64,000 nt of DNA from the IMG/VR virus record IMGVR_UViG_3300028800_000060, positions 111,699 through 175,698 of that record; one strand, written 5' to 3'. The notes under the pieces are model-generated. The model searched no databases. It saw only the letters and a program-made list of their open reading frames with translations, and was not told the DNA's origin. The position numbers and the translations under genes were made by a program. How positions within the stretch are numbered: the stretch's first letter is position 1; each line of letters begins with the position of its first letter. The stretch comes from a virus. Positions 1 through 64,000 of the stretch are shown piece by piece.

Positions 1-465
1 ACTGGTGCCACGGGTCCTATTGGAGCATCAGGAAATCCTGGCGGGGCTACAGGTGCTACTGGAGCAAATGGTTCCGATGGTGCTACTGGAGCAACTGGTG
101 CTTCCGGAATAGGCGCAACGGGGGCAACGGGTCCATCAGGAGGTGGAGGAGGTGGAGGTGTTATAGGAACAGCCCTATTTGATGCCTCATCAGGATCCAT
201 AGTTGGATTAGTAGTAGCTGGTAATATTAGTGGGGTTACATATACCAGTACAGGAACCTATGCAGTCTCACTAACAGGGAGTCCTACCAATTACCTAGTA
301 CAAGTTCAATGCTCGAATGATTCCGGTACATATGTTGCCTTACCTTCGATTCAGTATAATAGTGTCACCTCTTCAGGATTTTCAATACGTGTAATTCAGG
401 TGAATGGTGGTGGTTTTGGTGTTAGAGATTTCCCTATCAATTGTATTTCGGTTATAAAACTTTAA
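1..465 (+). CDS. 3' end of collagen-like (Gly-Ala-Thr repeat) fibre protein, partial
   Basis: Frame 1 reads TGATGPIGASGNPGGATGATGANGSDGATGATG..., then a beta-rich C-terminal domain; TAA at 463-465. Confidence 0.85.
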   Translation, partial: TGATGPIGASGNPGGATGATGANGSDGATGATGASGIGATGATGPSGGGGGGGVIGTALFDASSGSIVGLVVAGNISGVTYTSTGTYAVSLTGSPTNYLVQVQCSNDSGTYVALPSIQYNSVTSSGFSIRVIQVNGGGFGVRDFPINCISVIKL

Positions 466-481
466 CCAGTCATTTAAGAAT

Positions 482-510
482 TTGACAACAATAATGTATT
501 ATGTTATAAT
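482..510 (+). promoter_or_regulatory. Consensus sigma70 promoter
   Basis: TTGACA (482-487), 17 bp, TATAAT (505-510) with extended TG; ATG 7 nt downstream. Confidence 0.85.
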
Positions 511-517
511 ATAGATA

Positions 518-1687
518 ATGAAACTGCGCATACATGTTATTTCCTTACCGCATACCAAGACCAATAAGCTATATTGTGCCTGTGCCTACACCCAAAAAAT
601 CCTGAATTTTTGTAAGATGATGCATTCCCTCGGCCATACCGTTTTTCATTACGGAGCCGAGGGTTCTCAGGTTGAATGTACAGAACAAATACAAATAATT
701 TCTGATGCCGAACAGCGCCATTATTTTGGTGCAACTGATTGGAAAAAAAATACCTTCCCTATTAAATGGGATTCTAGAGAACCGTATTGGGATCTAACCA
801 ATGTGCGTGCTGCAACCGAAATTAATAAACGAAAACAAAAACAGGATTTTGTTTGTGTTGTTGGTGGTGTTTGTCAAAAACCTCTTACAGATTTGGTAGG
901 CGAATCACATACAATTAATGTCGAACCTTTTGTTGGTTATTATGGAATATATACCAAATATCGGGCATTTGAAAGTTATACACATCAATCTTGTGTATAT
1001 GGAACAATGTCAGGTGATCCAAATGGACAATTATATGATTGTGTGATTCCAAATTATTATGATCCCAGTGATTTCTCAATTTCAACAGAGCGAAAAGATT
1101 ATTTACTTTACATTGGAAGATTAATTTCCAGGAAAGGTATTTTAATAGCTTTGCAAACTGCTAAAGCTACCGGTAGAAAATTGATTATGGCCGGCCAAGG
1201 TGTTAAAGAGATCACCTCCGATCGATTAGTGACCGAAGAGGGAATTACTATTCCTTTGGGGGATGATGTTGAATATTTTGGTTATGCGGGAGTTGAAGAA
1301 CGCCGTAAATTAATGGGCGAAGCGCATGCAATTTTGATGCCTACTTTATTTATGGAGCCATTTGGTGGAGTAGCTGTTGAATCTCAGTTGTGTGGTACTC
1401 CCGTTATTTCAACGGACCATGCAGCCTTCACAGAAACAGTAAAACATGGAGAAACTGGTTATCGTTGCCACTCGCTAGAACAATTTGTATGGGCTGTAGA
1501 ACATACTGATGAACTGCACCTACCGGATGTAATACGAGATATTGCCTTGGCAAATTACTCAATTGATAAGGTCAAATATATGTATGATGAGTGGTTCAAT
1601 ATGCTTTTGGGCCTTTGGGGTTCTGGATGGCCGGATTTAACGAGACTCGAAGAACGAAAAAATCTGGATTGGTTGCATAAAATCTGA
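518..1687 (+). CDS. Glycosyltransferase family 4 (GT-B)
   Basis: YIGRLISRKG and EPFGGVAVESQLCGTPVI (ExFG..xxE) motifs. Confidence 0.9.
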   Translation: MKLRIHVISLPHTKTNKLYCACAYTQKILNFCKMMHSLGHTVFHYGAEGSQVECTEQIQIISDAEQRHYFGATDWKKNTFPIKWDSREPYWDLTNVRAATEINKRKQKQDFVCVVGGVCQKPLTDLVGESHTINVEPFVGYYGIYTKYRAFESYTHQSCVYGTMSGDPNGQLYDCVIPNYYDPSDFSISTERKDYLLYIGRLISRKGILIALQTAKATGRKLIMAGQGVKEITSDRLVTEEGITIPLGDDVEYFGYAGVEERRKLMGEAHAILMPTLFMEPFGGVAVESQLCGTPVISTDHAAFTETVKHGETGYRCHSLEQFVWAVEHTDELHLPDVIRDIALANYSIDKVKYMYDEWFNMLLGLWGSGWPDLTRLEERKNLDWLHKI

Positions 1688-1703
1688 TGCTAAATAGAAG
1701 TAA

Positions 1704-2090
1704 ATGGCACAACCAAGATTTCGCGACATTTCTCTTTCTTTTCGAAATAATCCAGTAACTGGAGACATTGTTGAACTTTTTGATTCTGATGCTGTAAAGG
1801 CTTCGGTAATTAATCTCGTTATGACGATGAATTTTGAAATTCCTTTTCATCCTGAAGTAGGAAGTGCTGTAATGCGGTCATTATTCGACAATTTCGGAAC
1901 AATGACCGCTGTGAATATTCGGCGGTCAATTTTAGACGTATTACAAAACTTTGAAAGCCGCGTAGAAGTTCTAGGTGTAGATGTTTCTATGGATCCCGAT
2001 GCCCATGGATACAATGCACTAATTGTATACCAAATCATCGGACAACCTACTCCAGTAACGATAACACTTTTTCTAGAAAAGACACGATAA
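1704..2090 (+). CDS. gp25: Baseplate wedge subunit gp25-like
   Basis: DISLSF..NPVTGD, E.PFHPEVGS..R.SLF, FESRV motifs; precedes gp6; late motif CTAAATA at 1690. Confidence 0.9.
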   Translation: MAQPRFRDISLSFRNNPVTGDIVELFDSDAVKASVINLVMTMNFEIPFHPEVGSAVMRSLFDNFGTMTAVNIRRSILDVLQNFESRVEVLGVDVSMDPDAHGYNALIVYQIIGQPTPVTITLFLEKTR

Positions 2091-3901
2091 TGGCTAATAG
2101 CAGCACATCAACAAAACTCAATATATCGGAATTAGATTTTGATGCGATCATTTCGGCACTTACTAATTACCTACAGTCCCAAAGTGAATTTCAAGATTAT
2201 AATTTCCAGGGATCAGGATTGCGTGTCATTCTTAACATTCTCGCCTATAACACGCATTTTCTTTCATATTATTTAAATATGGTTGCTAATGAATCTTTTC
2301 TTGATTCGGCTGACCGTAGAGAAAATATTGTATCGATTGCAAAACAGTTGGGATATACTCCCTCATCCCGTAAGGCTTCAGAAGCTACAGTAAATTTAAC
2401 AATTACACCTCCAATAAGTCCTACACCACCTGCGTTTCTTACAATACCAATTTATACACCATTTAATACGGTTGTAAATGGAACCACATATACATTTTTA
2501 ACAACACAATCATTATCAGTTCCCTATGATGTGGTTAATAACCGTTATGTTGCAAATAATGTGTTATTAAAAGAAGGAATTGCATATACTTTCCAATATA
2601 CTGTTAATACTGGTAATCCAGTTAAGTATGTTATTCCTAACCAGAATGTTGATACGAATACTTTGGTAGTCAGTATACAAGATAGCACTATGAGTTCTTT
2701 GCTTACCACATTCAACTTGGTAAGCGATTTGAATGTTTTGGATGGAACTTCTAATGTATTTTTCTTACAGGAAGTTACAAATGCTAATTATGAAGTTTAT
2801 TTTGGAGATGGCATTTTAGGTAAGTCATTAACTGATGGAAATGTTGTAAACTTAACCTTTATTGCATGTAATGCTGATGCGCCAAATTTGGCAAGCATTT
2901 TCACAATTGCGGGAAATATTAATGGATATAGTAATGTGTTAGTTTCAACCATTAACCCGGCCGCAGGTGGTGCCGAGAGAGAATCTAATGATAGTATTAG
3001 GTTTACAGCACCCCAAAATTATCAAACACAAAATCGTGCGGTTACGGCAAATGATTATGAAACGATTATCACTCGTGAATATCCTAATGTAGATAGTGTA
3101 GCAGTGTGGGGTGGAGAAACAAATATTCCACCACATTATGGAACAGTTTATTTGAGTTTGAAACCTGCATCTGGTTACGTGATCACCAATCTTACAAAAC
3201 AAAATATTGTTACAAATATATTACAGGCAAGGAATATAGTTTCAATAATTCCTGTTATTATTGATCCTGATTATATTTTTTTGGTTGTAAATTCTTTGGT
3301 GAAATATAATGCCCGCGCCACTACATTGACATCCGGTCAATTACAAAATAACGTTATAACCACGATAGAAAATTTTGCCGAAACTAATATTGGTCATTTT
3401 GGTGATATTTTCCGTTATTCTCAATTAACCCGGGCTATAGACGAAACTAATCCCGCCATTACAAATGACTTGACAACTGTATTAATGCAAAAACGATTTG
3501 TTCCACCCTTGAATGTGATTGATACGTATACGATTCTTTTTTCTAATCCAATACTTCCCAATACATTATCAAGCGGTTCATTCGTTGATACGGCAGATCC
3601 TAATTATGTTTCTGGACAGTTATATTTCTTTGATGATGATGGACAGGGATCTATTAGAACCTATAAGTTTGTGGGACCTGTCAAAACTTATACAAATTTG
3701 AAGTCAGGAACCATAGACTATTCCACTGGTAATGTTATATTGTCCTATTTCAAACCCTCAAGTATAACAGATACGACACAAACACTAAAAATTAGTGTAC
3801 AGCCACAGATTAATGATATCTCACCTATTCGCAATAATATCATCTTGATAGATCCAAATGATATTACCGTTTCTATGATGGTTAACACTCAATTAGGATA
3901 A
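2090..3901 (+). CDS. gp6: Baseplate wedge subunit gp6
   Basis: ELDFD..I, F.DYNFQGSGL..ILNILAYNTH, QNRAVTANDY, VWGGE motifs. Confidence 0.95.
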   Translation: MANSSTSTKLNISELDFDAIISALTNYLQSQSEFQDYNFQGSGLRVILNILAYNTHFLSYYLNMVANESFLDSADRRENIVSIAKQLGYTPSSRKASEATVNLTITPPISPTPPAFLTIPIYTPFNTVVNGTTYTFLTTQSLSVPYDVVNNRYVANNVLLKEGIAYTFQYTVNTGNPVKYVIPNQNVDTNTLVVSIQDSTMSSLLTTFNLVSDLNVLDGTSNVFFLQEVTNANYEVYFGDGILGKSLTDGNVVNLTFIACNADAPNLASIFTIAGNINGYSNVLVSTINPAAGGAERESNDSIRFTAPQNYQTQNRAVTANDYETIITREYPNVDSVAVWGGETNIPPHYGTVYLSLKPASGYVITNLTKQNIVTNILQARNIVSIIPVIIDPDYIFLVVNSLVKYNARATTLTSGQLQNNVITTIENFAETNIGHFGDIFRYSQLTRAIDETNPAITNDLTTVLMQKRFVPPLNVIDTYTILFSNPILPNTLSSGSFVDTADPNYVSGQLYFFDDDGQGSIRTYKFVGPVKTYTNLKSGTIDYSTGNVILSYFKPSSITDTTQTLKISVQPQINDISPIRNNIILIDPNDITVSMMVNTQLG

Positions 3902-3902
3902 A

Positions 3903-6092
3903 ATGTTTCCATATATTTCACAATATATTCGTACTCAGCCGCCTCAAACAATAAGGGATAATTATCCCTTATTTTTGGATTTCATGACGGCTTATTATGA
4001 ATTTTTAGAACAATCTGGCGGCGCTGTAAATGGTATTTTAACATTACTTAGCCAAAGGGATATTGATACCTCGTTAGATCTATTCCTAAAATATTTTGAA
4101 TATGAATTTTTGCCTAATATTCCTACTACGTTACTTGCTGATCCTCGAAAATTGGCAAAACATATAAAAGATTTTTATTTGGCAAGAGGATCAGAGAAAT
4201 CTTTTAAACTTTTATTTCGGATACTTTATGATGATTCGGTTGGGTTTTATTATCCAAAAACTGATATTATTAAACCCTCAGATGGTAAATGGTCAGTAGA
4301 TACCGTAATACGAACAACAACGGTAAATGATACGTATAAGTTTGTTGGTAGACAAATTGTAGGACAAACTTCTGGTGCTACAGCAAACGTTGAAAATGTG
4401 GTTAAATTAACCTATAATAGTGATATTGTTAGTGAAATCTATATCTCTAACCTTTCTATATTAGGAACCTTTCAGGTTGGTGAAAATATTGGCGTATTAT
4501 TACCAAATAATACAACCGTTTATGAAACTGTATATGGATTAGCTACAGGTATAGATCTTACAAATCCGGGAACGGGATATAAAGTTGATGATGTAATTAC
4601 TACATCTACTCCCACTAATGGCGCTAGTGCATTATTTGCTGTAGGTATTATAAGTGGCAACGAAGTGGGAAGAGTTGTTCGCGCCAGTTTTGAAAATTAT
4701 CCTCAACCCCCTTTAATCCAATTATCATCAACGGCTTCAATTACTGATGGATTTTATAATAATCTTTTAATTACCATTACAGATGGTTCTGGTGCGGGTC
4801 AGACAAGAACAATTATTGGATATAATGGAACGCAGCAAGTAGCTCTATTAGATACAAATTGGATTGTATTGCCAGATATTACCAGCCATTATAGCATTTC
4901 TTTAGGTAAAATTAAAATCGTAAAAGCTAAAGATTTTGGTTATAATTTTTCAACACCTATTGCGGCTGATTTTTCTCTTTCAGGAAATAAAGATGCTGTG
5001 GGTACAATTACTGTAGGCGCCGTGGGCCAGTATGCGGGAAGATTTATAAACAATGATGGCTTCTTGAGTTATAGAAAATATTTACAAGATAGTTTTTATT
5101 ACCAAGATTTTTCGTATGTATTACGTGTCCACGAAACATTAACTGAATATATTAATGTTGTTAAAAAATTGTTGCATCCTGCTGGGTTAGCTTTATTTGG
5201 TATAGATATTATTGATAGTGCAACATTTATCCGAAAAACACATAATCTTTCGGCAACAGTTACCACAACTACTTTTGGTGGAGTTCCACCTCCCACGAAT
5301 TTACAAGTTCAATATGATATGATTGAAGGTATTGATCCTCAATTGTTGTATGATGTCAGTCCTGCATATCCAAATGGGTTTAATGCTACATTAGGATCAA
5401 TACATGGAAGTGATATTGATGATCCTTCTTGGGGAGCACCAGGAGTATCATTTTTCAATACCTTTATAAATGCACGAGTAGTACCAATTAATAACACACA
5501 GCAAACGATAATTGTTGTGGCGAAAGCCAACGTACTTCAAGATAATTCGGGATTAATTGGTTGTATTGATGAAAATAAAGATTTGGGTGTAACGGGGTAT
5601 CAGATATACATAAACTCCGATGGTAGTTTGGTTTTTAGAACGCAAAAAATAAATACCATACAGAATGATTTGAGGATTAATTATCCTGCGGGGTCTATAA
5701 ATACTTCTGATTACTTTTTTGCGGCTTTGCGATATTTTAATAATACTATTGTTGGTAATTTAAATTTAAATTCTTCTATTATTGGCAGTTACGGTACAAA
5801 TATTGATTCGACGTCCATATTATCTAATTCGCGCGGTTATTATTTGGGTACGGGAGGCTTTCATCAAAGTCTTTCAACTACACCATCACTCTACGGATCC
5901 GCACTCTACGGATCAACACTCGCAGGTATTCCATCTGCTATCAATGTTCCTGTAACTTTGTACCAAGGTTATTTTGATGGAATTATTAGTTACGTGTTGA
6001 TCTACAATAGGTTTTTATCTGATACAGAAATCCTTACAGCACATCAGTTTGTTAAAGGAGTGATGAATGGACGAGGTATTCCACTTTCATAA
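3903..6092 (+). CDS. Baseplate wedge protein (gp7-like) with C-terminal LamG/ConA-like domain
   Basis: FMTAYYEFLE, IKDFYLARGSEKSFKLLFRILY, LQDSFYYQDFSYV, LLHPAG; C-terminal FDGIISYVLIYNRFLSDTEI; lies between gp6 and gp8. Confidence 0.75.
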   Translation: MFPYISQYIRTQPPQTIRDNYPLFLDFMTAYYEFLEQSGGAVNGILTLLSQRDIDTSLDLFLKYFEYEFLPNIPTTLLADPRKLAKHIKDFYLARGSEKSFKLLFRILYDDSVGFYYPKTDIIKPSDGKWSVDTVIRTTTVNDTYKFVGRQIVGQTSGATANVENVVKLTYNSDIVSEIYISNLSILGTFQVGENIGVLLPNNTTVYETVYGLATGIDLTNPGTGYKVDDVITTSTPTNGASALFAVGIISGNEVGRVVRASFENYPQPPLIQLSSTASITDGFYNNLLITITDGSGAGQTRTIIGYNGTQQVALLDTNWIVLPDITSHYSISLGKIKIVKAKDFGYNFSTPIAADFSLSGNKDAVGTITVGAVGQYAGRFINNDGFLSYRKYLQDSFYYQDFSYVLRVHETLTEYINVVKKLLHPAGLALFGIDIIDSATFIRKTHNLSATVTTTTFGGVPPPTNLQVQYDMIEGIDPQLLYDVSPAYPNGFNATLGSIHGSDIDDPSWGAPGVSFFNTFINARVVPINNTQQTIIVVAKANVLQDNSGLIGCIDENKDLGVTGYQIYINSDGSLVFRTQKINTIQNDLRINYPAGSINTSDYFFAALRYFNNTIVGNLNLNSSIIGSYGTNIDSTSILSNSRGYYLGTGGFHQSLSTTPSLYGSALYGSTLAGIPSAINVPVTLYQGYFDGIISYVLIYNRFLSDTEILTAHQFVKGVMNGRGIPLS

Positions 6093-6101
6093 ATATAAAG
6101 T

Positions 6102-7466
6102 ATGCCACTAACAGCCATAGAAAACAACCAATTTCGGATATATTCCGCACAAAAATTTATTGAAGGATTACAATCGCAAACCTCTCAAAATAATCTTTAT
6201 GTGTGGATTGGGAAAGTTACCCCTTGGTCTAATGAAAATAATCCACCACAACCTAACGATACTGTGGCTGCTAGGATTTCTAGTTTTGCTGATATGTTAT
6301 CGGCCAAGAGAGTTTCACCTTCTGATGCGAGCTTAGTAATTCCTCGACACAATTGGCAGCCATCTACCGTATATTCACAATATTCGGATTTAGGAGCGAT
6401 TGCAAGCGGAATATACTATGATTTATACGAACCAAATACAAATACTGCTCCGTTCTATGTGATAACTACCGATTATAATGTGTATAAATGTATCAGCAAC
6501 AATTATGGTGCAAATACTTCCGTTATGCCGACGGGTACAAGTACAACACCAATTACAACTGCTGATGGATATATTTGGAAATTTATGTTTCAAGTATCTT
6601 CCGCAAATGTTTTGAAATTTTTGTCTGATGACTGGATTCCAGTATATTCATTATCATCTAATGATGGAACTACCCAATGGTCAGTACAAGCAACAGCAGT
6701 TCCTGGATCAATTGAATTCATTCAAGTAACAAATGTTGGATCCAGTTATACAAGTGTCCCACCAGTTACTGTTTTGGGTGATGGAGTAGGCTGTACAGCC
6801 GTTGCTGTTTTAACAGGCACTACAGTTACGGGAATTAATATTATAACTAAAGGCCAGGGTTACTCATATGCCACAGTAACAATTGGTGGTCCCGGTTCTA
6901 ATGCTGCGGCTCACGCAATGATAAGTCCTCCCGGTGGCCATGGTTCTAATGCTGTTGCTGAATTGGGTGCAATGTATGTTATGGTAGATGTTTCATTGAA
7001 TTATGATGAATCCAATAAAATCACAACTGGCAATGATTATAGGAAATTTGGTCTACTTTTAAATCCCTTATTCTACGAATCACAAGTATATTATTATCCT
7101 TTAATAGCAACCGCGACTACAAACCTAACATTAACGGGAGTTACAGGTACATTTGATCCCGATGTTTTGGTTACAGGTTCTACAAGCGGTGTAACTGGAA
7201 GAGTTGTTGATTTTGATTTGGCCGGTTCAAATATTTTACGGTTAAACGAAGTTACCAGAGGAACAGCAAGTGGTTACTTATCAACTGCCAGTGGTTTCGT
7301 AGTGAGTGAAACTTTAATTACCGCAAGTGGTATTGCGGAAATAAGTTCAGTAGTTGCTCCCGATATTGAACCTAATTCTGGTTTGATTTTAACTACAGAA
7401 TATATGAGTCCCGTTATGCGGTCTCCATCACAAATAGAAGATATAAAAATAACATTGCCGTTCTAA
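6102..7466 (+). CDS. gp8: Baseplate wedge subunit gp8
   Basis: FYVITTDYNVYKCISN, DGYIWKFMF, PPGGHG, R.PSQIEDIKI; late motif CATAAATA at 6088. Confidence 0.9.
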   Translation: MPLTAIENNQFRIYSAQKFIEGLQSQTSQNNLYVWIGKVTPWSNENNPPQPNDTVAARISSFADMLSAKRVSPSDASLVIPRHNWQPSTVYSQYSDLGAIASGIYYDLYEPNTNTAPFYVITTDYNVYKCISNNYGANTSVMPTGTSTTPITTADGYIWKFMFQVSSANVLKFLSDDWIPVYSLSSNDGTTQWSVQATAVPGSIEFIQVTNVGSSYTSVPPVTVLGDGVGCTAVAVLTGTTVTGINIITKGQGYSYATVTIGGPGSNAAAHAMISPPGGHGSNAVAELGAMYVMVDVSLNYDESNKITTGNDYRKFGLLLNPLFYESQVYYYPLIATATTNLTLTGVTGTFDPDVLVTGSTSGVTGRVVDFDLAGSNILRLNEVTRGTASGYLSTASGFVVSETLITASGIAEISSVVAPDIEPNSGLILTTEYMSPVMRSPSQIEDIKITLPF

Positions 7467-7481
7467 GGACTAAATAGGTAT

Positions 7482-10400
7482 ATGCCAATTACATTTTCAA
7501 CAGCGCCATATTATGATGATTTTTCTGCGGCAAAAGAATTTTACAAAATATTATTCCGTCCCGGTTATGCTCTCCAAGCTCGCGAACTAACTCAACTACA
7601 ATCTATTTTTGGTGAGCAACTAAATCGGTTTGGACGATATATTTTCTCCGATGGTGCGATGGTTACACCAGGGCAAATAACATACGATCAAAATCTAGCA
7701 TATGTGAAGGTTAATCCCACATTTTCAGCAGCACCTATTGATTATGATTTGATTGATCCACTTGTAGTGGGAACAACAGTTCAAATTAAAGGTGTGACAA
7801 CCGGCATTGTTGCACAGGTTGTTCAGGTTGCCCGCGATATCAATACCATTTACGTAAAATACGTAACATCAGGAACAAGTAATACAGTCGCAACATTTGC
7901 TGATAATGAAGTTATAAACATTCTTCCTGCAAATATTGGTGTTTGCCAAGCAATAGTTGCCGCATCAACTGGTATAACAGCACAGGCATCAATCGCCGAT
8001 GGTGTGTATTTTATTTTCGGTAAATTTTTGAATGTAAATTCTCAAACCATTCGATTGGCAGATTATAACCAATTTCCTAGTGTTAATGTTGGTCTTCAAG
8101 CTGTAGAAACCATTGTTACACCAGAAGATGATACCTCATTAAACGATAATGCTATTGGTACACCGAATTTTGCTGCACCAGGTGCACACCGTTACAAGAT
8201 CGTTTTGAATCTTGTTGCTTTACCAGAAGGAACAATAGCTGATAGTGAATTCACTTCCTTAATGGTAATCGCAAACGGAACAATTCAATCTCAAGTTCAA
8301 ACTACCGCACTAAGTGAAATTGCCGATACATTGGCGCGCCGAACATTCGACGCAAATGGTAATTTTATTACAACTCCTTTTGGATTTGATATCCATGAAA
8401 GTCTTTTGAATGGTAATAATGGTGGTGTTTATACAGCTTTACAGGGTGGGCGAGAAGATCAATTAGCATTTGGAATTGAACCTGGAAAAGCATATGTACA
8501 AGGATATGAAATTAAGACTATTACCAAGCAATACATTCCATTAGATAAGGCACGTACAACCAATTTCTTTCAAAATAGTCATACGCGCGCCTATCTGGGT
8601 AACTTCATCTATATTAATCGCGTATTTGGTATACCAAGTTATGATTTGTGGCCATCGGTGAATTTGTATGCTACGCCAATTGTTACTGATGGTGTGGCAC
8701 CAGTAACTTCTATTGTAGGAACTGCTACAATTCGTGGTTTACAATTTCAAGAAGGATCTTTCCAAGTAATTGGTGATCCTGGTCCCATATTTCAATGTTA
8801 TTTAACCGATATCAATATAACTACACCAGGATTATCCTTGACAGATATCCGCTCATTGGCAGTAAATGATGGTACACTAACAACAACTGCAAATATCCTA
8901 ACACAAGTGGATATTGTGAATGTTGTAGGTAGTTTCGCAATAGGTTCTACTATTACAGATGGCACGAATACAGAAACAGTGTATGCCTGGGACACTACAA
9001 ATAATTTATTATTGACTCAGCCTAGCGCAGTTTCTATACCGACTAATTCACCGATCACATCAAGTGCAACTGGAACAGCAAATATTTTACAGCGTATCTC
9101 ACTTTTTGATCCGTCTGATAATATCTTATTATACCAGTTACCTCAAGGAACAGTATCTACAGTCCGTGATACTTCTGGTAGTATCACAACATCATATTCA
9201 TACCGTAAGGTATTTACTCCAGTTGCCGCTAGTTCCGGAACAGTAACATTCGCTACGAGTACTAATGAAGTATTTGCGTCAATGGAAATTACTGATTATG
9301 TTGCATGTATCGAAAGTGGTACGGGTGCAGGTACACTGGTAGATGTTACCAGTTCAAGCCCTGTATTTAGTTCGGGATTGGCGCATTTAACATTTAACGC
9401 TCCTAATGGTACAACGGTAAAACTTTCGGCTACAGTTGTTAAAGAGATTGCCGTAGAGAAAACAAAATCACTACAAACCCAGTCATTGACCGTAACAACT
9501 CCTGCTAGTGTTTTGAATCTTGGAAAAGCCGATATTTATAATATATTGGGCATATGGACAGGAACAGATAATACGGGAACAAATATCACATCATGGTATA
9601 AATTAGACAGAGGACAACGAGATAATCGTTATGATTTTGGAACACTTTCATTGCTTCCAGGATATACCTCTCCTTCATCAGTGTTTATACAATATCAATA
9701 TTTCACCCATAGTTCCGGTGATTACTTTAGTGTGAACAGTTATTTAAATTTTGATGCCGCTCTTCCAAATTATATTGCCGGGGCCACGTATTATCCATTA
9801 ATTCCTTCATATAATGGATCAAATGGTACGAAGTATCTATTACGTGATTGTTACGATTTTCGTCCTCGCGTAAATGATACGGCCACACCAACAAGCACTA
9901 TAGCTAATGCTGCTGTACCGGTACCACCAACATATGTTACTCCAGGTAAATTAGTGAAACCTAATGATGATATAGTCTCGGACTTCTCATATTATCTAGG
10001 TCGTATCGATAAGATTTATTTGGATGAAAATGGATTTTTCCGTGTAATTGAAGGCACACCTTCATTAACACCATTAGCTCCACCAGATCCTGCAACAGGG
10101 ATGGTTGTTGCTATTTTGGGATATCCCGCATACACGTTTTCACCAACCAGCGTTTCCATTAAGAGTATTCCAAATAAGGTTTATCCAATGGTGAAGATTG
10201 GTGATTTAGAGACTCGTATTGCCCAGTTGGAATATTACACGGCTTTAAATTTGTTGGAACAACAAACTGCCAATATGCAGATTCCGGATGCAACAACGGG
10301 ATTAAACCGATATCAATCTGGGTTTATAGTTGATAATTTCGTGGACAACAGTGTTTCAGATTATAATAATTCGGATTGTAAATTTTCTTTGGATGCATTG

Positions 10401-13184
10401 AACAAAATTATGCGTCCAACCTATGATAGCAATGCGATTAATATGCAGTTTGATTCCAACCAAAGTTCAAATGTTGAATTAAACACATTAAAGCCTGCAA
10501 ATTCAATTATAACGTTACCTTATACCGAAGCACCGGTTGTAACACAAACCATGGCTTCACGTCAAGAAAATTTGAACCCATATAATGTTTTTAGTTTCGT
10601 GGGCACGATTGCTTTAAATCCAGCAACAGATACATGGGTTAGCACAGCATATCTTCCAGATCTTACCGTTACAGATAATTCCTTATATGATGCGACTCAG
10701 GCAAACCTTGAAGCGTCAAATACACTAGGCACAATTTGGAATGCCTGGACAACAGATTGGGTTGGACAACCTGTTACATCTCAAAGTACTCCCGCCACTG
10801 ATGGTGTTGATAATTCTACTCCAACAACATCGACATGGGTGGCAACATTACAAGCGACTCCATCACAAATAACGGCAGCGCAAGCATTATTAGCATCTAA
10901 TCCTAATTTGAATGGTAGTTTTCCTGCACCTGCGGGATATGTGATACAAGTTACACCAGGACAAACGAATACTATACCAGTACAAGCTTCAACAACGATA
11001 GGACAAACTAGAACGGGAACAATAACATCATTGATTAATGTTCCCCAAGTTACCGTATCTGATGTATTGGTTAATACTGCAATGGTTCCTTATTGCCGCT
11101 CAAACACAATTGCCTTTACTGCAAAGGGATTAAAACCATTCACACAATTCTGGCCATTTTTCGATATCACCCCAGTCAGTGCATATTGTTCTCCTGGAAC
11201 TTTGGTGACAGATGCAAATGGTATGGTTTCGGGCACTTTTACTATACCTGATCCTACCAGTACCGGTGATCCCACATTTAGAACAGGTACCCGTGTGTTT
11301 AAGTTGGTAAATGATATCAACAATGTGACGGCAAATGTTTCATCATACGCAACTGCAAATTACGTGGCATCAGGTGTTCTTGATACTGACCAGAATACAA
11401 TTACTTCAGTTGGAGTTCCTGAAATACACACACAACAAGTAACTGATAGCCGCACAATTAATAGTGTGACTACTGCACAAGTTGGAAATCAATCAGTAAC
11501 TTGGGTCGATCCTTTAGCACAGTCATTCCTTGTTAATACATTACAAGGTGGTTATTGTGTTACCTCATTAGAGGTTTATTTTGCATCCAAAGATACTAGT
11601 ATTCCAGTAACATTACAAATCCGCGAGATGCAGAATGGAACACCAACACAATCTATTGTACCTTATAGTACGGTAGTATTGAATCCAAACCTGATAAATA
11701 TTTCATCAGATGCATCTGTCAAAACTGTATTTTCATTCCCTTCTCCTGTATATTTGCAGCAAGGAACAGAATATGCTATTGTTTTGTTATCCAATAGTAA
11801 TAGTTATTTCGTTTGGACAGCCTTGATGGGTGATTATGTTTTGAATACCGATGTGTTGATTTCGCAAGTTCCATATACTGGGCTGTTATTCAAATCACAG
11901 AATGCGAGCACTTGGGTTCCTTCTCCTACTGAAGCTTTGAAGTTTACTTTAAATCGCGCAGTTTTCAATTATGGAATTTTGGGAACCGCTATTTTGGAAA
12001 ATCCTGTATTGCCGGCAACGACATTACCTAATCTTTCATTGATAACTTACAATGGAACAAATGCGATAAGAGTTGAAACTCCTACGTGCCATGGCATGCC
12101 AGCCGGAAGTTTGGTTACTATAACTATTCCACCGGGATCAAGTAATGCAAATTGGGCAGCAAGTTATAATGGAATACCTGTTACCGATATTGTTCCGACT
12201 GTATCAGGAGATTTAAGAAGTTCTGCATGGGCTTCGGGCGTGGCTGATACGGTTTTGGGTTCAAGAACCTATATTGTGTCGAATGTTGAGTTGGATAGCT
12301 TCACATTTTTCGTTGTAGATGGTAGTGGTAGTGTTGTTAATGCCACTTCATCGGGATTAACTGGGGTAGCCTTATCTATCACACAAAATTATCCTTACGA
12401 TGTAATGATGCCTATTGTATCAGAATTGAATTTTCCAGGAACTAATACCAAATATTATTCCAGAGGTATCACAGATACATCAACACATGGTTCACAAGTT
12501 CCATATGAAAGAACTTTGGGTGGTAGTTTCCCATTTTCGCAATTTATTCCCAATCAGAATGTTTTATTGACAGCACCTCAATTAGTCGCGTCGGCTATTA
12601 ACGAAGCAAAACTAATTAATATAGGAACACCTTTCGCTAATAAGAGTTTGGTATGGCAGATTAATTTAACTTCTACCGCCGATAATCTTTCACCAATGAT
12701 TGATAGTACAAGATTGACAGCATTGCTGATTAGTAATAGAATAGATTACCGCGTGAATAGTACCACACCACCCTCTTCACCCGCTGCTGCGGCCTCAGCA
12801 TATACATCAGAAACTGCTCCATATGGAGCGACAGATGCCGCCATTTATATTACTCGTCCTGTTACCTTGGTGAATGCTGCAAATAGTATTCACTTCTGGT
12901 TAAGTATTATGCGGCCATATGGTTCACAAGTTGACATTTATTATAAGATTTTGCCTACAAATAGTAATGCGAACTTTGCCGCCGGTGATTATGTTTTAAT
13001 GGATCCAGATCCAAATACAGATTTTTCGCCAGCACAAAATGCCAATGACTTTAAAGATTACTATTGGCATCAAGATTATATAGGAGAATTCACCCAATTT
13101 TCTATTAAAGTGGTTCTTCGATCTACAAATAGTAGCGCTGTACCACTTTGCAAACAATTGCGTACAATAGCTTTGGAGACATAA
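7482..13184 (+). CDS. Large virion structural protein, DUF4815/VrlC-like
   Basis: PYYDDF, LFRPG..LQARELTQLQS, APGAHRYKI, LARRTFD, GFIVDNF, DPLAQSF motifs typical of this T4-like protein. Confidence 0.85.
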   Translation: MPITFSTAPYYDDFSAAKEFYKILFRPGYALQARELTQLQSIFGEQLNRFGRYIFSDGAMVTPGQITYDQNLAYVKVNPTFSAAPIDYDLIDPLVVGTTVQIKGVTTGIVAQVVQVARDINTIYVKYVTSGTSNTVATFADNEVINILPANIGVCQAIVAASTGITAQASIADGVYFIFGKFLNVNSQTIRLADYNQFPSVNVGLQAVETIVTPEDDTSLNDNAIGTPNFAAPGAHRYKIVLNLVALPEGTIADSEFTSLMVIANGTIQSQVQTTALSEIADTLARRTFDANGNFITTPFGFDIHESLLNGNNGGVYTALQGGREDQLAFGIEPGKAYVQGYEIKTITKQYIPLDKARTTNFFQNSHTRAYLGNFIYINRVFGIPSYDLWPSVNLYATPIVTDGVAPVTSIVGTATIRGLQFQEGSFQVIGDPGPIFQCYLTDINITTPGLSLTDIRSLAVNDGTLTTTANILTQVDIVNVVGSFAIGSTITDGTNTETVYAWDTTNNLLLTQPSAVSIPTNSPITSSATGTANILQRISLFDPSDNILLYQLPQGTVSTVRDTSGSITTSYSYRKVFTPVAASSGTVTFATSTNEVFASMEITDYVACIESGTGAGTLVDVTSSSPVFSSGLAHLTFNAPNGTTVKLSATVVKEIAVEKTKSLQTQSLTVTTPASVLNLGKADIYNILGIWTGTDNTGTNITSWYKLDRGQRDNRYDFGTLSLLPGYTSPSSVFIQYQYFTHSSGDYFSVNSYLNFDAALPNYIAGATYYPLIPSYNGSNGTKYLLRDCYDFRPRVNDTATPTSTIANAAVPVPPTYVTPGKLVKPNDDIVSDFSYYLGRIDKIYLDENGFFRVIEGTPSLTPLAPPDPATGMVVAILGYPAYTFSPTSVSIKSIPNKVYPMVKIGDLETRIAQLEYYTALNLLEQQTANMQIPDATTGLNRYQSGFIVDNFVDNSVSDYNNSDCKFSLDALNKIMRPTYDSNAINMQFDSNQSSNVELNTLKPANSIITLPYTEAPVVTQTMASRQENLNPYNVFSFVGTIALNPATDTWVSTAYLPDLTVTDNSLYDATQANLEASNTLGTIWNAWTTDWVGQPVTSQSTPATDGVDNSTPTTSTWVATLQATPSQITAAQALLASNPNLNGSFPAPAGYVIQVTPGQTNTIPVQASTTIGQTRTGTITSLINVPQVTVSDVLVNTAMVPYCRSNTIAFTAKGLKPFTQFWPFFDITPVSAYCSPGTLVTDANGMVSGTFTIPDPTSTGDPTFRTGTRVFKLVNDINNVTANVSSYATANYVASGVLDTDQNTITSVGVPEIHTQQVTDSRTINSVTTAQVGNQSVTWVDPLAQSFLVNTLQGGYCVTSLEVYFASKDTSIPVTLQIREMQNGTPTQSIVPYSTVVLNPNLINISSDASVKTVFSFPSPVYLQQGTEYAIVLLSNSNSYFVWTALMGDYVLNTDVLISQVPYTGLLFKSQNASTWVPSPTEALKFTLNRAVFNYGILGTAILENPVLPATTLPNLSLITYNGTNAIRVETPTCHGMPAGSLVTITIPPGSSNANWAASYNGIPVTDIVPTVSGDLRSSAWASGVADTVLGSRTYIVSNVELDSFTFFVVDGSGSVVNATSSGLTGVALSITQNYPYDVMMPIVSELNFPGTNTKYYSRGITDTSTHGSQVPYERTLGGSFPFSQFIPNQNVLLTAPQLVASAINEAKLINIGTPFANKSLVWQINLTSTADNLSPMIDSTRLTALLISNRIDYRVNSTTPPSSPAAAASAYTSETAPYGATDAAIYITRPVTLVNAANSIHFWLSIMRPYGSQVDIYYKILPTNSNANFAAGDYVLMDPDPNTDFSPAQNANDFKDYYWHQDYIGEFTQFSIKVVLRSTNSSAVPLCKQLRTIALET

Positions 13185-13186
13185 AT

Positions 13187-13408
13187 ATGCTTCCTCAATA
13201 TTTACCAATAGAAAATAATCCAAATTTGGCCCGCCATACGAATAGTATGGCGGTTGTCAATTTGGATAAACAATCTCGAATTCAATACCGAATACAAAAA
13301 GAAAGAATTTTGAGAGAAAAAGAAGACATAAATAATTTAAGAAAAGAAGTTGACGATTTAAAAAACCTAGTTATGGAGTTATTAGCTCAAAAGAGTAAGG
13401 AAAAATAA
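13187..13408 (+). CDS. Small coiled-coil protein following the DUF4815 gene
   Basis: Start taken at ATG 13187; L.RH.NSMAVVNLD then EDINNLRKEVDDLKNLV. Confidence 0.7.
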   Translation: MLPQYLPIENNPNLARHTNSMAVVNLDKQSRIQYRIQKERILREKEDINNLRKEVDDLKNLVMELLAQKSKEK

Positions 13409-13977
13409 TGAAAACATTCAAATCTGTATTGTTAATGTTAGCTTTAGGAAGTATATTGGCTTTCGGTCAAACAACGACATCGACACCAATAACTTTACCA
13501 ACATCTATTTCTGTTGTTGGAGAATTTAATCAATTAGCTACACCTCAGTGGGCTATAGGAATTTCAGCTTTATATGCACCATCAGTTCAAAGTAATATTG
13601 GTATGTACGATACTACTAGTGCTGATGTAATTCCTGTTAGAGCTAATGATCCGGTTACAAAGAAACCATTTATTGCTATTTCGGCCAGTATTCGCCAAGG
13701 CGTACATGAAAAGATTTTATGTTCAGGTAAATATTGTTTCTTTTTAGGTGGAGATATTGGTCCTGGGTTTTCTTCAAATTCAACGAATGGTGTTAGTTTA
13801 AGTTTTACTAGTTCTTTCGTTGCAACATCGATTTACCGAATAAAACCTTGGCTTAGTTTTGTTGTACCGATTAGAATGCTTTATGTTTCTGGTATTGGAT
13901 GGAATCCTGTTCTTCAGGCGGGTTTCAGTTTTAATCTAAAAGCTTTACCACCTCCTGCGCCAGATGCTATAAAATAA
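13408..13977 (+). CDS. Exported protein, possible small outer-membrane beta-barrel
   Basis: Signal peptide MKTFKSVLLMLALGSILAFG; amphipathic strands ending LQAGFSFNL. Confidence 0.55.
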   Translation: MKTFKSVLLMLALGSILAFGQTTTSTPITLPTSISVVGEFNQLATPQWAIGISALYAPSVQSNIGMYDTTSADVIPVRANDPVTKKPFIAISASIRQGVHEKILCSGKYCFFLGGDIGPGFSSNSTNGVSLSFTSSFVATSIYRIKPWLSFVVPIRMLYVSGIGWNPVLQAGFSFNLKALPPPAPDAIK

Positions 13978-13998
13978 GCGATCTATTAGAGCCCTCTC

Positions 13999-14054
13999 AA
14001 AAGCCGTCTAATATTTCCCTCATATAAGGGATCTATTAGACGGCTTTTTATTTT
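13999..14054 (+). terminator. Long hairpin terminator ending the late baseplate transcript
   Basis: AAAAGCCGTCTAATA ... TATTAGACGGCTTTT followed by T-rich tract. Confidence 0.75.
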
Positions 14055-14103
14055 ACTTAACAAAAATAATAATTTTTTGTATACTTGAAATATAGACGAC
14101 CAA

Positions 14104-14535
14104 ATGACACTAGAACAATTGCAACAAAGATTCCCTGATGCTACAATGGACACATGGCATCAGCACTCCCGGGGATCCGGTTGGATCCAGAATACGGCAT
14201 ATGTGGAACCATCGGTGTACGTGGGGCCGGATGCTTTAATATTTGGATATGCTCGGGTATCCGGAGATGTCTGGGTATCCGGAGATGCCCGGGTATATGG
14301 TGATGCCTGGGTGTCTGGAAATGCCTGGGTATACGGAGATGTCCGGGTATTTGGAAGCGCCTGGGTGTCAGACAATGCCTCAGTGTCTGAAAATGCCTGG
14401 GTATTTGGAGATGCCTGGGTATTTGAATTTGCATGGTTATACGGAAATGCCACGGTATGTGGAAATGCCAAGGTATATGGAGATCAAGTGATATCTGGAA
14501 ATACTCTGATAGGAATACCAGAATATACGTTTTGA
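14104..14535 (+). CDS. Hexapeptide-repeat (left-handed beta-helix) protein, paralog 1
   Basis: MTLEQLQQRFPDAT..TWHQH..GSGWI N-terminus plus (V/I)xG(N/D)Ax hexads. Confidence 0.85.
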   Translation: MTLEQLQQRFPDATMDTWHQHSRGSGWIQNTAYVEPSVYVGPDALIFGYARVSGDVWVSGDARVYGDAWVSGNAWVYGDVRVFGSAWVSDNASVSENAWVFGDAWVFEFAWLYGNATVCGNAKVYGDQVISGNTLIGIPEYTF

Positions 14536-14551
14536 TGATGAGAATAATATA

Positions 14552-15520
14552 ATGAAACTAGAACAAATTGGGTTTTATACTCTATCAGATAAAAGAGCAG
14601 CAACGGCTAGCCAATTTTCTCCCTTGTCTCGTTGTGAAATGCTTTTAACTGGCCGTTGTAATTTCCATTGTCCTTATTGTCGAAGTGTTGGAGGACCAGA
14701 TAAACCCTGGGAAGAAGCCGCGGCTGTAGTAAAGCTTTGGGCTTCCCAGGGACTTTACGCTATAAGGTTTAGTGGTGGAGAACCTCTAATGTATCCCAAA
14801 CTCAATGATTTGGTTGCATTAGCTAAAAAAGAGGGAATCCAAAAAATTGCGATTTCCACTAATGGTTCTTTCCCACTCGACCGATATCGGAAACTTATTG
14901 ATTTGGGTGTAAATGATTTTTCCATTTCCTTAGATGCTTGTTGTGCCGAGGATGGAGATTTTATGGCAGGTGGTATTAAAGGTGCATTCAATCGGGTTGT
15001 GGCAAATATTCGCGATTTGTCCAAATTAACGTATATCACTGTTGGTATAGTTCTCACTACTAAGAATGCCAACACTGTAGGGGAGATTATCAAATTTGCC
15101 GATAGTTTGGGCGTTCAAGATATTCGAGTTATTCCCGCCGCTCAAGCGGGAGATAAGTTAAAACAGATTAAAATTGATGAGGAATTACTTCAAAAATATC
15201 CTATCTTGCGCTATCGGATTAAAAATTTGCGAAATAATAGGCCTGTTAGAGGTTTGCGTCCTTGGAACAGTCATAAATGTGGTTTAGTATTGGATGATAT
15301 GGCTGTATGTGAAGGAGAGCATTTCCCCTGTATCATTTATCTTCGTGAAGGTGGAAAAGCAATCGGTAAAATTACAGATAACGATGTTAGGCAAGACCGT
15401 GCTTTGTGGTATGAAAGTCATGACACACATCAGGATCCCATCTGTTCTAGTAATTGTTTAGATGTGTGCGTTGATTACAACAATAGGTTTGAATCTTTTC
15501 GACCGATTGACAATCCATAA
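14552..15520 (+). CDS. Radical SAM protein (MoaA-like fold)
   Basis: CNFHCPYC, FSGGEPL, ISTNG, SISLD; extra C-terminal Cys residues. Confidence 0.9.
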   Translation: MKLEQIGFYTLSDKRAATASQFSPLSRCEMLLTGRCNFHCPYCRSVGGPDKPWEEAAAVVKLWASQGLYAIRFSGGEPLMYPKLNDLVALAKKEGIQKIAISTNGSFPLDRYRKLIDLGVNDFSISLDACCAEDGDFMAGGIKGAFNRVVANIRDLSKLTYITVGIVLTTKNANTVGEIIKFADSLGVQDIRVIPAAQAGDKLKQIKIDEELLQKYPILRYRIKNLRNNRPVRGLRPWNSHKCGLVLDDMAVCEGEHFPCIIYLREGGKAIGKITDNDVRQDRALWYESHDTHQDPICSSNCLDVCVDYNNRFESFRPIDNP

Positions 15521-15535
15521 TCTTTTTGTTAACAT
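15507..15535 (+). promoter_or_regulatory. sigma70-type promoter, leaderless
   Basis: TTGACA-17-TAACAT, ATG 6 nt later (15542). Confidence 0.6.
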
Positions 15536-15541
15536 CATTAT

Positions 15542-15721
15542 ATGAGCGATTACAAATATGAAATGCAAATGATTGCCGAAGATTTGGCATCCGAGAATGG
15601 ATGCGAATATTTCAACTTAGATTCCGTTTCGCAATGTGAATATTTTGAAAAGGCCATTTCGGTTTGGAATGATAAGCGCGGCGCTCAAATTGATGCACTA
15701 ATGGCTAAACAAGGGAGATAG
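15542..15721 (+). CDS. Hypothetical protein (59 aa, not in ORF track)
   Basis: MSDYKYEMQMIAEDLASENGCEYF...QGR*; directly behind promoter. Confidence 0.6.
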   Translation: MSDYKYEMQMIAEDLASENGCEYFNLDSVSQCEYFEKAISVWNDKRGAQIDALMAKQGR

Positions 15722-15725
15722 CCAC

Positions 15726-17512
15726 ATGGATAAAATCCAACACGATTCAACTGAATATATTGTGGCTTGTGCCGCCCGAGGAAGAATTTTTTCCGAGCAT
15801 AAGACGGGCAAGGCCGCACAAAAAAAGATGAAAAAGTATCCTTGTTTGGATGCTGATGATTACTGCATCTATTCGCGAAGGGATTGGATAGAAGTGGTAT
15901 ACCATCGCTAAGGAAAAATAATGCAACCACAATGGAAGTATATCGGTACAATTGGTGACTGCGACCCCATTACTTACGGTGGTGGTTTCGTGTATGTCGA
16001 TGAACTGGGCAATTATAGTCCTGAAATTGCGTGGTTCGAACCAGAAACTGATGATAAATCGTGGCAAGAACACGGGGACCAAATACCTGTGGTAATTTCA
16101 AGGATTCTCATCGAAAAAGATTCCACTGAAGAGTGGTGGTACAGAGATTTGGATGTATTGTCCCGGGTCATTGGAAAACCACTCGAAGAATTGCAACAGA
16201 TGGCAAACAGTAACTGTACTATGGAAAAGGCACTGTTGTATATGGATCTTTTGTGTTTTTTTGGTTCTTACCAATTCGACCAAGAACCACAAGTAATTTC
16301 CGAAAAAACCGCATATCAAAAGTATGCAAAGGAAATGGAAGAAACAACTCAAAATGCTAGATGAAACCTGGTTGGACGAACAACGGAGAATTCAAGGCAT
16401 GACTGTGTTATGCCCAAAATGTAATAACACACCCAAAATTAACAACAGTTGTAGCCAATGTACCGGATGGGGATACGTAAAACCGGGAGTAGATTCCGAA
16501 TGCATTCACGTCTGGCGGGAGATCTCTCCTAAAGAGGCAGATGCTCGGGGAATTTATCACCCGGGTATGTGCTATCATACCTACATATGTGCTAAGTGCA
16601 AAACTTCTATGAGCCAAGACTCATCCGATTGATTTCCTTGGCCCTGTTTTGCTATCATCTTTGATATGAATCTTATTTTAAGAAGGTGTGATTATGGAAC
16701 GAATTACTAGAAAACACCTGGAACACAAGGTTGAATGGTTGAAGAAAGAGGGTTTCACCGATATATCTCTCGACCATCATCAGCCTGGTGGTTCAAAGTA
16801 TACCTGGGCCGTTGAAAATGCTGAAGGATCTTGCCGACTTGGATGGTCTGGTAGAATGACGGCTCGTGAATGTCTCATCTATTTGAATGGCATGCTACAT
16901 GCGTGGGAAAGTAAATGTGGAGATACATCTTCGCGGTTATAATTCGAGGGGTACCAAATAGGCATTACAGGCATGTTTGTGCCAGTTGCCATCAGACCGG
17001 GCAGGCACATTATAATTGGAATGGTTGTTGGAGATTTAAAGCCAAAAAACGGTCTGAATTGCTCAGGAAATATTAAATATATGTCTGTAGCCAAAATTAT
17101 TGATGCATATCCACCAAGTATGGGATTACCGCTTTTAGCTTGGAAAGCTTTTCGTAAAAGTGAAAGTTCACCAAAAAGTATTTTTTTCCCCCATTGGGAT
17201 ATTAACGGTAAATATAATCCCGGAACTGATAAAGTTCTTCTAAATACTTGGCTTCGTGCGACAAATCAAGATGCCTTGACCTTGGAGGGAACAAAATATA
17301 TTTCTGGTTTCCATACATTTAGATCTATGGAATACGCTAAAAAGTGGGTTAACGGAAAAAGTAATCGCGTTATTATTCCGGTCACAATAAACCTTGTTCG
17401 TTATAAAATGTTACATTGTCCGGAATACAAACATAAGGATATTCCTTCCTTAGAAGGATGGGTTTCAGATTTGATGTATATAGATGAAGCAGAAATTCAA
17501 AATTACCTTTGA
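15726..17512 (+). CDS. Run of small hypothetical genes (15726-15911, 15921-16364, 16354-16632 Cys-rich Zn-finger-like, 16688-16942, 17081-17512)
   Basis: Tightly packed co-oriented ORFs, several with AGGA/GGAG RBS. Confidence 0.6.
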
Positions 17513-17589
17513 TCCTTGTGTCGAATAGACATTCCGGCCTAAATTCGCTACACTGGCCAAGTGAGCAAATTTATTACTCTGGAGAACGC

Positions 17590-18612
17590 ATGAGCGGACC
17601 GAAAAAGAGTTTCGATTCAGCAGTTGCGGGCCTTGTGGCCCAGTTTGGGCACCAAATAAGTAGTAAGAATATCTTAGCTTATTGCCGAGAAAATAATGTT
17701 TCTGTGCCTTTGGCAGTAAGGAGTTGTAAAATTGGACGGGGTTGGTATGATCTTACTCCGCTATTGAATGCGTCACAGAACAACAATGTCCAGATGCCTA
17801 CATCTCATACCGAAATTGTGCGGGAAATGACAGATGAGGAAGTAGAACAGGACATCAATTCACGGTTTGCGAGTCTTGATTTGATGACTTATGGGGTAAT
17901 TGATGGAAAATATCGTTCATTGATTGTGAGCGGCAATCCCGGAACAGGGAAAACATTTACACTCGAAATGATTTTGGAATCAGCGGCTAATAAGTCTAAG
18001 ATTTTGTATACGGGTGTTCGTGGATATGTCCGAGCTACTGGCTTATATCGGTTGATGTGGGAACACCGTCATGAGCAATGTGTGCTATTGATGGATGATG
18101 CCGATTCTATCTTTCAAGATGAAATTTCATTGAATCTCCTCAAAGGGGGTTTAGATACTACGAAACGCCGGCATATTAGCTGGAGATCAGAAAAGATCTT
18201 TGAGTCCGCAGACGGCGAAAATATTCCTCAAGAATTTGATTTCCATGGAGCAATCATCTTCGTATCGAATATTGACTTCCAAAGATCTGTCGCCCAGGGG
18301 AATAAACTCGCGGTACATCTAGCGGCTTTGATGTCCCGTAGTTATTATTTGGATTTAAATCTCCTGAGTGTTCGGGAATTGATTGTCCGAATCAAAAGTG
18401 TCGTGGAACATTCCGGCATTTTAAAAGAAATGGGAATCAATAAAAAGGATCAGGTAGCAATTTTGGATTACATCATTGAAAACCAAAATCGGATTCGAGA
18501 ATTATCTCTACGAACTGTAACCAAGATGGGGATGATTTGGACAGTAGCGGCAGGCAATCAAGATAACTTTACCAAAATGGCAAGTGCCACTTGTATGGTG
18601 AGAGGACGATAA
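17590..18612 (+). CDS. P-loop AAA+ ATPase
   Basis: Walker A GNPGTGKT, Walker B LLMDDAD; GGAG RBS before ATG 17590. Confidence 0.85.
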   Translation: MSGPKKSFDSAVAGLVAQFGHQISSKNILAYCRENNVSVPLAVRSCKIGRGWYDLTPLLNASQNNNVQMPTSHTEIVREMTDEEVEQDINSRFASLDLMTYGVIDGKYRSLIVSGNPGTGKTFTLEMILESAANKSKILYTGVRGYVRATGLYRLMWEHRHEQCVLLMDDADSIFQDEISLNLLKGGLDTTKRRHISWRSEKIFESADGENIPQEFDFHGAIIFVSNIDFQRSVAQGNKLAVHLAALMSRSYYLDLNLLSVRELIVRIKSVVEHSGILKEMGINKKDQVAILDYIIENQNRIRELSLRTVTKMGMIWTVAAGNQDNFTKMASATCMVRGR

Positions 18613-18613
18613 T

Positions 18614-18865
18614 ATGGCAGGTATTAAAATAGAAGGAGTGGATTGCGATACGGCTCAAGAAGTGGGCCGGGTGGGTATTATTCCAGTTTTAGAACTTGAA
18701 CCCTGCGGAACAAAGTTTAAAATAGGATGTAAAATTTTTGTGGCCGGAGAACAATGTACCCGGTCAGATTTTTATGCTGCAGTTGCCGAAGCAGGATTAA
18801 ATCTGGCAGATTTTATGGAGTGCCCTGAGGAATATCTTTTTCTGAGGATTAAGGAGGTATTTTAA
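18614..18865 (+). CDS. Hypothetical protein
   Basis: ORF with GAGG RBS, coupled to neighbours. Confidence 0.6.
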   Translation: MAGIKIEGVDCDTAQEVGRVGIIPVLELEPCGTKFKIGCKIFVAGEQCTRSDFYAAVAEAGLNLADFMECPEEYLFLRIKEVF

Positions 18866-19072
18866 ATGACAAAAACTGGTAAGTGGATTATTGATCCTAT
18901 CATGCATCAAAATGAAATTGTAGGTGTGGATTTTATAGATGAAAATGGTCAAACCATTTCAGTAGGAGTCAACTTCAATTTTTCCGATTATATCACCATC
19001 TCAGGAGATGATTGTTTAATTATTATGCCATGGGCCACCAATAAGTGTTTAATTAAACATACGGATATTTGA
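18866..19072 (+). CDS. Hypothetical protein sharing its C-terminus with LbH paralog 2
   Basis: AGGAGG RBS; ends ISGDDCLIIMPWATNKCLIKHTDI. Confidence 0.65.
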   Translation: MTKTGKWIIDPIMHQNEIVGVDFIDENGQTISVGVNFNFSDYITISGDDCLIIMPWATNKCLIKHTDI

Positions 19073-19614
19073 TATCCCTTTTGTTTCTGATATACTGTAA
19101 TTGAAAGCTCATTTTATGACTCTAGAACAGTTACAACTCATGTTCCCCGATGCCACAAAAGAAACATGGCATCAGCATTCCCATGGATCCGGATGGATCT
19201 ATAATACGGCATATGTGGAACCCACGGCATATGTGGGTCCGGATGCTACGGTGTCCGGAAATGCCCGGGTATTAGAAAATGCCCGGGTATTAGAAAATGC
19301 TTGGGTATTCGGAAATGCTTGGGTATTCGGAAATGCTTGTGTATCCGGAAATGCTCAGGTATCAGGAAATGCTATTATACACGATAATACCTGGGTATTC
19401 GAAAATGCCTGGGTTTTTGAACATGCCGAGGTGTCCGAATACGCACGGGTATCAGGAAATGCTAGGGTATATGGATATGCGCATATAAACGGAGTTGTAC
19501 GGATATCTGGAGATAATAGTTTATTTATTAATCCATGGGCCACAAACTTATGTAGGATTAAACATACGGATATTTGATATCCCTTTTGTTTCTGATATAC
19601 TGTAATTGAAAGCT
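19053..19614 (+). repeat. Direct repeat of gene end plus promoter (~57 bp identical; copies at about 19053-19109 and 19558-19614)
   Basis: TTAAACATACGGATATTTGATATCCCTTTTGTTTCTGATATACTGTAATTGAAAGCT twice, each followed by an LbH gene start. Confidence 0.9.
19116..19577 (+). CDS. LbH hexapeptide-repeat protein, paralog 2
   Basis: Same N-terminal domain and hexads. Confidence 0.85.
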   Translation: MTLEQLQLMFPDATKETWHQHSHGSGWIYNTAYVEPTAYVGPDATVSGNARVLENARVLENAWVFGNAWVFGNACVSGNAQVSGNAIIHDNTWVFENAWVFEHAEVSEYARVSGNARVYGYAHINGVVRISGDNSLFINPWATNLCRIKHTDI

Positions 19615-19615
19615 T

Positions 19616-20125
19616 ATGACACTACAACAATTGAAACAAAAATTCCTTGATGCCACTGAGGACACATGGCATCAGCACTCCAATGGGGGTGGATGGATCG
19701 AGAATACGGCATACGTTGAACCCACGTCCTTTGTGGGGCTGAATGCTTTGGTATTTGGATATGCCATAGTGGTCGAAAATGCCTGTGTGTTTGGAGACGC
19801 CTGTGTGTTCGGAAATGCCATGGTGGCCGGGTGTGCCATGGTATATGGAAATGCTCAGGTATCCGGAAATGCCCGGGTGTACAAAAACGCTTGTGTATAT
19901 GAAAATGCCCGGGTGTTTGGAGATGCCTTTGTATCTGGAAACGCCCGTGTGTACGGATATGCCTTTGTATATGGAGACGCCTGTGTGTCTGGAAATGCCC
20001 AGGTGTCATGCAGTGCCTGGGTATCCGGAAATGCCCGGGTTCTGGGAGATGCGCATGTAACCGGATTTGCCTGGGTATTCGGAGATGAGAGAATAACTTC
20101 TCTCATCGGAAAGTTTAAAGGATAA
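19616..20125 (+). CDS. LbH hexapeptide-repeat protein, paralog 3
   Basis: Same N-terminal domain and hexads. Confidence 0.85.
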   Translation: MTLQQLKQKFLDATEDTWHQHSNGGGWIENTAYVEPTSFVGLNALVFGYAIVVENACVFGDACVFGNAMVAGCAMVYGNAQVSGNARVYKNACVYENARVFGDAFVSGNARVYGYAFVYGDACVSGNAQVSCSAWVSGNARVLGDAHVTGFAWVFGDERITSLIGKFKG

Positions 20126-20128
20126 AAA

Positions 20129-20707
20129 ATGGTAAAGAAAATTTTACTCTCGTTGGTATTGGCATTTTCTTGCCTTGCCAATACCGAAACAATCCAATTT
20201 ACGGGTCCAACAACTGGAGCCAGCAATGGTTCTGTAGCTGTAGGCCCATACAATCTTATTATTGATGGTATAGCAACCACAGGTGTTTGTATAACATTTG
20301 ATGTGGATATTACTGCCGGTCAAATTTGGCAAGCAGAAACCAAAACTGTAACCGATTTCTCAAATTCCCAAACTCTGTTGGAAGCTGAATATTTAATCCA
20401 GCAATTTGCGACGTCAACCGATTGGGTGTATATCCATCAGGCAATTTGGGATACCCAAGAACCTGGCACATTTACGGATAATATTACCCTTGCCTGGTTA
20501 AGCCAGGCTCAAACCAATTATATTTTCGTGAATCCCAATTCGTTTTCGATTCAAGTACCAGTCCCAACAAATGCTTCCCAATTCTTCATTACTCAAAATG
20601 ATCCGCCTATTGGGAAAGTTCCAGAGATTACACCCTTCTCGTTGATTACGTTTGGGGGTTTTTGCATTAGTTTAGGTGTTTTTATTAGGAAATTGAGGAA
20701 AGCATAG
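20129..20707 (+). CDS. PEP-CTERM-like exosortase substrate protein
   Basis: Signal peptide; C-terminal VPE-ITPFSLITFGGFCISLGVF (TM)-IRKLRKA basic tail. Confidence 0.75.
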   Translation: MVKKILLSLVLAFSCLANTETIQFTGPTTGASNGSVAVGPYNLIIDGIATTGVCITFDVDITAGQIWQAETKTVTDFSNSQTLLEAEYLIQQFATSTDWVYIHQAIWDTQEPGTFTDNITLAWLSQAQTNYIFVNPNSFSIQVPVPTNASQFFITQNDPPIGKVPEITPFSLITFGGFCISLGVFIRKLRKA

Positions 20708-22144
20708 ATGGAAACCCCACGCAGGGAGATATATCTCGGCAAACCCTATGCTGTTTCGTATGTATCTCCCAAAGCAACGGAAAAGGAAATTATGGAAGCA
20801 AGACTCCAAAATTACATACATTTTCCTGATTTGGATTCTTATGTTATTCCTAGAAAGGAACCGGAAACTTTGCTTTTCAAACTTAAGGTTTACTGGGCAA
20901 CAATGCTCCGAGTCTTAAAAACTGGCCTGAAGCCAAAAGACTAGCATCTAATGCGTATTTAAAATCTAGATCCTTGCGATTCCCAGACGATCCAAGCACG
21001 TTTTGAAATAAAAGACGTATATTGTCATAGGTCGAGCTTAAACTAGCATAAAATGAACGTTTTTTGTTAGTTTAAGCTTTGACATTCCAAGAAAAAAGTG
21101 AGATCATGAATCTAATGAGCGAAAATGAATGTGTGCCCGACCGAATGGTAATTGTCAATCTTCAGAGACTAACGAATCTGGTAGATTCATTGGTCCGAAA
21201 TAGTACAGATAACGGGCAAACAATGACTTGTTTTGCGGAAGATGTTGAGAATTTGGATATTTTTGTTGATCAGTTGATTAAGGAAAATCATGACTAATAA
21301 AGAACAGGTTCAAAAGAAATTAGATCCTTCTTTTTTCCCACGGCTTTGGTCTCTTGCCAATGACGCCGGAATGTTGGCTGTTTCTAAATTAGACGTTACT
21401 CCTATGGTTGTGACGGAGCGAACTAATCCGATGGATGATGCTTCACCTGTTCGCCGTTCTTGGTATGTGGGCGATGGAGTTTGTGGTTTTGCCTGGGTCA
21501 CGGTTCGACCCGGCGGATGCGCATTCGCTCGTTGGATGAAAGAAAACAAGCGGTGCGATATCGCCTATGGGGGAGGAATGCAGTTCTGGGTCCATTATTT
21601 CAACCAGTGCATGCAAAAGAAAGAGGCATATGCCGAGGCATTTGCGGAAGTTTTACGCCAATTTGGAATTAAGGCATATTCTGGTTCGAGGATGGATTAG
21701 TTTTCTTTGGAGAAATGAAATGAGATTTATTTTACGTATCCTGATTGCATCGATGAATTTAAATGAAACCCATTTGGAAGAAATCTACATGATATCGCGG
21801 GGAACCAAATACGAAAACCGCTTTGCGGAAGTGAGGAAACAACAACGGATTGCGAGAAGTAAACTCCGAGATATTTTGGATGACATGATCGATGATGGTA
21901 CCGATACATAAGAGAAGATCTATTTAGTACTCCAATGCCAAACATCAAAGAACAGATGGCCAAAAGGTTCGAATTGATCCAGCGCCTGGAAAACCTTCGC
22001 ACAGGTAATGATGAGCAGGATAAATTGGTTAACCTATTAATTGAATTTCTGGTTGACCGAGAAATACAGATGATGGCGTTGGATGAATCTCTTCATGAAT
22101 TAGATACGGTGATTAAGACCATCATAAATCGAAATAGGGAGTGA
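20708..22144 (+). CDS. Run of small hypothetical genes (20708-20944, 21115-21297, 21290-21700, 21720-21911, 21935-22144)
   Basis: Co-oriented ORFs; 21290-21700 has a GVCGFAWV motif recalled from phage hypotheticals; promoter TTGACA-17-GATCAT at 21079-21107. Confidence 0.6.
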
Positions 22145-22230
22145 AAACTCCCAAGACTGTGTTATTATAACAAACTCCTTCTTGTTTCCTTTCTCTAGAG
22201 ATGCTATCATCTGTATTGTAAGAGAAAGAT

Positions 22231-22506
22231 ATGACACATCCTTTCCTAGAAAATAAGTACACAAACGCATATTTCGGAATCATCAATAAGGCAAAGGAAC
22301 AAAAAAGAAATAAGAAAATGGGCATTAAAACGGAAAGACATCATATTATTCCGAAATGTATGGGTGGAACGAAAAGGATTAGGTTAACCATCAAAGAACA
22401 CCGAGTATGCCATCGGCTGTTAGTTGCCATGGTTAACGAAGCTGTGATAAAGGAAAAACTGAAAGCCGCGGTTTTCTCGTTTAATCCTGGGCGATATAAG
22501 GAATAA
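22231..22506 (+). CDS. HNH homing-endonuclease-like protein, short or possibly truncated
   Basis: NKYT..Y..II.KAK, ERHHIIPKCMGG, LT.KEH..CHRLL. Confidence 0.75.
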   Translation: MTHPFLENKYTNAYFGIINKAKEQKRNKKMGIKTERHHIIPKCMGGTKRIRLTIKEHRVCHRLLVAMVNEAVIKEKLKAAVFSFNPGRYKE

Positions 22507-22511
22507 TTACC

Positions 22512-22697
22512 ATGCAAGATCCGCTGACATCCGAAGAATTGGAATTATATACTCGGAGTTGTGAGGATAATATCCGTTGTATGTCGGCTTTCGCGCTAGC
22601 CAACGGTTACACAATTTCGGAAAACGATGAAATGTCTCTTGGACGGATGATATTGAGTGTTATCTGGGCAAAAAGAAATTTGCGGAAATGTCTTTGA
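22512..22697 (+). CDS. Hypothetical protein
   Basis: AAGGA RBS, 61 aa. Confidence 0.5.
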   Translation: MQDPLTSEELELYTRSCEDNIRCMSAFALANGYTISENDEMSLGRMILSVIWAKRNLRKCL

Positions 22698-22727
22698 CAT
22701 TCCTGTTATTTTTTGAGACAATTAATT

Positions 22728-24377
22728 ATGTCAGAAAAACGTACTGTGACGCTTTCGCCGCAACAATCAGCGGTATTGGATTTCGCGTCTAAGACGGGTC
22801 GCGGTAATTGTCTGATTACCGCAGTTGCTGGTAGCGGAAAGACTTTCACTCTCGTCGAATGTCTTCCTCAGTTGGAAGGATATATCGCTGTGTGTGCTTA
22901 CAACACTTCGATAGCCGGTGAGATGGAAGCAAAAGTGGAATCCATCACGTTTCCTGATGGTACCCGTTGCTACGTGGGTACAGTACATCGTTTCGGACGC
23001 AAAGCACTTGCAAAGGCCTTTCCGAAAGGAAAGCTTCCTGCTAGGGGAGAGAAATCAAAGATCGACCAGATGATGGATACGATCATCCATCCCAGAACAA
23101 GGTCAAAAGGTGTTCCTAAGCATCTGCAAAGTTTTGTCCGCAAAGCCTACAATTTGGCACGGCAGCAGGGTGCGGGAGTATTATCCGAATTCGCATTCAT
23201 AGATTATGCCGCGTGGCTCAATATGGTCGAACATTTCGACCTGCGCGATGAATTTGCCAATTCCGATGGTGATCTTCCCTTAGATGTTGAACAGTTAGTC
23301 CGCGAAGGAATCAATTACACAGTTCTCCTTATTAAGTACGGGATTCACATCCTCGATAAGATCTGGGATTTTGAGGACATGATTTATGCTGTCCTTTATT
23401 TGAATCTTCGTGTAGAACCTAACAACTGGGTTCTCGTGGATGAAGTCCAGGACATAAATCCCACTAGGCGCGCGTTGATTAAGAAAATGCTCGCCGTGGG
23501 AGGACGAGCCATCTTTGTTGGTGATCCTCATCAAGCAATTTATGGATTCACCGGCGCCGATGCAAAGAGTTTCGAGAATATCCGTAAAGAATTCGATTGC
23601 ACTGATTTGCCGCTTACGTGGTCTTTCCGTTGTGCTAAGTCTGTTGTTCGTTTTGTCCAACAATGGGTGAGCCATATCGAATCTCATCCCGATGCTCCTG
23701 AGGGTGAAGTAATCAGTATGACTGAAGAAGAATTGTGGCAAGATGAACCGAAAGGTATCAACATTGACACGAAACAGGAAGTTAAAATTGCATCTTTGAA
23801 CGTAAAGGATGCAATCCTTTGCCGCAACAATGCACCGTTGGTTGATCTATTTTTCGCCCTTTTGAAGAAGGGAATCGCGTCACATATTGAAGGCAAGGAT
23901 ATCTCGGACAAGTTTGTGAAATTGGCTTCCCGATGGCCGGCCGTCAAGACGTTGACCGCATTGGAAAATAAGATTATCGAATATAAAGAGCGCCAAATCC
24001 AAAAGGGCTTACAGAGCGGTCGGGAAGATAAAGCCGCAGACATCGCCGATGTGGCTGATGCTGTGCTAGCAGTCATTTCGGGCATGCCACGTGGAAGCTC
24101 AGTTGAGAATCTAAGGACTCGCATACTTTCGATGTTCGAAAAGGAAGATGGAAAGAAGATGCCGAGTGTTACTCTCACCACGATTCATAAGTCCAAGGGA
24201 CGTGAATGGCAACGTGTTTTTTGGTATGGACGCAATCGTTGGAATCCTAGCAGTTATGCGCGCCAAGACTGGCAGATGGAACAAGAAACAAATTTGATGT
24301 ATGTGGCGGGAACGCGTGCAATGACCACGTTGATTGATATTCATGTTCCCGTACCGCCAGTAAGGAGATTCAAGTAA
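22728..24377 (+). CDS. UvrD/Rep-family SF1 DNA helicase
   Basis: AVAGSGKT, VDEVQD, VGDPHQAIYGF, SFRC, TIHKSKGREW, YVAGTRA; own promoter TTGACA-17-GACAAT at 22694-22722. Confidence 0.9.
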   Translation: MSEKRTVTLSPQQSAVLDFASKTGRGNCLITAVAGSGKTFTLVECLPQLEGYIAVCAYNTSIAGEMEAKVESITFPDGTRCYVGTVHRFGRKALAKAFPKGKLPARGEKSKIDQMMDTIIHPRTRSKGVPKHLQSFVRKAYNLARQQGAGVLSEFAFIDYAAWLNMVEHFDLRDEFANSDGDLPLDVEQLVREGINYTVLLIKYGIHILDKIWDFEDMIYAVLYLNLRVEPNNWVLVDEVQDINPTRRALIKKMLAVGGRAIFVGDPHQAIYGFTGADAKSFENIRKEFDCTDLPLTWSFRCAKSVVRFVQQWVSHIESHPDAPEGEVISMTEEELWQDEPKGINIDTKQEVKIASLNVKDAILCRNNAPLVDLFFALLKKGIASHIEGKDISDKFVKLASRWPAVKTLTALENKIIEYKERQIQKGLQSGREDKAADIADVADAVLAVISGMPRGSSVENLRTRILSMFEKEDGKKMPSVTLTTIHKSKGREWQRVFWYGRNRWNPSSYARQDWQMEQETNLMYVAGTRAMTTLIDIHVPVPPVRRFK

Positions 24378-24468
24378 TATTGACTGGGGAGACTATGCAA
24401 ACAAAGAGATACTGGATTAGCCATTGTATGGCATATCCTAGCCTAAAACCGTTTTGTAAGGAGAAAAT

Positions 24469-24675
24469 ATGATTCTAAAATCGTTTGTGTGGATTCTATT
24501 TACGTTTTTTTGGTGTTGGGTTACCAAGTTTATCGGTGATCGGTTGGAGGAGAAAAGTTTCTTTTGGTGGATTTTTAACGAATTCAATTTCTTTTTACTC
24601 CTCGTGCTATTCGGAAGCACGCTTTGGTTTCTGGTAGCTGTGGGTACTTGGATGTGGCCGATTCTCTGGAGTTAA
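24469..24675 (+). CDS. Small membrane protein
   Basis: AGGAG RBS; two hydrophobic, Trp/Phe-rich segments. Confidence 0.55.
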   Translation: MILKSFVWILFTFFWCWVTKFIGDRLEEKSFFWWIFNEFNFFLLLVLFGSTLWFLVAVGTWMWPILWS

Positions 24676-24881
24676 TATGACTATGACTGTTAACGTCTCA
24701 ATCGCAAAGGGATTAGGGTACTGTATTGGTCAGAATTTGTATTTCGGTGGTCAATATTACAAAATCGACGCCAAGTATCCTGTTTACGAAAACGGCCGGC
24801 TTACCAGTTACAATGTGATCCTCAGGAAGTAACCGTATCCCCGGGAAACCGGGGTTACAGTGTTATAATAACGCAAACTTG

Positions 24882-24962
24882 AGACGATCCAAGACGTCTT
24901 TGGCCTTTAGCGTGTTATATATCGCTGATATGACGGTAAAGTGTCTTGGATCGTCTGGGAAT
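24882..24962. repeat. Inverted pair of the dispersed CTTGGATCGTCT motif
   Basis: AGACGATCCAAGAC (24882) and GTCTTGGATCGTCT (24943); related copies at 20979 (reverse) and 36215. Confidence 0.7.
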
Positions 24963-24994
24963 ACAAAGAATTGTATACAAAGATAAATATCACT

Positions 24995-25729
24995 ATGCAA
25001 CCAAATTCACGCGCAACATTTACGGATTACTGTTTAGGAAAATTAGGCCAAGGAATTGTTCATATCGAAATTACCCCAGCCCAAGCCGATGCTTGCATTG
25101 ATGATGCCCTAACACTATTCCGAGAATACCATTATGAAGCTACACAACGGACATACCTGAAGCACCAAATAACTGCCACTGATTTGGTAAACCATTGGAT
25201 TCCTTGTGATGATTCGATTATGTCGGTTATCAGAGTAGTGCAGGCGAATGAAGGAAATTTAAATATTTTTGATGTTCGTTACCAACTCCGACTACAAGAT
25301 TTTTACAATTTCTCCAACGTGTCGATGCAACATTTTGTTATTACTATGGAGAAATTAAGCCTCCTAGATTGGCTATTAAATCCGGAACCTACAATTTCTT
25401 TTGAACGGCTATCTAACCGAATTTATGTTAATGCCGATTGGAGTTCTCGCGTTCAACAGGGCGATTTCTTTATCTTCGAAGTATACCAATGGTTAGATGA
25501 AATCTCATATCCTAGGATTTGGACGGATAAGTGGTTAAAAGCCTATGCCACGTGCCTTATGAGGATTCAGTGGGGATCGAATACCAAGAAGTTTAATGGA
25601 ATTCAAACTTTAGGTGGTGTCGTACTCAACGGCCAGCAAATATATGATGAGGGTATGGAAGAAAAGGAAAAATTGGAAGATATTCTTTATCGTGATTACC
25701 AACGTCCAATTCGGCTATTTATCGGATAA
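24995..25729 (+). CDS. gp13: Neck protein gp13
   Basis: YCLGKLG...IEI...Q...CIDDAL..F.EYH, WLKAYAT.L...QWG.N.KKF.G.Q..GGV.LNG..IYDE; late motif GATAAATA at 24982. Confidence 0.9.
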   Translation: MQPNSRATFTDYCLGKLGQGIVHIEITPAQADACIDDALTLFREYHYEATQRTYLKHQITATDLVNHWIPCDDSIMSVIRVVQANEGNLNIFDVRYQLRLQDFYNFSNVSMQHFVITMEKLSLLDWLLNPEPTISFERLSNRIYVNADWSSRVQQGDFFIFEVYQWLDEISYPRIWTDKWLKAYATCLMRIQWGSNTKKFNGIQTLGGVVLNGQQIYDEGMEEKEKLEDILYRDYQRPIRLFIG

Positions 25730-25959
25730 TAATGATAACTCAAGAAAACCTAATCAACGAATTGACCATTATTCTTTCCTCAGCCGGACAAATGGTAGAA
25801 GAAACCAAAGAGGATTACAATCTGAATGATTTATTACAAGAAATCCGAGAAGCAATAAATCGGATTATGTATCCTGATTTACCACCCATCATAACTTGAC
25901 ATTCCTTTTGAGGTTATGCTACACTTTAAGAGTAGTTGATCTCAAAAGGAGTTGTTACT

Positions 25960-26196
25960 ATGTTTTCGACGCCGAAACTTATAACTCTCAACCGCACCCT
26001 GGCAGTCCATTTGCGGTCGGTTATTGTTAAAGTCTCATCTTTCACCGGCCTCTGGCAGGATGGATTTCGGGATGAAGTGAAATACAAGATCACCGCGATT
26101 CATTTCCCCGAAAGCGTGTGGGTCCCTTCTGATGACCAGCCGGTCATCTCGTTCAAGAAAACCGCAATCGTTTCGGAACAGGATGTCAAATGCTGA
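25960..26196 (+). CDS. Hypothetical protein
   Basis: AGGAG RBS; promoter TTGACA-18-TACACT at 25896-25925. Confidence 0.55.
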   Translation: MFSTPKLITLNRTLAVHLRSVIVKVSSFTGLWQDGFRDEVKYKITAIHFPESVWVPSDDQPVISFKKTAIVSEQDVKC

Positions 26197-26612
26197 GTAT
26201 CGACGCCGAAAAATTGGCAAAGGATCTCATCAACAAGTATATCCCAGGTTGGGGATTTGCTTGGATCCGCTCCCAGCGTTGCTACGGGAAATGCAGTTTC
26301 AGTGAGCATTGTATCAAGCTGAGTCTCCCATTGGTGCAGCGCAATACTGTGGTGGAAACAACCAATACTATCCTTCACGAAATTGCCCACGCGATGGCCG
26401 GCCCCGGACATAACCACGATTGGTATTGGAAAGCTCAGTGTATCAAGATCGGTGCGCGTCCTGAACGGTGTTTCGATCCCACCCAAGTGGACACAGGCGC
26501 CGAGTGGAAAGCCGAATGTAAATGCCCCGGTCGGGTGTTCAAAGCTATCCGAAAACCTCGGCGCAGTTTTATATGCCGGGTTTGCCGCCACCCATTGGTG
26601 TACTCCAAGTAG
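26190..26612 (+). CDS. SprT-like zinc metalloprotease
   Basis: TILHEIAHA...HNHD..WK; C-terminal CxC...CxxC. Confidence 0.85.
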   Translation: MLSIDAEKLAKDLINKYIPGWGFAWIRSQRCYGKCSFSEHCIKLSLPLVQRNTVVETTNTILHEIAHAMAGPGHNHDWYWKAQCIKIGARPERCFDPTQVDTGAEWKAECKCPGRVFKAIRKPRRSFICRVCRHPLVYSK

Positions 26613-26635
26613 GGCCCTTCCCCCTCTAAAGGGAT

Positions 26636-26705
26636 AAAAGCCGTATCGCCGTCGCATATACCGATAACAGAGTCGGACGTATGCCAAGTGCGATACGGCT
26701 TTTCT
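26636..26705 (+). terminator. Long interrupted hairpin, likely terminator
   Basis: AAAAGCCGTATCGC ... GCGATACGGCTTTT with inner GCATA/TATGC and CCGA/TCGG pairs. Confidence 0.65.
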
Positions 26706-26779
26706 GTTCCTTTGTTTGCGTTATTATAACGTTTTCCTTGTTGTGCCGGATAGATGTGCGTGATATACTTGTAATTGAT

Positions 26780-26870
26780 GCTGGCAGAGGCCGCCAAGTT
26801 TCGAAGGGTGACTTGGAGCGTGCAAGTGGATCATATTCAACGCATGACACCCGGGGCGGCTCTGCGCAGC
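26780..26870 (+). ncRNA. Putative structured leader RNA
   Basis: After TATACT -10 box (26764): GCTGGCAGAGGCCGCC pairs with GGCGGCTCTGCGCAGC; alternative inner stem CCAAGT/ACTTGG. Confidence 0.35.
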
Positions 26871-26898
26871 AGGTGAATAGTCTAATTTAGGAGAAAAT

Positions 26899-28672
26899 AT
26901 GATAGAAAACGCGCGCAAAAATTTTGTTACCGTCCACGAAGTGGGCGCTCAAAGAGAAAAGCTGTCCTCACAAATTCCAAATCATCAAATGTTCACTGGG
27001 CAAATTGCTGGTTATCCTAACCAGTTATTCGTTAAATTGGATGATGCAATTTGGTCGTTGGATGCTGAAGTTGGTTCAGAACCCGGTAATTATTGGATTT
27101 CTCCCGACTGCCCGATTAAGAACTACAACACGGTGACGAAAATTACTGTTACCGTGGAAAAGTAAGGATACACCCATGTCAGTAGCGGCGCTTTCATTGG
27201 AAACACTCTCCTCAAAAGACGAACACGCAATTGCGGGATTTGGAGTTAACGACTACAAAAAAGACATTCCCGTAAGCAATTATGAATTCCTTGTATTCTC
27301 TGTGGAGACTGAGACTCAAGGATGTTCGGAAGAAAATGAAATAGAACGAACTTGGCATGCGGTGTATCAAGGTACCCGATTCGGTCCCTATGAAACCAAA
27401 GCCGAATTAATGGATAAAATGTGCATGCATTTCTCTCTGGAACTCCCCGAATATTGCAAAAGTTAGGAGATTATGATGTCCACCTTACGCGAAGATATCA
27501 AGAAACTGAATAACGGAGAAACCATTACACGCACATTCCCGTGTGGTAATGTTGTTTCAATTACAGCCCGCAAGATTTTAACGCGCACATATGGATATGT
27601 GATTAGTTCCACCGATCCTTCGTATTTTGTAACTGATGATCCGAGTCAGCAGAACCAAACGTGGCCCATGTATGATTCCAAAACATTCGTGTTTTTTATT
27701 GAAGTGGATGCTTTGGAGGGTTTGCTGATGCTTGTCCGAGCATTGGTTATCAATAACCGGAAATTGAATCGTCTTTAATACCCATTTCGTGGAGAACTCT
27801 ATGTCTCCTAAAGACCCGCAGCAGATTTTACTTCGGTTGATGGGTAGAACTTCCAATATTGGAAGTTCTACCATCCTCGGTCAGGCATTAGTTTATCTCC
27901 AATATGGAGAAGAAGCGTTCAAGCGGATATATCGTAGTGGTAGAATAGGGTCCTCGGTAGATAAGTATTTTGAAGGTTCTTCCAAAGAATGGAAATTGAC
28001 ACCACTCTCTTAGTGCGATATCATCTGAATATGAGCACATTACAGCAACTCATCCGAAAGATGGTCGATGACGATGGTTTATGGCCATCTCAGATGGAAG
28101 ATCAATTGAAGGAGATGGGCTTCAAATTCTATGACCTTGTAGTTGAAATCGACTACCTTACGCGAAAACCACGCCAATGAAACGCAAATACTTTTCCATC
28201 CGAAAATATATGGGTGATGATATCTATTCCTGGGCAGTTTTCCGGAAAGGGCAGAGCCAACCGGTTTGCACAGGATGTGGAAAGAGTGAAGCCACACATC
28301 ACGCCAACAACCTGGAACGCCGCGAAGCTCTCAAGGAGATAAAATAACATGATGAAACGGAAACCCAAGGAAGAAAAGCGTTTTGTGGCATTGGCCGATG
28401 CTTTATCCCTCACGGTACCACTTGCCGAAGAACTGTGTCGGGCTGCTGAAAAAACGTGGGCACTCATTGGTCCCGATTGCCTCAATGCCTGTGATGGTCG
28501 TATGAGCCGGGATGAAGTAGTTGAAGTGGTGATGGATGCCGATCATATCCGGACAAACACTCGGAATCTTTCGGCTGTGCTTCATGAAGTCCTTAAGCAC
28601 TGGGAATATTTTCCCATCATTGACATTCTCCTCAGGGAATTTGTGTTTGTGTATAAGTGGTACGAAATATAA
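26899..28672 (+). CDS. Run of small hypothetical genes (26899-27165, 27176-27466, 27473-27778, 27789-28013, 28031-28180, 28177-~28347, 28349-28672)
   Basis: Co-oriented, RBS-bearing or leaderless (TTGACA-17-TATCAT at 27996-28024). Confidence 0.6.
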
Positions 28673-28716
28673 GGAAGATGATTGACTTCCTAATTTAAAC
28701 GTGCGAGAATAAGATT

Positions 28717-29103
28717 ATGAAAAACAACATTCAATTGATCCTCGATTTAGTTCGTGACCTGCCGCAATTGGAGTTAACGGGAAGCCGTTATTTCAATACC
28801 GCCACTCAATCATCGGATTGGGACTTCATGTTGGATTGCGAATTTGAGGAAAAGATTCCTGTTGACTTCGTGAAGGTTTCGGAACCCTCGTATGACGGCG
28901 ATCCGTTGATTTGTGGCGTGTATTTTTCGGCACTCAGGGATACTCACATCCAGCTTTTGAATTCCTATGACATGCCATTGAAACGGAAGGCTCAAGAGAT
29001 TCTCTACGAGTCCGGCGCCTTGTGTGGTGTTTCCAAACAGCAAGCCCGCCGAATTTGGAACGCCGTCATCCGCGCGTTGTTAGTTGATACCTACACATAT
29101 TGA
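28717..29103 (+). CDS. Minimal nucleotidyltransferase (Pol-beta superfamily)
   Basis: LTGSRYF......SDWDF (GS..DxD) motif; leaderless promoter TTGACT-17-GAGAAT at 28682-28710. Confidence 0.7.
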   Translation: MKNNIQLILDLVRDLPQLELTGSRYFNTATQSSDWDFMLDCEFEEKIPVDFVKVSEPSYDGDPLICGVYFSALRDTHIQLLNSYDMPLKRKAQEILYESGALCGVSKQQARRIWNAVIRALLVDTYTY

Positions 29104-29223
29104 TTCACTCCCAGAAGACAACTAGATCCTCTTCCATGAGGATCTGGTTGTCTTCCAAAGTCATGTTATTATAACGATATTACTGTTGCTAAACCGATTT
29201 GAGACGTGATAATATAGAATGAT

Positions 29224-29439
29224 ATGAAGATTACCACAATGTATGGAGAAGTTATTTTTGATGACATGTGCGGACGCATGATCGGTGCAATCTGGCAAGT
29301 TGGTGAATTCGAAAACAGAGCGTATCGTGCCCGCATTTATAAGGAATTTGGTAATGGAATTTATAAATCCAAAACCAATTTATTTGAAACGAGAGAGGAA
29401 GCCTTAAAGTGGATTGCAAACAGCAATACGGAAATGTGA
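29224..29439 (+). CDS. Hypothetical protein
   Basis: ORF followed by hairpin ATTGCAACC/GGTTGCAAT plus T tract (29442-29467). Confidence 0.55.
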   Translation: MKITTMYGEVIFDDMCGRMIGAIWQVGEFENRAYRARIYKEFGNGIYKSKTNLFETREEALKWIANSNTEM

Positions 29440-29656
29440 TTATTGCAACCATTTCGGTTGCAATTTTACTCTGGTTCCTACCATTTTATGCGGGAGCGTT
29501 CCTAGTTATTCTATGCGGCGCATACGCCGTCTATTGTGTGAGCCGAGGAAAATAAACCGCAAATCTTTTTAAGGGATCTATTAGGGCATATTGACAACTG
29601 CCGTCTAGCATGCTAGAATTATAAATGTAGAGAGAAAGAACAACAGGAGAATTTAT

Positions 29657-30205
29657 ATGAGTTTCAAGCCTATTGAAGGACACACCTCGCTTTTTCGCGC
29701 CACCGTTCTGTCGGCAGCGCAGGCCGCCACCGTCCAACGCTTCATTGAAGCCAATGGTGGTGATCCCGTGATCCGTAACAAGGATCTTCACACCATTGCC
29801 CAGACCTTGCTCGGGATGAAGTTTTGCCCGTACTTTATTGGGAAAAATGATGCTCTCAAGATCAAGAACCAACCTGGAATGTATGATCTGAGCCGTGTCC
29901 GGGCGAGTACTAAGCCCGAGCCGGTGAAGAAGGTGAAGCCGGCAAAGAAGACCAAGAAGGTGAAGAATCCTGATCCCGCCGAGCCGGCTGTGACCGAACC
30001 CGAACCTGCGCCCGCGGAAACTCCCGTGACCGTGGAACCGGCAACTGCTCCGACTCCGAAGCCGGCAAAGAAGACCAAGAAGGCCGGCAAGGCGAAGCCG
30101 AAGAAGGAAGCGAAGGCGAAGAAGGAAGCAAAGACTTCCACCGAGGAAGTAACACCTGAAGTTCCTGTTGAAATGGTTGTGGGCGAGGACGAGCCCAGTT
30201 TGTAA
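29657..30205 (+). CDS. Protein with globular N-domain and Lys/Ala/Pro-rich (histone H1-like) tail; paralog of 39899-40369
   Basis: Promoter TTGACA-17-TAGAAT (29591-29619), AGGAG RBS; KPAKKTKK repeats; downstream hairpin GAGGGCCAC/GTGGCCCTC. Confidence 0.75.
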   Translation: MSFKPIEGHTSLFRATVLSAAQAATVQRFIEANGGDPVIRNKDLHTIAQTLLGMKFCPYFIGKNDALKIKNQPGMYDLSRVRASTKPEPVKKVKPAKKTKKVKNPDPAEPAVTEPEPAPAETPVTVEPATAPTPKPAKKTKKAGKAKPKKEAKAKKEAKTSTEEVTPEVPVEMVVGEDEPSL

Positions 30206-30346
30206 TATAACCAACGCCGTGAGGGCCACCAATTGGTGTGGCCCTCCTCTCGGTAAGAAATGAAGTCTTTGTCCAAGGCCACATTATTATAACGCTTTCC
30301 GCATTTTCTTATTGAGTTCCTAATTCAATTCGACTATCATTGAAAT

Positions 30347-31502
30347 ATGACGCCCTTAGAACAAACTCAAAAAGAGATTACCCTCGCTGTTAAGATCTTG
30401 GATCTCTTGATAAAGAACACCGAATACTACGGGTCTTACCGGCTTCGTCGGGCTCGCCGCAGCCTTTTGGAGAGAAACAATATGACGGCGCATATGAGTT
30501 ATCCTAAAGCCGATCCCGAAATCGTCCCCACCGAAGGCAAGTCGGGTTTCAAGTACGTTACTCCCGTTAGCATTTGCATCCATTCCCGTATGGCAACCGG
30601 GGGCCGGGGCGGCCTGCGAATGGTTACCCGCTAAGGAGAAAAAATGCCCAAGTTTTTCTATAATTGGTTATGCTCGCTTTCTGACGAACAAGCCGTCGAA
30701 ATGTGGGAATACTTCGACGAATCATTCACCAACTGCGAAGATGTTGTGGCACACATTTGCATCTCGCATCCGGAAGTATATACTGCATTGTGCTTCGATC
30801 CGGATGACCTGAATCCGAAAGTTGAAATCCCGAGGTCATAAAATGGCAGCAACTAATAAACGCACAAAGAAATCCAAAAAGTCCGAGGAGAAGGTTTTTG
30901 TTACCGACCTTCTACATCCGGAACGTTTCGATGTAGTGGAAATTTCAGGAACAAACCCCGAAAAGATTGTTGGTTCTGCAACCAACCAATCAGGTGTTTA
31001 CGCGTTACGCGACCAATTGCAAGCTGAATTGGATGCCAAGGAAGTTCCACCCGCTGTCAAACGATTCGCTGTGAGGTTTTAAAAATGGACGCCCAAATCC
31101 GCCAAGAATTGTTGTACGCGATCGGTCAAATTCGGGAACTACTGTTAGTGACCAGCAAGGAACTCGAAGATGAATATATGGTCGAGGCTGTCGAAAAAAC
31201 CTTCGACCTACTGAAGGATACAGTTCAACGAGCCATAAATATTTGGAATGAGGAACACAATGACGACATTTAAACTCGTTCCAGTAGGTGAAAAACCTTT
31301 TCGTATCGGGCAATATCAGCCGGCACCCACAACAGGAAGTTATTTTTCGGGTCATTACAATCTGGATATGTGTGATAGCCCATCTTCCAACAATCGGTAC
31401 ACTCACTTCGATGTGATACAGATTGTAACCGATTCGAGGGCCCAGGCGCAAGAAATCGTCGATATCCTTAATGCCCATTACGGAAAGAAGACCGAAAGAT
31501 GA
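30347..31502 (+). CDS. Run of small hypothetical genes (30347-30634, 30644-30841, 30843-31082, 31085-31273, 31260-31502)
   Basis: Packed operon with AGGAG/GAGG RBS. Confidence 0.6.
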
Positions 31503-31597
31503 CCCCCTTGGAGAGACAAATCTCTCCAAGGGCATCATTATTATAAATAACACCACGAGATTGGTTCGCCAACTCGACAGACACTAAGGAGAACACA

Positions 31598-31918
31598 ATG
31601 AAGAAGCTATTAGCTGTATTGATCTTGGCAGCAGGAACTATGTTCGCACAATTTTCAGTTGGTATTCACATTGGCCCGATGCCAAGAGTACGTATTGAAC
31701 ACCAATCACGTCGTCCGAATGTCCGTTCCATTTGGATCGCAGGACATTGGGATGTAGTCAACAACCATTATGTCTGGCATTCAGGCTATTGGACCCAACC
31801 ACCATATGAAGGCGCACGTTGGATCGCTCCGTCACATGATGGTAAAATGTACCACGATGGTCATTGGGATGGCGACAAAGGCCGCAGAGAAGATGACCAC
31901 GGCAAACATCGTCACTAA
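31598..31918 (+). CDS. Exported YXWGXW/WxxGxW-repeat protein
   Basis: Signal peptide; WIAGHW, YVWHSGYW, W..P, Y..GHW repeats. Confidence 0.8.
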   Translation: MKKLLAVLILAAGTMFAQFSVGIHIGPMPRVRIEHQSRRPNVRSIWIAGHWDVVNNHYVWHSGYWTQPPYEGARWIAPSHDGKMYHDGHWDGDKGRREDDHGKHRH

Positions 31919-31930
31919 AGGAGAAATAAA

Positions 31931-32080
31931 ATGTTACTACTATTGATTCTGCTTTTGTTGTTATTCGGTTGTGGTGGTGGATACTACGGCTACAATCGTT
32001 ACGGATGGGGCGGCGGCACCGGCATGGGACTCGGCACAGTTCTGCTTATTGTCGTAATCTTCGCTCTGTTCTTTAGGTAA
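31931..32080 (+). CDS. Small Gly-rich membrane protein, DUF3309-like (not in ORF track)
   Basis: AGGAG RBS; MLLLLILLLLLFGCGGGYYGYNRYGWGGGTGMGLGTVLLIVVIFALFFR. Confidence 0.75.
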   Translation: MLLLLILLLLLFGCGGGYYGYNRYGWGGGTGMGLGTVLLIVVIFALFFR

Positions 32081-32193
32081 GTGCTTGGCAGTTTGTTGTT
32101 TGTGATGTGCATTCTTGGAGATGACCCCTTGGAGAGACAAATCTCTCCAAGGGCAATGTTATTATAAATAACACCAGGGAGGAGGTGAAACTA

Positions 32194-32268
32194 ATGTTAG
32201 ATTTCTTTTTGGAAATATTGGGTTTTAGGCCTGCAATGGGTATGGATGCCGGTAGTTTCGAAGAATAA
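32194..32268 (+). CDS. 24-aa peptide under late promoter
   Basis: GGAGGAGGTG RBS; MLDFFLEILGFRPAMGMDAGSFEE*; followed by terminator. Confidence 0.5.
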   Translation: MLDFFLEILGFRPAMGMDAGSFEE

Positions 32269-32273
32269 ACACA

Positions 32274-32303
32274 AAAGCCCCGTTATCATAACGGGGCTTT
32301 TTT
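32274..32303 (+). terminator. Rho-independent terminator centred on a GTTATCATAAC palindrome
   Basis: AAAAGCCCCGTTATCATAACGGGGCTTTTTT. Confidence 0.75.
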
Positions 32304-32432
32304 CGTCTCCATTCAAATGGTTCCTTTCTGACATGAATAGTATCACTTGATTCGGCGAGTGTGTGGAAACGTCTTGGAATGACTTGTTTTTCTTGTTGAC
32401 AGCGCAATAAGATAGATGATATGATTTTGAAT

Positions 32433-34137
32433 ATGCGAAATCAACAGCGAAACATTCTACTCCGTATTATCCACGAATACGTGGGCATATCGTATGACCA
32501 ATTGTCCCGCTTGGAAAAGAATGTGTTAAGCCTTGCTGCCACCGGTACTTCCGTGGTGATCACTCTCGATGAATTTGGCGAAATCAATCTGCCGGCTGAA
32601 GTAGCGGAGCTCTTACTCATTTGAGGAACAAATGAATACCGATAAATGCGCGAAGGAATCCGGAGGATGTGGGAAACCGGTAGAGAAATGTAAATGTTGG
32701 TCAACATTACATCATCCGTGGGACTGTGGATGCCATCGGTGTTTATCCGCGGCGCAACGGTGGCAAACGCCCAAAAAGAGGAATAAATGACCGCGCGTGA
32801 AATGCAGGGGGCTATCGGACAACAGGTTTATCTTCGCGATGGAGATGGATGTTGTTCCTTATTGTTCCTATGCACGGTCGTAGATGTAAAAACCGGTTGG
32901 GGGAAGCCAAGGTTTCTCGTAACACCCGTATCTGGTAAAGGAGAAAGATGGGTTGAATTTTCGAGTATTGAACCCGTCAAATCGGAGATTTCATATCAAT
33001 CAAATGCGGAAGTAACCGTAAATAAAACAACGGCCCGATTGACACCGAGCGTCACTTGTGTTAGTATTAAAAAGTTATGAGACTGAAAGACGAGAAATCT
33101 TCCGCCGTGATCGCCGCATATACGGTGGGAACACCCATCCAAAAGATCTACGCCAACCATCGTGTAGGACACGAGGAGATGTACAAGATGTTGCGCAAGA
33201 GAAGTATTCCTCTCCGTGAACTGCACAAAGGTGCTTGTGCGGCGCGCCAGTCAAATAAGATGTCTTGCCGGATTCTTTATTTGCCTGTGGGAGATCCATC
33301 TCCACAGGGAATTATCGATGGAATGACCAAACTGGGTTCCGTAGTAGAATACCGAGTCAGGAACTAGCCATGAAACTAACACGGCAACAGATTGATTTAT
33401 TTGTCGAAGAATTGCGACGGACTGCCTCCTCTTGGGAACGGTACGGTAATACGGATAACACCGATCGTGATATCCGGGAAGATTTACAAGTAATTGCCCG
33501 AAACTGTAACGCGTCTTAAAAGGAAAAGAAAATGACCTGCCAATATCGATATTACGGACCTGGTCAAGGTCCGTCCGAGAATTCGCGCACATGTGGCATG
33601 CCTTGTGGAGAAAAGTATTGTTCGGCGCATGCACACACCTACCATTCATCCGCGGCACAGGCTCGTCAGGAGTTTTACGTGCATCCGACGTGTGCAGGCC
33701 TGGAAGCTCTCGACGACAAGGACGTATTCGATGAGTTGGTGCTGGCCAATACCTACCCTCAAGACTGCCCGGACTGCGGCACTCCGATGGTGTGCGTAGC
33801 AGTGGGGTCGTCTACTACGACCTGGGAGTGCCAGCAATGTCACCCCGGGTTTACGGAAGCAAGTTTGACAATGTAACGCAAATTAAAGGAAAAGAAAATG
33901 ACACAAAATACTCCTGCAAAGGAACTAAAGACGCCGGCGGCCCATATCCCCGGGAAGGCCGATTACCGAATCGATCAAATCCGCCGGTATATGCGGCGGC
34001 ATGCCGGCTTCGCGGTTTTCATCAATGAAACCGTTGAAGTTAAAATGTTGCTAGCTGATGTTTTCGCCGGGGGATTGACCCGGGCGGAAATCAAGCAGTT
34101 TTTCAACAATGCCAGAAAGGTAGGAATGAACCAGTGA
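32433..34137 (+). CDS. Run of small hypothetical genes (32433-32624, 32787-33080, 33077-33367 HTH-like, 33370-33519, 33532-33876 Zn-ribbon CPDCG..CQQC, 33898-34137)
   Basis: Co-oriented packed ORFs; promoter TTGACA-18-TATGAT at 32396-32425. Confidence 0.6.
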
Positions 34138-34742
34138 CATTAGAACAATTGCAACAAAGATTCCCTGATGCCACTGAGGACACATGGTATCAGCACTCCA
34201 ATGGGGGTGGATGGATCCAGAATACGGCACGCGTGGAAACATCGGTGTATGTGGGTCCGGATGCTACGGTATCCGGAAATGCCCGGGTATCCGGAAATAC
34301 CTGGGTATCCGGAAACGCCCAGGTATTCGGAAATGCCTTTGTATCCGGAAACGCCCAGGTAACCGGAGATGCCCAGGTGTTTGGAAATGCCCGGGTATCC
34401 GGAGATGCCTGGGTATCCGGAAACGCCCAGGTAACCGGAGATGCCCTGGTATCCGGAAACGCCCAGGTATCCAGAAATGCCCGGGTGTTTGGAAATGCCC
34501 AGGTATCCGGAAATACCTGGGTATCCGGAGATTCATGGGAAACTTCACCCCTTCAGATCCAAGGCACTCGACATTTCCTCAATATGACAACCAAGTCTCT
34601 ATTGAAAATTGGATGCCATTCACATACCATCCAATGGTGGTTGAATAATTATAGGATCATTGGACAAAAAGAAGGATATACTCCGGATCAAATAAAGGAG
34701 TACAAAAAGTATATTGATCTCTTTAAATCATTGTATATTTGA
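34134..34742 (+). CDS. LbH hexapeptide-repeat protein, paralog 4, with C-terminal IGCH..W domain
   Basis: GTG start overlapping upstream stop; hexads; LKIGCHSHTIQWW...QIKEY tail. Confidence 0.85.
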   Translation: MTLEQLQQRFPDATEDTWYQHSNGGGWIQNTARVETSVYVGPDATVSGNARVSGNTWVSGNAQVFGNAFVSGNAQVTGDAQVFGNARVSGDAWVSGNAQVTGDALVSGNAQVSRNARVFGNAQVSGNTWVSGDSWETSPLQIQGTRHFLNMTTKSLLKIGCHSHTIQWWLNNYRIIGQKEGYTPDQIKEYKKYIDLFKSLYI

Positions 34743-34791
34743 TCCGCATTTTGTTGTTGCGGCTAGTTTTATACTCTGCTATCATCAAAAT

Positions 34792-36024
34792 ATGAAAAAG
34801 CAGACTGTTCGAAACGACTTTGCCGTGAAGCACGCCGCTTGCTTTACTACATTTTCCACGTCGCGCGCCGCGTTCGACTACAACAAAGCGATGTTAGGAT
34901 CGGTGTTTATGGTCCGCACCCAGAACGGTTGGAAGAACTTTTTCTAGGATCCGAGTTCGGGGAGGCTGCCGCGCAAGGTGTTGCCGTTGCTATGACGCCA
35001 ACCGAGGTCCCGACAGCCTCCTCCGAAGGTAACCCAAAATGCAAACTGAATACGATTTGACGGCAGTAGCTTCTCAATGTAAAATCAAAGGCATTCCGCG
35101 GGCAATTGCACAGTATTCGCATCCCGGAGATGCTTTCCTTTTTCTGGTCCTTATCGAACAGGACCACAACTTCGTTATATGGACATATAATGCTCAGGTT
35201 ACTGGTTTTTCCGATGGGCATTATTTTCATTTCTACCCCGACATTTTCTTTGGCAGGCCGGATCGTCGGCATGCATTCTCGGAAGCACTGGCGTGCTACA
35301 AATATCGACTCGGGCTTTATTGCCACTAAAGGAGTAAAATGACAGCACAACAATCCAGGAAGCTCACACTCGGGACCGTCGTGTCACTGACGAGTACTTT
35401 CGAACTGAAGAAACCACAACGCCATAGTGCAATGGTGGTTGCATTGAATGAGCGGGAACATTGGGACCCGTTGGTGACTGTCCGTGTCCGGGATGGACGT
35501 ATTTTGGACTTCGACGCTCACTGGGTCCACACGGACGAGACAATCAAGGACCTCCTTCTTCGAGGATGGCGCAAACAAATTACATCAATGGAAGAGGATC
35601 AAATCCGTTTCATTCTCCGAGAGGAGGATATGTAAAATGGAAAACTACAACATTTTGGATTACTACGAGTCTGATTACGATGGTTGGGATGAAGAAGACG
35701 AGTTTGATATCTTCGAGGACTCCTACGGAGGTTACTCCGGTCTCCCAATCATCGATGACGATGACGATGACGATGAGTGGTTCTAACAATTTCCTTCTAG
35801 GAAGGTGAATCCAAATGGATAATCAAGTTACCACTCTATACCTGAATCAGCACGATAACCAATACTACCTCTCCACGAAAGATTCTTATGGACCCACTTA
35901 TTTTCGTGAGGGATCAAAAGTATTGTGGACCGGTGGTCCCACATGGTTTAAATCGGAGGCAGAGGCCCTTCGGGCAGTTTACAATAGTCCCGGTACTTTC
36001 ATCGTGAAGCCGGGACGCCTCTAG
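34792..36024 (+). CDS. Run of small hypothetical genes (34792-34947, 35039-35329, 35339-35635, 35815-36024)
   Basis: Co-oriented ORFs with RBS or leaderless promoter (TATCAT at 34780). Confidence 0.55.
35637..35786 (+). CDS. Extremely acidic 49-aa peptide
   Basis: GAGGAGG upstream; 21 of 49 residues D/E, no K/R/H. Confidence 0.6.
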   Translation: MENYNILDYYESDYDGWDEEDEFDIFEDSYGGYSGLPIIDDDDDDDEWF

Positions 36025-36275
36025 GCGCGCATAAAACCAAAATAATCCAAAATACCGATTCATACCATTCAAAATAAAGGCATAGGAAGGGAAAGATTCC
36101 ATATAAAGGAACCTTTCCTATTCCATGGACTCGTTATTATAAGTGGCCCATGAGTCTCACCATTCAATCGATTCCTTAAGTGATATCGTAGTATCATTTT
36201 CTTTTGGCAACGAGCTTGGATCGTCTGGGAATGCTCTTGACATTCATAGTATGATTTGATATCATTGATAATGAT

Positions 36276-36635
36276 ATGACACTAGAACAATTGCAACAAA
36301 AATTCCCTCATGCCACTGAGGACACATGGCATCAACACACCAACGGATCCGGTTGGATCCAGAATACAGCACAGGTGGCATCATCGGTGTACGTGGGTGA
36401 GGATGCTCTGGTATACGAGAATGCCTCAGTATCTGGATTTGCCACGGTGACCGGAAACGCCCGGATATATGGAAACGCCGGCATCTCTGGAAACGCCCTT
36501 GTATACGGAAATGCCCGCGTTTTTGGTCATGCTCGGGTATCCGAAGATACTTGGATGGCCGGAGATGTCGAGGTATCTGGAACTGCCACAGTATCCGGAA
36601 ATTCTCAGGTATTTGGAAATGTTCGTTTGTGTTAA
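36276..36635 (+). CDS. LbH hexapeptide-repeat protein, paralog 5
   Basis: Promoter TTGACA-17-TATCAT at 36237-36265; conserved N-terminus. Confidence 0.85.
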   Translation: MTLEQLQQKFPHATEDTWHQHTNGSGWIQNTAQVASSVYVGEDALVYENASVSGFATVTGNARIYGNAGISGNALVYGNARVFGHARVSEDTWMAGDVEVSGTATVSGNSQVFGNVRLC

Positions 36636-36649
36636 TAGGGATATAGTAT

Positions 36650-37141
36650 ATGACACTACAACAATTGCAACAAAAATTCCCTGATGCCACTGAGGACACA
36701 TGGCATCAGCACACCAACGGATCCGGTTGGATCAAGAATACGGCATATGTGGAACCATCGGTGTATGTGGGTCCGGAGGCTACGGTATCCGGAGATGCCT
36801 GGGTATCCGGAAAGGCGCGCATCTATGGTAATGCCCAAATATTTGGTAATGCCTGGATATGCGGAAATGTTTGGGTATACGACGTTGCCTGGGTATACGA
36901 AGATGCCTTTTTGTGCGGAGATGCCCAGGTGTCCGGAACTGCCTCGGTATTTGGCTATGCCTGGATCTATGATAATGCCTGGGTATCCGAAAATGCCCAA
37001 ATATTCGGAAAAGCTCAGATATACCAGAATGCCGGCGTGTCCGGACACGCATGCGTTTGTGATAACGCTCAGGTATTCGGAAATGCATTCGTATCCGGAT
37101 ACGCCCATATGTGCGGAGATGCCTTTGTGTGTGGAATATAA
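36650..37141 (+). CDS. LbH hexapeptide-repeat protein, paralog 6
   Basis: Conserved N-terminus and hexads. Confidence 0.85.
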   Translation: MTLQQLQQKFPDATEDTWHQHTNGSGWIKNTAYVEPSVYVGPEATVSGDAWVSGKARIYGNAQIFGNAWICGNVWVYDVAWVYEDAFLCGDAQVSGTASVFGYAWIYDNAWVSENAQIFGKAQIYQNAGVSGHACVCDNAQVFGNAFVSGYAHMCGDAFVCGI

Positions 37142-37191
37142 TAATGCGTTCTTGACATCCTTATTCTGATTTATTATCATTGTTGACATAT

Positions 37192-37608
37192 ATGACACTT
37201 GATATTGATGTTAAGAAGTACAAGGATGAAATCACGGTCAACGACCTAGTGATCCGGCTCTCCAATATACCCGAAGATCATCCGGAGGATATGCAATATC
37301 TCCGTGATGAGAACAGCCGTGCCTGGGAAACGGTCGAACGCCATGACCAGTCAAACCGCAAAAAGGACCTCGTCATTCGTGAAATGCAGAACGAACTTGA
37401 TCAACTCCGGCTCGCTCAGTCCGTCCCGGGTCCGACCGGTCCGACCGTGATCGAATGGCTCAAGAATGTCCAGAACGGTGAGGAGTACAAGAAGTCCGAC
37501 AAGATTAACCTCATCAAGGCCGTCCGACTTCTCACCTCGATGAGTTTGAAAGATTCGAAGGACCTGGTCGACACCTATGTTCCGAGTGCCACGCTCAAGC
37601 TTCTTTAA
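37192..37608 (+). CDS. Protein with C-terminal ribosomal bL12 (L7/L12) CTD-like domain
   Basis: DKINLIKAVRLLTSMSLKDSKDLVD matches KIxVIKxVRxxTGLGLKEAKxLVE; promoter TTGACA-17-TATCAT at 37152-37180. Confidence 0.7.
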   Translation: MTLDIDVKKYKDEITVNDLVIRLSNIPEDHPEDMQYLRDENSRAWETVERHDQSNRKKDLVIREMQNELDQLRLAQSVPGPTGPTVIEWLKNVQNGEEYKKSDKINLIKAVRLLTSMSLKDSKDLVDTYVPSATLKLL

Positions 37609-37620
37609 TATCCAACCAAT

Positions 37621-37654
37621 CCGGCACCGGAGAGTTGTGGCTCTCCGGTGCCGG
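37621..37654 (+). terminator. 14-bp GC-rich hairpin (no U tract)
   Basis: CCGGCACCGGAGAG-TTGTGG-CTCTCCGGTGCCGG. Confidence 0.6.
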
Positions 37655-37723
37655 GTACCATATACACTGTTATGATAACAATCTCCTCTTGACTAACCGG
37701 CCATGGATATGTTATCATGTATT

Positions 37724-38724
37724 ATGATCGTTAAGATGCGGCTCCATATGAAGCACGAAAAGAAACGAATATCCGAAGCCGAAAGATTGGAACAACTTCT
37801 CAAAAAGGCTTCCAAAGATGCTGCCGAGATCCTCGCTTCCGTGGATCCCAAAGCTGCATTCAACCGAAAACTGATGAATATCCTGAAGGGACGGTAATTC
37901 ATTTTGATACACATTTTATTTTGTTCTCCGTTGAATCACAAACACGACACGGATACCCTACACGTCCGATACTATCTGTCCATAGGATATCATTCGTATT
38001 ACGAGCCGAGTTATTTCCGTGCCGGACAAGGACTGTATATGTCTGCGCCGACATATTTCCTTACTAAAGAGGAAGCCCATTCAGCCGGCGCGGCAATGGA
38101 TTATGATGTCATTGACCGTGACTGCTAGATAAACGCTTGTTCATCCATAATAGTTAACTATCCAGTTAAGTAATTATGGAGTTAAACCATATGGATATGG
38201 AATATTTCAACAATAAATGGTTTAAATTATATCGCCGTGCGTATGAGAGAGTCGGAAGGGGATGATGGAAGAAAATAGAGTGATATAGGGATGGCTAGCC
38301 TTGGATCCCGGTGTCTTATCATTAGGGCCTTTGGATCTCTATTAAGTCCTTTGGATCCCTATGCCGTTAACCCAACACTCCAACCCCTCCGGAACACCAA
38401 CGGCCCCAGTGTACCACAAAGGGATCTAATAGCACGGGATCTATTAGTACATCCACATTTACCTATATTCTTCCGTATTTTTTATGCTACAATAGACTTA
38501 TGATTGACACAAAGACATTCATAGCCCGTCCTGATTCGTTTGATATCACGATCGGTGAGTGGATCGGCCTCTTTGGCGCATCCTATCGGGATAATATCCT
38601 GGATAAACCGGGAACTGAGGTTATTATGTCCCGTGCCAAGAAAACCGAGGATCCTGTTACCGCTCACAATACAGGAATCGATTGGAATTCCCTTCCGTCG
38701 GATGAAGCCGGAGCTACGGACTAA
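37724..38724 (+). CDS. Small hypothetical genes (37724-37897, 37904-38128, 38500-38724)
   Basis: Leaderless starts behind TATCAT (37713) and TACAAT (38488). Confidence 0.5.
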
Positions 38725-39039
38725 AGGAGAACCATATGAAATCCCTAAGTTGGATGGTCCTAATTACCTGGATGGCTCCGTGTCCCATATTACAAACCGC
38801 GGTTATTATGGTTATCCTGTTCCGTATGTCCTTTTCCTTTGGAATGCGGAACTTCTAAGGATCCCGGAGCCCTGGAGGCTCCATGGAACACGTTATCATA
38901 ACACACGGAGCGGCATAACAGTCGGAATAGGGAATATCCATACTTTCGTTATAATAACGTGGCCATGGAAAACCCCACCGGATCCCGAAGGACCCGATGG
39001 GGATTCGTACAACCCGGGCATTTCCGGACACCCAGGGAT

Positions 39040-39430
39040 CTAATTGTCCCAGGGAGTGATGGACGTGATTCTATAGCTTCCCATCAAAGCCCGCAACTCC
39101 TTAGCCGCCAGCTTATTGATGGATTCCTCCAGAAAGCGGAATGCTTCCACGGAGATTTCACCGTCTAACATCATGATATCCAGTTTGATTTGAAAGTGGT
39201 TCATCGTTTTTCTCCTGATTCTATTAGAGCCCTCGGATCTCTTGATGGATCCGGGCTTCAGTGGCCACAAGACGGCGACGGCGAGCTTCAATGGCTGCCA
39301 GCCGGTCGCGGAGATCTCCTCGATACTCGGGCTTCAGACTGTCAAGGCAGTTATAGCCCATCGCCAGCGCCAGATTACAGTCCCGGACTGTATTGATTTC
39401 GTTGATTTCCGGATACGTTTTCATTTCCAT
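39040..39430 (-). CDS. Two small hypothetical genes (39040-39204, 39224-39430)
   Basis: AGGAG RBS before ATG 39204; co-oriented with upstream minus-strand operon. Confidence 0.55.
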
Positions 39431-39436
39431 AAGGAT

Positions 39437-39802
39437 CTATTGTACCTCCTGGGCCCTGTGGGCTTTATCTTCGATCATCTGGACAAGCTGCTTACGATAC
39501 TTGCCGATGCGGATCACGGGGGTGGATCCCCGATGCCACAGCTTGCGGCACTGTTGCAGTTGCTCGCCGTTCAAGCGGCGCCCAGCCATAAGCTGTCGGG
39601 CATACTGGCCAAACAGGCGGGCATCGGCCTGTTGGAGCCCACGTTCGTTATCGTCAATCGTGCATCCGGATGCACGTTCTAACTCAGTCTGACGTGCATG
39701 CAGTGCTAATAGAGCCTTCTCCAGCCACGTGTCGTTCGTTTCGAGCTGATGTAACACCTTTTCTGGTGTCCAATCAGTGAGTTTACGATAATTCACGTAC
39801 AT
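39437..39802 (-). CDS. Conserved-looking phage hypothetical protein
   Basis: WLEKALLALHARQT..E....T...N..G...AD...KY.KQL pattern recalled from large phages; GGAG RBS. Confidence 0.7.
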   Translation of the reverse strand: MYVNYRKLTDWTPEKVLHQLETNDTWLEKALLALHARQTELERASGCTIDDNERGLQQADARLFGQYARQLMAGRRLNGEQLQQCRKLWHRGSTPVIRIGKYRKQLVQMIEDKAHRAQEVQ

Positions 39803-39815
39803 AAGATCTCCGTTC

Positions 39816-39892
39816 TATTAGCGCCCCTAGAGTGCGTCAACACTGAGGAGCGCTAATACAACGTCCCCCACGATAAGACGTGGGGGACGTTG
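39816..39892. other. Two adjacent intergenic hairpins
   Basis: TATTAGCGC...GCGCTAATA and CAACGTCCCCCACG-ATAAGA-CGTGGGGGACGTTG (39859-39892). Confidence 0.65.
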
Positions 39893-39898
39893 CGTACT

Positions 39899-40369
39899 CT
39901 AGAGAGCGGATTCGATAGCGTTGAGTATGCTCTCTTCATCGACGGCGGGAGCGTCGATGAGCTTCACTTCAGTGTTGACGACGGGGGCTGGAGTCTTCTT
40001 TGCTTTCGACTCGCGACGTGGGCGCGATTCGCGCTTTGCTTTCACTGCGGGGGACGCGGGAGCGTCGATGAGCTTCACTTCAGTGTTGACGACGGGGGCC
40101 GGGGCGGACTTGGCGGACTTCGCGACGTGCAGACGAGACAAATCGAAGTTACTGGTCCCCTTGACGCGGAGTGCCGCGTTTTTGCCAATAAAATAGTGCA
40201 CATATCGGTGCCCGAATTGCTCTGAAGCGATGACGTGCAGTATTTTGCTCTGGATGACGGGGTTGCCCCCGTTCGCTGCGATGTACTTCTGCGTGATATC
40301 GAACTGTGCCTGGTTGACTGCTTTCGCTGCGAACAGAGACGCGTGTCCTTCGAGCTTGGTGAATGACAT
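39899..40369 (-). CDS. Paralog of 29657-30205 with basic, repeated tail
   Basis: MSF...EGH.SLF.A...ANGG.PVI..K.LH.IA...YFIGKN.AL...DLSR shared; APVVNTEVKLIDAPA twice. Confidence 0.8.
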   Translation of the reverse strand: MSFTKLEGHASLFAAKAVNQAQFDITQKYIAANGGNPVIQSKILHVIASEQFGHRYVHYFIGKNAALRVKGTSNFDLSRLHVAKSAKSAPAPVVNTEVKLIDAPASPAVKAKRESRPRRESKAKKTPAPVVNTEVKLIDAPAVDEESILNAIESAL

Positions 40370-40439
40370 AGTGGTTTTCTCTCTTTTCTTGACGTTATCG
40401 TTATCGTAAGCTCACTTTGGCTGTGGAGCTTAGTCTACT

Positions 40440-40553
40440 CTACTTGAGAGAAGAGTAGATCGTACGAAACGCAGCAAACGCGATGCAAAGTGCGAACACT
40501 ACAACGATGTCTGTTACGTTCGCGCGTACTACACTGAGAAGCGTTTCAATCAT
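40440..40553 (-). CDS. 37-aa membrane peptide lacking G/P/W (not in ORF track)
   Basis: MIETLLSVVRANVTDIVVVFALCIAFAAFRTIYSSLK*; TG-C-TATGCT -10-like box upstream on minus strand. Confidence 0.45.
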   Translation of the reverse strand: MIETLLSVVRANVTDIVVVFALCIAFAAFRTIYSSLK

Positions 40554-41068
40554 TGTCTTTGTCTCGTTTCTGCGTTTTTTGTACTAGATCGAGCATAGCA
40601 ACAAAAAAGCGAAAAAAGAGCGAACAAAACATTAAAAATCATTAATTTTTTGATGCACACTTGTAATACTCAAATTCCAGACGCTTAGACGTGCTCTAGA
40701 GACGCTTACGTGCTCTGTATCGACGCTATGACATAGACGTGCTCCAGACGTCTGCAAACGCAAAAGAACAGCAGTCTATGTCTAGATCTAGACTACTGCG
40801 TTATGCGACTCTTGAGCGAACAAAGAGCGAAATAGCGATTCTGAGCGTTTCTGAGCGTTTTTTGACGTGTTAAGCGATTCATGCGTGCTTTGTGTCAACT
40901 ATGCTCAACAAATCGCTTGGAACGTCTGCAAACGCAAAAGAACAGCATTCTACGAACGCTTCAGAACTGCATTTGACGTCTTAGCGTTCGCATGCGGAAA
41001 AAACAGTGTAATTTTTACACATAGTACTTGAAGTACTGCGAATTTTTCGTTTTCGCTTTTTATTCTAC

Positions 41069-41098
41069 TTGACACGTTTTGTCCATACTCGCTATGCT
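41069..41098 (+). promoter_or_regulatory. sigma70-type promoter of island genes
   Basis: TTGACA-18-TATGCT with T-tract UP element; ATG at 41108. Confidence 0.65.
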
Positions 41099-41107
41099 GA
41101 AATCACT

Positions 41108-41461
41108 ATGAAAACTATGCAAGTTATCGTATCAGACGCAGTAGACGAAAAGACGTTCAGCGTCGATTTCGACGAAACGATCATTGACAACAGAGCATGC
41201 TATAGCATGCTCGACAAAGTGACGTACGCGTACACTGTTGAATATGCGAACGCTCGTAACGCTTGTTACGAATTCGCAGCTATGCATTTCAAGCAAGTGC
41301 TCTCGAACTGCATTGAATTCGAGAGTGAAGACGAGCTTTACATGAGCGACATTCGCGCGCTGTTCAGCATAGCGAACACGCTAACGTCTGAGTTCTTCGT
41401 TGATATCGTTACGCGCGTACTCTTCTCTGATAGCTGTAGCTGTGATATATCTGTCAAGTAG
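41108..41461 (+). CDS. Acidic hypothetical protein with no Gly/Pro/Trp
   Basis: 117-aa ORF directly behind promoter. Confidence 0.65.
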   Translation: MKTMQVIVSDAVDEKTFSVDFDETIIDNRACYSMLDKVTYAYTVEYANARNACYEFAAMHFKQVLSNCIEFESEDELYMSDIRALFSIANTLTSEFFVDIVTRVLFSDSCSCDISVK

Positions 41462-41522
41462 TCATAGCGTTCAATACAGAGCACTGTTTATTCTACGTAT
41501 ACAGTGCTCTCAGTTAAACGCT

Positions 41523-41789
41523 ATGACTACTGACAGAATGAGCAAAGAACAGTATAAGCACGTTATGCGTACGCGTTTCGAGCGTCTAAGCTTTCAGCGA
41601 TGTGCGAACTGCGACGAAATGACGCTGTATCGCGATGTGCAAACTGAACGCGTAGCGTGCATTGAATGCTCGTACGTCGAATACGAAGCACACGTGCACG
41701 TGACGCATGCGCACACGTCGATTTCAGAGTGCAACTACGATGCTAAGACTATCGCAGCACGTATCATCGCACGTGCACGTGCACACTAG
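41523..41789 (+). CDS. Zn-ribbon-like protein with no Gly/Pro/Trp (start 41523 or 41538)
   Basis: CANC-x15-CIEC. Confidence 0.6.
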   Translation: MTTDRMSKEQYKHVMRTRFERLSFQRCANCDEMTLYRDVQTERVACIECSYVEYEAHVHVTHAHTSISECNYDAKTIAARIIARARAH

Positions 41790-41803
41790 TGCAGAATTCA
41801 ACG

Positions 41804-41997
41804 TGTGATTGGAGTTCACACTGTGCTTTGGAGGCACATGTGATTGGAGTTCACACGTCAAGTGTTACTTTACGTGTGCGGTGGTTGTACACTGTGCTTT
41901 GGAGGCACATGTGATTGGAGTTCACACGTCAAGTGTTACTTTACGTGTGCGGTGGTTGTACACTGTGCTTTGGAGGCACATGTGATTGGAGTTCACA
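41804..41997. repeat. 71-bp tandem repeat (~2.5 units) built of TGTG-N9-CACA palindromes
   Basis: CACTGTGCTTTGGAGGCACATGTGATTGGAGTTCACA at 41819, 41890, 41961; TGTGATTGGAGTTCACA also at 41804. Confidence 0.9.
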
Positions 41998-42364
41998 GTG
42001 TACGGCAGTTATTGGGGGTTCCCTGGGTATATGCTTTCGCATGATAGGCAAAACGCAAAGGCCGCAAAGGCCCCAAAGGTCCCAAAAACATGGGAAATCC
42101 AAACCAAGCTACAATCGTGAAACTTCAATGACAGTAGTGTCTATATCAGGATTCTCTATTCCAAAAAATTTTCTGGCAACTTAGATTTAGGAATTTTTCC
42201 TTGAGGATTATCACATTTATGTAAAATAAATTTTTTTGGTGGTATTTCACCATTGCAGAGATGAATTAAAATATTAGGATTTCTAGAAAGACGATCATTG
42301 TACCACAAACAGCCGCCAACAAGTGGTCGTTTTATTTACTTTAGTCCAGGTGCCATAACGTACT

Positions 42365-43634
42365 CTATTCCAAAAATTTTTTCTGAACATAATTGAGATT
42401 CCTGAAATCCACAAAATTTTCCCCAATTCCTAAAGAAAAATTAATAGCATCTAGTTCCTTTGCAAAGGCATACTCCCATGTGGATTGATCAAAATATTCT
42501 GCTCCTAATTCCAGTGCATATGCATAATCTGAAGCCAACCAGTTTTTAATTTTAACTCGATACATGTAATCGGCCCAGAAGTATTTCACGGAGTTCAGAT
42601 GCATAGGGACTCCTATTCAATAATAGCTTAAGATAGAATAGGTAAATATCGTTAATAAATTTTTTGTGTGCCATAACGCTAAAAAAATTTTCGGAACCAG
42701 GATTCTTTCTGTTTTGTAGCAAGAGTATGTAAAAAACCCCCAAGTTTGACTAGACAGCCGCAACAAATATCTTTATCATATAGGGAAGCAATCCTAACTT
42801 TGGATATCTGATATTTTCCTAAATCGGTCTGGCCGCAATAATCGCAGCGATATACGGTTTTACTTGTGTGTGCCATAATGTACTCTATTCCAAAAATTTT
42901 TTCTGGGCCTATAAACCTGCCCACCACAACTCTCACATTTGTACCATTCCGAACCCGATATCCGAGGATAAATAGATTTCTTAGAATGACCGAACCAATA
43001 ACATTTAAAGGAACTCCAGTAATTCTGAGAAGAACTCTTTTTGAAGTCCCAGGCAGGATTTAAAGCACTTAATAGGGAAATCAATACAAAAAGGGAAATG
43101 CCAAAAATAATGCGAACGTTGTTACTCATAATACCTTCCTTTTAGCCAAAAAGATACCTTTAAGGGATCTTAATTTACCAAGAATCAGACAAACATCAAA
43201 CCATTCGGCACTACCGAAATCCTTTTGATGATTCTTCATTAAATCTAGTACCGAACATTCAATAAATCTTAGTTCTTCGGTAATAAATCTTAGTTCTTCG
43301 GCAATCATAGGAATTTCTGGGCCTTTGATAAGATATCGTACCATTTAGAGATGTGATCGTTGGCATCCCCGACAAATTCACCATGTTCATCGTGAACATA
43401 AAGCCTCAAATCTACAACAGATAAGGCACGCCGGAAGGCCTCTAATAATTCTTTTAGATCTAATGATGATCCAGTTTCATTTGCAGGACTCATGGATTCC
43501 AAATGTTTGAAAACTGGGCCATATTCTTCTACGGCGCGCATATATTGTTCCCATGTCTCTAGTAGTCTAGCACAACACTTATTTTCTGGTAATTCACCTA
43601 TGAAAGAACAATTCGGACATTTTAATATTGGCAT
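42365..43634 (-). CDS. Run of small hypothetical genes (42365-42604, 42679-42876 Zn-finger-like, 42860-43129, 43126-43308, 43305-43634)
   Basis: Overlapping co-oriented minus-strand ORFs. Confidence 0.55.
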
Positions 43635-43644
43635 ATTGATTTTC

Positions 43645-44571
43645 TTATACTAAGTTCTTCGCATTCTCAGGAGTTAATTCATTTTTAATAGCATTATGCA
43701 TCTTTTCAAATTGTTCCCAGAAGTCTTTAGGTTTGATACAATATCCCCAAAGTTGGCCTTTTCCATCAGGAAAAGTTATTTCATACACACCAGCAAATGC
43801 ACCACCCATATGGGCAACCTCAACTTCATCTTTTCCTTCTCCTTCAGTGATTTTAACCATTGAGTCGGCAAGCTTGAATCGCATTTGCCCTTTGGCAACA
43901 CCGGGATACCAATCGCAGTAAACAGGTACGGTGATATATGCAACCGGTTCTTTAGGTGCTTCAAGATTCCAGTCTCGTTCTGGTTGTTCTTCGGTATCAG
44001 GATTACCTAAGGTATCATCCTCGGCAAGGTTTTTGATTACTTCAATCTCTTGTGGTTGTTCTTCGGTAATGGAAGATTTAAAGCCTTGGTCATCGAGGTC
44101 GCAGTCCCTAATTTCTAAATGCGCATCGAATACCTTATCAAGGTCGGGTTGGGGCAAATTGAATTTTCGTCTGAACCATTCAGGGATAGGATCTTCACGT
44201 TTGGCATCGTCTACTTCGACGTTATGAAGGTCAAGGCCCAATTCGTCCAGTTCGTAACGGATATAATGCTCATATGTGAAGCCCGAAACGACCATGAGAA
44301 GTGAATCGGGGTTATCTTTGGCCCATGCAACGGCGGAATGTGCGTTTGATTCCATTAAGTTGGTACCGGGCATCATACCACCAAAATCATAAATGAAAAG
44401 GTCGGTGCCCGGGTCTACAACATTAACAGACCAAACATGTTGGAATCTGATTTCGGCGGGTGCCAGGAGTTCAGTATAGACTCTTTTATGATCTTCGACT
44501 TCCATTTCGGCTGTCACATCACCAAAATCATGTCCGCATGGGTCTACGAGAATTGCTATTTTAATCTTCAT
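43645..44571 (-). CDS. Acidic hypothetical protein with receiver-like N-terminal domain
   Basis: KIAILVD...DLFIYDFGGMMPG...LLMVVSG resembles CheY-like beta1/beta3/beta4 pattern. Confidence 0.5.
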   Translation of the reverse strand: MKIKIAILVDPCGHDFGDVTAEMEVEDHKRVYTELLAPAEIRFQHVWSVNVVDPGTDLFIYDFGGMMPGTNLMESNAHSAVAWAKDNPDSLLMVVSGFTYEHYIRYELDELGLDLHNVEVDDAKREDPIPEWFRRKFNLPQPDLDKVFDAHLEIRDCDLDDQGFKSSITEEQPQEIEVIKNLAEDDTLGNPDTEEQPERDWNLEAPKEPVAYITVPVYCDWYPGVAKGQMRFKLADSMVKITEGEGKDEVEVAHMGGAFAGVYEITFPDGKGQLWGYCIKPKDFWEQFEKMHNAIKNELTPENAKNLV

Positions 44572-44579
44572 AATATCTC

Positions 44580-45125
44580 TTAAGTGTAAACTACATATCT
44601 CTTCCGGAATATGCGTAGATAATCCCCGTACTCCTTTATTTGATTCGGAGTATATCCTTCTTTTTGTCCAATGATCCTATAATTATCCAACCACCATTGG
44701 ATGGTATGTGAATGGCATCCAATTTTCAATAGAGACTTGGTTGTCATATTGAGGAAATGTCGAGTGCCTTGGATCTGAAGGGGTGAAGTTTCCCATGAAT
44801 CTCCGGATACCCAGGTATTTCCGGATACCTGGGCATTTCCAAACACCCGGGCATCTCCGGATACCAGGGAATTCTCATATACCCAGACATTTCCGGATAC
44901 CCGAGAATTTCCAGATACAAAGGCATTTCCAAACACCCGGGCATCTCCGGATACCCAGACATTTCCGGATACCCGAGAATTTCCATATACCAAAGCATTG
45001 GGCCCCACGTACACCGATGATGCCACCTGTGCTGTATTCTGGATCCAACCGGATCCGTTGGTGTGTTGATGCCATGTGTCCATTGTAGCATCAGGGAATT
45101 TTTGTTGCAATTGTTGTAGTGTCAT
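44580..45125 (-). CDS. LbH hexapeptide-repeat protein, paralog 7 (C-terminal domain as paralog 4)
   Basis: Conserved N-terminus, hexads, SWETSPLQIQGTRHFLNM tail. Confidence 0.85.
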   Translation of the reverse strand: MTLQQLQQKFPDATMDTWHQHTNGSGWIQNTAQVASSVYVGPNALVYGNSRVSGNVWVSGDARVFGNAFVSGNSRVSGNVWVYENSLVSGDARVFGNAQVSGNTWVSGDSWETSPLQIQGTRHFLNMTTKSLLKIGCHSHTIQWWLDNYRIIGQKEGYTPNQIKEYGDYLRIFRKRYVVYT

Positions 45126-45158
45126 ATACTATATCCTTAATCTACGTTCCGATCGCAC

Positions 45159-45503
45159 TCATCGAAAAACATGGGCATTTCCAGATACCCGGGCGTTTCC
45201 AAATATTTGGGCATTTCCATATACCCGGGCGTTTCCAGATACTGAGGCATTTCCATATACCATGGCAGATCCAAACACACGAGCATTCTCATATACCCAG
45301 GCATATCCGTACACACGGGCATTTCCAGATACCCAGGCATTGTCGGATAAACAGGTATATCCATATACCAAAGCATTGGGCCCCACGTACACCGATGGTT
45401 CCACATATGCCGTATTCTCTATCCAACCGGATCCCCGGGCATGCTGATGCCATGTGTCCTCAGTGGCATCAGGGAATCTTTGTTGCAATTGTTCTAGATA
45501 CAT
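45159..45503 (-). CDS. LbH hexapeptide-repeat protein, paralog 8
   Basis: Conserved N-terminus; minus-strand TTGACT...TAACAT promoter-like sequence at about 45552-45523. Confidence 0.85.
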   Translation of the reverse strand: MYLEQLQQRFPDATEDTWHQHARGSGWIENTAYVEPSVYVGPNALVYGYTCLSDNAWVSGNARVYGYAWVYENARVFGSAMVYGNASVSGNARVYGNAQIFGNARVSGNAHVFR

Positions 45504-45577
45504 TTATTTTCTTTCTAAACTCATGTTATCAAAAAATAAAATGCAAGTCAAGATCCCCAACACATAAATAATAACAT

Positions 45578-45736
45578 ATGGCTGAACAATTATGGCTATC
45601 ATTTGATGTGTCAAAAAGTGAGACACAACAAATTCTTCCTGATGATGCAAAAATTCCTAAGGAGGTGATCCATTCTCTGGATAATATCCAGCATACATGT
45701 TCGCGTTATATCACTTACAAGGAGAAAAGAAATTAA
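45578..45736 (+). CDS. 52-aa hypothetical protein under late promoter (not in ORF track)
   Basis: CATAAATA at 45563; MAEQLWLSFDVSK...KEKRN*; stop overlaps next ATG. Confidence 0.45.
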   Translation: MAEQLWLSFDVSKSETQQILPDDAKIPKEVIHSLDNIQHTCSRYITYKEKRN

Positions 45737-45942
45737 TGAAGCGTTTATTTTTAATTTGTAGTTTACTAGTGACTAGTATAGCAGTGGCTCATGGACCAAC
45801 GATGCCACCCGACCCCCAAACTCCACTTTGCGCCACTCTATGTTTTCCATGGATTCTGTGCCAGGTGCCTTGTGATCCTCCAACTCCTACATCACCTCCA
45901 CCTTCTACTCCAAAAGGATGCCAGGATTGTGAAGCTCAATAA
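45736..45942 (+). CDS. Exported Pro/Cys-rich peptide
   Basis: AAGGAG RBS; signal peptide MKRLFLICSLLVTSIAVA then HGPTMPPDP and 6 Cys. Confidence 0.6.
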   Translation: MKRLFLICSLLVTSIAVAHGPTMPPDPQTPLCATLCFPWILCQVPCDPPTPTSPPPSTPKGCQDCEAQ

Positions 45943-46009
45943 ACACTAAATAGTAATGAAGTCCTCAGTAATATGAGGCTTTAACAACAATTTAGAAAGG
46001 ATCTAAAAT

Positions 46010-46324
46010 ATGTTTCAGTTTCATATTAAAGCGTACGGCCTTAAAGGCGATGGTAGTGGAGTAACAGGAAATTATCCATATCAATTAATTTTGAGAGTGG
46101 TTGGTGTTTCCGAAGCATCTCCAAAAAATGTATGGTTAAATGATTACGATACAGTTGCGCATGCTAAGACTGATGCGGCTACTGTATTTACCAGTGCAGG
46201 TGCTGCTGGCGTAACATGGACCGATAGTGGTAGCCCAGTCGTGGAAAGTTTAAGCAGTATTTTCACTCCCACATGGGGAACTGGTAGCATCACATTAGGA
46301 ACAAACGTGTACGTACCTGACTAA
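46010..46324 (+). CDS. Stand-alone late gene, probable small virion protein
   Basis: CTAAATA at 45946, AAGGA RBS, Gly/Ser/Thr-rich; terminator at 46349-46380. Confidence 0.6.
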   Translation: MFQFHIKAYGLKGDGSGVTGNYPYQLILRVVGVSEASPKNVWLNDYDTVAHAKTDAATVFTSAGAAGVTWTDSGSPVVESLSSIFTPTWGTGSITLGTNVYVPD

Positions 46325-46348
46325 ACTCTAGTTTAGAGAAAAAACTAC

Positions 46349-46380
46349 AAGGGCTACTGGAGAAATCTGGTAGCCCTTTT
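46349..46380 (+). terminator. Rho-independent terminator
   Basis: AAGGGCTACTGGA-GAAA-TCTGGTAGCCCTTTT. Confidence 0.75.
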
Positions 46381-46537
46381 GTATTTGGATGTGTGTATGG
46401 GAAACAATGTCAAACATTTTTATTTGCCATTATGGATTCATTGGGGTATTTCATTCTTGCCAAAGAATTCGATTGAAAAAATTCGTCAATTACGACCTGA
46501 TTTATTTGAACCAAACTCACCTTATAGAATAATTAAA

Positions 46538-47585
46538 TTATTTGATGGAAGATTGTGGATCACCTGGCTCAAGTAAAGATTCACAATAAACCCAAATAGC
46601 TGCGAAATTTTTAGATCCAGAACTGCCATTATTAAATATTTGATATTCGTATTCGGTAGCTTCAATATCGTTTGTGGTGAAACGCTTACCTTGAAGGGGA
46701 CCATTTATACAAAGATATTTTTTGTTTTTGGTAATATACGTACTAATTTGTAGTCCCGTACCTTTACATTTCACGCAAGGACCAAAATCGGTTTGAGCAA
46801 AGAAAAGTTTTTGAATTGCAACTGAATTTAAATCGGGATATTTCTTGGCGAATATGTCATACTTCTCTGAACACATACAGTTATTGTGATCCTGTAAAAC
46901 GTGACTACCATACTTGATGAGTGGGTTATACTCTTCAAAACACCAACATTCATGTTCTTTTTTAATTGTTGTGGTTTTGAGAAAAGGAGTTTCTTTTACT
47001 GTGGTTGAAATTATTTTGGAAGTCATATCATTTTGCCCGAAAACGACAAAAATAATCTTTCCGCATCTTCATCAAGGCCAATACTCTTATATTTCTGGCA
47101 GGCCAAATCAATTAATTCGGCCTGAATTTCTGGAAATAAAGAAACAGAAGGAGATGTTCCAATTTCTTCCAATTGTTTGGCTTGGGTGAGAATTTCTATA
47201 TAATTTTTCTGGTCTTCATATTTTAGATAAACAGAAGATTTACCTAATGTATACCACATGAATGACGATGAGAGAAATGCACCCAAAAAAGCCCAAACTG
47301 GGCCATGCAAACAAAATGAAAAAGCGACGGCAATTATTGCGAGAATAATAAAAGACAAAACCGTTGGTTTAAATTTTACCATATTCATTCCAGTTCCAAT
47401 TTTTTCTCAATTTCATATAAAAGAAGGTCATGATACCGTTCTAGAGAAACATCATGCTGAAATAACAGAGAATCTAATTTTTCATTAAAAGAATTAATCT
47501 GTTCCTCAGTGAGTTCATCCGGATCATACGTAGCATATAATGCGGCAACCTGTTCAAGTAAAAGTTTTTCTGCAAACGTTGTCAT
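46538..47585 (-). CDS. Three hypothetical genes (46538-47026 Cys-rich, 47023-47388 membrane, 47385-47585)
   Basis: 4-bp overlaps between ORFs; TTGACA on minus strand at about 47712. Confidence 0.55.
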
Positions 47586-47734
47586 AATTTTATTCTCGTT
47601 CTTTGGTAGTTTTATGGTATTTTTCTTTCGAAGAAGTTTTGCTTTTCTGTGTCGTTGTTGGCGTGACATTTTAGTACTACTACAGTTTGACACATTTTAA
47701 AGAAAATGTCAAGTACTAAATATGGATAGAAAGT

Positions 47735-48724
47735 ATGCTAAATTCTAATTTTAACTTCACAACCCGATATACCGAGCAAGATCTTGTGGAAAGATTAATT
47801 ATCGAATCTATCCAAATATATGGTATGGATGTAACTTTTTGCCCTAAGACTATAGTAGATTATGATGCTCTATTGGGTGAAGACGTGCAAAAAGCCTTTA
47901 GAGATGCTTTTATTATCGAAAGCTATTTTGAAAATGTTGATGGCTTTATGGGTGATAAAAATTTCTTAAATAAACTGGGTTTAAATATCGATAAACAGGC
48001 AACATTTATTATAGCAAAACGCCGGTTTGATGAAGTAATTTTGGGATTAAATTGGCGAGATTTTTGGAAAGAAACAAATTCGTATGCGATTAATGATGCC
48101 GTTCATTATCATGGTACGGTTTACATTAATATTTCCCCAGTAGTTTCATTTTCGTTGCAATTAACGAATGTAACTGGTTCTTTTAACCTATATGACCCCG
48201 TAATGGGTGTTACCAGTGGAGCAACTGGTATGGTTAATAGTTTTGACCCCACAACGAAAATTTTAATCTTAACAAATATGGTTGGCGCATTTCAGTCTAA
48301 TGAGATTATTAATGATACAAATACGGATCCTTTAAATACCGCAACAGGACAAATAACAACGATTATATCCGGAACAAATATTGCTCCACCAACTGATACG
48401 GTACATTGGAAAGTAATGCAACAAGTGCGTCCTAAAGAAGGTGATTTAATCTATCTTCCTCTTACAGGTGATATTTTTGAGATTTTATTTGCCGAGCATG
48501 AAGAAGTATTTTACCAATTAGGAAAAATATATGTTTGGAAATTAACTTGCGAGAAATTCCGGTTTTCACATGAAGAATTTGCCACGGGTGTTTCTGATAT
48601 CGATGATATTGCGGCCGAATTAGAAAATGATGGAAGTATTAATAATGATCCACTTGCTGATAATCAAGTAATTGATAGAAAAATAGAAAACTTTTTAAAT
48701 TTGGATCCAAATTCCCCATTCTAA
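47735..48724 (+). CDS. gp14: Neck protein gp14 with inserted domains
   Basis: EQDLVERLIIESIQIYG, RPKEGDLIYLPL, FYQLGK, CEKF.FS.E, NSPF end; CTAAATA at 47716. Confidence 0.9.
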   Translation: MLNSNFNFTTRYTEQDLVERLIIESIQIYGMDVTFCPKTIVDYDALLGEDVQKAFRDAFIIESYFENVDGFMGDKNFLNKLGLNIDKQATFIIAKRRFDEVILGLNWRDFWKETNSYAINDAVHYHGTVYINISPVVSFSLQLTNVTGSFNLYDPVMGVTSGATGMVNSFDPTTKILILTNMVGAFQSNEIINDTNTDPLNTATGQITTIISGTNIAPPTDTVHWKVMQQVRPKEGDLIYLPLTGDIFEILFAEHEEVFYQLGKIYVWKLTCEKFRFSHEEFATGVSDIDDIAAELENDGSINNDPLADNQVIDRKIENFLNLDPNSPF

Positions 48725-48733
48725 AGGACATAT

Positions 48734-49477
48734 ATGTTAGGAAATCCTCCCTTCAATTTTCATACAATCGAAAAAATAACTACCGCATTTGGGTATATGT
48801 TTGAGAATATCACGCTCCAACGGTTTGATCCAGAAACTTCAGCGATAAAAAGTATTAAGGTACCAATATCTCAAGCGGCCAAAGAGAAATGGGTTGTTCG
48901 TGATTTGGAAGATCCAAATGCTGGAGATGAATCACGGCAAAGACACGTTCAAATTGTACTTCCTAGAATGGGATATGATCTTGTTGATATGCGCTATGAT
49001 TCCCATCGTAAATTAAATACTGTTAATTACCGTGTTGCTCCATCTGGAAATGGACCATCTGCGAGAGTACAGTTAAATCCTGTTCCGTACATATACGTTT
49101 TTTCTCTTTATTTACAAACACGCACATTAGGTGATGCTTATGCTATTGTAGAACAAGTTTTATCATTTTTCAGACCAGATTATGTAGTACCAATCATTGA
49201 TATTCCAGAAATGAATTTGAAACGCGATATTATTTTTACTTTAACGAGTCATTCACATACCGATTCATACGATGGTTCTTTTTTAGATAAACGTGTCATT
49301 GAATGGCAATTTAATTTTGAAGCCCAGGGACACATTTATCCTCCCATTAAAGAAAAACCAGTCGTCACACAAGCTACAATTACAGATGGTATTGGTGATA
49401 CTATAGTTACCGTAGTTGCCAGTCCAAATACAGCTAATATTGATGAACCCTATGATATCATAATTACGGAAGCATAA
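48734..49477 (+). CDS. gp15: Tail sheath stabiliser gp15
   Basis: AFG..F, IKVPI..A.KEKW, LPRMG, NPVPY, IVEQVL.FF.P. Confidence 0.9.
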   Translation: MLGNPPFNFHTIEKITTAFGYMFENITLQRFDPETSAIKSIKVPISQAAKEKWVVRDLEDPNAGDESRQRHVQIVLPRMGYDLVDMRYDSHRKLNTVNYRVAPSGNGPSARVQLNPVPYIYVFSLYLQTRTLGDAYAIVEQVLSFFRPDYVVPIIDIPEMNLKRDIIFTLTSHSHTDSYDGSFLDKRVIEWQFNFEAQGHIYPPIKEKPVVTQATITDGIGDTIVTVVASPNTANIDEPYDIIITEA

Positions 49478-49486
49478 ATAATTTAC

Positions 49487-50050
49487 ATGGCACAAGGAAA
49501 AAGAGGAAGACCTCCTAAAAAACCAGTAGCGCAGAAAATTAGTAGCGCATTAGATATAGCACAGGAAGAAATTAATTCTCTTATTCCTATAGAGGAACAA
49601 AATTCTCTCGTACCTGCGGTGATATCTCCGGAAGTAATTGTTCAAGAAGCACCGAAAATTTCTAAAGATGTTAGAGATGATTATGATTTTGCCCGAACGA
49701 ATTTATATAATTTGTTGGCACAAGGTAATACTTTATTGGATGGTATTGCAGGTTTAGCAAATGATAGTGATTCTGCTAGAACTTACGAAGTTGCTGGTAA
49801 TCTTTTAAAGACTCTTTTTGAGGGAACAAGAGAATTGATGACCTTACAAAAGGATATTCGTGACGTTGAAAAGAAATCTATTGGCGCGGGATCAGAAAAT
49901 AATTCCACACCCGTAAATATAGAACATGCAAATGATGTGACCAACAATACCATGGTATTTGAAGGTAGTACTTTAGATATGCTCGATATTATGAATGAAT
50001 TAAAGCGGAAAAAACAGGAAGTTTTAACAGAAAAAGAACACGGTAATTAA
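49487..50050 (+). CDS. gp16: Terminase small subunit gp16
   Basis: DYDFARTNLY.L...G, AR.YEVAG.L.K, NN..FEGST. Confidence 0.85.
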   Translation: MAQGKRGRPPKKPVAQKISSALDIAQEEINSLIPIEEQNSLVPAVISPEVIVQEAPKISKDVRDDYDFARTNLYNLLAQGNTLLDGIAGLANDSDSARTYEVAGNLLKTLFEGTRELMTLQKDIRDVEKKSIGAGSENNSTPVNIEHANDVTNNTMVFEGSTLDMLDIMNELKRKKQEVLTEKEHGN

Positions 50051-50051
50051 T

Positions 50052-51545
50052 ATGAACCCAAATACAGCAGTATTTCCGACTAGTGTTGCCACGGACTTAA
50101 TTTTGCATGTTACGAGTGACAATGCATTTTCTCCACTAGCATCTACTATCAATAATTCAGTACAAAGTATTCCCTTTGTCACAAATTCAGTTTTTACACT
50201 TCCTTGTCTAATTGCTCTCGAAAATGAAGTTATTTTGGCTGAAGGACCTATTGTTGGAATTAACATTACTAATTGTCAACGGGGTTTTATTGGTACTCCA
50301 GCAGGACATAATAGTGGTATTGTTGGATATCAATACATTTTCGCGTATGATATCAACCAAATAACTTCGGAAATTAAAGCGATTGAAAATGCTTTAGGCG
50401 CGAGTTTGTCTAATGTGCCCGGTAAAATAGTGGGTGGAGATTTAAGTGGGTCTTTACCTAATCCACAAGTAGCATTTGTTGGAAGCGGTGCCGTTTCTTC
50501 TACTGCTATTGTTAATGCTGTGGCAAATTCACATGCACAAAATACGGATACGGGAACAAATAACGCGACATTTCAAATTGGCACGGGTGGACCAAAAATA
50601 AAAGATGTTGGGACCGCTTTGCAAATAAGAAATTCGGCTGACTCTGATTTTACTAATATCGATGTTGCTGTTATAAGCACATCTGTTAATTTAGGTGGAG
50701 ATCTTACTAATAATTTACCAAATCCTACTTTAGCACCTAGTGGTGTTGCAGCCGGAACTTATGGAGATTCTACCCATGTAGGTTCTTTCACTGTTGATGC
50801 CAAAGGCAGAATTACAACGGCATCTGGTGTTACAATTACAGGAGCAGCACCCGGTGGTTCTGCTGGAGGAGATTTAGCAGGATCGTATCCAAATCCTACT
50901 TTAGCACCTAGTGGTGTTGCAGCCGGAACTTATGGAGATGCCACTCACGTAGGATCCTTTGCTGTTGATGCTAAAGGAAGAATTACATCGGCATCTGGTA
51001 TTTTGGTTACTTTCGGAACTGCAAGTGGAGATTTAACAGGTTCTTTTCCTAACCCAACAGTTGCTACAGTGGGTGGAGTATCTGCTAGTAATATTGCAAC
51101 TGCTGCCGCAGAAACATTAGCAGCTACCAGTGTAAATACTGTGAGTACTATTGTCGAGCGAGATGGAAATGGTGATTTTTCTTCTAGACGTATAACCTGT
51201 AGAATTTTGGCGGGAGGATCGACACCAACAAGATCCTTAGGCGCCGGAGCGGGTACGGGCCCTTCTTCATCTATAACAGGAACAGATATGGCAGGATCAA
51301 TTACAGTAACAACAGGTTCTGCACCAGCTACAGCATCAACAATTGTTACTATAACTTTCAATTCAGCTTTGGCCTCGGCACCAAATTCCGTAATATTGAC
51401 CCCCGGAAATGCTGCTACGGCTGCATTAACAACAAATGCCGCATTCGTTACGAGTTTGGGTACTGGTGGATTTAGTTTAACTTCAAATGCTGTGGCTTTA
51501 GGAGCAACAACAACCTATATTTGGTACTTCGTTGTTATAGGATAA
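50052..51545 (+). CDS. Fibre-like structural protein with GGDLxGxxPNPT repeats
   Basis: GDL.G..PNP repeated 4 times; SGVAAGTYGD.THVGSF.VDAKGRIT.AS twice. Confidence 0.7.
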   Translation: MNPNTAVFPTSVATDLILHVTSDNAFSPLASTINNSVQSIPFVTNSVFTLPCLIALENEVILAEGPIVGINITNCQRGFIGTPAGHNSGIVGYQYIFAYDINQITSEIKAIENALGASLSNVPGKIVGGDLSGSLPNPQVAFVGSGAVSSTAIVNAVANSHAQNTDTGTNNATFQIGTGGPKIKDVGTALQIRNSADSDFTNIDVAVISTSVNLGGDLTNNLPNPTLAPSGVAAGTYGDSTHVGSFTVDAKGRITTASGVTITGAAPGGSAGGDLAGSYPNPTLAPSGVAAGTYGDATHVGSFAVDAKGRITSASGILVTFGTASGDLTGSFPNPTVATVGGVSASNIATAAAETLAATSVNTVSTIVERDGNGDFSSRRITCRILAGGSTPTRSLGAGAGTGPSSSITGTDMAGSITVTTGSAPATASTIVTITFNSALASAPNSVILTPGNAATAALTTNAAFVTSLGTGGFSLTSNAVALGATTTYIWYFVVIG

Positions 51546-51546
51546 T

Positions 51547-53283
51547 ATGAGTTCTTATCTTGGTAATCCATCTTTAAAAGATCAGAATGTTAAGGTTCAA
51601 TGGACCAATCAGCGTTTTACGGAATTCCATAAATGCGCCGAGGATCCAGTTTACTTTATCACAAAATATATACAGGTCGTTACAATCGACGAAGGTGTAA
51701 CTGATTTTAAATTATGGAAATTCCAGGCAAATTTAATTAAAACGGTACATGGAAATCGTTTCGTAATCACAGTAATGCCTAGGCAGAGTGGTAAAAGTAC
51801 CACTATGATTGCATACTTCTTGCATTATCTTCTTTTTAATAAACATAAGAAGATTGGTATACTTGCTAATAAAAGAGATACTGCTGTTGAATTGCTTTCA
51901 AGGCTCCAACTCGCATTTGAATTGTTGCCTATGTGGCTTCAACAAGGTGTTAAGGTATGGAATAAAACTAGAATTGAACTCGAAAATGGATGCGTTATTT
52001 CTGCTCACGCAACATCAGGCGCATCTGTCCGCGGTCAAACATTCAATATCATTTTCTTAGACGAATTTGCGCACATTGATCCAAAATTAGCTGATAAATT
52101 TTGGACTTCTACATATCCTGTTATTTCACAGGGGAAAACATCTAAAGTTATTATTGTTTCTACTCCAAATGGAATGAATCTTTTTTATGAATTATGGCAA
52201 AAAGCAAATCTGGAAAATTCGCATAAAGATTGGAATCAATTTATTCCACTCGAAGTGCATTACACTGAAGTTCCTGGTAGAGAAGATCCAGAATGGGCAA
52301 AGAAAACAATTTCAATCATCGGCCAGGACCGTTTTGACCAAGAATTTGGTTGTGAATTCTTAGGATCTGGTGCTACATTAATTAGTGGTAGAATTTTGAA
52401 AATAATGCCAGTTTTTCCACCAAAATATTCTCAAAATGGTTTAGATGTATATAAAGATCCCGAACGTACTCAAAATGAACCGAAAATTTATGTCATTGCA
52501 GTTGATACGGCAAGAGGTAAGCAATTAGATTATTCTGCATTTGCCGTTATTGATGTAACTAATTCTCCATATGAGGTTGTTGCTAAATATCGGAGTAATA
52601 CTATTCCTCCCGTGTTGTATGCCGATGCTATTGTTCCTGTGGCAAAACGATATAATAATGCTTTTATTTTAATTGAAATGGATGGTCCTGGTTATCAAGT
52701 TGCTGATGACCTTCATCATATTCATGAATACCCAAATATTCTTTACGTTGCAACAAAAGGACGTTCAGGTCAGATTCTTGCTACAGGTTTTGGTAATACA
52801 GGAAAAAATGTTCAGCGTGGCGTTAAAATGAGTACTCCTGTTCGCCGTGTAGGATGTGCGAATTTAAAAACTTTGGTGGAAACACAAAGATTATTAATAC
52901 ACGATAATGATATTAAATTGGAATTACAGGCCTTTGAATTAAAAGGAGATAAATATCAAGCTTCAGAAGGCCATCATGATGATCTTGTAATGTGTCTTGT
53001 TTCCTTTTGTTGGTTAACGACACAAAAACATTTTAGAGACATGGTGGACGCGGCAGTACGAGAAGATTTACGAGATACATATGCTCCAAATTTTGATCAT
53101 GATTTAACCCCATATGGATGGATAGAAACTCATCAGGATGTTGAAGAAGTTATTTTTACTGAAAAAGATATTTGGAAAAGTGCTCAGAGTGATGTTTGGG
53201 AAAAATTTGCAGAGCAAGAAAGATATAGAGCTTCGATTGACATGGACCGTTTGAAACGTTTGGAAAAAGTTGGTTGGGGTTAA
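51547..53283 (+). CDS. gp17: Terminase large subunit gp17
   Basis: YLGNP, PRQSGKST, IFLDEFA, STPNG.N, F.QEFGCEFLGS, DYSAF, HDDLVM. Confidence 0.97.
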   Translation: MSSYLGNPSLKDQNVKVQWTNQRFTEFHKCAEDPVYFITKYIQVVTIDEGVTDFKLWKFQANLIKTVHGNRFVITVMPRQSGKSTTMIAYFLHYLLFNKHKKIGILANKRDTAVELLSRLQLAFELLPMWLQQGVKVWNKTRIELENGCVISAHATSGASVRGQTFNIIFLDEFAHIDPKLADKFWTSTYPVISQGKTSKVIIVSTPNGMNLFYELWQKANLENSHKDWNQFIPLEVHYTEVPGREDPEWAKKTISIIGQDRFDQEFGCEFLGSGATLISGRILKIMPVFPPKYSQNGLDVYKDPERTQNEPKIYVIAVDTARGKQLDYSAFAVIDVTNSPYEVVAKYRSNTIPPVLYADAIVPVAKRYNNAFILIEMDGPGYQVADDLHHIHEYPNILYVATKGRSGQILATGFGNTGKNVQRGVKMSTPVRRVGCANLKTLVETQRLLIHDNDIKLELQAFELKGDKYQASEGHHDDLVMCLVSFCWLTTQKHFRDMVDAAVREDLRDTYAPNFDHDLTPYGWIETHQDVEEVIFTEKDIWKSAQSDVWEKFAEQERYRASIDMDRLKRLEKVGWG

Positions 53284-53364
53284 AACTTCAAAAACAATAA
53301 ATATCTTTCGAAGTGATAATTAAAAAATAATCGTCAAGATTATAGAAAATAAGGAGATACATAG

Positions 53365-55953
53365 ATGGCATTTCAATTATTGAGCCCGGGGGTACAGACC
53401 TCAGAAATTGATCTATCTACCGTAGTAACTAGTGTAGCCACTACTGGTGGTGTTATTGCTGGACCGCTAACATGGGGACCAGCCGATGTTAAAACGTTAG
53501 TAGATAGTGAAATTACTTTAGTAAATACATTCGGTAAACCTGATAATGATACCGCCAGCGTTTTCTTTTCCGCAGCAAGTTTCTTGCAATATGGAAACAA
53601 CTTAAATGTTGTTCGTGTGTTGCCTGCTAATGCGCGTAATGCGGCAGAAATTAACGATGGTGTTACATTTATTACAGTTACAACCTCAGGAACTGGTTAC
53701 GTACACGTTCCTACATTGTCTTTTTCGAGTGGTTCTGCAACAGCAACAGCGGCTGTTGCTGGTGGAGAAATCGTTTCAGTAACTATTACTAATCCTGGTT
53801 CTGGTTATTCTGTAGAAAATCCTCCATCAATCACAGTAACACCAAACGGTGGAGATTCAATCACACAATTGGCTGTGTTAACACCTCGTATTGGTGTTCA
53901 AATCAAAAATGATACTGATTACGAATTCAATTATTATGGCGGTACACCCGGTGTTGGTCAGTTTGCAGCCAAATATGCGGGTATATTAGGAAATGGTATA
54001 GAAGTATTCATTTGTGACGATCCCAATCAATATGCAACATGGCCTTATAAGAACCAGTTCACTGGTGCTCCAGGGACTTCTGATTATACTGCCAATTTGG
54101 GCGGAAGTAATGATGAACTTCATATTGTTGTAGTTGATACGGTTGGTATCATAACAGGAACTGCTGGTGATGTAATTGAAAAGTTTGCATTCGTTTCTAA
54201 AGCATCCGATGCAAAGAATGCCCAGGGTACTAGTATCTTTTACCCCCAAGTTTTAAAGACAAAATCCAATTGGATCCTTTGGATGAATTATCCAACGACA
54301 GTTTTCAATTGGGGCACGATAGCAAAAAATACCATATTTGATGGTTTTTATGTAAATGGAGCGGCAGCTTTTTTGAATGTATTGTCTAGTAATGCCGGTA
54401 TTCGTTATGCTTCTAAAGTTCCAGGAACTAGTGGTAATGCTATCACAATCAATTATACTAATCCAGGTGCAGATCATTCAATCTCGGTTGGTGTTGCTGG
54501 GACAGCTATTACTGTTACCTTAGGATATGCATCCGGTGCGATTGATTCAACTGCTGCCGATGTATTGGCAGCCATTCGTGCATATGCTCCTGCTGCTGCA
54601 TTAGTATCTACAGAATTCGTAACTGGTGGAAATGGTGCAGACCTTGTAACGGCTGTGGGCACAACTCATTTAGCTGGTGGTATCAATGGTGGAGGAGATT
54701 TTGCTTCATTAAATGTTCAACCTGGTTCGGGAACTGGTGTAACTTATACAACCAAAACTGCGGGAGCTAATGGAAATCTTATCACAATCACATATGTTGA
54801 CCCAGGTGGTGTATCAGCATCTTTTAGTGTGGTTGTAGTAGGAAATGCAATCACTGTAAATTTGGCTCGGGCCGCCAGTGCGTTAACAACAACTGCCGCA
54901 CAAGTTCAAGCAGGTATTGCTGCTAGTCCTTCCGCTGTCGCATTAGTAACTGCCGTTCTTGATGGTGCGGGTGGAAGTGTTGTCGCCGCCCAATCAACTA
55001 CACCACTTGCTGGTGGATTTGATCCCGCTGTTTATTCTGTTCTTCTGGAAGGTGGTGTATTAGCCAACAACGAAGTTACAGATGGGGAGATCATTTTGGG
55101 ATATGATCAGTATCTAGACGAACAATTCAGTTTTGCGTTATTAATCACTGCCGATCACAGTCCCACAGTTGTGGAATATTGTATTCAAAATATTTCCGAA
55201 TTTCGAAAAGATAATGTAACTTTCTTATCACCATTAGAATCCTCAGTTGTTAACAATGCGGGTAACGAAGTTACAGATGTGGTAAATGACCGTAATGTAT
55301 ACGCAAGTTCAAGCTATGCATTTATGGATAACAATTGGCTCCAAAAATACGATAAGTATAATGATGTGTATCGTTATATTCCAGCTAATGGTGACATGGC
55401 TGGTTTATGTGTTCGCACCGATTATACTCGTGATCCTTGGTTTTCTCCTGCTGGGTTAAATCGTGGTAATGTTAAAGGTGTTACTAGCCTTGCTTGGAAT
55501 CCTAGACAAGCTTATCGTGATGTATTATATCAAGCCGGTGTAAATCCTATTGTTGCCTTCCCGGGACAAGGTGCTGTATTGTTTGGTGACAAGACCTTGC
55601 AAGCGAAACCAAGCGCCTTCGACAGAATCAATGTTCGCCGTTTGTTCATTGTGATTGAACAAGCTATTGCGCGCGCCGCAAAATATGTTTTGTTTGAATT
55701 CAATGATGATATCACTAGAACACAATTCCGTGGTTTGATAGATCCATTCTTACGAGATATTCAAGGAAGACGTGGATTAACAAATTACAAGATTGTTTGT
55801 GATGCAACAAACAATTCATCCCAAATGATTGACCTTCATCAATTTGAAGGTGATATTTATTTGGCACCAGCACAATCAATCAATTTTATTCAATTGAATT
55901 TCATTGCAACTCGTACAGGTGTTGATTTTAATGAAATTGTTGGTCAATTTTAG
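53365..55953 (+). CDS. gp18: Tail sheath protein gp18 (enlarged, 862 aa)
   Basis: SPGV...EID, PWFSPAG.NRG, LFGDKT, SAFDRINVRRLF, LFEFND. Confidence 0.97.
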   Translation: MAFQLLSPGVQTSEIDLSTVVTSVATTGGVIAGPLTWGPADVKTLVDSEITLVNTFGKPDNDTASVFFSAASFLQYGNNLNVVRVLPANARNAAEINDGVTFITVTTSGTGYVHVPTLSFSSGSATATAAVAGGEIVSVTITNPGSGYSVENPPSITVTPNGGDSITQLAVLTPRIGVQIKNDTDYEFNYYGGTPGVGQFAAKYAGILGNGIEVFICDDPNQYATWPYKNQFTGAPGTSDYTANLGGSNDELHIVVVDTVGIITGTAGDVIEKFAFVSKASDAKNAQGTSIFYPQVLKTKSNWILWMNYPTTVFNWGTIAKNTIFDGFYVNGAAAFLNVLSSNAGIRYASKVPGTSGNAITINYTNPGADHSISVGVAGTAITVTLGYASGAIDSTAADVLAAIRAYAPAAALVSTEFVTGGNGADLVTAVGTTHLAGGINGGGDFASLNVQPGSGTGVTYTTKTAGANGNLITITYVDPGGVSASFSVVVVGNAITVNLARAASALTTTAAQVQAGIAASPSAVALVTAVLDGAGGSVVAAQSTTPLAGGFDPAVYSVLLEGGVLANNEVTDGEIILGYDQYLDEQFSFALLITADHSPTVVEYCIQNISEFRKDNVTFLSPLESSVVNNAGNEVTDVVNDRNVYASSSYAFMDNNWLQKYDKYNDVYRYIPANGDMAGLCVRTDYTRDPWFSPAGLNRGNVKGVTSLAWNPRQAYRDVLYQAGVNPIVAFPGQGAVLFGDKTLQAKPSAFDRINVRRLFIVIEQAIARAAKYVLFEFNDDITRTQFRGLIDPFLRDIQGRRGLTNYKIVCDATNNSSQMIDLHQFEGDIYLAPAQSINFIQLNFIATRTGVDFNEIVGQF

Positions 55954-55970
55954 TAGTAGGAGATTAATAG

Positions 55971-56555
55971 ATGCCTAGAAGTATTACAGGATTCCGTGCA
56001 CAGCTAATTGGTAGCGGTGCACGTCCAAACCTTTTTCAAGTTAGTATGGTATTTCCTATTTTGGCTGTAGCTGGTGTTGCCAATGCACTTGTTTCGTTTA
56101 TGGCAGAATCAACCTCTATACCAAAAGATGAACTTGGTGAAATTGAAGTCTCATATATGGGTCGTAAACTTTATTATCCTGGGGATCGTGTTTTTGATCC
56201 TTGGACAATAACCATTATGAATGATGAAAATTTCGCAATACACGATGCTTTCGAACGTTGGATGAGTGCGTTAAATGAACACGAAGCAAATATCCGTGAT
56301 CCTTTAGCTGCTGCACCCGCTGGTTACACAACAGACGGTTTTATCCAACAATTTTCTAAATTGGATCTACCTCCAATTAAACAATACAAGATGACTAGCT
56401 TTTTCCCAACTGAAGTGGGAGCCATTGAGTTAGATTGGGGAACAAATAACACTATTGAGAAGTTCCAAGTAACTTTAAGATACCAATGGTGGAATTCTAT
56501 TGGTCCTACGGGTCCAACTACAGATGGCGTTACTTCTTTTCCATTAGTTCCTTAA
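55971..56555 (+). CDS. gp19: Tail tube protein gp19
   Basis: GARPNLFQV, GDRVF..WTIT..NDE.F, FP..VG.I.LDW, IE.FQVTL.Y. Confidence 0.95.
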   Translation: MPRSITGFRAQLIGSGARPNLFQVSMVFPILAVAGVANALVSFMAESTSIPKDELGEIEVSYMGRKLYYPGDRVFDPWTITIMNDENFAIHDAFERWMSALNEHEANIRDPLAAAPAGYTTDGFIQQFSKLDLPPIKQYKMTSFFPTEVGAIELDWGTNNTIEKFQVTLRYQWWNSIGPTGPTTDGVTSFPLVP

Positions 56556-56618
56556 TGGGAAGATTGATATAAATATTTGGGCGGGAACAATATTCTCGCC
56601 CAAATAGGATTCTAAGAC

Positions 56619-58223
56619 ATGGCAAATAAAAATTATTTAATAGAAGCGTTTAAACTTTTAGGCTTCCAGGTAGGTGACCGCAGTCCGGTACAGAAATTTA
56701 AATCATTTGCAATACCTCCAAATTTGGATGGAGCATCGCAGATTGCTTCCGGTGGTATTTACGGGACCTACGTCGACCTAGAAGGCACGGCAAAAAATGA
56801 AGCCGAACTTATCACACGTTATCGTGATATGGCCATGCAGCCTGAATGTGAACAGGCGATTGAAGATATTATTACTGATGCCATTGTACAAGAAGATAAT
56901 AAACCTGCTGTCCAAATCAACCTTGATAAACTGGAGCAACCAGATTCAATTAAAGAAAAGGTACGAGAATCTTTTGATGAAATCCTACGTCTTTTAAATT
57001 TCAATGAAGATGGAATGGAAATTTTTCGACGTTGGTATGTTGATGGAAGATTATTCTACCATATTATGGTAAATCAAGAATCTACCATTGATGGAATTAA
57101 AGAATTGCGCTATCTAGATCCCCGTAGAGTCCGAAAAATACGAGAGATCAAAAAAAAACTGGGTGAGGGTGGTGTTGAGGTTATTGATTCTATTTTAGAA
57201 TATTATCTCTATAATGAACGTGGTATTGTAAATGTCGAATCCACAACTGCCGTAGGTGTTAAAATTGCACCAGATTCGATTTGTTACGTACATTCCGGTC
57301 AAATTGATAGTACTCGAAATATGGTTGTTAGTTATTTACACAAAGCTATCAAACCTCTTAACCAATTACGTGCTATGGAAGATGCTCACGTAATTTATCG
57401 TCTTAGCCGAGCCGCTGAACGTCGTGTATTTTACATTGATGTTGGTAATATGCCTACCGAACGTGCGGAGCAGTACATCAAAGTAATCATGAACGATTTT
57501 AGAAATAAATTAGTTTATGATTCAAATACGGGTGAAGTACGGGATGATAAAAAATTCCTTTCTATGCAAGAAGATTTTTTCTTACCTAGAAGAGAAGGTG
57601 GACGCGGAACTGAAGTTACTACACTTCCAGCCGGAACAAACTTAGGGCAAATAGAAGATATTATGTACTTCCAAGAACGGTTGTACAAAGCTCTACATGT
57701 ACCAACTTCCAGATTAAAATCTGAAGGTGGTTTGGGTATGGGACGAGAAGCTGAAATTTCGCGGGATGAAATTAAATTCTCCAGATTTATTAATAAGTTA
57801 CGTAAAAGATTTGACCACCTATTCAAAGAAGTATTAAAAATCCAATTAATACTAAAAGAGATTATAGTCCTTGATGATTGGGAAAAATTCAGAGAATCGA
57901 TAAATTTTGATTATACCAAAGATTCAGTTTTTACCGAAGCAAAAGAACAGGAAATATTAACAACACGGATTCAACTGTTGCAATTAATTGATCCTGGTCC
58001 AATCATTGGGCGTTATTTTTCTATGGAATTTTTAAAGAAAAATGTTCTACGTCAATCAGTTGAAGAAATTGAATTGATGACAGAACAAATGGCAAAAGAA
58101 GCTCCGGAAATTGAAAAACAAAAAGAAAAGGATGCTGCATTAGAATCTGGAGCATTTTTTGATGAGCCCGAACCCAAATCACCAGCAGCACCAAAAAAGA
58201 AATCTACGGGAGATAAAAAGTAA
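56619..58223 (+). CDS. gp20: Portal protein gp20
   Basis: WYVDGRL, YLHKAIKP.NQLR..ED..VIYR.SRA.ERRVFYIDVGN, LPRREGGRGTE; TATAAATA at 56568. Confidence 0.97.
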   Translation: MANKNYLIEAFKLLGFQVGDRSPVQKFKSFAIPPNLDGASQIASGGIYGTYVDLEGTAKNEAELITRYRDMAMQPECEQAIEDIITDAIVQEDNKPAVQINLDKLEQPDSIKEKVRESFDEILRLLNFNEDGMEIFRRWYVDGRLFYHIMVNQESTIDGIKELRYLDPRRVRKIREIKKKLGEGGVEVIDSILEYYLYNERGIVNVESTTAVGVKIAPDSICYVHSGQIDSTRNMVVSYLHKAIKPLNQLRAMEDAHVIYRLSRAAERRVFYIDVGNMPTERAEQYIKVIMNDFRNKLVYDSNTGEVRDDKKFLSMQEDFFLPRREGGRGTEVTTLPAGTNLGQIEDIMYFQERLYKALHVPTSRLKSEGGLGMGREAEISRDEIKFSRFINKLRKRFDHLFKEVLKIQLILKEIIVLDDWEKFRESINFDYTKDSVFTEAKEQEILTTRIQLLQLIDPGPIIGRYFSMEFLKKNVLRQSVEEIELMTEQMAKEAPEIEKQKEKDAALESGAFFDEPEPKSPAAPKKKSTGDKK

Positions 58224-58855
58224 TGCCTACAAACAAACACGTAGTTAATGCGGTTTTAGCTTGTGAATCGCAAAATCCTGGTTTATTGGTTAAAAGTGTC
58301 AAGACGCTATTAAACAATAAACTAGTTGATGCTATTAATTCCAAAAAGCGTAACCTTGGCAATAAACTTTTTGAATCAACTAAAGTTAAAAAAGAAGACC
58401 CATATGAGAGTTATGAGCCTAAAATTAAAGAGGCGATAGATTATTGTGTGGAGAGTGTTCTTGATGGTGGTTTAGAATTAGAAAATACAATTCATATGGC
58501 CGCCAAACAATATAATGTGAATGAAGAATCTATCCACGAATATTTCGATACCTTTTTAGAAACTACTAAAACAGAAACAATGGTAGCTAGCACATCTTCT
58601 AACGATGAAGATGACAAGCGTGGATTACGTGATGATGAAGACACCAACAAACGTGTTCGTTATGAATCTGCCACACTAACATTTAAAAATGGTCAAAGTA
58701 TGATAATCAAAGAAGGATTTTGGGAAAATCGTATCGAACCAGTTTTAAATCAATTAACTCCAGAAAATAAAAGTGCTTTCTTAGATGTTATTACCAGAGA
58801 TAAAATGAGTTTCATGAAAGCCGCAGATTTTTGCCAAAAAGTGGTAAATCAATAA
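58223..58855 (+). CDS. Prohead core protein-like (gp67/gp68 position)
   Basis: Position after portal; L.NKL.DAI..KK N-terminus; L-x-E motifs. Confidence 0.5.
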   Translation: MPTNKHVVNAVLACESQNPGLLVKSVKTLLNNKLVDAINSKKRNLGNKLFESTKVKKEDPYESYEPKIKEAIDYCVESVLDGGLELENTIHMAAKQYNVNEESIHEYFDTFLETTKTETMVASTSSNDEDDKRGLRDDEDTNKRVRYESATLTFKNGQSMIIKEGFWENRIEPVLNQLTPENKSAFLDVITRDKMSFMKAADFCQKVVNQ

Positions 58856-58874
58856 ATAATAATTGGAGTTATAA

Positions 58875-59120
58875 ATGCCATTAAAAAATATTATAAAAGC
58901 TATAGAAAACAAACAATTATTAGTAGCTCATGAGTTATTGGAAAAAACGCTTTATACTAGGGCTGGTGTGTTGTTAGAAGAAAAGAAAAAACAAGTTGCC
59001 GCAAAAGTGTTTCCCATTAAAGAAGCTGATGAAAAGACCATTTTTAAAGCCGATCAGAGAAAAGCTTTAAAAGAAAAAATGAAAAAGGTGGGAACTAAAA
59101 AACCTAAGGCGGAAAAATAA
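58875..59120 (+). CDS. Small prohead core-like protein
   Basis: Lys/Glu-rich, LEEKKKQVA; late motif AATAAATA at 58851. Confidence 0.55.
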   Translation: MPLKNIIKAIENKQLLVAHELLEKTLYTRAGVLLEEKKKQVAAKVFPIKEADEKTIFKADQRKALKEKMKKVGTKKPKAEK

Positions 59121-59344
59121 TGAACCAATACTATCATGCTGCCGCAGTTTCTACAAGTAATACAGTTGATTTACCTATCAGAGCAACGGCGTTCGTTGTT
59201 GGTGCCGATGGTACGGTTAAAGTGAATACCTTTTATGAAACAGGTGTCACATTAACTTGCATTGCTGGTTTTGTGTATCCAGTAACAGTCACACGCATTT
59301 ATGCATCAGGAACAAGCGCAACAGGAATTGTTGCTCTTTGGTAA
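59120..59344 (+). CDS. Head spike base protein-like (RcGTA Rcc01079 family)
   Basis: A.AV..S.T.DL...A..VG..G.V.V...AG..YPV.V.RI.A.GT.ATGIVAL pattern. Confidence 0.7.
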   Translation: MNQYYHAAAVSTSNTVDLPIRATAFVVGADGTVKVNTFYETGVTLTCIAGFVYPVTVTRIYASGTSATGIVALW

Positions 59345-59349
59345 GTAAT

Positions 59350-60036
59350 ATGTCTACATTCAACGGTATAGAATCGGAAATATTAATCGAATCGTGTGAT
59401 GATTTTACATTTTTAACTGAAGAGTTAAATGGAAAAAAATATCATATGATCGAAGGTGTATTCTTACAACAAGAAATCAAAAATAAGAATAACCGTAAAT
59501 ACACAGCTTCTGTTATGGAACCAGAAGTTAATCGGTATATTAATGAGATGATTGGAAAAAATCGTGCTGTTGGAGAATTAGGGCATCCAGAAGGACCTAC
59601 AATTAATCCTGAGAGAATTTCACACAAAATTGTATCATTAATTCAGGATAAAAATAATTATATCGGCAGAGCACGAATTTCTAATTCCCCATTTGGAAAA
59701 ATTGTTCAAAATTTTCTAGATGAGGATATACAATTTGGGGTTTCATCTCGTGCAATTGGTACACTGAGACGCGTTAATGGTGTTGATTTGGTACAATCAG
59801 ATTTCCGTATCTCAACGGCAGCCGACATAGTTATGGATCCATCAGCCCCGGATGCATTTGTCCGTGGTATTATGGAAAATAGAGAATACCTTTTCGCGGA
59901 TGGATTGATTCAAGAAGCGAATTTGGATAAATGGAAGAGAGCTATTAAATCTGCCTCAATTAGTAGTTTGCATGAAACAGAAATAACAGCTTATCGAGAT
60001 TTTTTAGTGGAATTAGATAGAAGTTTCAAATTATAA
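59350..60036 (+). CDS. gp21: Prohead protease gp21
   Basis: IEGVFLQ..IKN.N.R.Y, RAVGELGHP, GVSSRA.G, DIV.DPSAPDAFV.GIME. Confidence 0.95.
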   Translation: MSTFNGIESEILIESCDDFTFLTEELNGKKYHMIEGVFLQQEIKNKNNRKYTASVMEPEVNRYINEMIGKNRAVGELGHPEGPTINPERISHKIVSLIQDKNNYIGRARISNSPFGKIVQNFLDEDIQFGVSSRAIGTLRRVNGVDLVQSDFRISTAADIVMDPSAPDAFVRGIMENREYLFADGLIQEANLDKWKRAIKSASISSLHETEITAYRDFLVELDRSFKL

Positions 60037-60076
60037 AACCACTAAATAGGAATATAGAATAATTTTAAGGAGAAAT

Positions 60077-61525
60077 ATGAACCTTTCTTTTCAAAAAAAA
60101 TTAGAAAAGATCCTCCGCAACGGAAATACTGTACTAAATGAAGAACACGAGGAAGGGTATGGTACTAAAAGTCCCACGCACGTTTGCCCCGAACCTGGTG
60201 AAGAAGTTACTACATCTTTAGATGGTACAGGAAAAATCGATGCGACACGACCAATTAAAGCTGGTGCTGATAAGACTTTAAAAACCACTCCCGCTGTTAG
60301 TGCTACTGAAGGTCCTACAGGACACATACCTACTAATTCTGATTTGCCTCGTGCCCAAAAAGATGGTTTAGGCACATCTAATAGTCCCGGTAAAAATAGT
60401 TTACCTCCAACACCTAAAGTTTATGGTCTTCATGAAGAAGAGGAAGAAGCCAAGAAACTAAAGGAAGAGGAAGAAGAGAAAAAACTTCCACCATTCATGA
60501 AAAAGAAAAAGCTTCATGAAGAAGAGGAAGAAGCCAAGAAACTGAAGGAAGAGGAAGAAGAGAAAAAACTTCACGAAGAGGAAGAAGAAGCCAAGAAACT
60601 GAAGGAAGAGGAAGAGGAATCTAAACGGCTAAAGGAAGAATCGGGAACTGAAGCTGCTAAAACTCTAAAACGTTCCGGTTCTGGTGAAAAAGCTGATAAA
60701 ATCAAGGAAGAATTTGATCATGAAGAAGGTAGCAAAACTAAAGAAAAACTTGGCGTAAAAGAAGAAAAAGAACCTGATGATGATAAAGACGACAAAAAGA
60801 TTGTAAAAGAAGCAACTGCGGCTCTTTTTGCCGGTGAAACAATTTCAGAAGTTTTGAAAGAAAAAACTGCCACAATTTTTGAAGCTACTCTTTCTCAAAG
60901 AATTAAAGATTATCGCAAGACTTTAAATGGCAGATATACCAAGAAACTTAATGAACGTGTGGAAGAAATTCGGGAAGAATTATCTAATTCGATAAGTGGC
61001 CATTTAGACCTAGTAGTTGAACATTGGGTAAAAGAAAATGAAGTTCCTTTGGAACGCGCCATTAAATCCGAATTAGTTGAAGAATTTATTGGTGGTTTAA
61101 AGAATCTTTTCGAAGAACATTACATTGAGTTACCACAAGAAAAAGTTGATGTTGTTGCTGAAATGGCAAATCGCATCAATACTCTTGAAAAGAAACTTAA
61201 TGAACAAATTGATACGAATGTGCAGTTACAGCAATCCGTGAAACTTCATGAACGTACAGAAGTATTCGAAAAGATGACACGTGGTATGGTCGCTACCAAA
61301 ATTGAAAAATTGAGAAATCTTTCGGAAAATGTTGACTATAAGAATGCAAAGCAATTTGAAACTGCATTAGTTACTTTGAAAGAAAGTGTAGAAGGAACTC
61401 AAAAACAAAGTACATCTAAGCAAACATTATCAGAGCAAACCTTAGAACAGAGTCCTGAACCCGGTTCTGGTGAACGCGTTGATAAAGTTAAAGAATTCTT
61501 AGCTCGGATGAATAAGAATGGTTAA
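60077..61525 (+). CDS. gp22: Prohead scaffold gp22
   Basis: A.IFEA, W.KENE..LE..IKSEL.EEFI.GLK.LF.EHYI..P.EK.DVV; tandem LHEEEEEAKKLKEEEEE repeats. Confidence 0.9.
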   Translation: MNLSFQKKLEKILRNGNTVLNEEHEEGYGTKSPTHVCPEPGEEVTTSLDGTGKIDATRPIKAGADKTLKTTPAVSATEGPTGHIPTNSDLPRAQKDGLGTSNSPGKNSLPPTPKVYGLHEEEEEAKKLKEEEEEKKLPPFMKKKKLHEEEEEAKKLKEEEEEKKLHEEEEEAKKLKEEEEESKRLKEESGTEAAKTLKRSGSGEKADKIKEEFDHEEGSKTKEKLGVKEEKEPDDDKDDKKIVKEATAALFAGETISEVLKEKTATIFEATLSQRIKDYRKTLNGRYTKKLNERVEEIREELSNSISGHLDLVVEHWVKENEVPLERAIKSELVEEFIGGLKNLFEEHYIELPQEKVDVVAEMANRINTLEKKLNEQIDTNVQLQQSVKLHERTEVFEKMTRGMVATKIEKLRNLSENVDYKNAKQFETALVTLKESVEGTQKQSTSKQTLSEQTLEQSPEPGSGERVDKVKEFLARMNKNG

Positions 61526-61598
61526 AAAAATAAGGAAACATAAATAACTCCATAAGAAGAGTTATCCGTTTAAAAGAAATTAAGGAGATTTATACTAA

Positions 61599-62957
61599 AT
61601 GAGACCTGAAGTAACAACAGATCAACTGGTAAAAAAGTGGAAGGATATTCTCGATGATGAGAGTTGTGGAGCGATTAAAAGTAACCTAAAACGACGTGTT
61701 GTCGCAACGGTTATGGAAAATCAGCAAATTGAGTTTGAAAAAACTCACCAAATCTTATCTGAGTCCGCTCCTACACTTAGTACCGGCGCCGGAATCGCAA
61801 ATTTCGATCCAATTTTAATTTCGCTAGTTCGCCGGGCAATGCCCAATTTAATCGCTTATGACGTTTGTGGTGTTCAACCAATGGTTGGACCAACTGGCTT
61901 AATATTTGCGATGAAATCGCGTTATACAAGCAAACAAGGAACAGAAGCATTGTTCAATGAAGCTAACACAGCTTTTTCTGGGCAAGATCCTAATGGTCCT
62001 TATGGTCAAACCTGGGGTGTTGGAGCAACTGGTGCCGTCCAGACTTTCGCTAATGGCACTGCGCATGCAGGTACTGATCCCGTAACTACTGGTTTCCCAC
62101 CAACAGCTTCTGGTTATACAACTGGACGTCCAATGACTACTTCACAAGCTGAAGCTTTGGGCGATGGCGTTGGAGCAGATTTCAATCAAATGGCATTCAG
62201 CATTGATAAGATTTCTGTTGAAGCAAAGACCCGCGCATTAAAAGCTGAGTATTCGGTAGAAGTTGCGCAAGATTTGAAAGCTATCCACGGATTAGATGCT
62301 GAGACCGAGTTGGCTAATATTCTTTCTGCTGAAATCTTAACCGAAATCAACCGGGAAATTATCCGTACTATCTACTACATCGCCGTCCCTGGTGCCGCTC
62401 AAACAACTAATCCTGGTATATTTGACTTGGATGTTGATGCTAATGGTCGTTGGTCTGTTGAGAAGTTCAAAGGTTTGATGTTCCAAGTTGAACGTGAAGC
62501 CAATGCTATCGCGAAGGCTACTCGACGTGGACGTGGGAACGTTATTATCTGTTCTTCGGACGTTGCTAGTGCTCTAGTAATGGCGGGAAAATTAGACTAT
62601 ACACCTGCTATCCAATCTGACCTAACTGTTGACGATACTGGTAATACCTTTGCTGGTGTGTTAAATGGCCGTTATCGTGTGTATATCGATCCTTACTTCG
62701 GCAATGGCGGAGCAAATGAGGAATTCTTACTAGTTGGTTATAAAGGTGCTAATGCCTACGATGCCGGCTTGTTCTATTGTCCTTATGTTCCTCTACAATT
62801 GTTCAGAGCCCAGGATCCACATAGCTTCCAACCCAAGATTGCGTTTAAGACACGGTATGCCGTTGCTCCAAACCCATTCTGGTCAGATGCTAATGCTAAT
62901 CTTCAAGCAAATAGTTCAGCCTATTATAGACTCATGAAAGTTATCAACCTACTATAA
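61599..62957 (+). CDS. gp23: Major capsid protein gp23
   Basis: FDPILISLVRRAMPNLIAYDVCGVQPM.GPTGLIFA, RALKAEYS, FYCPYVPL, FQPKI.FKTRY. Confidence 0.98.
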   Translation: MRPEVTTDQLVKKWKDILDDESCGAIKSNLKRRVVATVMENQQIEFEKTHQILSESAPTLSTGAGIANFDPILISLVRRAMPNLIAYDVCGVQPMVGPTGLIFAMKSRYTSKQGTEALFNEANTAFSGQDPNGPYGQTWGVGATGAVQTFANGTAHAGTDPVTTGFPPTASGYTTGRPMTTSQAEALGDGVGADFNQMAFSIDKISVEAKTRALKAEYSVEVAQDLKAIHGLDAETELANILSAEILTEINREIIRTIYYIAVPGAAQTTNPGIFDLDVDANGRWSVEKFKGLMFQVEREANAIAKATRRGRGNVIICSSDVASALVMAGKLDYTPAIQSDLTVDDTGNTFAGVLNGRYRVYIDPYFGNGGANEEFLLVGYKGANAYDAGLFYCPYVPLQLFRAQDPHSFQPKIAFKTRYAVAPNPFWSDANANLQANSSAYYRLMKVINLL

Positions 62958-62984
62958 TCGATAACTAAAAAGTAATAAACTCAG

Positions 62985-63013
62985 AGGGCAGCCATTTTTG
63001 GCTGCCCTTTTTT
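62985..63013 (+). terminator. Rho-independent terminator after gp23
   Basis: AGGGCAGCCA-TTTT-TGGCTGCCCT plus T tract. Confidence 0.85.
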
Positions 63014-63032
63014 ATTGGGTATAAATATTTGT

Positions 63033-63617
63033 ATGCCACAAACTATCTCAGGCGAATCACAGAATTACGGCGCATATAATCGGCAGCAGAAGAATGTAAA
63101 CTTCCTTCTTCCAAATAAATTTTCATTCTTTATTACTAAATTACCTGAATTATCGTTATCAGCTAAAGCTGTGAATATTCCAGGCATTTCATTACCAAAT
63201 TGGAAACAACTCACTAGTTTAAATCCTCTAAAACGCAGTGGCCTTAATATAGAATATGGAGATTTACAAGTTACCTTTTTAGTTGATGAAGATTTGAATA
63301 ATTGGAGTGAATTGCATAATTGGATGCGAATGATGGCTATGGTTAAAAGTAGTAAGGATTACCAGGAAATTAAGGTTGAACAACTACAACCTGGGCCTGA
63401 AGGTGGTTTGGTTTCTGATGCTCAATTAACCATTCTAACAAATGAATCTGTACCCAATGTAGTATTTTATTTTAGAAATGCCTTTCCTATCAATATGACA
63501 GACATTAACCTAACACAAGATACAAGTTCTCCAGAAGCACAAGAATGTACTGTAACTTTTGCCTATGATTATTATGATTTTGAAGATGTAAATGATGAAA
63601 CAACAGAACCCGACTAA
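63033..63617 (+). CDS. gp3: Tail tube terminator gp3
   Basis: NFL.P..F.F, NIPGISL, YGDL.VTFLVDEDL.N, SDA.LTILT, AFP; TATAAATA at 63020. Confidence 0.85.
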   Translation: MPQTISGESQNYGAYNRQQKNVNFLLPNKFSFFITKLPELSLSAKAVNIPGISLPNWKQLTSLNPLKRSGLNIEYGDLQVTFLVDEDLNNWSELHNWMRMMAMVKSSKDYQEIKVEQLQPGPEGGLVSDAQLTILTNESVPNVVFYFRNAFPINMTDINLTQDTSSPEAQECTVTFAYDYYDFEDVNDETTEPD

Positions 63618-63625
63618 ATATTTAC

Positions 63626-63844
63626 ATGAATAAAAAACTTTGGGTAGTTGGACAATTTAAAGGTAGTTATCAATATAAAAATATATCTGGAGTTTGTTGG
63701 GACCTAAATGGTATTCATGAAACCGAAGAGGCTGCGATTAATTCTTGCCGTGATGATTCATATTTTATTGGTCCAATAGAATTAAATGTGGCTTTACCAG
63801 ATGAAACTACAACATGGCCTGGATGTTATTTTCCTAAATCATAA
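63626..63844 (+). CDS. Hypothetical protein
   Basis: 72-aa ORF, CTAAATA at 63614. Confidence 0.55.
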   Translation: MNKKLWVVGQFKGSYQYKNISGVCWDLNGIHETEEAAINSCRDDSYFIGPIELNVALPDETTTWPGCYFPKS

Positions 63845-63993
63845 TGACATTAACAGAACTACAAGACCAAGTAAAAAAAGATTTAAAACTCCAACCCGAT
63901 GAATTGACTTATGAATCTGTCCGTACACCGGAGGTTCATCACACATACAATAAGATGTTAATGACCGAACGTTTAGCTTTAAAAAAGTTTTAA
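63844..63993 (+). CDS. uvsY: UvsY recombination mediator, N-terminal part (in-frame TAA at 63991 near window edge)
   Basis: MTLTELQDQVKKDLKL..DELTYESVRTPEVHH.Y; usual position after gp3. Confidence 0.6.
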   Translation: MTLTELQDQVKKDLKLQPDELTYESVRTPEVHHTYNKMLMTERLALKKF

Positions 63994-64000
63994 CGTAATT

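Follow-up and report, generated by a model that had tools for sequence, protein, structure and literature searches.

Messenger RNAs without the triplet ACA escape cleavage by MazF. Phage genomes are known to avoid short words, whether restriction sites or CRISPR PAMs (Kupczok and Bollback 2014, PMC4246573), and Pseudomonas phages show depletion of the CC PAM of type I-F systems (PMC12174588). Enzymes that read words of comparable length include Nt.CviPII, which reads ^CCD (PMC3017599), the system of phage CAjan that places a preQ0 mark at GA and GGC (PMC7544227), CmdT, which acts at GA in single-stranded RNA (PMC11618068), and SisCsx1, which cuts C-C in single-stranded RNA (PMC6754442). Here we analyse an island that is nearly free of GG and CC, of a kind for which we found no published description. 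It lies in a stretch of 64,000 nucleotides (hereafter the window), positions 111,699 to 175,698 of IMG/VR virus record IMGVR_UViG_3300028800_000060.

A local and sharply bounded loss of GG and CC

The island contains 2 GG and 3 CC, compared with 67 and 68 (about 135 in all) expected from its base composition, and the 726-bp core at 41085-41810 contains neither dinucleotide where 39.8 GG and 38.4 CC (about 78) are expected at 46% GC. A preliminary description, working by eye from an estimated GC content of about 45%, had reported the same empty core with roughly 70 sites expected, and computation moved these values only slightly (44% GC for the island, 46% for the core), so that an ordinary GG/CC frequency can be set aside. 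The five residual sites that it had placed in the non-coding divergent region are the five counted here (40677, 40744, 40919, 40996 and 41083), all within 554 bp of non-coding DNA and all of the form GGA/TCC. The longest GG/CC-free run measures 728 bp (41084-41810), compared with 120 bp for the next longest outside the island in the 175,698-bp genome, and a Poisson estimate gives about 5e-24 gaps of 728-bp length expected genome-wide. In a related 176.8-kb phage that lacks the island, every GG/CC gap is 112 bp or less. Across the genome GG and CC are enriched (observed/expected 1.16 and 1.30, respectively), the depletion being restricted to 1.4 kb.

Both borders are sharp, at 40425/40426 on the left and at 41811 on the right, where an abrupt edge had already been noted; the first GG to the right of the core, at 41811, falls in a hairpin loop of the 71-bp repeats. 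The earlier impression that the flanks are rich in CCGG and GGATCC holds for the 1.4 kb to the left of the island, which carries 8 copies of CCGG, 5 of GGCC and 2 of GGATCC, compared with none inside. Palindromic 6-mers are retained, as had been claimed in arguing against general restriction-site avoidance (GAATTC, ACGCGT and TCTAGA three times each, GCATGC and CACGTG four times each), and a k-mer scan of the island found strong bias solely in k-mers containing GG or CC. Deaminase-type hypermutation was rejected because CG and GC are enriched (observed/expected 1.77 and 1.63) and its products CT, TC, AG and GA are not (approximately 1.0-1.16). Elsewhere in the genome, a stretch of 650 nt that lacks GC proved to be a collagen-like Gly-X-Y repeat gene and not a second island.

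The source is an uncultured T4-like soil myovirus, and the island is an accessory gene cassette in a hyperplastic region of its genome. Genes for T4-type sheath, scaffold, large terminase, neck and gp15 proteins are present in the genome, which is 98% complete, and the variable region lies between conserved core blocks: in a DNA comparison with the island-less relative G001, the flanks align and the segment from 137.4 to 155.4 kb shows no similarity. The contig ends are arbitrary (G000 carries no end repeats), and the apparent direct terminal repeat of G001 is a 21-nt assembly overlap. The sequence ATTGGAGTTC at position 25437 of the window, which resembles a left-hand copy of the boundary repeat, was discarded as it sits within a coding gene. 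Identical copies of the island, including its left edge, occur in many independent rhizosphere metagenomes (ENA, JGI and Logan contigs; four sequencing runs), and no RNA data set is listed among the runs that carry it. These contigs, together with the diverged orthologues described below, exclude a chimeric assembly or synthetic DNA, and with them the concern of the preliminary description that the segment might be a chimera or contaminant.

Genes and elements of the cassette

Three small genes make up the coding part of the cassette (Table 1), and their products have no Gly, Pro or Trp because the cassette DNA is almost without GG and CC. Comparison was made across three loci, all metagenomic, namely the window, L001 and L011. 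The zinc-ribbon gene has orthologues at L001:7890-8150 and L011:256-591, and the membrane peptide has a homologue at L001:6863-7003 in the opposite relative orientation (pairwise E 8e-5). Alternative starts at 41117 and 41538 give the 114-aa form of the acidic protein and the 83-aa form of the zinc-ribbon protein, respectively, that are called in metagenomes. The 156-aa gene adjoining the island is kept beside GG/CC-free genes in all three phages.

Table 1. Features in and around the GG/CC-depleted island (positions in the window).
Feature	Position	Strand	Basis or remark
156-aa gene adjoining island, ordinary GG/CC (50 sites)	39899..40369	-	internal control
GG/CC-depleted island	40427..41810		5 sites vs ~135 expected; none in 41084-41810
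37-aa hydrophobic peptide gene, single transmembrane helix, no Gly/Pro/Trp	40440..40553	-	sequence
Non-coding divergent region with direct repeats	40554..41107		5 GG/CC vs 46 expected
Sigma-70-like promoter, TTGACA-18-TATGCT	41069..41098	+	consensus match; end 9 nt before ATG 41108
117-aa acidic orphan protein gene, no Gly/Pro/Trp	41108..41461	+	20 Asp+Glu, 9 Lys+Arg
Inverted repeat, 34-nt arms	41457..41531		spans stop of 117-aa gene and start of zinc-ribbon gene
88-aa zinc-ribbon protein gene, no Gly/Pro/Trp	41523..41789	+	CxxC-x15-CxxC, then C-terminal helix
Three 71-bp tandem repeats, hairpins with TTGGAG loops	41801..42013	+	mark abrupt right edge

The divergent region carries direct repeats: a unit of 31 nt occurs at 40748 and again at 40922, one of 15 nt at 40686 and 40734, and there are also repeats of the AGCGAA type. 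The inverted repeat, taken as RNA, has a predicted fold of -51.9 kcal/mol (z -10.9), and a comparable palindrome in L011 bears two promoters placed back to back.

Against Pfam and PHROGs, the two larger proteins gave only sub-threshold matches, the 117-aa protein to HEPN_LA2681 (E 0.0016) and the zinc-ribbon protein to phrog_1568, annotated 'DNA binding protein' (E 2e-4). The AlphaFold model of the 117-aa protein was unusable (pLDDT 39) and the ESM Atlas held no usable match to it; the model of the zinc-ribbon protein reached pLDDT 66, with structural matches only to generic zinc ribbons, at E > 0.5. Searches that covered clustered proteins (5.8 billion), representatives (1.84 billion), phage records (50,697) and plasmids (72,556) yielded no homologue outside the three T4-like loci. 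Nothing beyond the query was returned from IMG/VR, whether the query was a protein or a conserved DNA word of 33 nt, from JGI metagenome contigs, from phage and plasmid records searched by tblastn and blastn, or by a word-index protein search with the 117-aa and L001 94-aa proteins.

Purifying selection on the nucleic acid

The ban on GG and CC acts on the nucleic acid, beyond its effect on amino acids, since codon junctions, synonymous choice and non-coding parts (5 sites compared with 46 expected) are all depleted. At codon junctions there are 0 GG/CC compared with 30.8 expected, a value of zero that none of 20,000 codon-order shuffles reached. Synonymous resampling of the Gly/Pro/Trp-free proteins with the codon usage of the phage gave about 9 GG/CC per gene, compared with 0 observed (P < 0.001 for each larger gene). 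A translation-level cause, such as depletion or cleavage of the Gly, Pro or Trp tRNAs, was rejected since codon junctions and non-coding DNA are purged as well, and since NCU codons, which are read by GGN anticodons, are in use.

Comparison of the three zinc-ribbon orthologues revealed that 33-43% of aligned nucleotides differ, with 21-26 synonymous codon changes per pair, and that their cores nevertheless hold 0, 1 and 0 GG/CC, with ordinary counts in neighbouring genes. When 85 random substitutions were introduced in silico into the zinc-ribbon gene of the window, a mean of 22 GG/CC arose, and never fewer than 6. Purifying selection on the nucleic acid thus excludes the GG:CC step from these transcription units, because the orthologues have stayed nearly free of it despite their divergence, and the worry that relatives might show no depletion is answered by the same counts. 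The 117-aa protein of the window and the 94-aa protein of L001 share no similarity, yet both genes are GG/CC-free. The zinc-ribbon gene of L011 has a C-terminal extension of 23 codons with 6 GG/CC, which shows that a transcript can tolerate some at its 3' end.

The free zones follow genes and predicted transcription units

The three loci differ in the order and orientation of their genes. In L001 an ordinary 165-aa gene (52 GG/CC) divides the GG/CC-free genes into two patches, which indicates that the trait tracks genes and not position. The shuffling is modular: the gene for the membrane peptide has been inverted, an unrelated gene stands in place of the upstream one, and the gene of the 156-aa family is placed differently in each locus.

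Each free zone extends from 20-47 nt upstream of the ATG to 8-26 nt past the stop codon. GG or CC returns in promoter spacers (window 41083, a CC in the spacer of the promoter listed in Table 1; L001 6842; L011 229 and 235), in hairpin loops and in the divergent intergenic region of L001. This arrangement, together with predicted transcript ends, suggests that the free zones wrap single transcription units and tolerate GG/CC in promoter spacers. The 554-bp intergenic region of the window, which may not be transcribed, is strongly depleted, and its equivalent in L001 only mildly so.

Hexamers resembling a -10 element lie 6-9 nt from the ATG in five free genes, although in two of three scans promoter-like sites were, overall, no more numerous than in shuffled controls. 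Because the sigma-70-like promoters abut the start codons, the cassette mRNAs are probably leaderless or nearly so, as judged from consensus matches. The same matches suggest that the cassette genes are probably transcribed by host RNA polymerase as 'early' genes. Neighbours with ordinary GG/CC have equally good sigma-70-like promoters (L001 7013-7042; L011 906-934).

A proposed factor acting at GG:CC and its alternatives

We consider it somewhat probable that expression of the cassette is immune to a factor of the infected cell that acts at GG:CC, with the GG/CC-rich remainder of the phage and the host exposed. Three small orphan genes encoding a membrane peptide, an acidic protein and a zinc ribbon would be driven by sigma-70-type promoters, and selection keeps them free of GG:CC at the cost of losing Gly, Pro and Trp and of ruling out a Shine-Dalgarno sequence. 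The factor would act wherever GG:CC occurs, on the remainder of the phage and on host DNA or RNA. In a narrower version, our preferred one and put forward tentatively, its target is the transcribed part: an activity that modifies, cleaves or roadblocks with a specificity of 2-3 nt, belonging either to a host defence or to phage shut-off, would leave the cassette expressible when other messages fail. It is also conceivable, with the balance somewhat against it, that a two-letter GG:CC factor in phage-infected bacteria stops expression of any gene with the step, and that small 'immune' early cassettes with a 17-amino-acid alphabet and no Shine-Dalgarno sequence have arisen independently in unrelated phages.

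A step in double-stranded DNA best accounts for a ban that covers GG and CC alike, and the apparent wrapping of transcription units suggests RNA or elongation; these two sets of clues point to no single simple agent. As to the preliminary description, the shared core of its three versions stands, in that the depletion is real, lies at the level of nucleic acid, is specific for GG/CC and is kept by selection, and none of the specific versions is shown. The first of these to be weighed, and the strongest alternative although we regard it as unlikely, is that the phage places a mark on G or C within GG/CC throughout its genome, that the mark hinders unmodified host RNA polymerase or a regulator, and that a cassette that cannot be marked is read first. 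Phage DNA marks with two- or three-letter contexts exist, as in CAjan (preQ0 at GA and GGC; PMC7544227), a ban on both strands is expected of a mark on a base-pair step, and promoter spacers, which are not read base-specifically, do tolerate GG/CC. The genome also encodes an uncharacterised 566-aa protein with methylase motifs (DPSAGWGG and SPPY; weak PF01555 match) beside a PLP enzyme; however, this gene is also present in the island-less G001 (74% identity). A search of the 98%-complete genome for candidate GG/CC readers found no DpdA/TGT, QueC or FolE (profiles PF01702, PF06508 and PF01227 gave 0 matches there and did match in control genomes) and no C5-methylase, ThyA-type hydroxymethylase, dCMP-hydroxymethylase or RegB; the only clear methylase is similar to DpnA, which methylates adenine in GATC. 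Two further points weigh against genome-wide marking: the adjacent genes with equal promoters in L001 and L011 have ordinary GG/CC, and RNA polymerase is usually blocked by template-strand lesions only, which predicts a strand-specific ban.

The second version, that the cassette is a zone free of PAMs, appears improbable to us. With no CC or NGG PAM (types I-A, I-B, I-F and II-A), no such spacer could be acquired from the cassette or aimed at it, which would protect genes needed under attack, for example those for anti-CRISPR proteins. CC and GG are the commonest two-letter PAMs, both strands would have to be clear, as seen, and genome-wide PAM depletion is documented in phages (PMC4246573; PMC12174588). 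The cassette also has an anti-defence look, with small orphans, an acidic protein and a zinc ribbon that is possibly a regulator. Against this, the genome is otherwise GG/CC-enriched (1.16 and 1.30), leaving the phage as a whole fully targetable, and removal of about 1% of its PAMs would give little protection, a small gain for a purge that is almost complete and prevails over protein composition. Moreover, GG/CC occurs in three promoter spacers, and a protospacer taken from there would reach into the gene.

We give very little weight to the idea that the cassette is a fragment surviving a nuclease or nickase that acts frequently at GG/CC, of the Nt.CviPII type or modification-dependent, with its genes transcribed from cut-up DNA or, in line with the third earlier version, from DNA that enters first. 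A cutter of double-stranded DNA would explain the symmetric ban simply, and the non-coding region between the genes of the window is depleted too. In T5, work from 1979 attributed to Davison and Brunel reportedly found a pre-early segment without EcoRI sites, mutants that gained one there being EcoRI-sensitive. Nt.CviPII nicks at ^CCD (PMC3017599), and T5 injects its pre-early segment first (PMC10644984). However, GG/CC lies between the -35 and -10 elements of three promoters, where cuts would part promoter from gene, and also between adjacent free genes in L001, and four of the five tolerated sites in the window are CCA on one or the other strand, which Nt.CviPII would cut. T4-type phages package by the headful and have no fixed leading end. 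Nothing supports a leading end of injected DNA here: this T4-like phage encodes a large terminase, the ends of the contig are arbitrary, the 'terminal repeat' of the relative is the assembly overlap described above, and the free genes of L001 are split by an ordinary one.

Descent or repeated transfer from a replicon that avoids GG/CC genome-wide, the trait persisting without function here, would account for orphan genes in a high-turnover region and for unrelated genes sharing the trait as if from one pool, but is extremely improbable. Within T4-like genomes the trait has survived nucleotide divergence of 33-43%, and the free zones reach no more than tens of bases past the gene ends and are interleaved with ordinary genes. 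The searches of protein, phage and plasmid collections found no homologue outside the three T4-like loci, and we know of no replicon that is GG/CC-free genome-wide.

Implications

Selection that costs three amino acids and a ribosome-binding site implies a strong agent at almost every GG/CC. To our knowledge, no agent acting at GG/CC in this way has been recognised in bacteria or their phages, so the cassette serves as a natural footprint of one. Its identification could bring to light a new system of defence, host shut-off or DNA marking, and the three orphan proteins are candidates for the first-line response of the phage to it. In uncultured phages, the most protected genes could also be sought through this pattern by a simple scan of composition, and the cassette provides natural examples of presumably functional proteins without Gly, Pro or Trp.

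Comparison with known systems

Motif avoidance in phages resembles the island in that a short word has been removed by selection, apparently since it is read, and the type I-F word is likewise CC/GG. In contrast to the known cases, which are mild, genome-wide and statistical, the island is local (1.4 kb) and near-absolute, alters protein composition and lies in a GG/CC-enriched genome. The genome-wide under-representation characteristic of CRISPR PAM depletion is absent (GG 1.16, CC 1.30), and restriction-site avoidance does not match an island rich in palindromic 4- and 6-mers without GG/CC.

DpdA-dependent preQ0 in CAjan (PMC7544227) and Nt.CviPII/M.CviPII at CCD in chloroviruses (PMC3017599) show that viral enzymes read double-stranded DNA at two to three letters on both strands. 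The available parts of these reports mention no motif-free refuge, and neither DpdA/TGT nor preQ0 synthesis genes nor a C5-methylase were found in the 98%-complete genome studied here, which argues against a DpdA-type mark. The first-step-transfer (pre-early) region of T5 (PMC10644984) is alike in being a small set of first-expressed genes; it differs in that 6-bp sites and a fixed terminal segment are involved there, compared with a 2-nt word in a T4-like phage with no sign of a fixed end nearby.

MazF, CmdT (PMC11618068) and SisCsx1 (PMC6754442) are enzymes with words of 2-3 nt that act on all messages, so that a message without the word is immune, and the free zones seem to coincide with predicted transcription units. 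Their targets are strand-specific RNA words, whereas GG and CC are both absent from the sense strand in all three genes, which is not sense-strand-only avoidance, and intergenic DNA is depleted too.

For PeSL cassettes, the promoter-early stem-loop units of T4-type hyperplastic regions (PMC2839356, PMC4122927), no dinucleotide avoidance has been described, and the window has one good sigma-70-like site and no repeated PeSL consensus. In L001 a possible stem-loop and promoter motif is repeated before two genes; this motif of about 30 nt consists of AGAGA-loop-TCTCT followed by TTGCAT, and its folds are weak and no better than those of shuffled sequences. The likeness to PeSL cassettes lies in the general plan of the loci, in which small orphan genes with their own early-type promoters occur in shuffled order and orientation.

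Size and authenticity of the GG/CC gap

In the window, the final 64 kb of one viral contig of 175,698 bp, the 728-bp segment 41084-41810 (46% GC) contained 0 GG and 0 CC where about 78 would be expected. The wider island, 40427-41810, held 2 GG and 3 CC for an expectation of about 135, and these computed counts agree with the preliminary description, which had claimed an island purged of both dinucleotides. The longest GG/CC-free run elsewhere in the genome was 120 bp, every 500-bp window with a GG/CC observed/expected ratio below 0.5 in a whole-genome scan lay inside or at the edge of the island, and the 728-bp run ranked first by ten orders of magnitude when all sixteen dinucleotides and the complementary pairs were scanned. 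A related 176.8-kb phage genome lacking the island (G001) had no GG/CC-free run longer than 112 bp. Within the island, no strong bias was found in other 3- and 4-mers, and palindromic sites without GG/CC were abundant; all five residual sites were GGA/TCC (P ~0.006), three of them sharing TCCA. A 650-nt run that lacks GC dinucleotides occurs beyond the window, in a gene of collagen-like Gly-X-Y repeats (GYTGPTGYTGPGNFT units); its candidacy as a second purged island was rejected because the repeats explain it as a compositional effect.

Exact copies of the island genes were recovered by protein searches from at least 17 ENA, JGI and Logan contigs, each with the identical 728-bp gap. The stretch was present in 22 rhizosphere runs, four of which, compared as contigs, showed zero differences; some contigs of these four runs crossed the left edge of the island, and other retrieved contigs, such as L003-L005, the right edge. 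Identical copies in so many separate assemblies, spanning both edges, exclude a synthetic spike-in as well as the chimera or contaminant raised as a caution in the preliminary description.

Features of the island, its surroundings and the related loci (bare coordinates are window positions; G000, whole phage genome, with C1 its contig; L001, L011, L012 and L023, other contigs)
Feature	Location	Remarks
37-aa hydrophobic peptide gene, minus strand	40440-40553	
Non-coding stretch, 554 bp	between 37-aa and 117-aa genes	several direct repeats; all five residual sites
Sigma-70-like promoter TTGACA-18-TATGCT	41069-41098	consensus match; ends 9 nt before ATG
117-aa acidic orphan gene	41108-41461	
Inverted repeat, 34-nt arms	117-aa gene stop to zinc-ribbon gene start	RNA fold -51.9 kcal/mol, z -10.9
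88-aa zinc-ribbon gene	41523-41789	
Three 71-bp tandem repeats	41801-42013	directly after zinc-ribbon gene; hairpins with TTGGAG loops holding the first GG
9-bp repeat, CAAAGGCCC x3.4	42056-42086	after the 71-bp repeats
Beta-solenoid paralogues (at least four)	34134-34742, 36276-36635, 36650-37141, 44580-45125	
156-182-aa protein family	29657-30205, 39899-40369; L001:7094-7591; L011:985-1470; L012:8001-8375	
GG/CC between -35 and -10	41083; L001 6842; L011 229 and 235	
GG/CC in hairpin loops	41811; L001 6478 and 6817	
GG/CC in divergent intergenic region	L001	14 sites in 315 bp
GG/CC in C-terminal extension of gene	L011	23 codons
-10-like hexamer, window		TATGCT-9-ATG
-10-like hexamers, L001		TATACT-6-ATG, TATTCT-6-ATG, TATACT-7-ATG
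-10-like hexamer, L011		TATGAT-6-ATG, with consensus TTGACA and extended TG
Near-perfect palindrome	L011:146-258	~112 nt; RNA fold -60.7 kcal/mol
GmrSD_N (DUF262) domain gene	L001:10505-11095	~2.4 kb from L001 free genes
566-aa orphan gene and following PLP fold-II enzyme gene	G000:C1:14177-16915 (= L023:202-2940)	outside window; orphan with amino-methylase motifs DPSAGWGG and SPPY and weak PF01555 match
Run without GC dinucleotide	G000:C1:2680-3328	collagen-like gene

The ban acts on nucleic acid

The three island proteins contain no Gly, Pro or Trp among 242 residues, although these three account for 13.1% of residues across the long ORFs of the phage (chance ~1.5e-15). Back-translation of such Gly/Pro/Trp-free proteins with phage codon usage nevertheless gave about 9 GG/CC per larger gene, compared to 0 observed. 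At codon junctions, where GG/CC leave the protein unaltered, there were 0 against 30.8 expected, a value reached in none of 20,000 codon-order shuffles, and the ban thus falls on the nucleic acid. Cytosine deamination of CC/GG was rejected as the cause: G+C stays at 44%, with CG and GC enriched 1.77-fold and 1.63-fold, respectively. Observed/expected values for CT, TC, AG and GA were near 1.

Diverged relatives retain the depletion

When 1.84 billion representative proteins were searched exhaustively with a profile, the zinc-ribbon protein fell into only two clusters, and tblastn against 50,697 phage records and 72,556 plasmids gave no match. Profile and word-index searches yielded three loci: the window, the 27.8-kb T4-like contig L001 (zinc-ribbon identity 65% over the aligned part, 61% in the search output) and the 2.2-kb contig L011 (55%). 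Although 33-43% of aligned nucleotides differ among the three genes, each pair having 21-26 codon changes that are synonymous, the conserved cores contain 0, 1 and 0 GG/CC, so the depletion persists at orthologous loci, a further point on which the preliminary description had made its claim depend. A GG or CC would arise from about 28% of the single changes that are possible, and 85 simulated random substitutions gave a mean of 22 and a minimum of 6; it follows that purifying selection upholds the rule.

Other genes at these loci are also GG/CC-free, namely an L001 gene homologous to that of the membrane peptide (pairwise E 8e-5), a 94-aa acidic L001 gene not similar to the 117-aa gene, and an upstream gene fragment in L011; a 51-aa L001 gene is mostly so. 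The neighbouring gene of the 156-165-aa family is ordinary at all three loci (50-52 GG/CC, 15-19 Gly/Pro/Trp residues) and in L001 sits between two free patches, indicating that the trait follows particular genes of several unrelated families rather than chromosomal position. Members of the broader 156-182-aa family share a conserved N-domain with the motif PYFIGKN and a tail that is rich in Lys, Ala and Pro and resembles histone H1; the phage has two copies, one copy always adjoins free genes, and the family also occurs in a relative without the island.

Free-zone limits and promoters

Across the loci, GG/CC-free zones start 20-47 nt before the ATG and stop 8-26 nt past the stop codon. Consensus matches in five free genes placed a -10-like hexamer 6-9 nt away from the ATG, and we infer that these genes are expressed as leaderless mRNAs by the host polymerase; since a Shine-Dalgarno sequence cannot be written without GG, such mRNAs would solve the problem of translation start. 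A long palindrome precedes the zinc-ribbon gene in both L011 and the window (z ~-11 in both). That of L011 carries two predicted back-to-back consensus promoters (TTGACA-17-TATGAT, each with extended TG), one toward the zinc-ribbon gene and the other, which opens a 6-codon ORF, antisense into the upstream gene.

Candidate readers and interpretation

A genome search for DpdA/TGT, QueC, FolE, C5-methylase, ThyA-type hydroxymethylase and RegB found none, and the sole clear methylase resembles DpnA, acting at GATC. The 566-aa orphan has a counterpart of 74% identity in the island-less G001, from which the PLP fold-II gene is absent. The GmrSD_N (DUF262) domain encoded near the L001 free genes is the one found at the N-terminus of modification-dependent restriction enzymes. 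Precedents establish that readers of two to three letters exist on both DNA and RNA: Nt.CviPII reads ^CCD (PMC3017599), the CAjan preQ0 mark lies at GA and GGC (PMC7544227), CmdT acts at GA in single-stranded RNA (PMC11618068) and SisCsx1 at C-C (PMC6754442).

Two clues pull two ways. The symmetric ban on GG and CC suggests a step on double-stranded DNA, and free zones that wrap transcription units while promoter spacers tolerate GG/CC suggest that harm falls on the transcribed part. We consider it possible, though less likely than not, that a factor supplied by a host defence, or by a shut-off function of the phage, would act on expression, either during elongation along the DNA or at the message itself, and that the cassette would be immune to this GG:CC-reading factor. 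This is our preferred reading because two others fit poorly: a nuclease, whose cutting an intact promoter-plus-gene fragment must survive, is at odds with GG/CC inside the promoters, and a PAM-free zone with a purge so absolute and a genome otherwise rich in GG and CC (observed/expected 1.16 and 1.30). That selection keeps these transcription units GG:CC-free is well supported; the purpose, we infer, is escape from something reading GG:CC, and because of this second half we lean only slightly toward the explanation as a whole.

Comparison with known systems

The phage is a T4-like myovirus; it encodes a tail sheath, T4-type scaffold, UvrD-type helicase and DUF4815 structural protein, and its large terminase shares ~49% identity with Synechococcus myovirus terminases. 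The variable (hyperplastic) region at 25.7-43.7 kb has small genes, 45-50% GC compared to ~38% for the genome, and no DNA similarity to G001, though both flanks align. The tandem repeats right of the island lie where the variable region borders AT-rich minus-strand genes, and assemblies of other samples end there. Additional 18- and 36-bp tandem repeats on either side of the island belong to the beta-solenoid paralogues, which share the N-terminus MTLEQLQQKFPDATEDTW... followed by 6-residue repeats of VSGNAQ type; that at 44580-45125 has YdcK and hexapeptide Pfam matches.

Shuffled early cassettes of the PeSL type occupy a matching setting in T4-type phages (PMC2839356, PMC4122927). Full-text literature searches found no published gene-scale dinucleotide purge or phage genes whose products lack Gly, Pro and Trp. 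In composition the island is an extreme and local case of motif avoidance (PMC4246573, PMC12174588), and the feature is real and upheld by selection.

What the first reader, a model, noticed from the sequence alone, without database searches (positions are those of the whole stretch)
40440..41789. Three island ORFs with no Gly, Pro or Trp: candidate first-wave anti-defence proteins
Seen: 41108-41461 (117 aa, acidic), 41523-41789 (88 aa) and 40553-40440 (37 aa, hydrophobic) contain no G (GGN), P (CCN) or W (TGG), the three residues that cannot be coded without GG/CC. The Zn-ribbon reads CANCD and CIECS where such motifs often use CPxCG. No GGAG Shine-Dalgarno is possible, and 41108 starts almost directly behind a TTGACA/TATGCT promoter. 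Inference: the DNA-level constraint overrides protein sequence. Small, acidic, immediately expressed proteins in PAM-free DNA fit anti-CRISPR, anti-restriction or host-takeover roles.
Basis: partly seen in the sequence, partly recalled or inferred. Interest (0 to 1): 0.78.

Follow-up and report, generated by a model that had tools for sequence, protein, structure and literature searches.

The report
GG/CC-free early genes in T4-like phage
Three small phage genes are written entirely without the DNA steps GG and CC, so their proteins have no glycine, proline or tryptophan. Related phages keep the same rule, which suggests that something still unidentified in infected cells reads that two-letter step.

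Summary
**Observation confirmed.** Window 40426-41810 has 5 GG/CC where about 130 are expected. It includes a 728-bp run with none; the longest run elsewhere in the 175.7-kb T4-like phage genome is 120 bp.

**The ORFs are real genes.**
- The 88-aa Zn-ribbon gene has orthologues in two other uncultured phages (61% and 54% identity). Against the closer one dN/dS is 0.19 and dS about 1.5.
- The 37-aa membrane peptide has a weak homologue.
- The acidic 117-aa protein is an ORFan. In a relative its place is taken by an unrelated acidic protein that is also GG/CC-free.

**The ban is selected at the nucleotide level.**
- Codon junctions: 1 GG/CC observed, 35 expected.
- ORFs of three phages: 1 observed, 193 expected.
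- Non-coding parts of the islands are depleted about 6-fold.
- The ban ends within 1-26 nt of each stop codon. Leftover sites lie in or upstream of promoter spacers.
- A GG/CC-rich gene sits between banned genes in one relative.

The genes follow sigma70-type promoters 6-9 nt before the ATG, so they look leaderless and need no Shine-Dalgarno.

The missing G/P/W is a by-product of the ban. An anti-defence role is plausible but untested, and the pattern fits simple PAM avoidance poorly. This scan has found similar islands in unrelated phages, so the phenomenon recurs and remains unexplained.

The parts
40426..41810 (.). GG/CC-depleted island: 5 GG/CC in 1385 bp, all intergenic
   Evidence: GG o/e 0.03, CC o/e 0.04; unique in the 175.7-kb genome
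40440..40553 (-). 37-aa hydrophobic (single-TM-like) peptide gene with no GG/CC; first gene of the leftward unit
   Evidence: GRAVY 1.38. Weak homologue at L003:6863-7003, E 8e-5 in a pairwise comparison, also GG/CC-free
40554..41107 (.). 554-bp divergent control region with short direct repeats; 5 GG/CC where 46 are expected
   Evidence: Fold z-scores of only -2.5 to -2.8. No Rfam match. The syntenic non-coding stretch in relative G001 is also GG/CC-poor, o/e 0.19
41069..41098 (+). sigma70-type promoter TTGACA-N18-TATGCT, 9 nt before ATG 41108; its spacer holds the residual CC at 41083
41108..41461 (+). 117-aa acidic ORFan (pI 4.2) with no GG/CC; gene callers use ATG 41117, giving 114 aa
   Evidence: Only identical copies on 17 metagenome contigs. 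AlphaFold model unusable, pLDDT 39
41450..41537 (+). Long GG/CC-free hairpin that pairs the stop codon of the 117-aa gene with the ATG of the 88-aa gene
   Evidence: -54.7 kcal/mol, z -10. Inverted repeat with 34-nt arms. An analogous inverted repeat lies before the orthologue in L013
41523..41789 (+). 88-aa Zn-ribbon protein (C27, C30, C46, C49) with a conserved C-terminal helix; no GG/CC
   Evidence: Orthologues P0003 (61% identity) and P0004 (54%). dN/dS 0.19. Model pLDDT 67. Best structural matches are TFIIS/Rpb9/TFIIB Zn ribbons, Z 4.0 or less
41801..42013 (+). Three tandem 71-bp repeats, each with a terminator-like hairpin that contains GG; they mark the end of the rightward unit
   Evidence: Two or three copies in otherwise identical metagenome contigs
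39899..40369 (-). 156-aa basic protein gene (context only). It is GG/CC-rich and lies next to the island here, but between GG/CC-free genes in L003
   Evidence: 35 in-codon and 15 junction GG/CC

Best explanation
The three ORFs are real, small, immediate-early genes in a hyperplastic region of an uncultured T4-like myovirus. The region holds two divergent units.
- Leftward: the membrane peptide, followed by ordinary genes.
- Rightward: the acidic 117-aa protein, then a long hairpin, then the 88-aa Zn-ribbon protein, ending at tandem terminators.

Host sigma70 RNA polymerase starts at a consensus-like promoter only 6-9 nt before the ATG. The messages are therefore leaderless or nearly so and need no Shine-Dalgarno, which could not be written without GG.

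Purifying selection keeps the expressed part of these units free of the GG:CC step. The ban runs from about -20 in the promoter to the stop codon. The absence of Gly, Pro and Trp is a by-product of it.

The most likely reason is that these genes must still be transcribed and translated correctly in the presence of a factor that marks, blocks or damages nucleic acid at GG/CC while it is being expressed, either on melted or transcribed DNA or on the transcript. By the logic that an antidote must be immune to the poison, their products probably neutralise that factor or otherwise take over the host in the first minutes.

Shown: the genes are real, the ban is selected at the nucleotide level, it is conserved, and its boundaries are as described.

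For: - **Real gene.** The Zn-ribbon gene has dN/dS 0.19 and dS about 1.5 against L003. A third orthologue lies in L013.
- **Ban conserved.** L003 is GG/CC-free over 6478-7011 and 7856-8176. L013 is GG/CC-free over 1-523, and there the ban stops exactly where homology stops.
- **Nucleotide level.** Codon junctions carry 1 GG/CC where 34.9 are expected.
- **Specific to this step.** No other 3-mer or 4-mer is strongly depleted.
- **Tied to expression.** ORFs carry 1 GG/CC where 193 are expected. Non-coding parts of the islands carry 10 where 63 are expected (Fisher P 4e-5).
- **Boundaries.** The nearest upstream GG/CC lies 20-46 nt before the ATG, in or upstream of the promoter spacer and never between the -10 box and the ATG. 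GG/CC return 1-26 nt after each stop codon, and the terminator hairpins contain GG.
- **Module-specific.** The homologue of the 156-aa gene is GG/CC-rich although it sits between banned genes in L003.
- **Promoter-to-ATG spacing.** It is 9, 6, 7 and 6 nt in the four promoter-gene pairs that the scan scored, and 6 nt in a fifth read by eye.
- **Precedent.** A dinucleotide-level reader used against T-even phages is known: CmdT ADP-ribosylates GA in ssRNA and blocks translation (PMC11618068).
Against: - No reader has been identified.
- Both GG and CC are absent from every message. A single-stranded RNA reader would therefore need two rules, or both strands would have to matter.
- The 554-bp control region is also depleted 9-fold without a known transcript.
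- The closest complete relative, G001, keeps only a non-coding GG/CC-poor stretch and no banned genes. The module is therefore dispensable, and the non-coding part may be the core feature.
- Transcription starts, timing and translation are inferred from sequence only. No expression data could be obtained.
- The proteins give no functional clue.
- The comparison rests on only three island-bearing lineages.
Confidence: 0.55

Rival explanations
1. This is avoidance of duplex-DNA immunity. The island is kept free of CRISPR PAMs (CC for type I-F, NGG for type II-A) or of the sites of short-motif restriction or nicking enzymes. Its DNA then cannot be targeted or cut before its anti-defence products are made.
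For: - The ban is strand-symmetric, as expected for a duplex reader.
- Non-coding DNA is also depleted 6-9-fold.
- Genome-wide PAM depletion in phages is documented (PMC4246573).
- The genes are small, early and accessory.
Against: - GG/CC are tolerated in promoter spacers in all three phages. A cut or a protospacer there would still silence the gene.
- The ban ends at the stop codons rather than at arbitrary DNA boundaries.
- In L003 a GG/CC-rich gene and intergenic stretch split the island.
- Protecting 1.4 kb does not protect the other 174 kb, which carries GG/CC above expectation (o/e 1.16 and 1.30).
- The host and its defence systems are unknown.
Confidence: 0.15
2. The phage's own DNA-marking or host-shut-off enzyme acts at GG/CC-containing words. 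The island must stay unmarked or uncut so that unmodified host RNA polymerase can read it.
For: - The genome encodes a beta-class N6/N4 DNA methyltransferase closest to the H. pylori DpnA-like enzyme 5hek (E 5e-37), next to unannotated ORFs. From my own recall, unchecked here, 5hek is M1.HpyAVI, which methylates GAGG.
- An earlier AI note on SSU5-like phage-plasmids proposed the same idea (e1-5629546).
Against: - A 4-bp methylation word would not require banning every GG and CC.
- No dCMP hydroxymethylase/ThyA-family gene and no DpdA/TGT-family gene is present in the genome.
- All other early genes, including the neighbour in the same leftward unit, carry many GG/CC and must also be read.
Confidence: 0.12
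3. The island has a foreign origin or reflects a mutational footprint. It was imported from a donor with this composition, or it was eroded by a CC-specific deaminase. There is no present selection on GG/CC.
For: - The island lies in a compositionally distinct segment (GC 45-53% against 37.7% for the genome).
- Its codon usage is CG-rich and unlike the rest of the genome.
- The region is shuffled between relatives.
Against: - The ban persists through dS of about 1.5 between orthologues and holds in three lineages.
- CG and GC are enriched (o/e 1.8 and 1.6) rather than C and G being lost, which is the opposite of deamination decay.
- The boundaries coincide with the ends of genes.
- Neighbouring genes of the same segment are GG/CC-rich.
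Confidence: 0.06
4. The ORFs are chance open frames in a non-coding GG/CC-free element such as an origin or an RNA gene. Stop codons contain no GG or CC, so the bias does not itself create open frames.
For: - The 117-aa ORF has no homologue.
- G001 keeps only a non-coding GG/CC-poor stretch.
Against: - The Zn-ribbon ORF is under purifying selection, with four invariant Cys and a conserved C-terminal helix in three phages.
- In every case the ORFs start just behind a promoter.
- GG/CC depletion is stricter inside the ORFs than outside them.
Confidence: 0.03

Closest known systems
Motif avoidance in phage genomes (restriction-site avoidance; CRISPR PAM depletion, PMC4246573)
   Same: Selection removes a short word from phage DNA. 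The logic of escaping a sequence reader is the same.
   Different: The known cases are statistical, genome-wide and involve words of 3-6 bp. Here a dinucleotide step is banned almost absolutely, but only in a 1.4-kb gene module. The ban is strong enough to delete three amino acids from the proteins and to forbid a Shine-Dalgarno.
First-step-transfer (pre-early) DNA of phage T5 and the leading early region of T7 with ocr (from my own knowledge, not checked here)
   Same: A short stretch of early genes lacks the sites of the host's nucleases and encodes the first counter-measures.
   Different: Those regions lie at the leading physical end of the genome. This island is internal in the contig, 22 kb from its end, in a T4-like phage, a type that normally packages by the headful (from my own knowledge). 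The ban follows gene boundaries and can be interrupted by an ordinary gene (L003).
Site-free messages under sequence-specific RNA toxins: GCU-free mqsRA and ACA-less mRNAs under MazF (from my own knowledge); CmdT, which ADP-ribosylates GA in ssRNA against T-even phages (PMC11618068)
   Same: Only messages lacking the toxin's 2-3-nt word stay translatable. This fits a ban that runs from the message start to the stop codon.
   Different: Those rules are strand-specific. Here both GG and CC are absent from each message, GA is not depleted (o/e 1.09-1.17), and non-coding DNA is also partly purged.
PeSL cassettes (promoter-early stem-loops) of hyperplastic regions in T4-type phages (PMC2839356, PMC4122927)
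   Same: Small ORFan early genes lie in a hyperplastic region, flanked by composite stem-loop and early-promoter elements. They are shuffled and inverted between relatives.
   Different: PeSLs explain the mobility of such genes, not a dinucleotide ban. No compositional rule of this kind is described in the abstract of PMC4122927, the only part I read.
GG/CC-free islands noted earlier in this scan in unrelated phages (e1-5352931, e1-5629546, e1-5693167)
   Same: They share the same banned step, a similar size (0.9-1.7 kb), Gly/Pro/Trp-free early proteins and conservation among relatives.
   Different: The phage groups differ (phage-plasmids and a sediment phage), and two of the three notes place the island at a DNA terminus. 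The word-based look-ups with the 88-aa and 117-aa proteins matched only this genome. These are AI notes, not independent evidence.

Membership tests
Anti-CRISPR (Acr) locus | Sequence or structural relatedness to a known Acr, or a demonstrated inhibition of a Cas effector | not testable with these tools
   The libraries at hand hold no Acr models. Pfam, PHROGs and PADLOC gave nothing relevant.
Anti-CRISPR (Acr) locus | An adjacent HTH-type aca regulator gene | tested here: not met
   No HTH family was found in the island proteins or in the two flanking proteins. The second gene is a Zn ribbon.
T5-type first-step-transfer / pre-early terminal region | Location at the leading physical end of the virion DNA, inside a terminal repeat | tested here: inconclusive
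   The island lies at 152.1-153.5 kb of a 175.7-kb linear record in which no end repeats were found. The true virion ends are unknown.
PeSL cassette of T4-type hyperplastic regions | A composite stem-loop plus early sigma70-type promoter flanking small variable ORFs, with shuffling between relatives | tested here: met
   - Stem-loops at window 41450-41537 and L013 148-262.
- Promoters.
- The block holding the 156-aa gene and the TM peptide gene is inverted and moved in L003 relative to the window.
Zn-ribbon fold (TFIIS/TFIIB/Rpb9 type) | Two CxxC knuckles on a three-stranded sheet | tested here: met
   C27/C30 and C46/C49 are invariant in three orthologues. The model has strands 19-22, 35-38 and 44-46. 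The best matches are 1tfi (Z 4.0, rmsd 1.9 over 41 residues) and 1pft. This concerns the fold only. It is weak and says nothing about function.
Leaderless mRNA genes | Transcription start at or within a few nt of the AUG, and no Shine-Dalgarno | tested here: inconclusive
   The sequence layout fits. The distance from the -10 box to the ATG is 9, 6, 7 and 6 nt in four scored pairs and 6 nt in a fifth read by eye. No GG is available for a Shine-Dalgarno. Transcription starts were not measured.
HEPN_LA2681 (PF18733) | A score above the Pfam gathering threshold and the Rx4-6H catalytic motif | tested here: not met
   The 117-aa protein scores 18.3 bits against a cut-off of 27 (E 0.0015). No Rx4-6H motif is present in the sequence (read).

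The most novel reading that the evidence does not exclude
T4-like and other phages face, or deploy, a still undescribed activity that recognises the GG:CC step on nucleic acid that is being expressed. It could be a base-modifying enzyme, a deaminase, a nuclease or a roadblock protein. This module would be its antidote cassette, written so that the poison cannot touch it and expressed without a Shine-Dalgarno as leaderless mRNA. Its Zn-ribbon, acidic and membrane proteins would then be a new anti-defence or take-over set.
Probability: 0.35. Interest if true: 0.9.

Novelty: new variant of a known kind. Interest (0 to 1): 0.7.

Why it matters
A selective force strong enough to remove three amino acids and the ribosome-binding site from conserved genes implies an important reader of a two-letter DNA or RNA step in infected cells. 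Only one such system, CmdT, has been described recently.

The island gives a clean handle for finding it.

The genes are also a natural example of functional proteins built from 17 amino acids and expressed without a Shine-Dalgarno.

Tried and rejected
**Family and homologue searches**
- Pfam, PHROGs, NCBIfam and PADLOC gave nothing usable for the three proteins and their neighbours. The only hits were a sub-threshold HEPN_LA2681 match and a weak phrog_1568 match (E 2e-4) for the Zn ribbon.
- Exhaustive HMMER with the Zn-ribbon profile found only two clusters.
- Word-based searches found only the proteins themselves for the 117-aa protein and the L003 94-aa protein.
- Scans of viral contigs and metagenome contigs with the Zn-ribbon alignment found nothing more. 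The 156-aa alignment also found nothing in viral contigs.
- GenBank phages: no DNA match to the island and no tblastn match to the Zn ribbon.

**Cultured phages checked for islands**
- The 121-aa flank protein has weak homologues in Xanthomonas jumbo phages. Xoo-sp13 has no GG/CC-free island near it.
- Pelagibacter phage HTVC008M has no island in the 42-kb syntenic region.

**Structure**
- The 117-aa AlphaFold model is unusable (pLDDT 39).
- ESM Atlas look-ups were uninformative.
- Foldseek and VIA-align returned only generic Zn ribbons.

**RNA and population data**
- Rfam and tRNA scans of the window were empty.
- The control region folds only modestly better than shuffles.
- Contigs L005-L012 are 100% identical to the window apart from repeat copy number, so there are no SNPs to test.

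**Hypotheses rejected**
- A tRNA or codon-level cause (anticodon nucleases, slow Gly/Pro/Trp codons) is rejected because out-of-frame junction GG/CC are purged too.
- A RegB homologue was not found, but the control search did not ring either, so this result is uninformative.

Full report
**What is there.** The window is the last 64 kb of a 175,698-bp IMG/VR virus record. The virus is a T4-like myovirus. It carries a tail sheath, a DUF4815 structural protein and a UvrD-type helicase, and its sheath is closest to those of Pelagibacter and Sinorhizobium T4-like phages.

The stretch 40426-41810 (44% GC) has 5 GG/CC dinucleotides, all in the intergenic part. It includes a 728-bp run with none. The longest run elsewhere in the genome is 120 bp. 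GG o/e is 0.03 and CC o/e 0.04, while CG and GC are enriched (1.77 and 1.62). No other 3-mer or 4-mer is strongly depleted in the pooled islands of three phages, so the rule concerns the GG:CC step alone.

The three ORFs of the finding lie where stated and contain no G, P or W.

**The ORFs are genes.**
- *The 88-aa protein.* It has an orthologue of 61% identity (P0003) on a 27.8-kb T4-like contig, L003. It has a second orthologue of 54% identity (P0004) on L013. Between the window and L003, dS is about 1.5 and dN/dS is 0.19. Four cysteines (CxxC twice), an N-terminal helix and the C-terminal helix are invariant. The model (pLDDT 67) is a three-stranded Zn ribbon between two helices. The only structural resemblances are generic TFIIS/Rpb9/TFIIB ribbons at Z 4 or less.
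- *The 37-aa peptide.* It is hydrophobic (GRAVY 1.38) and has a weak counterpart in L003 (E 8e-5).
- *The 117-aa protein.* It is acidic (pI 4.2) and an ORFan. In L003 the same position behind the promoter is held by an unrelated acidic 94-aa ORFan that is also GG/CC-free.

**The ban is selected, nucleotide-level and gene-bound.**
- In L003 the GG/CC-free stretches are 6478-7011 and 7856-8176.
- Between them lies the homologue of the window's 156-aa gene with its terminator. That gene is GG/CC-rich in both phages, although its position and orientation differ.
- In L013 the ban runs from 1 to 523 and stops exactly where homology with the 88-aa protein stops. The C-terminal extension that follows contains P and G.
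- Shuffling synonymous codons within each gene predicts 34.9 GG/CC across codon junctions in the island genes of the three phages. One is observed. This excludes a cause at the level of tRNAs or particular codons.
- Summed over the ORFs, 1 GG/CC is seen where 193 are expected. Non-coding parts of the islands have 10 where 63 are expected, and the difference is significant (P 4e-5).
- GG/CC return 1-26 nt after each stop codon.
- Upstream, the nearest GG/CC lies 20-46 nt before the ATG. That places it in or upstream of the promoter spacer, never between the -10 box and the ATG.
- The tandem terminator-like hairpins that close the rightward unit contain GG.

**Expression layout.**
- The rightward unit starts at TTGACA-N18-TATGCT (41069-41098), 9 nt before ATG 41108.
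- In the relatives the -10 box lies 6-7 nt before the ATG for the L003 94-aa gene, the L003 Zn-ribbon gene and the L013 Zn-ribbon gene. The same spacing holds for the L003 peptide gene, read.
- These are the spacings of leaderless messages. This fits the fact that no Shine-Dalgarno can be written without GG, while neighbouring ordinary genes do have GGAG-type sites (read).
- Between the two rightward genes, a hairpin of -54.7 kcal/mol (z -10) pairs the stop codon of the first gene with the start codon of the second. L013 has an analogous inverted repeat whose arms each carry a consensus promoter.
- This stem-loop-plus-early-promoter design, and the rearrangements between relatives, match the PeSL cassettes of T4-type hyperplastic regions (PMC4122927).

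**Genome context.**
- The closest complete relative found is G001 (179.7 kb). Its homologue of the 121-aa flank protein is 69% identical.
- G001 lacks the Zn-ribbon gene. At the syntenic site it keeps only a 300-bp non-coding GG/CC-poor stretch (o/e 0.19), and it has no other island. The genes are therefore accessory, and the control region may share the constraint.
- The phage has no ThyA/dCMP-hydroxymethylase-family gene and no TGT/DpdA-family gene.
- It does have a dCMP deaminase and a beta-class DNA methyltransferase nearest to the H. pylori enzyme 5hek.

**How it most likely works.** The facts to be explained are these:
1. The ban is strand-symmetric.
2. It is near-absolute from the promoter's -10 region to the stop codon, weaker in non-coding DNA, and absent from promoter spacers and terminators.
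3. It is confined to a few early genes, while the rest of the genome has GG/CC above expectation.
4. It is conserved through saturated synonymous change.

A reader that cuts duplex DNA or uses GG/CC as a PAM explains the first fact. It explains the second and third poorly.

A reader that interferes with expression explains the second and third facts. Such a reader could be a mark or lesion that stalls or miscodes RNA polymerase, an enzyme acting on DNA melted by transcription (where one rule, for example CC in single strands, gives a symmetric ban), or a modifier of the message. It also gives the usual antidote logic: the genes that must work first must be immune.

I therefore favour an expression-coupled GG:CC reader, with these genes as an immediate-early counter-measure or take-over set (0.55). 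Duplex immunity (0.15), the phage's own mark (0.12), a foreign or mutational origin (0.06) and chance frames (0.03) follow. CmdT shows that dinucleotide-specific attack on T-even messages exists, but GA is not depleted here.

**Relation to known things and novelty.** Genome-wide motif avoidance, the site-free leading DNA of T5 and T7, and site-free messages under mRNA interferases are the nearest ideas. None describes a local, near-absolute ban on a dinucleotide that removes three amino acids and the ribosome-binding site. Two full-text searches found no such report.

Earlier AI notes of this scan describe similar GG/CC-free islands in rhizobial and SSU5-like phage-plasmids and in a sediment phage. 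The word-based look-ups with the 88-aa and 117-aa proteins matched only this genome. These notes are leads, not independent evidence. What this case adds:
- an internal location in a T4-like hyperplastic region;
- a ban that follows single genes and can be interrupted by an ordinary gene;
- boundaries at promoter and stop codon;
- a leaderless layout.

**Limits.** Only three island-bearing lineages exist in the databases. The host is unknown, no expression data could be obtained, and the proteins' functions remain inferred.

Noticed in passing
window 41801-42013: Three tandem 71-bp repeats directly after the island, each with a terminator-like hairpin. Otherwise identical metagenome contigs carry two or three copies.
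   Followed up: partly
window 42157-42173, 42366-42382, 42886-42902: An exact 16-17-nt motif, TATTCCAAAAA(A/T)TTTT, recurs three times (0.5 expected) among small minus-strand ORFs right of the island. Similar AAAAATTTTT-type words occur at the same place in L003 and L015. It may be a regulatory or PeSL-like element.
   Followed up: partly
window about 26000-42000: A segment of about 15 kb has GC 45-53% in a 37.7% GC genome and is packed with small ORFs and no long ones. It is probably a hyperplastic region of accessory early genes, and the island lies at its right edge.
   Followed up: no
window 39899-40369 (minus strand): The 156-aa basic protein (pI 9.8) has a Lys/Ala/Pro-rich tail with an internal direct repeat. 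It is conserved next to or inside the island region in all four related genomes, has no family match, and may bind DNA.
   Followed up: partly
L013:148-262: A 27-bp-stem inverted repeat whose two arms each contain the consensus promoter TTGACA-N17-TATGAT followed 6 nt later by ATG. This makes back-to-back divergent promoters. The leftward copy would give an antisense RNA or a 6-aa ORF.
   Followed up: partly
genome 58.5-61.3 kb (L014:556-3295): A block of an unannotated 325-aa ORF, a dCMP deaminase, an unannotated 234-aa ORF and a beta-class N6/N4 DNA methyltransferase closest to H. pylori 5hek (E 5e-37). The methyltransferase's specificity is unknown.
   Followed up: partly
L015:6600-6906 (G001 64.55-64.87 kb): The complete relative without the island genes keeps a 300-bp non-coding GG/CC-poor stretch (3 sites, o/e 0.19) upstream of a TTGACA-N16-TAGAAT promoter at the syntenic place.
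   Followed up: partly
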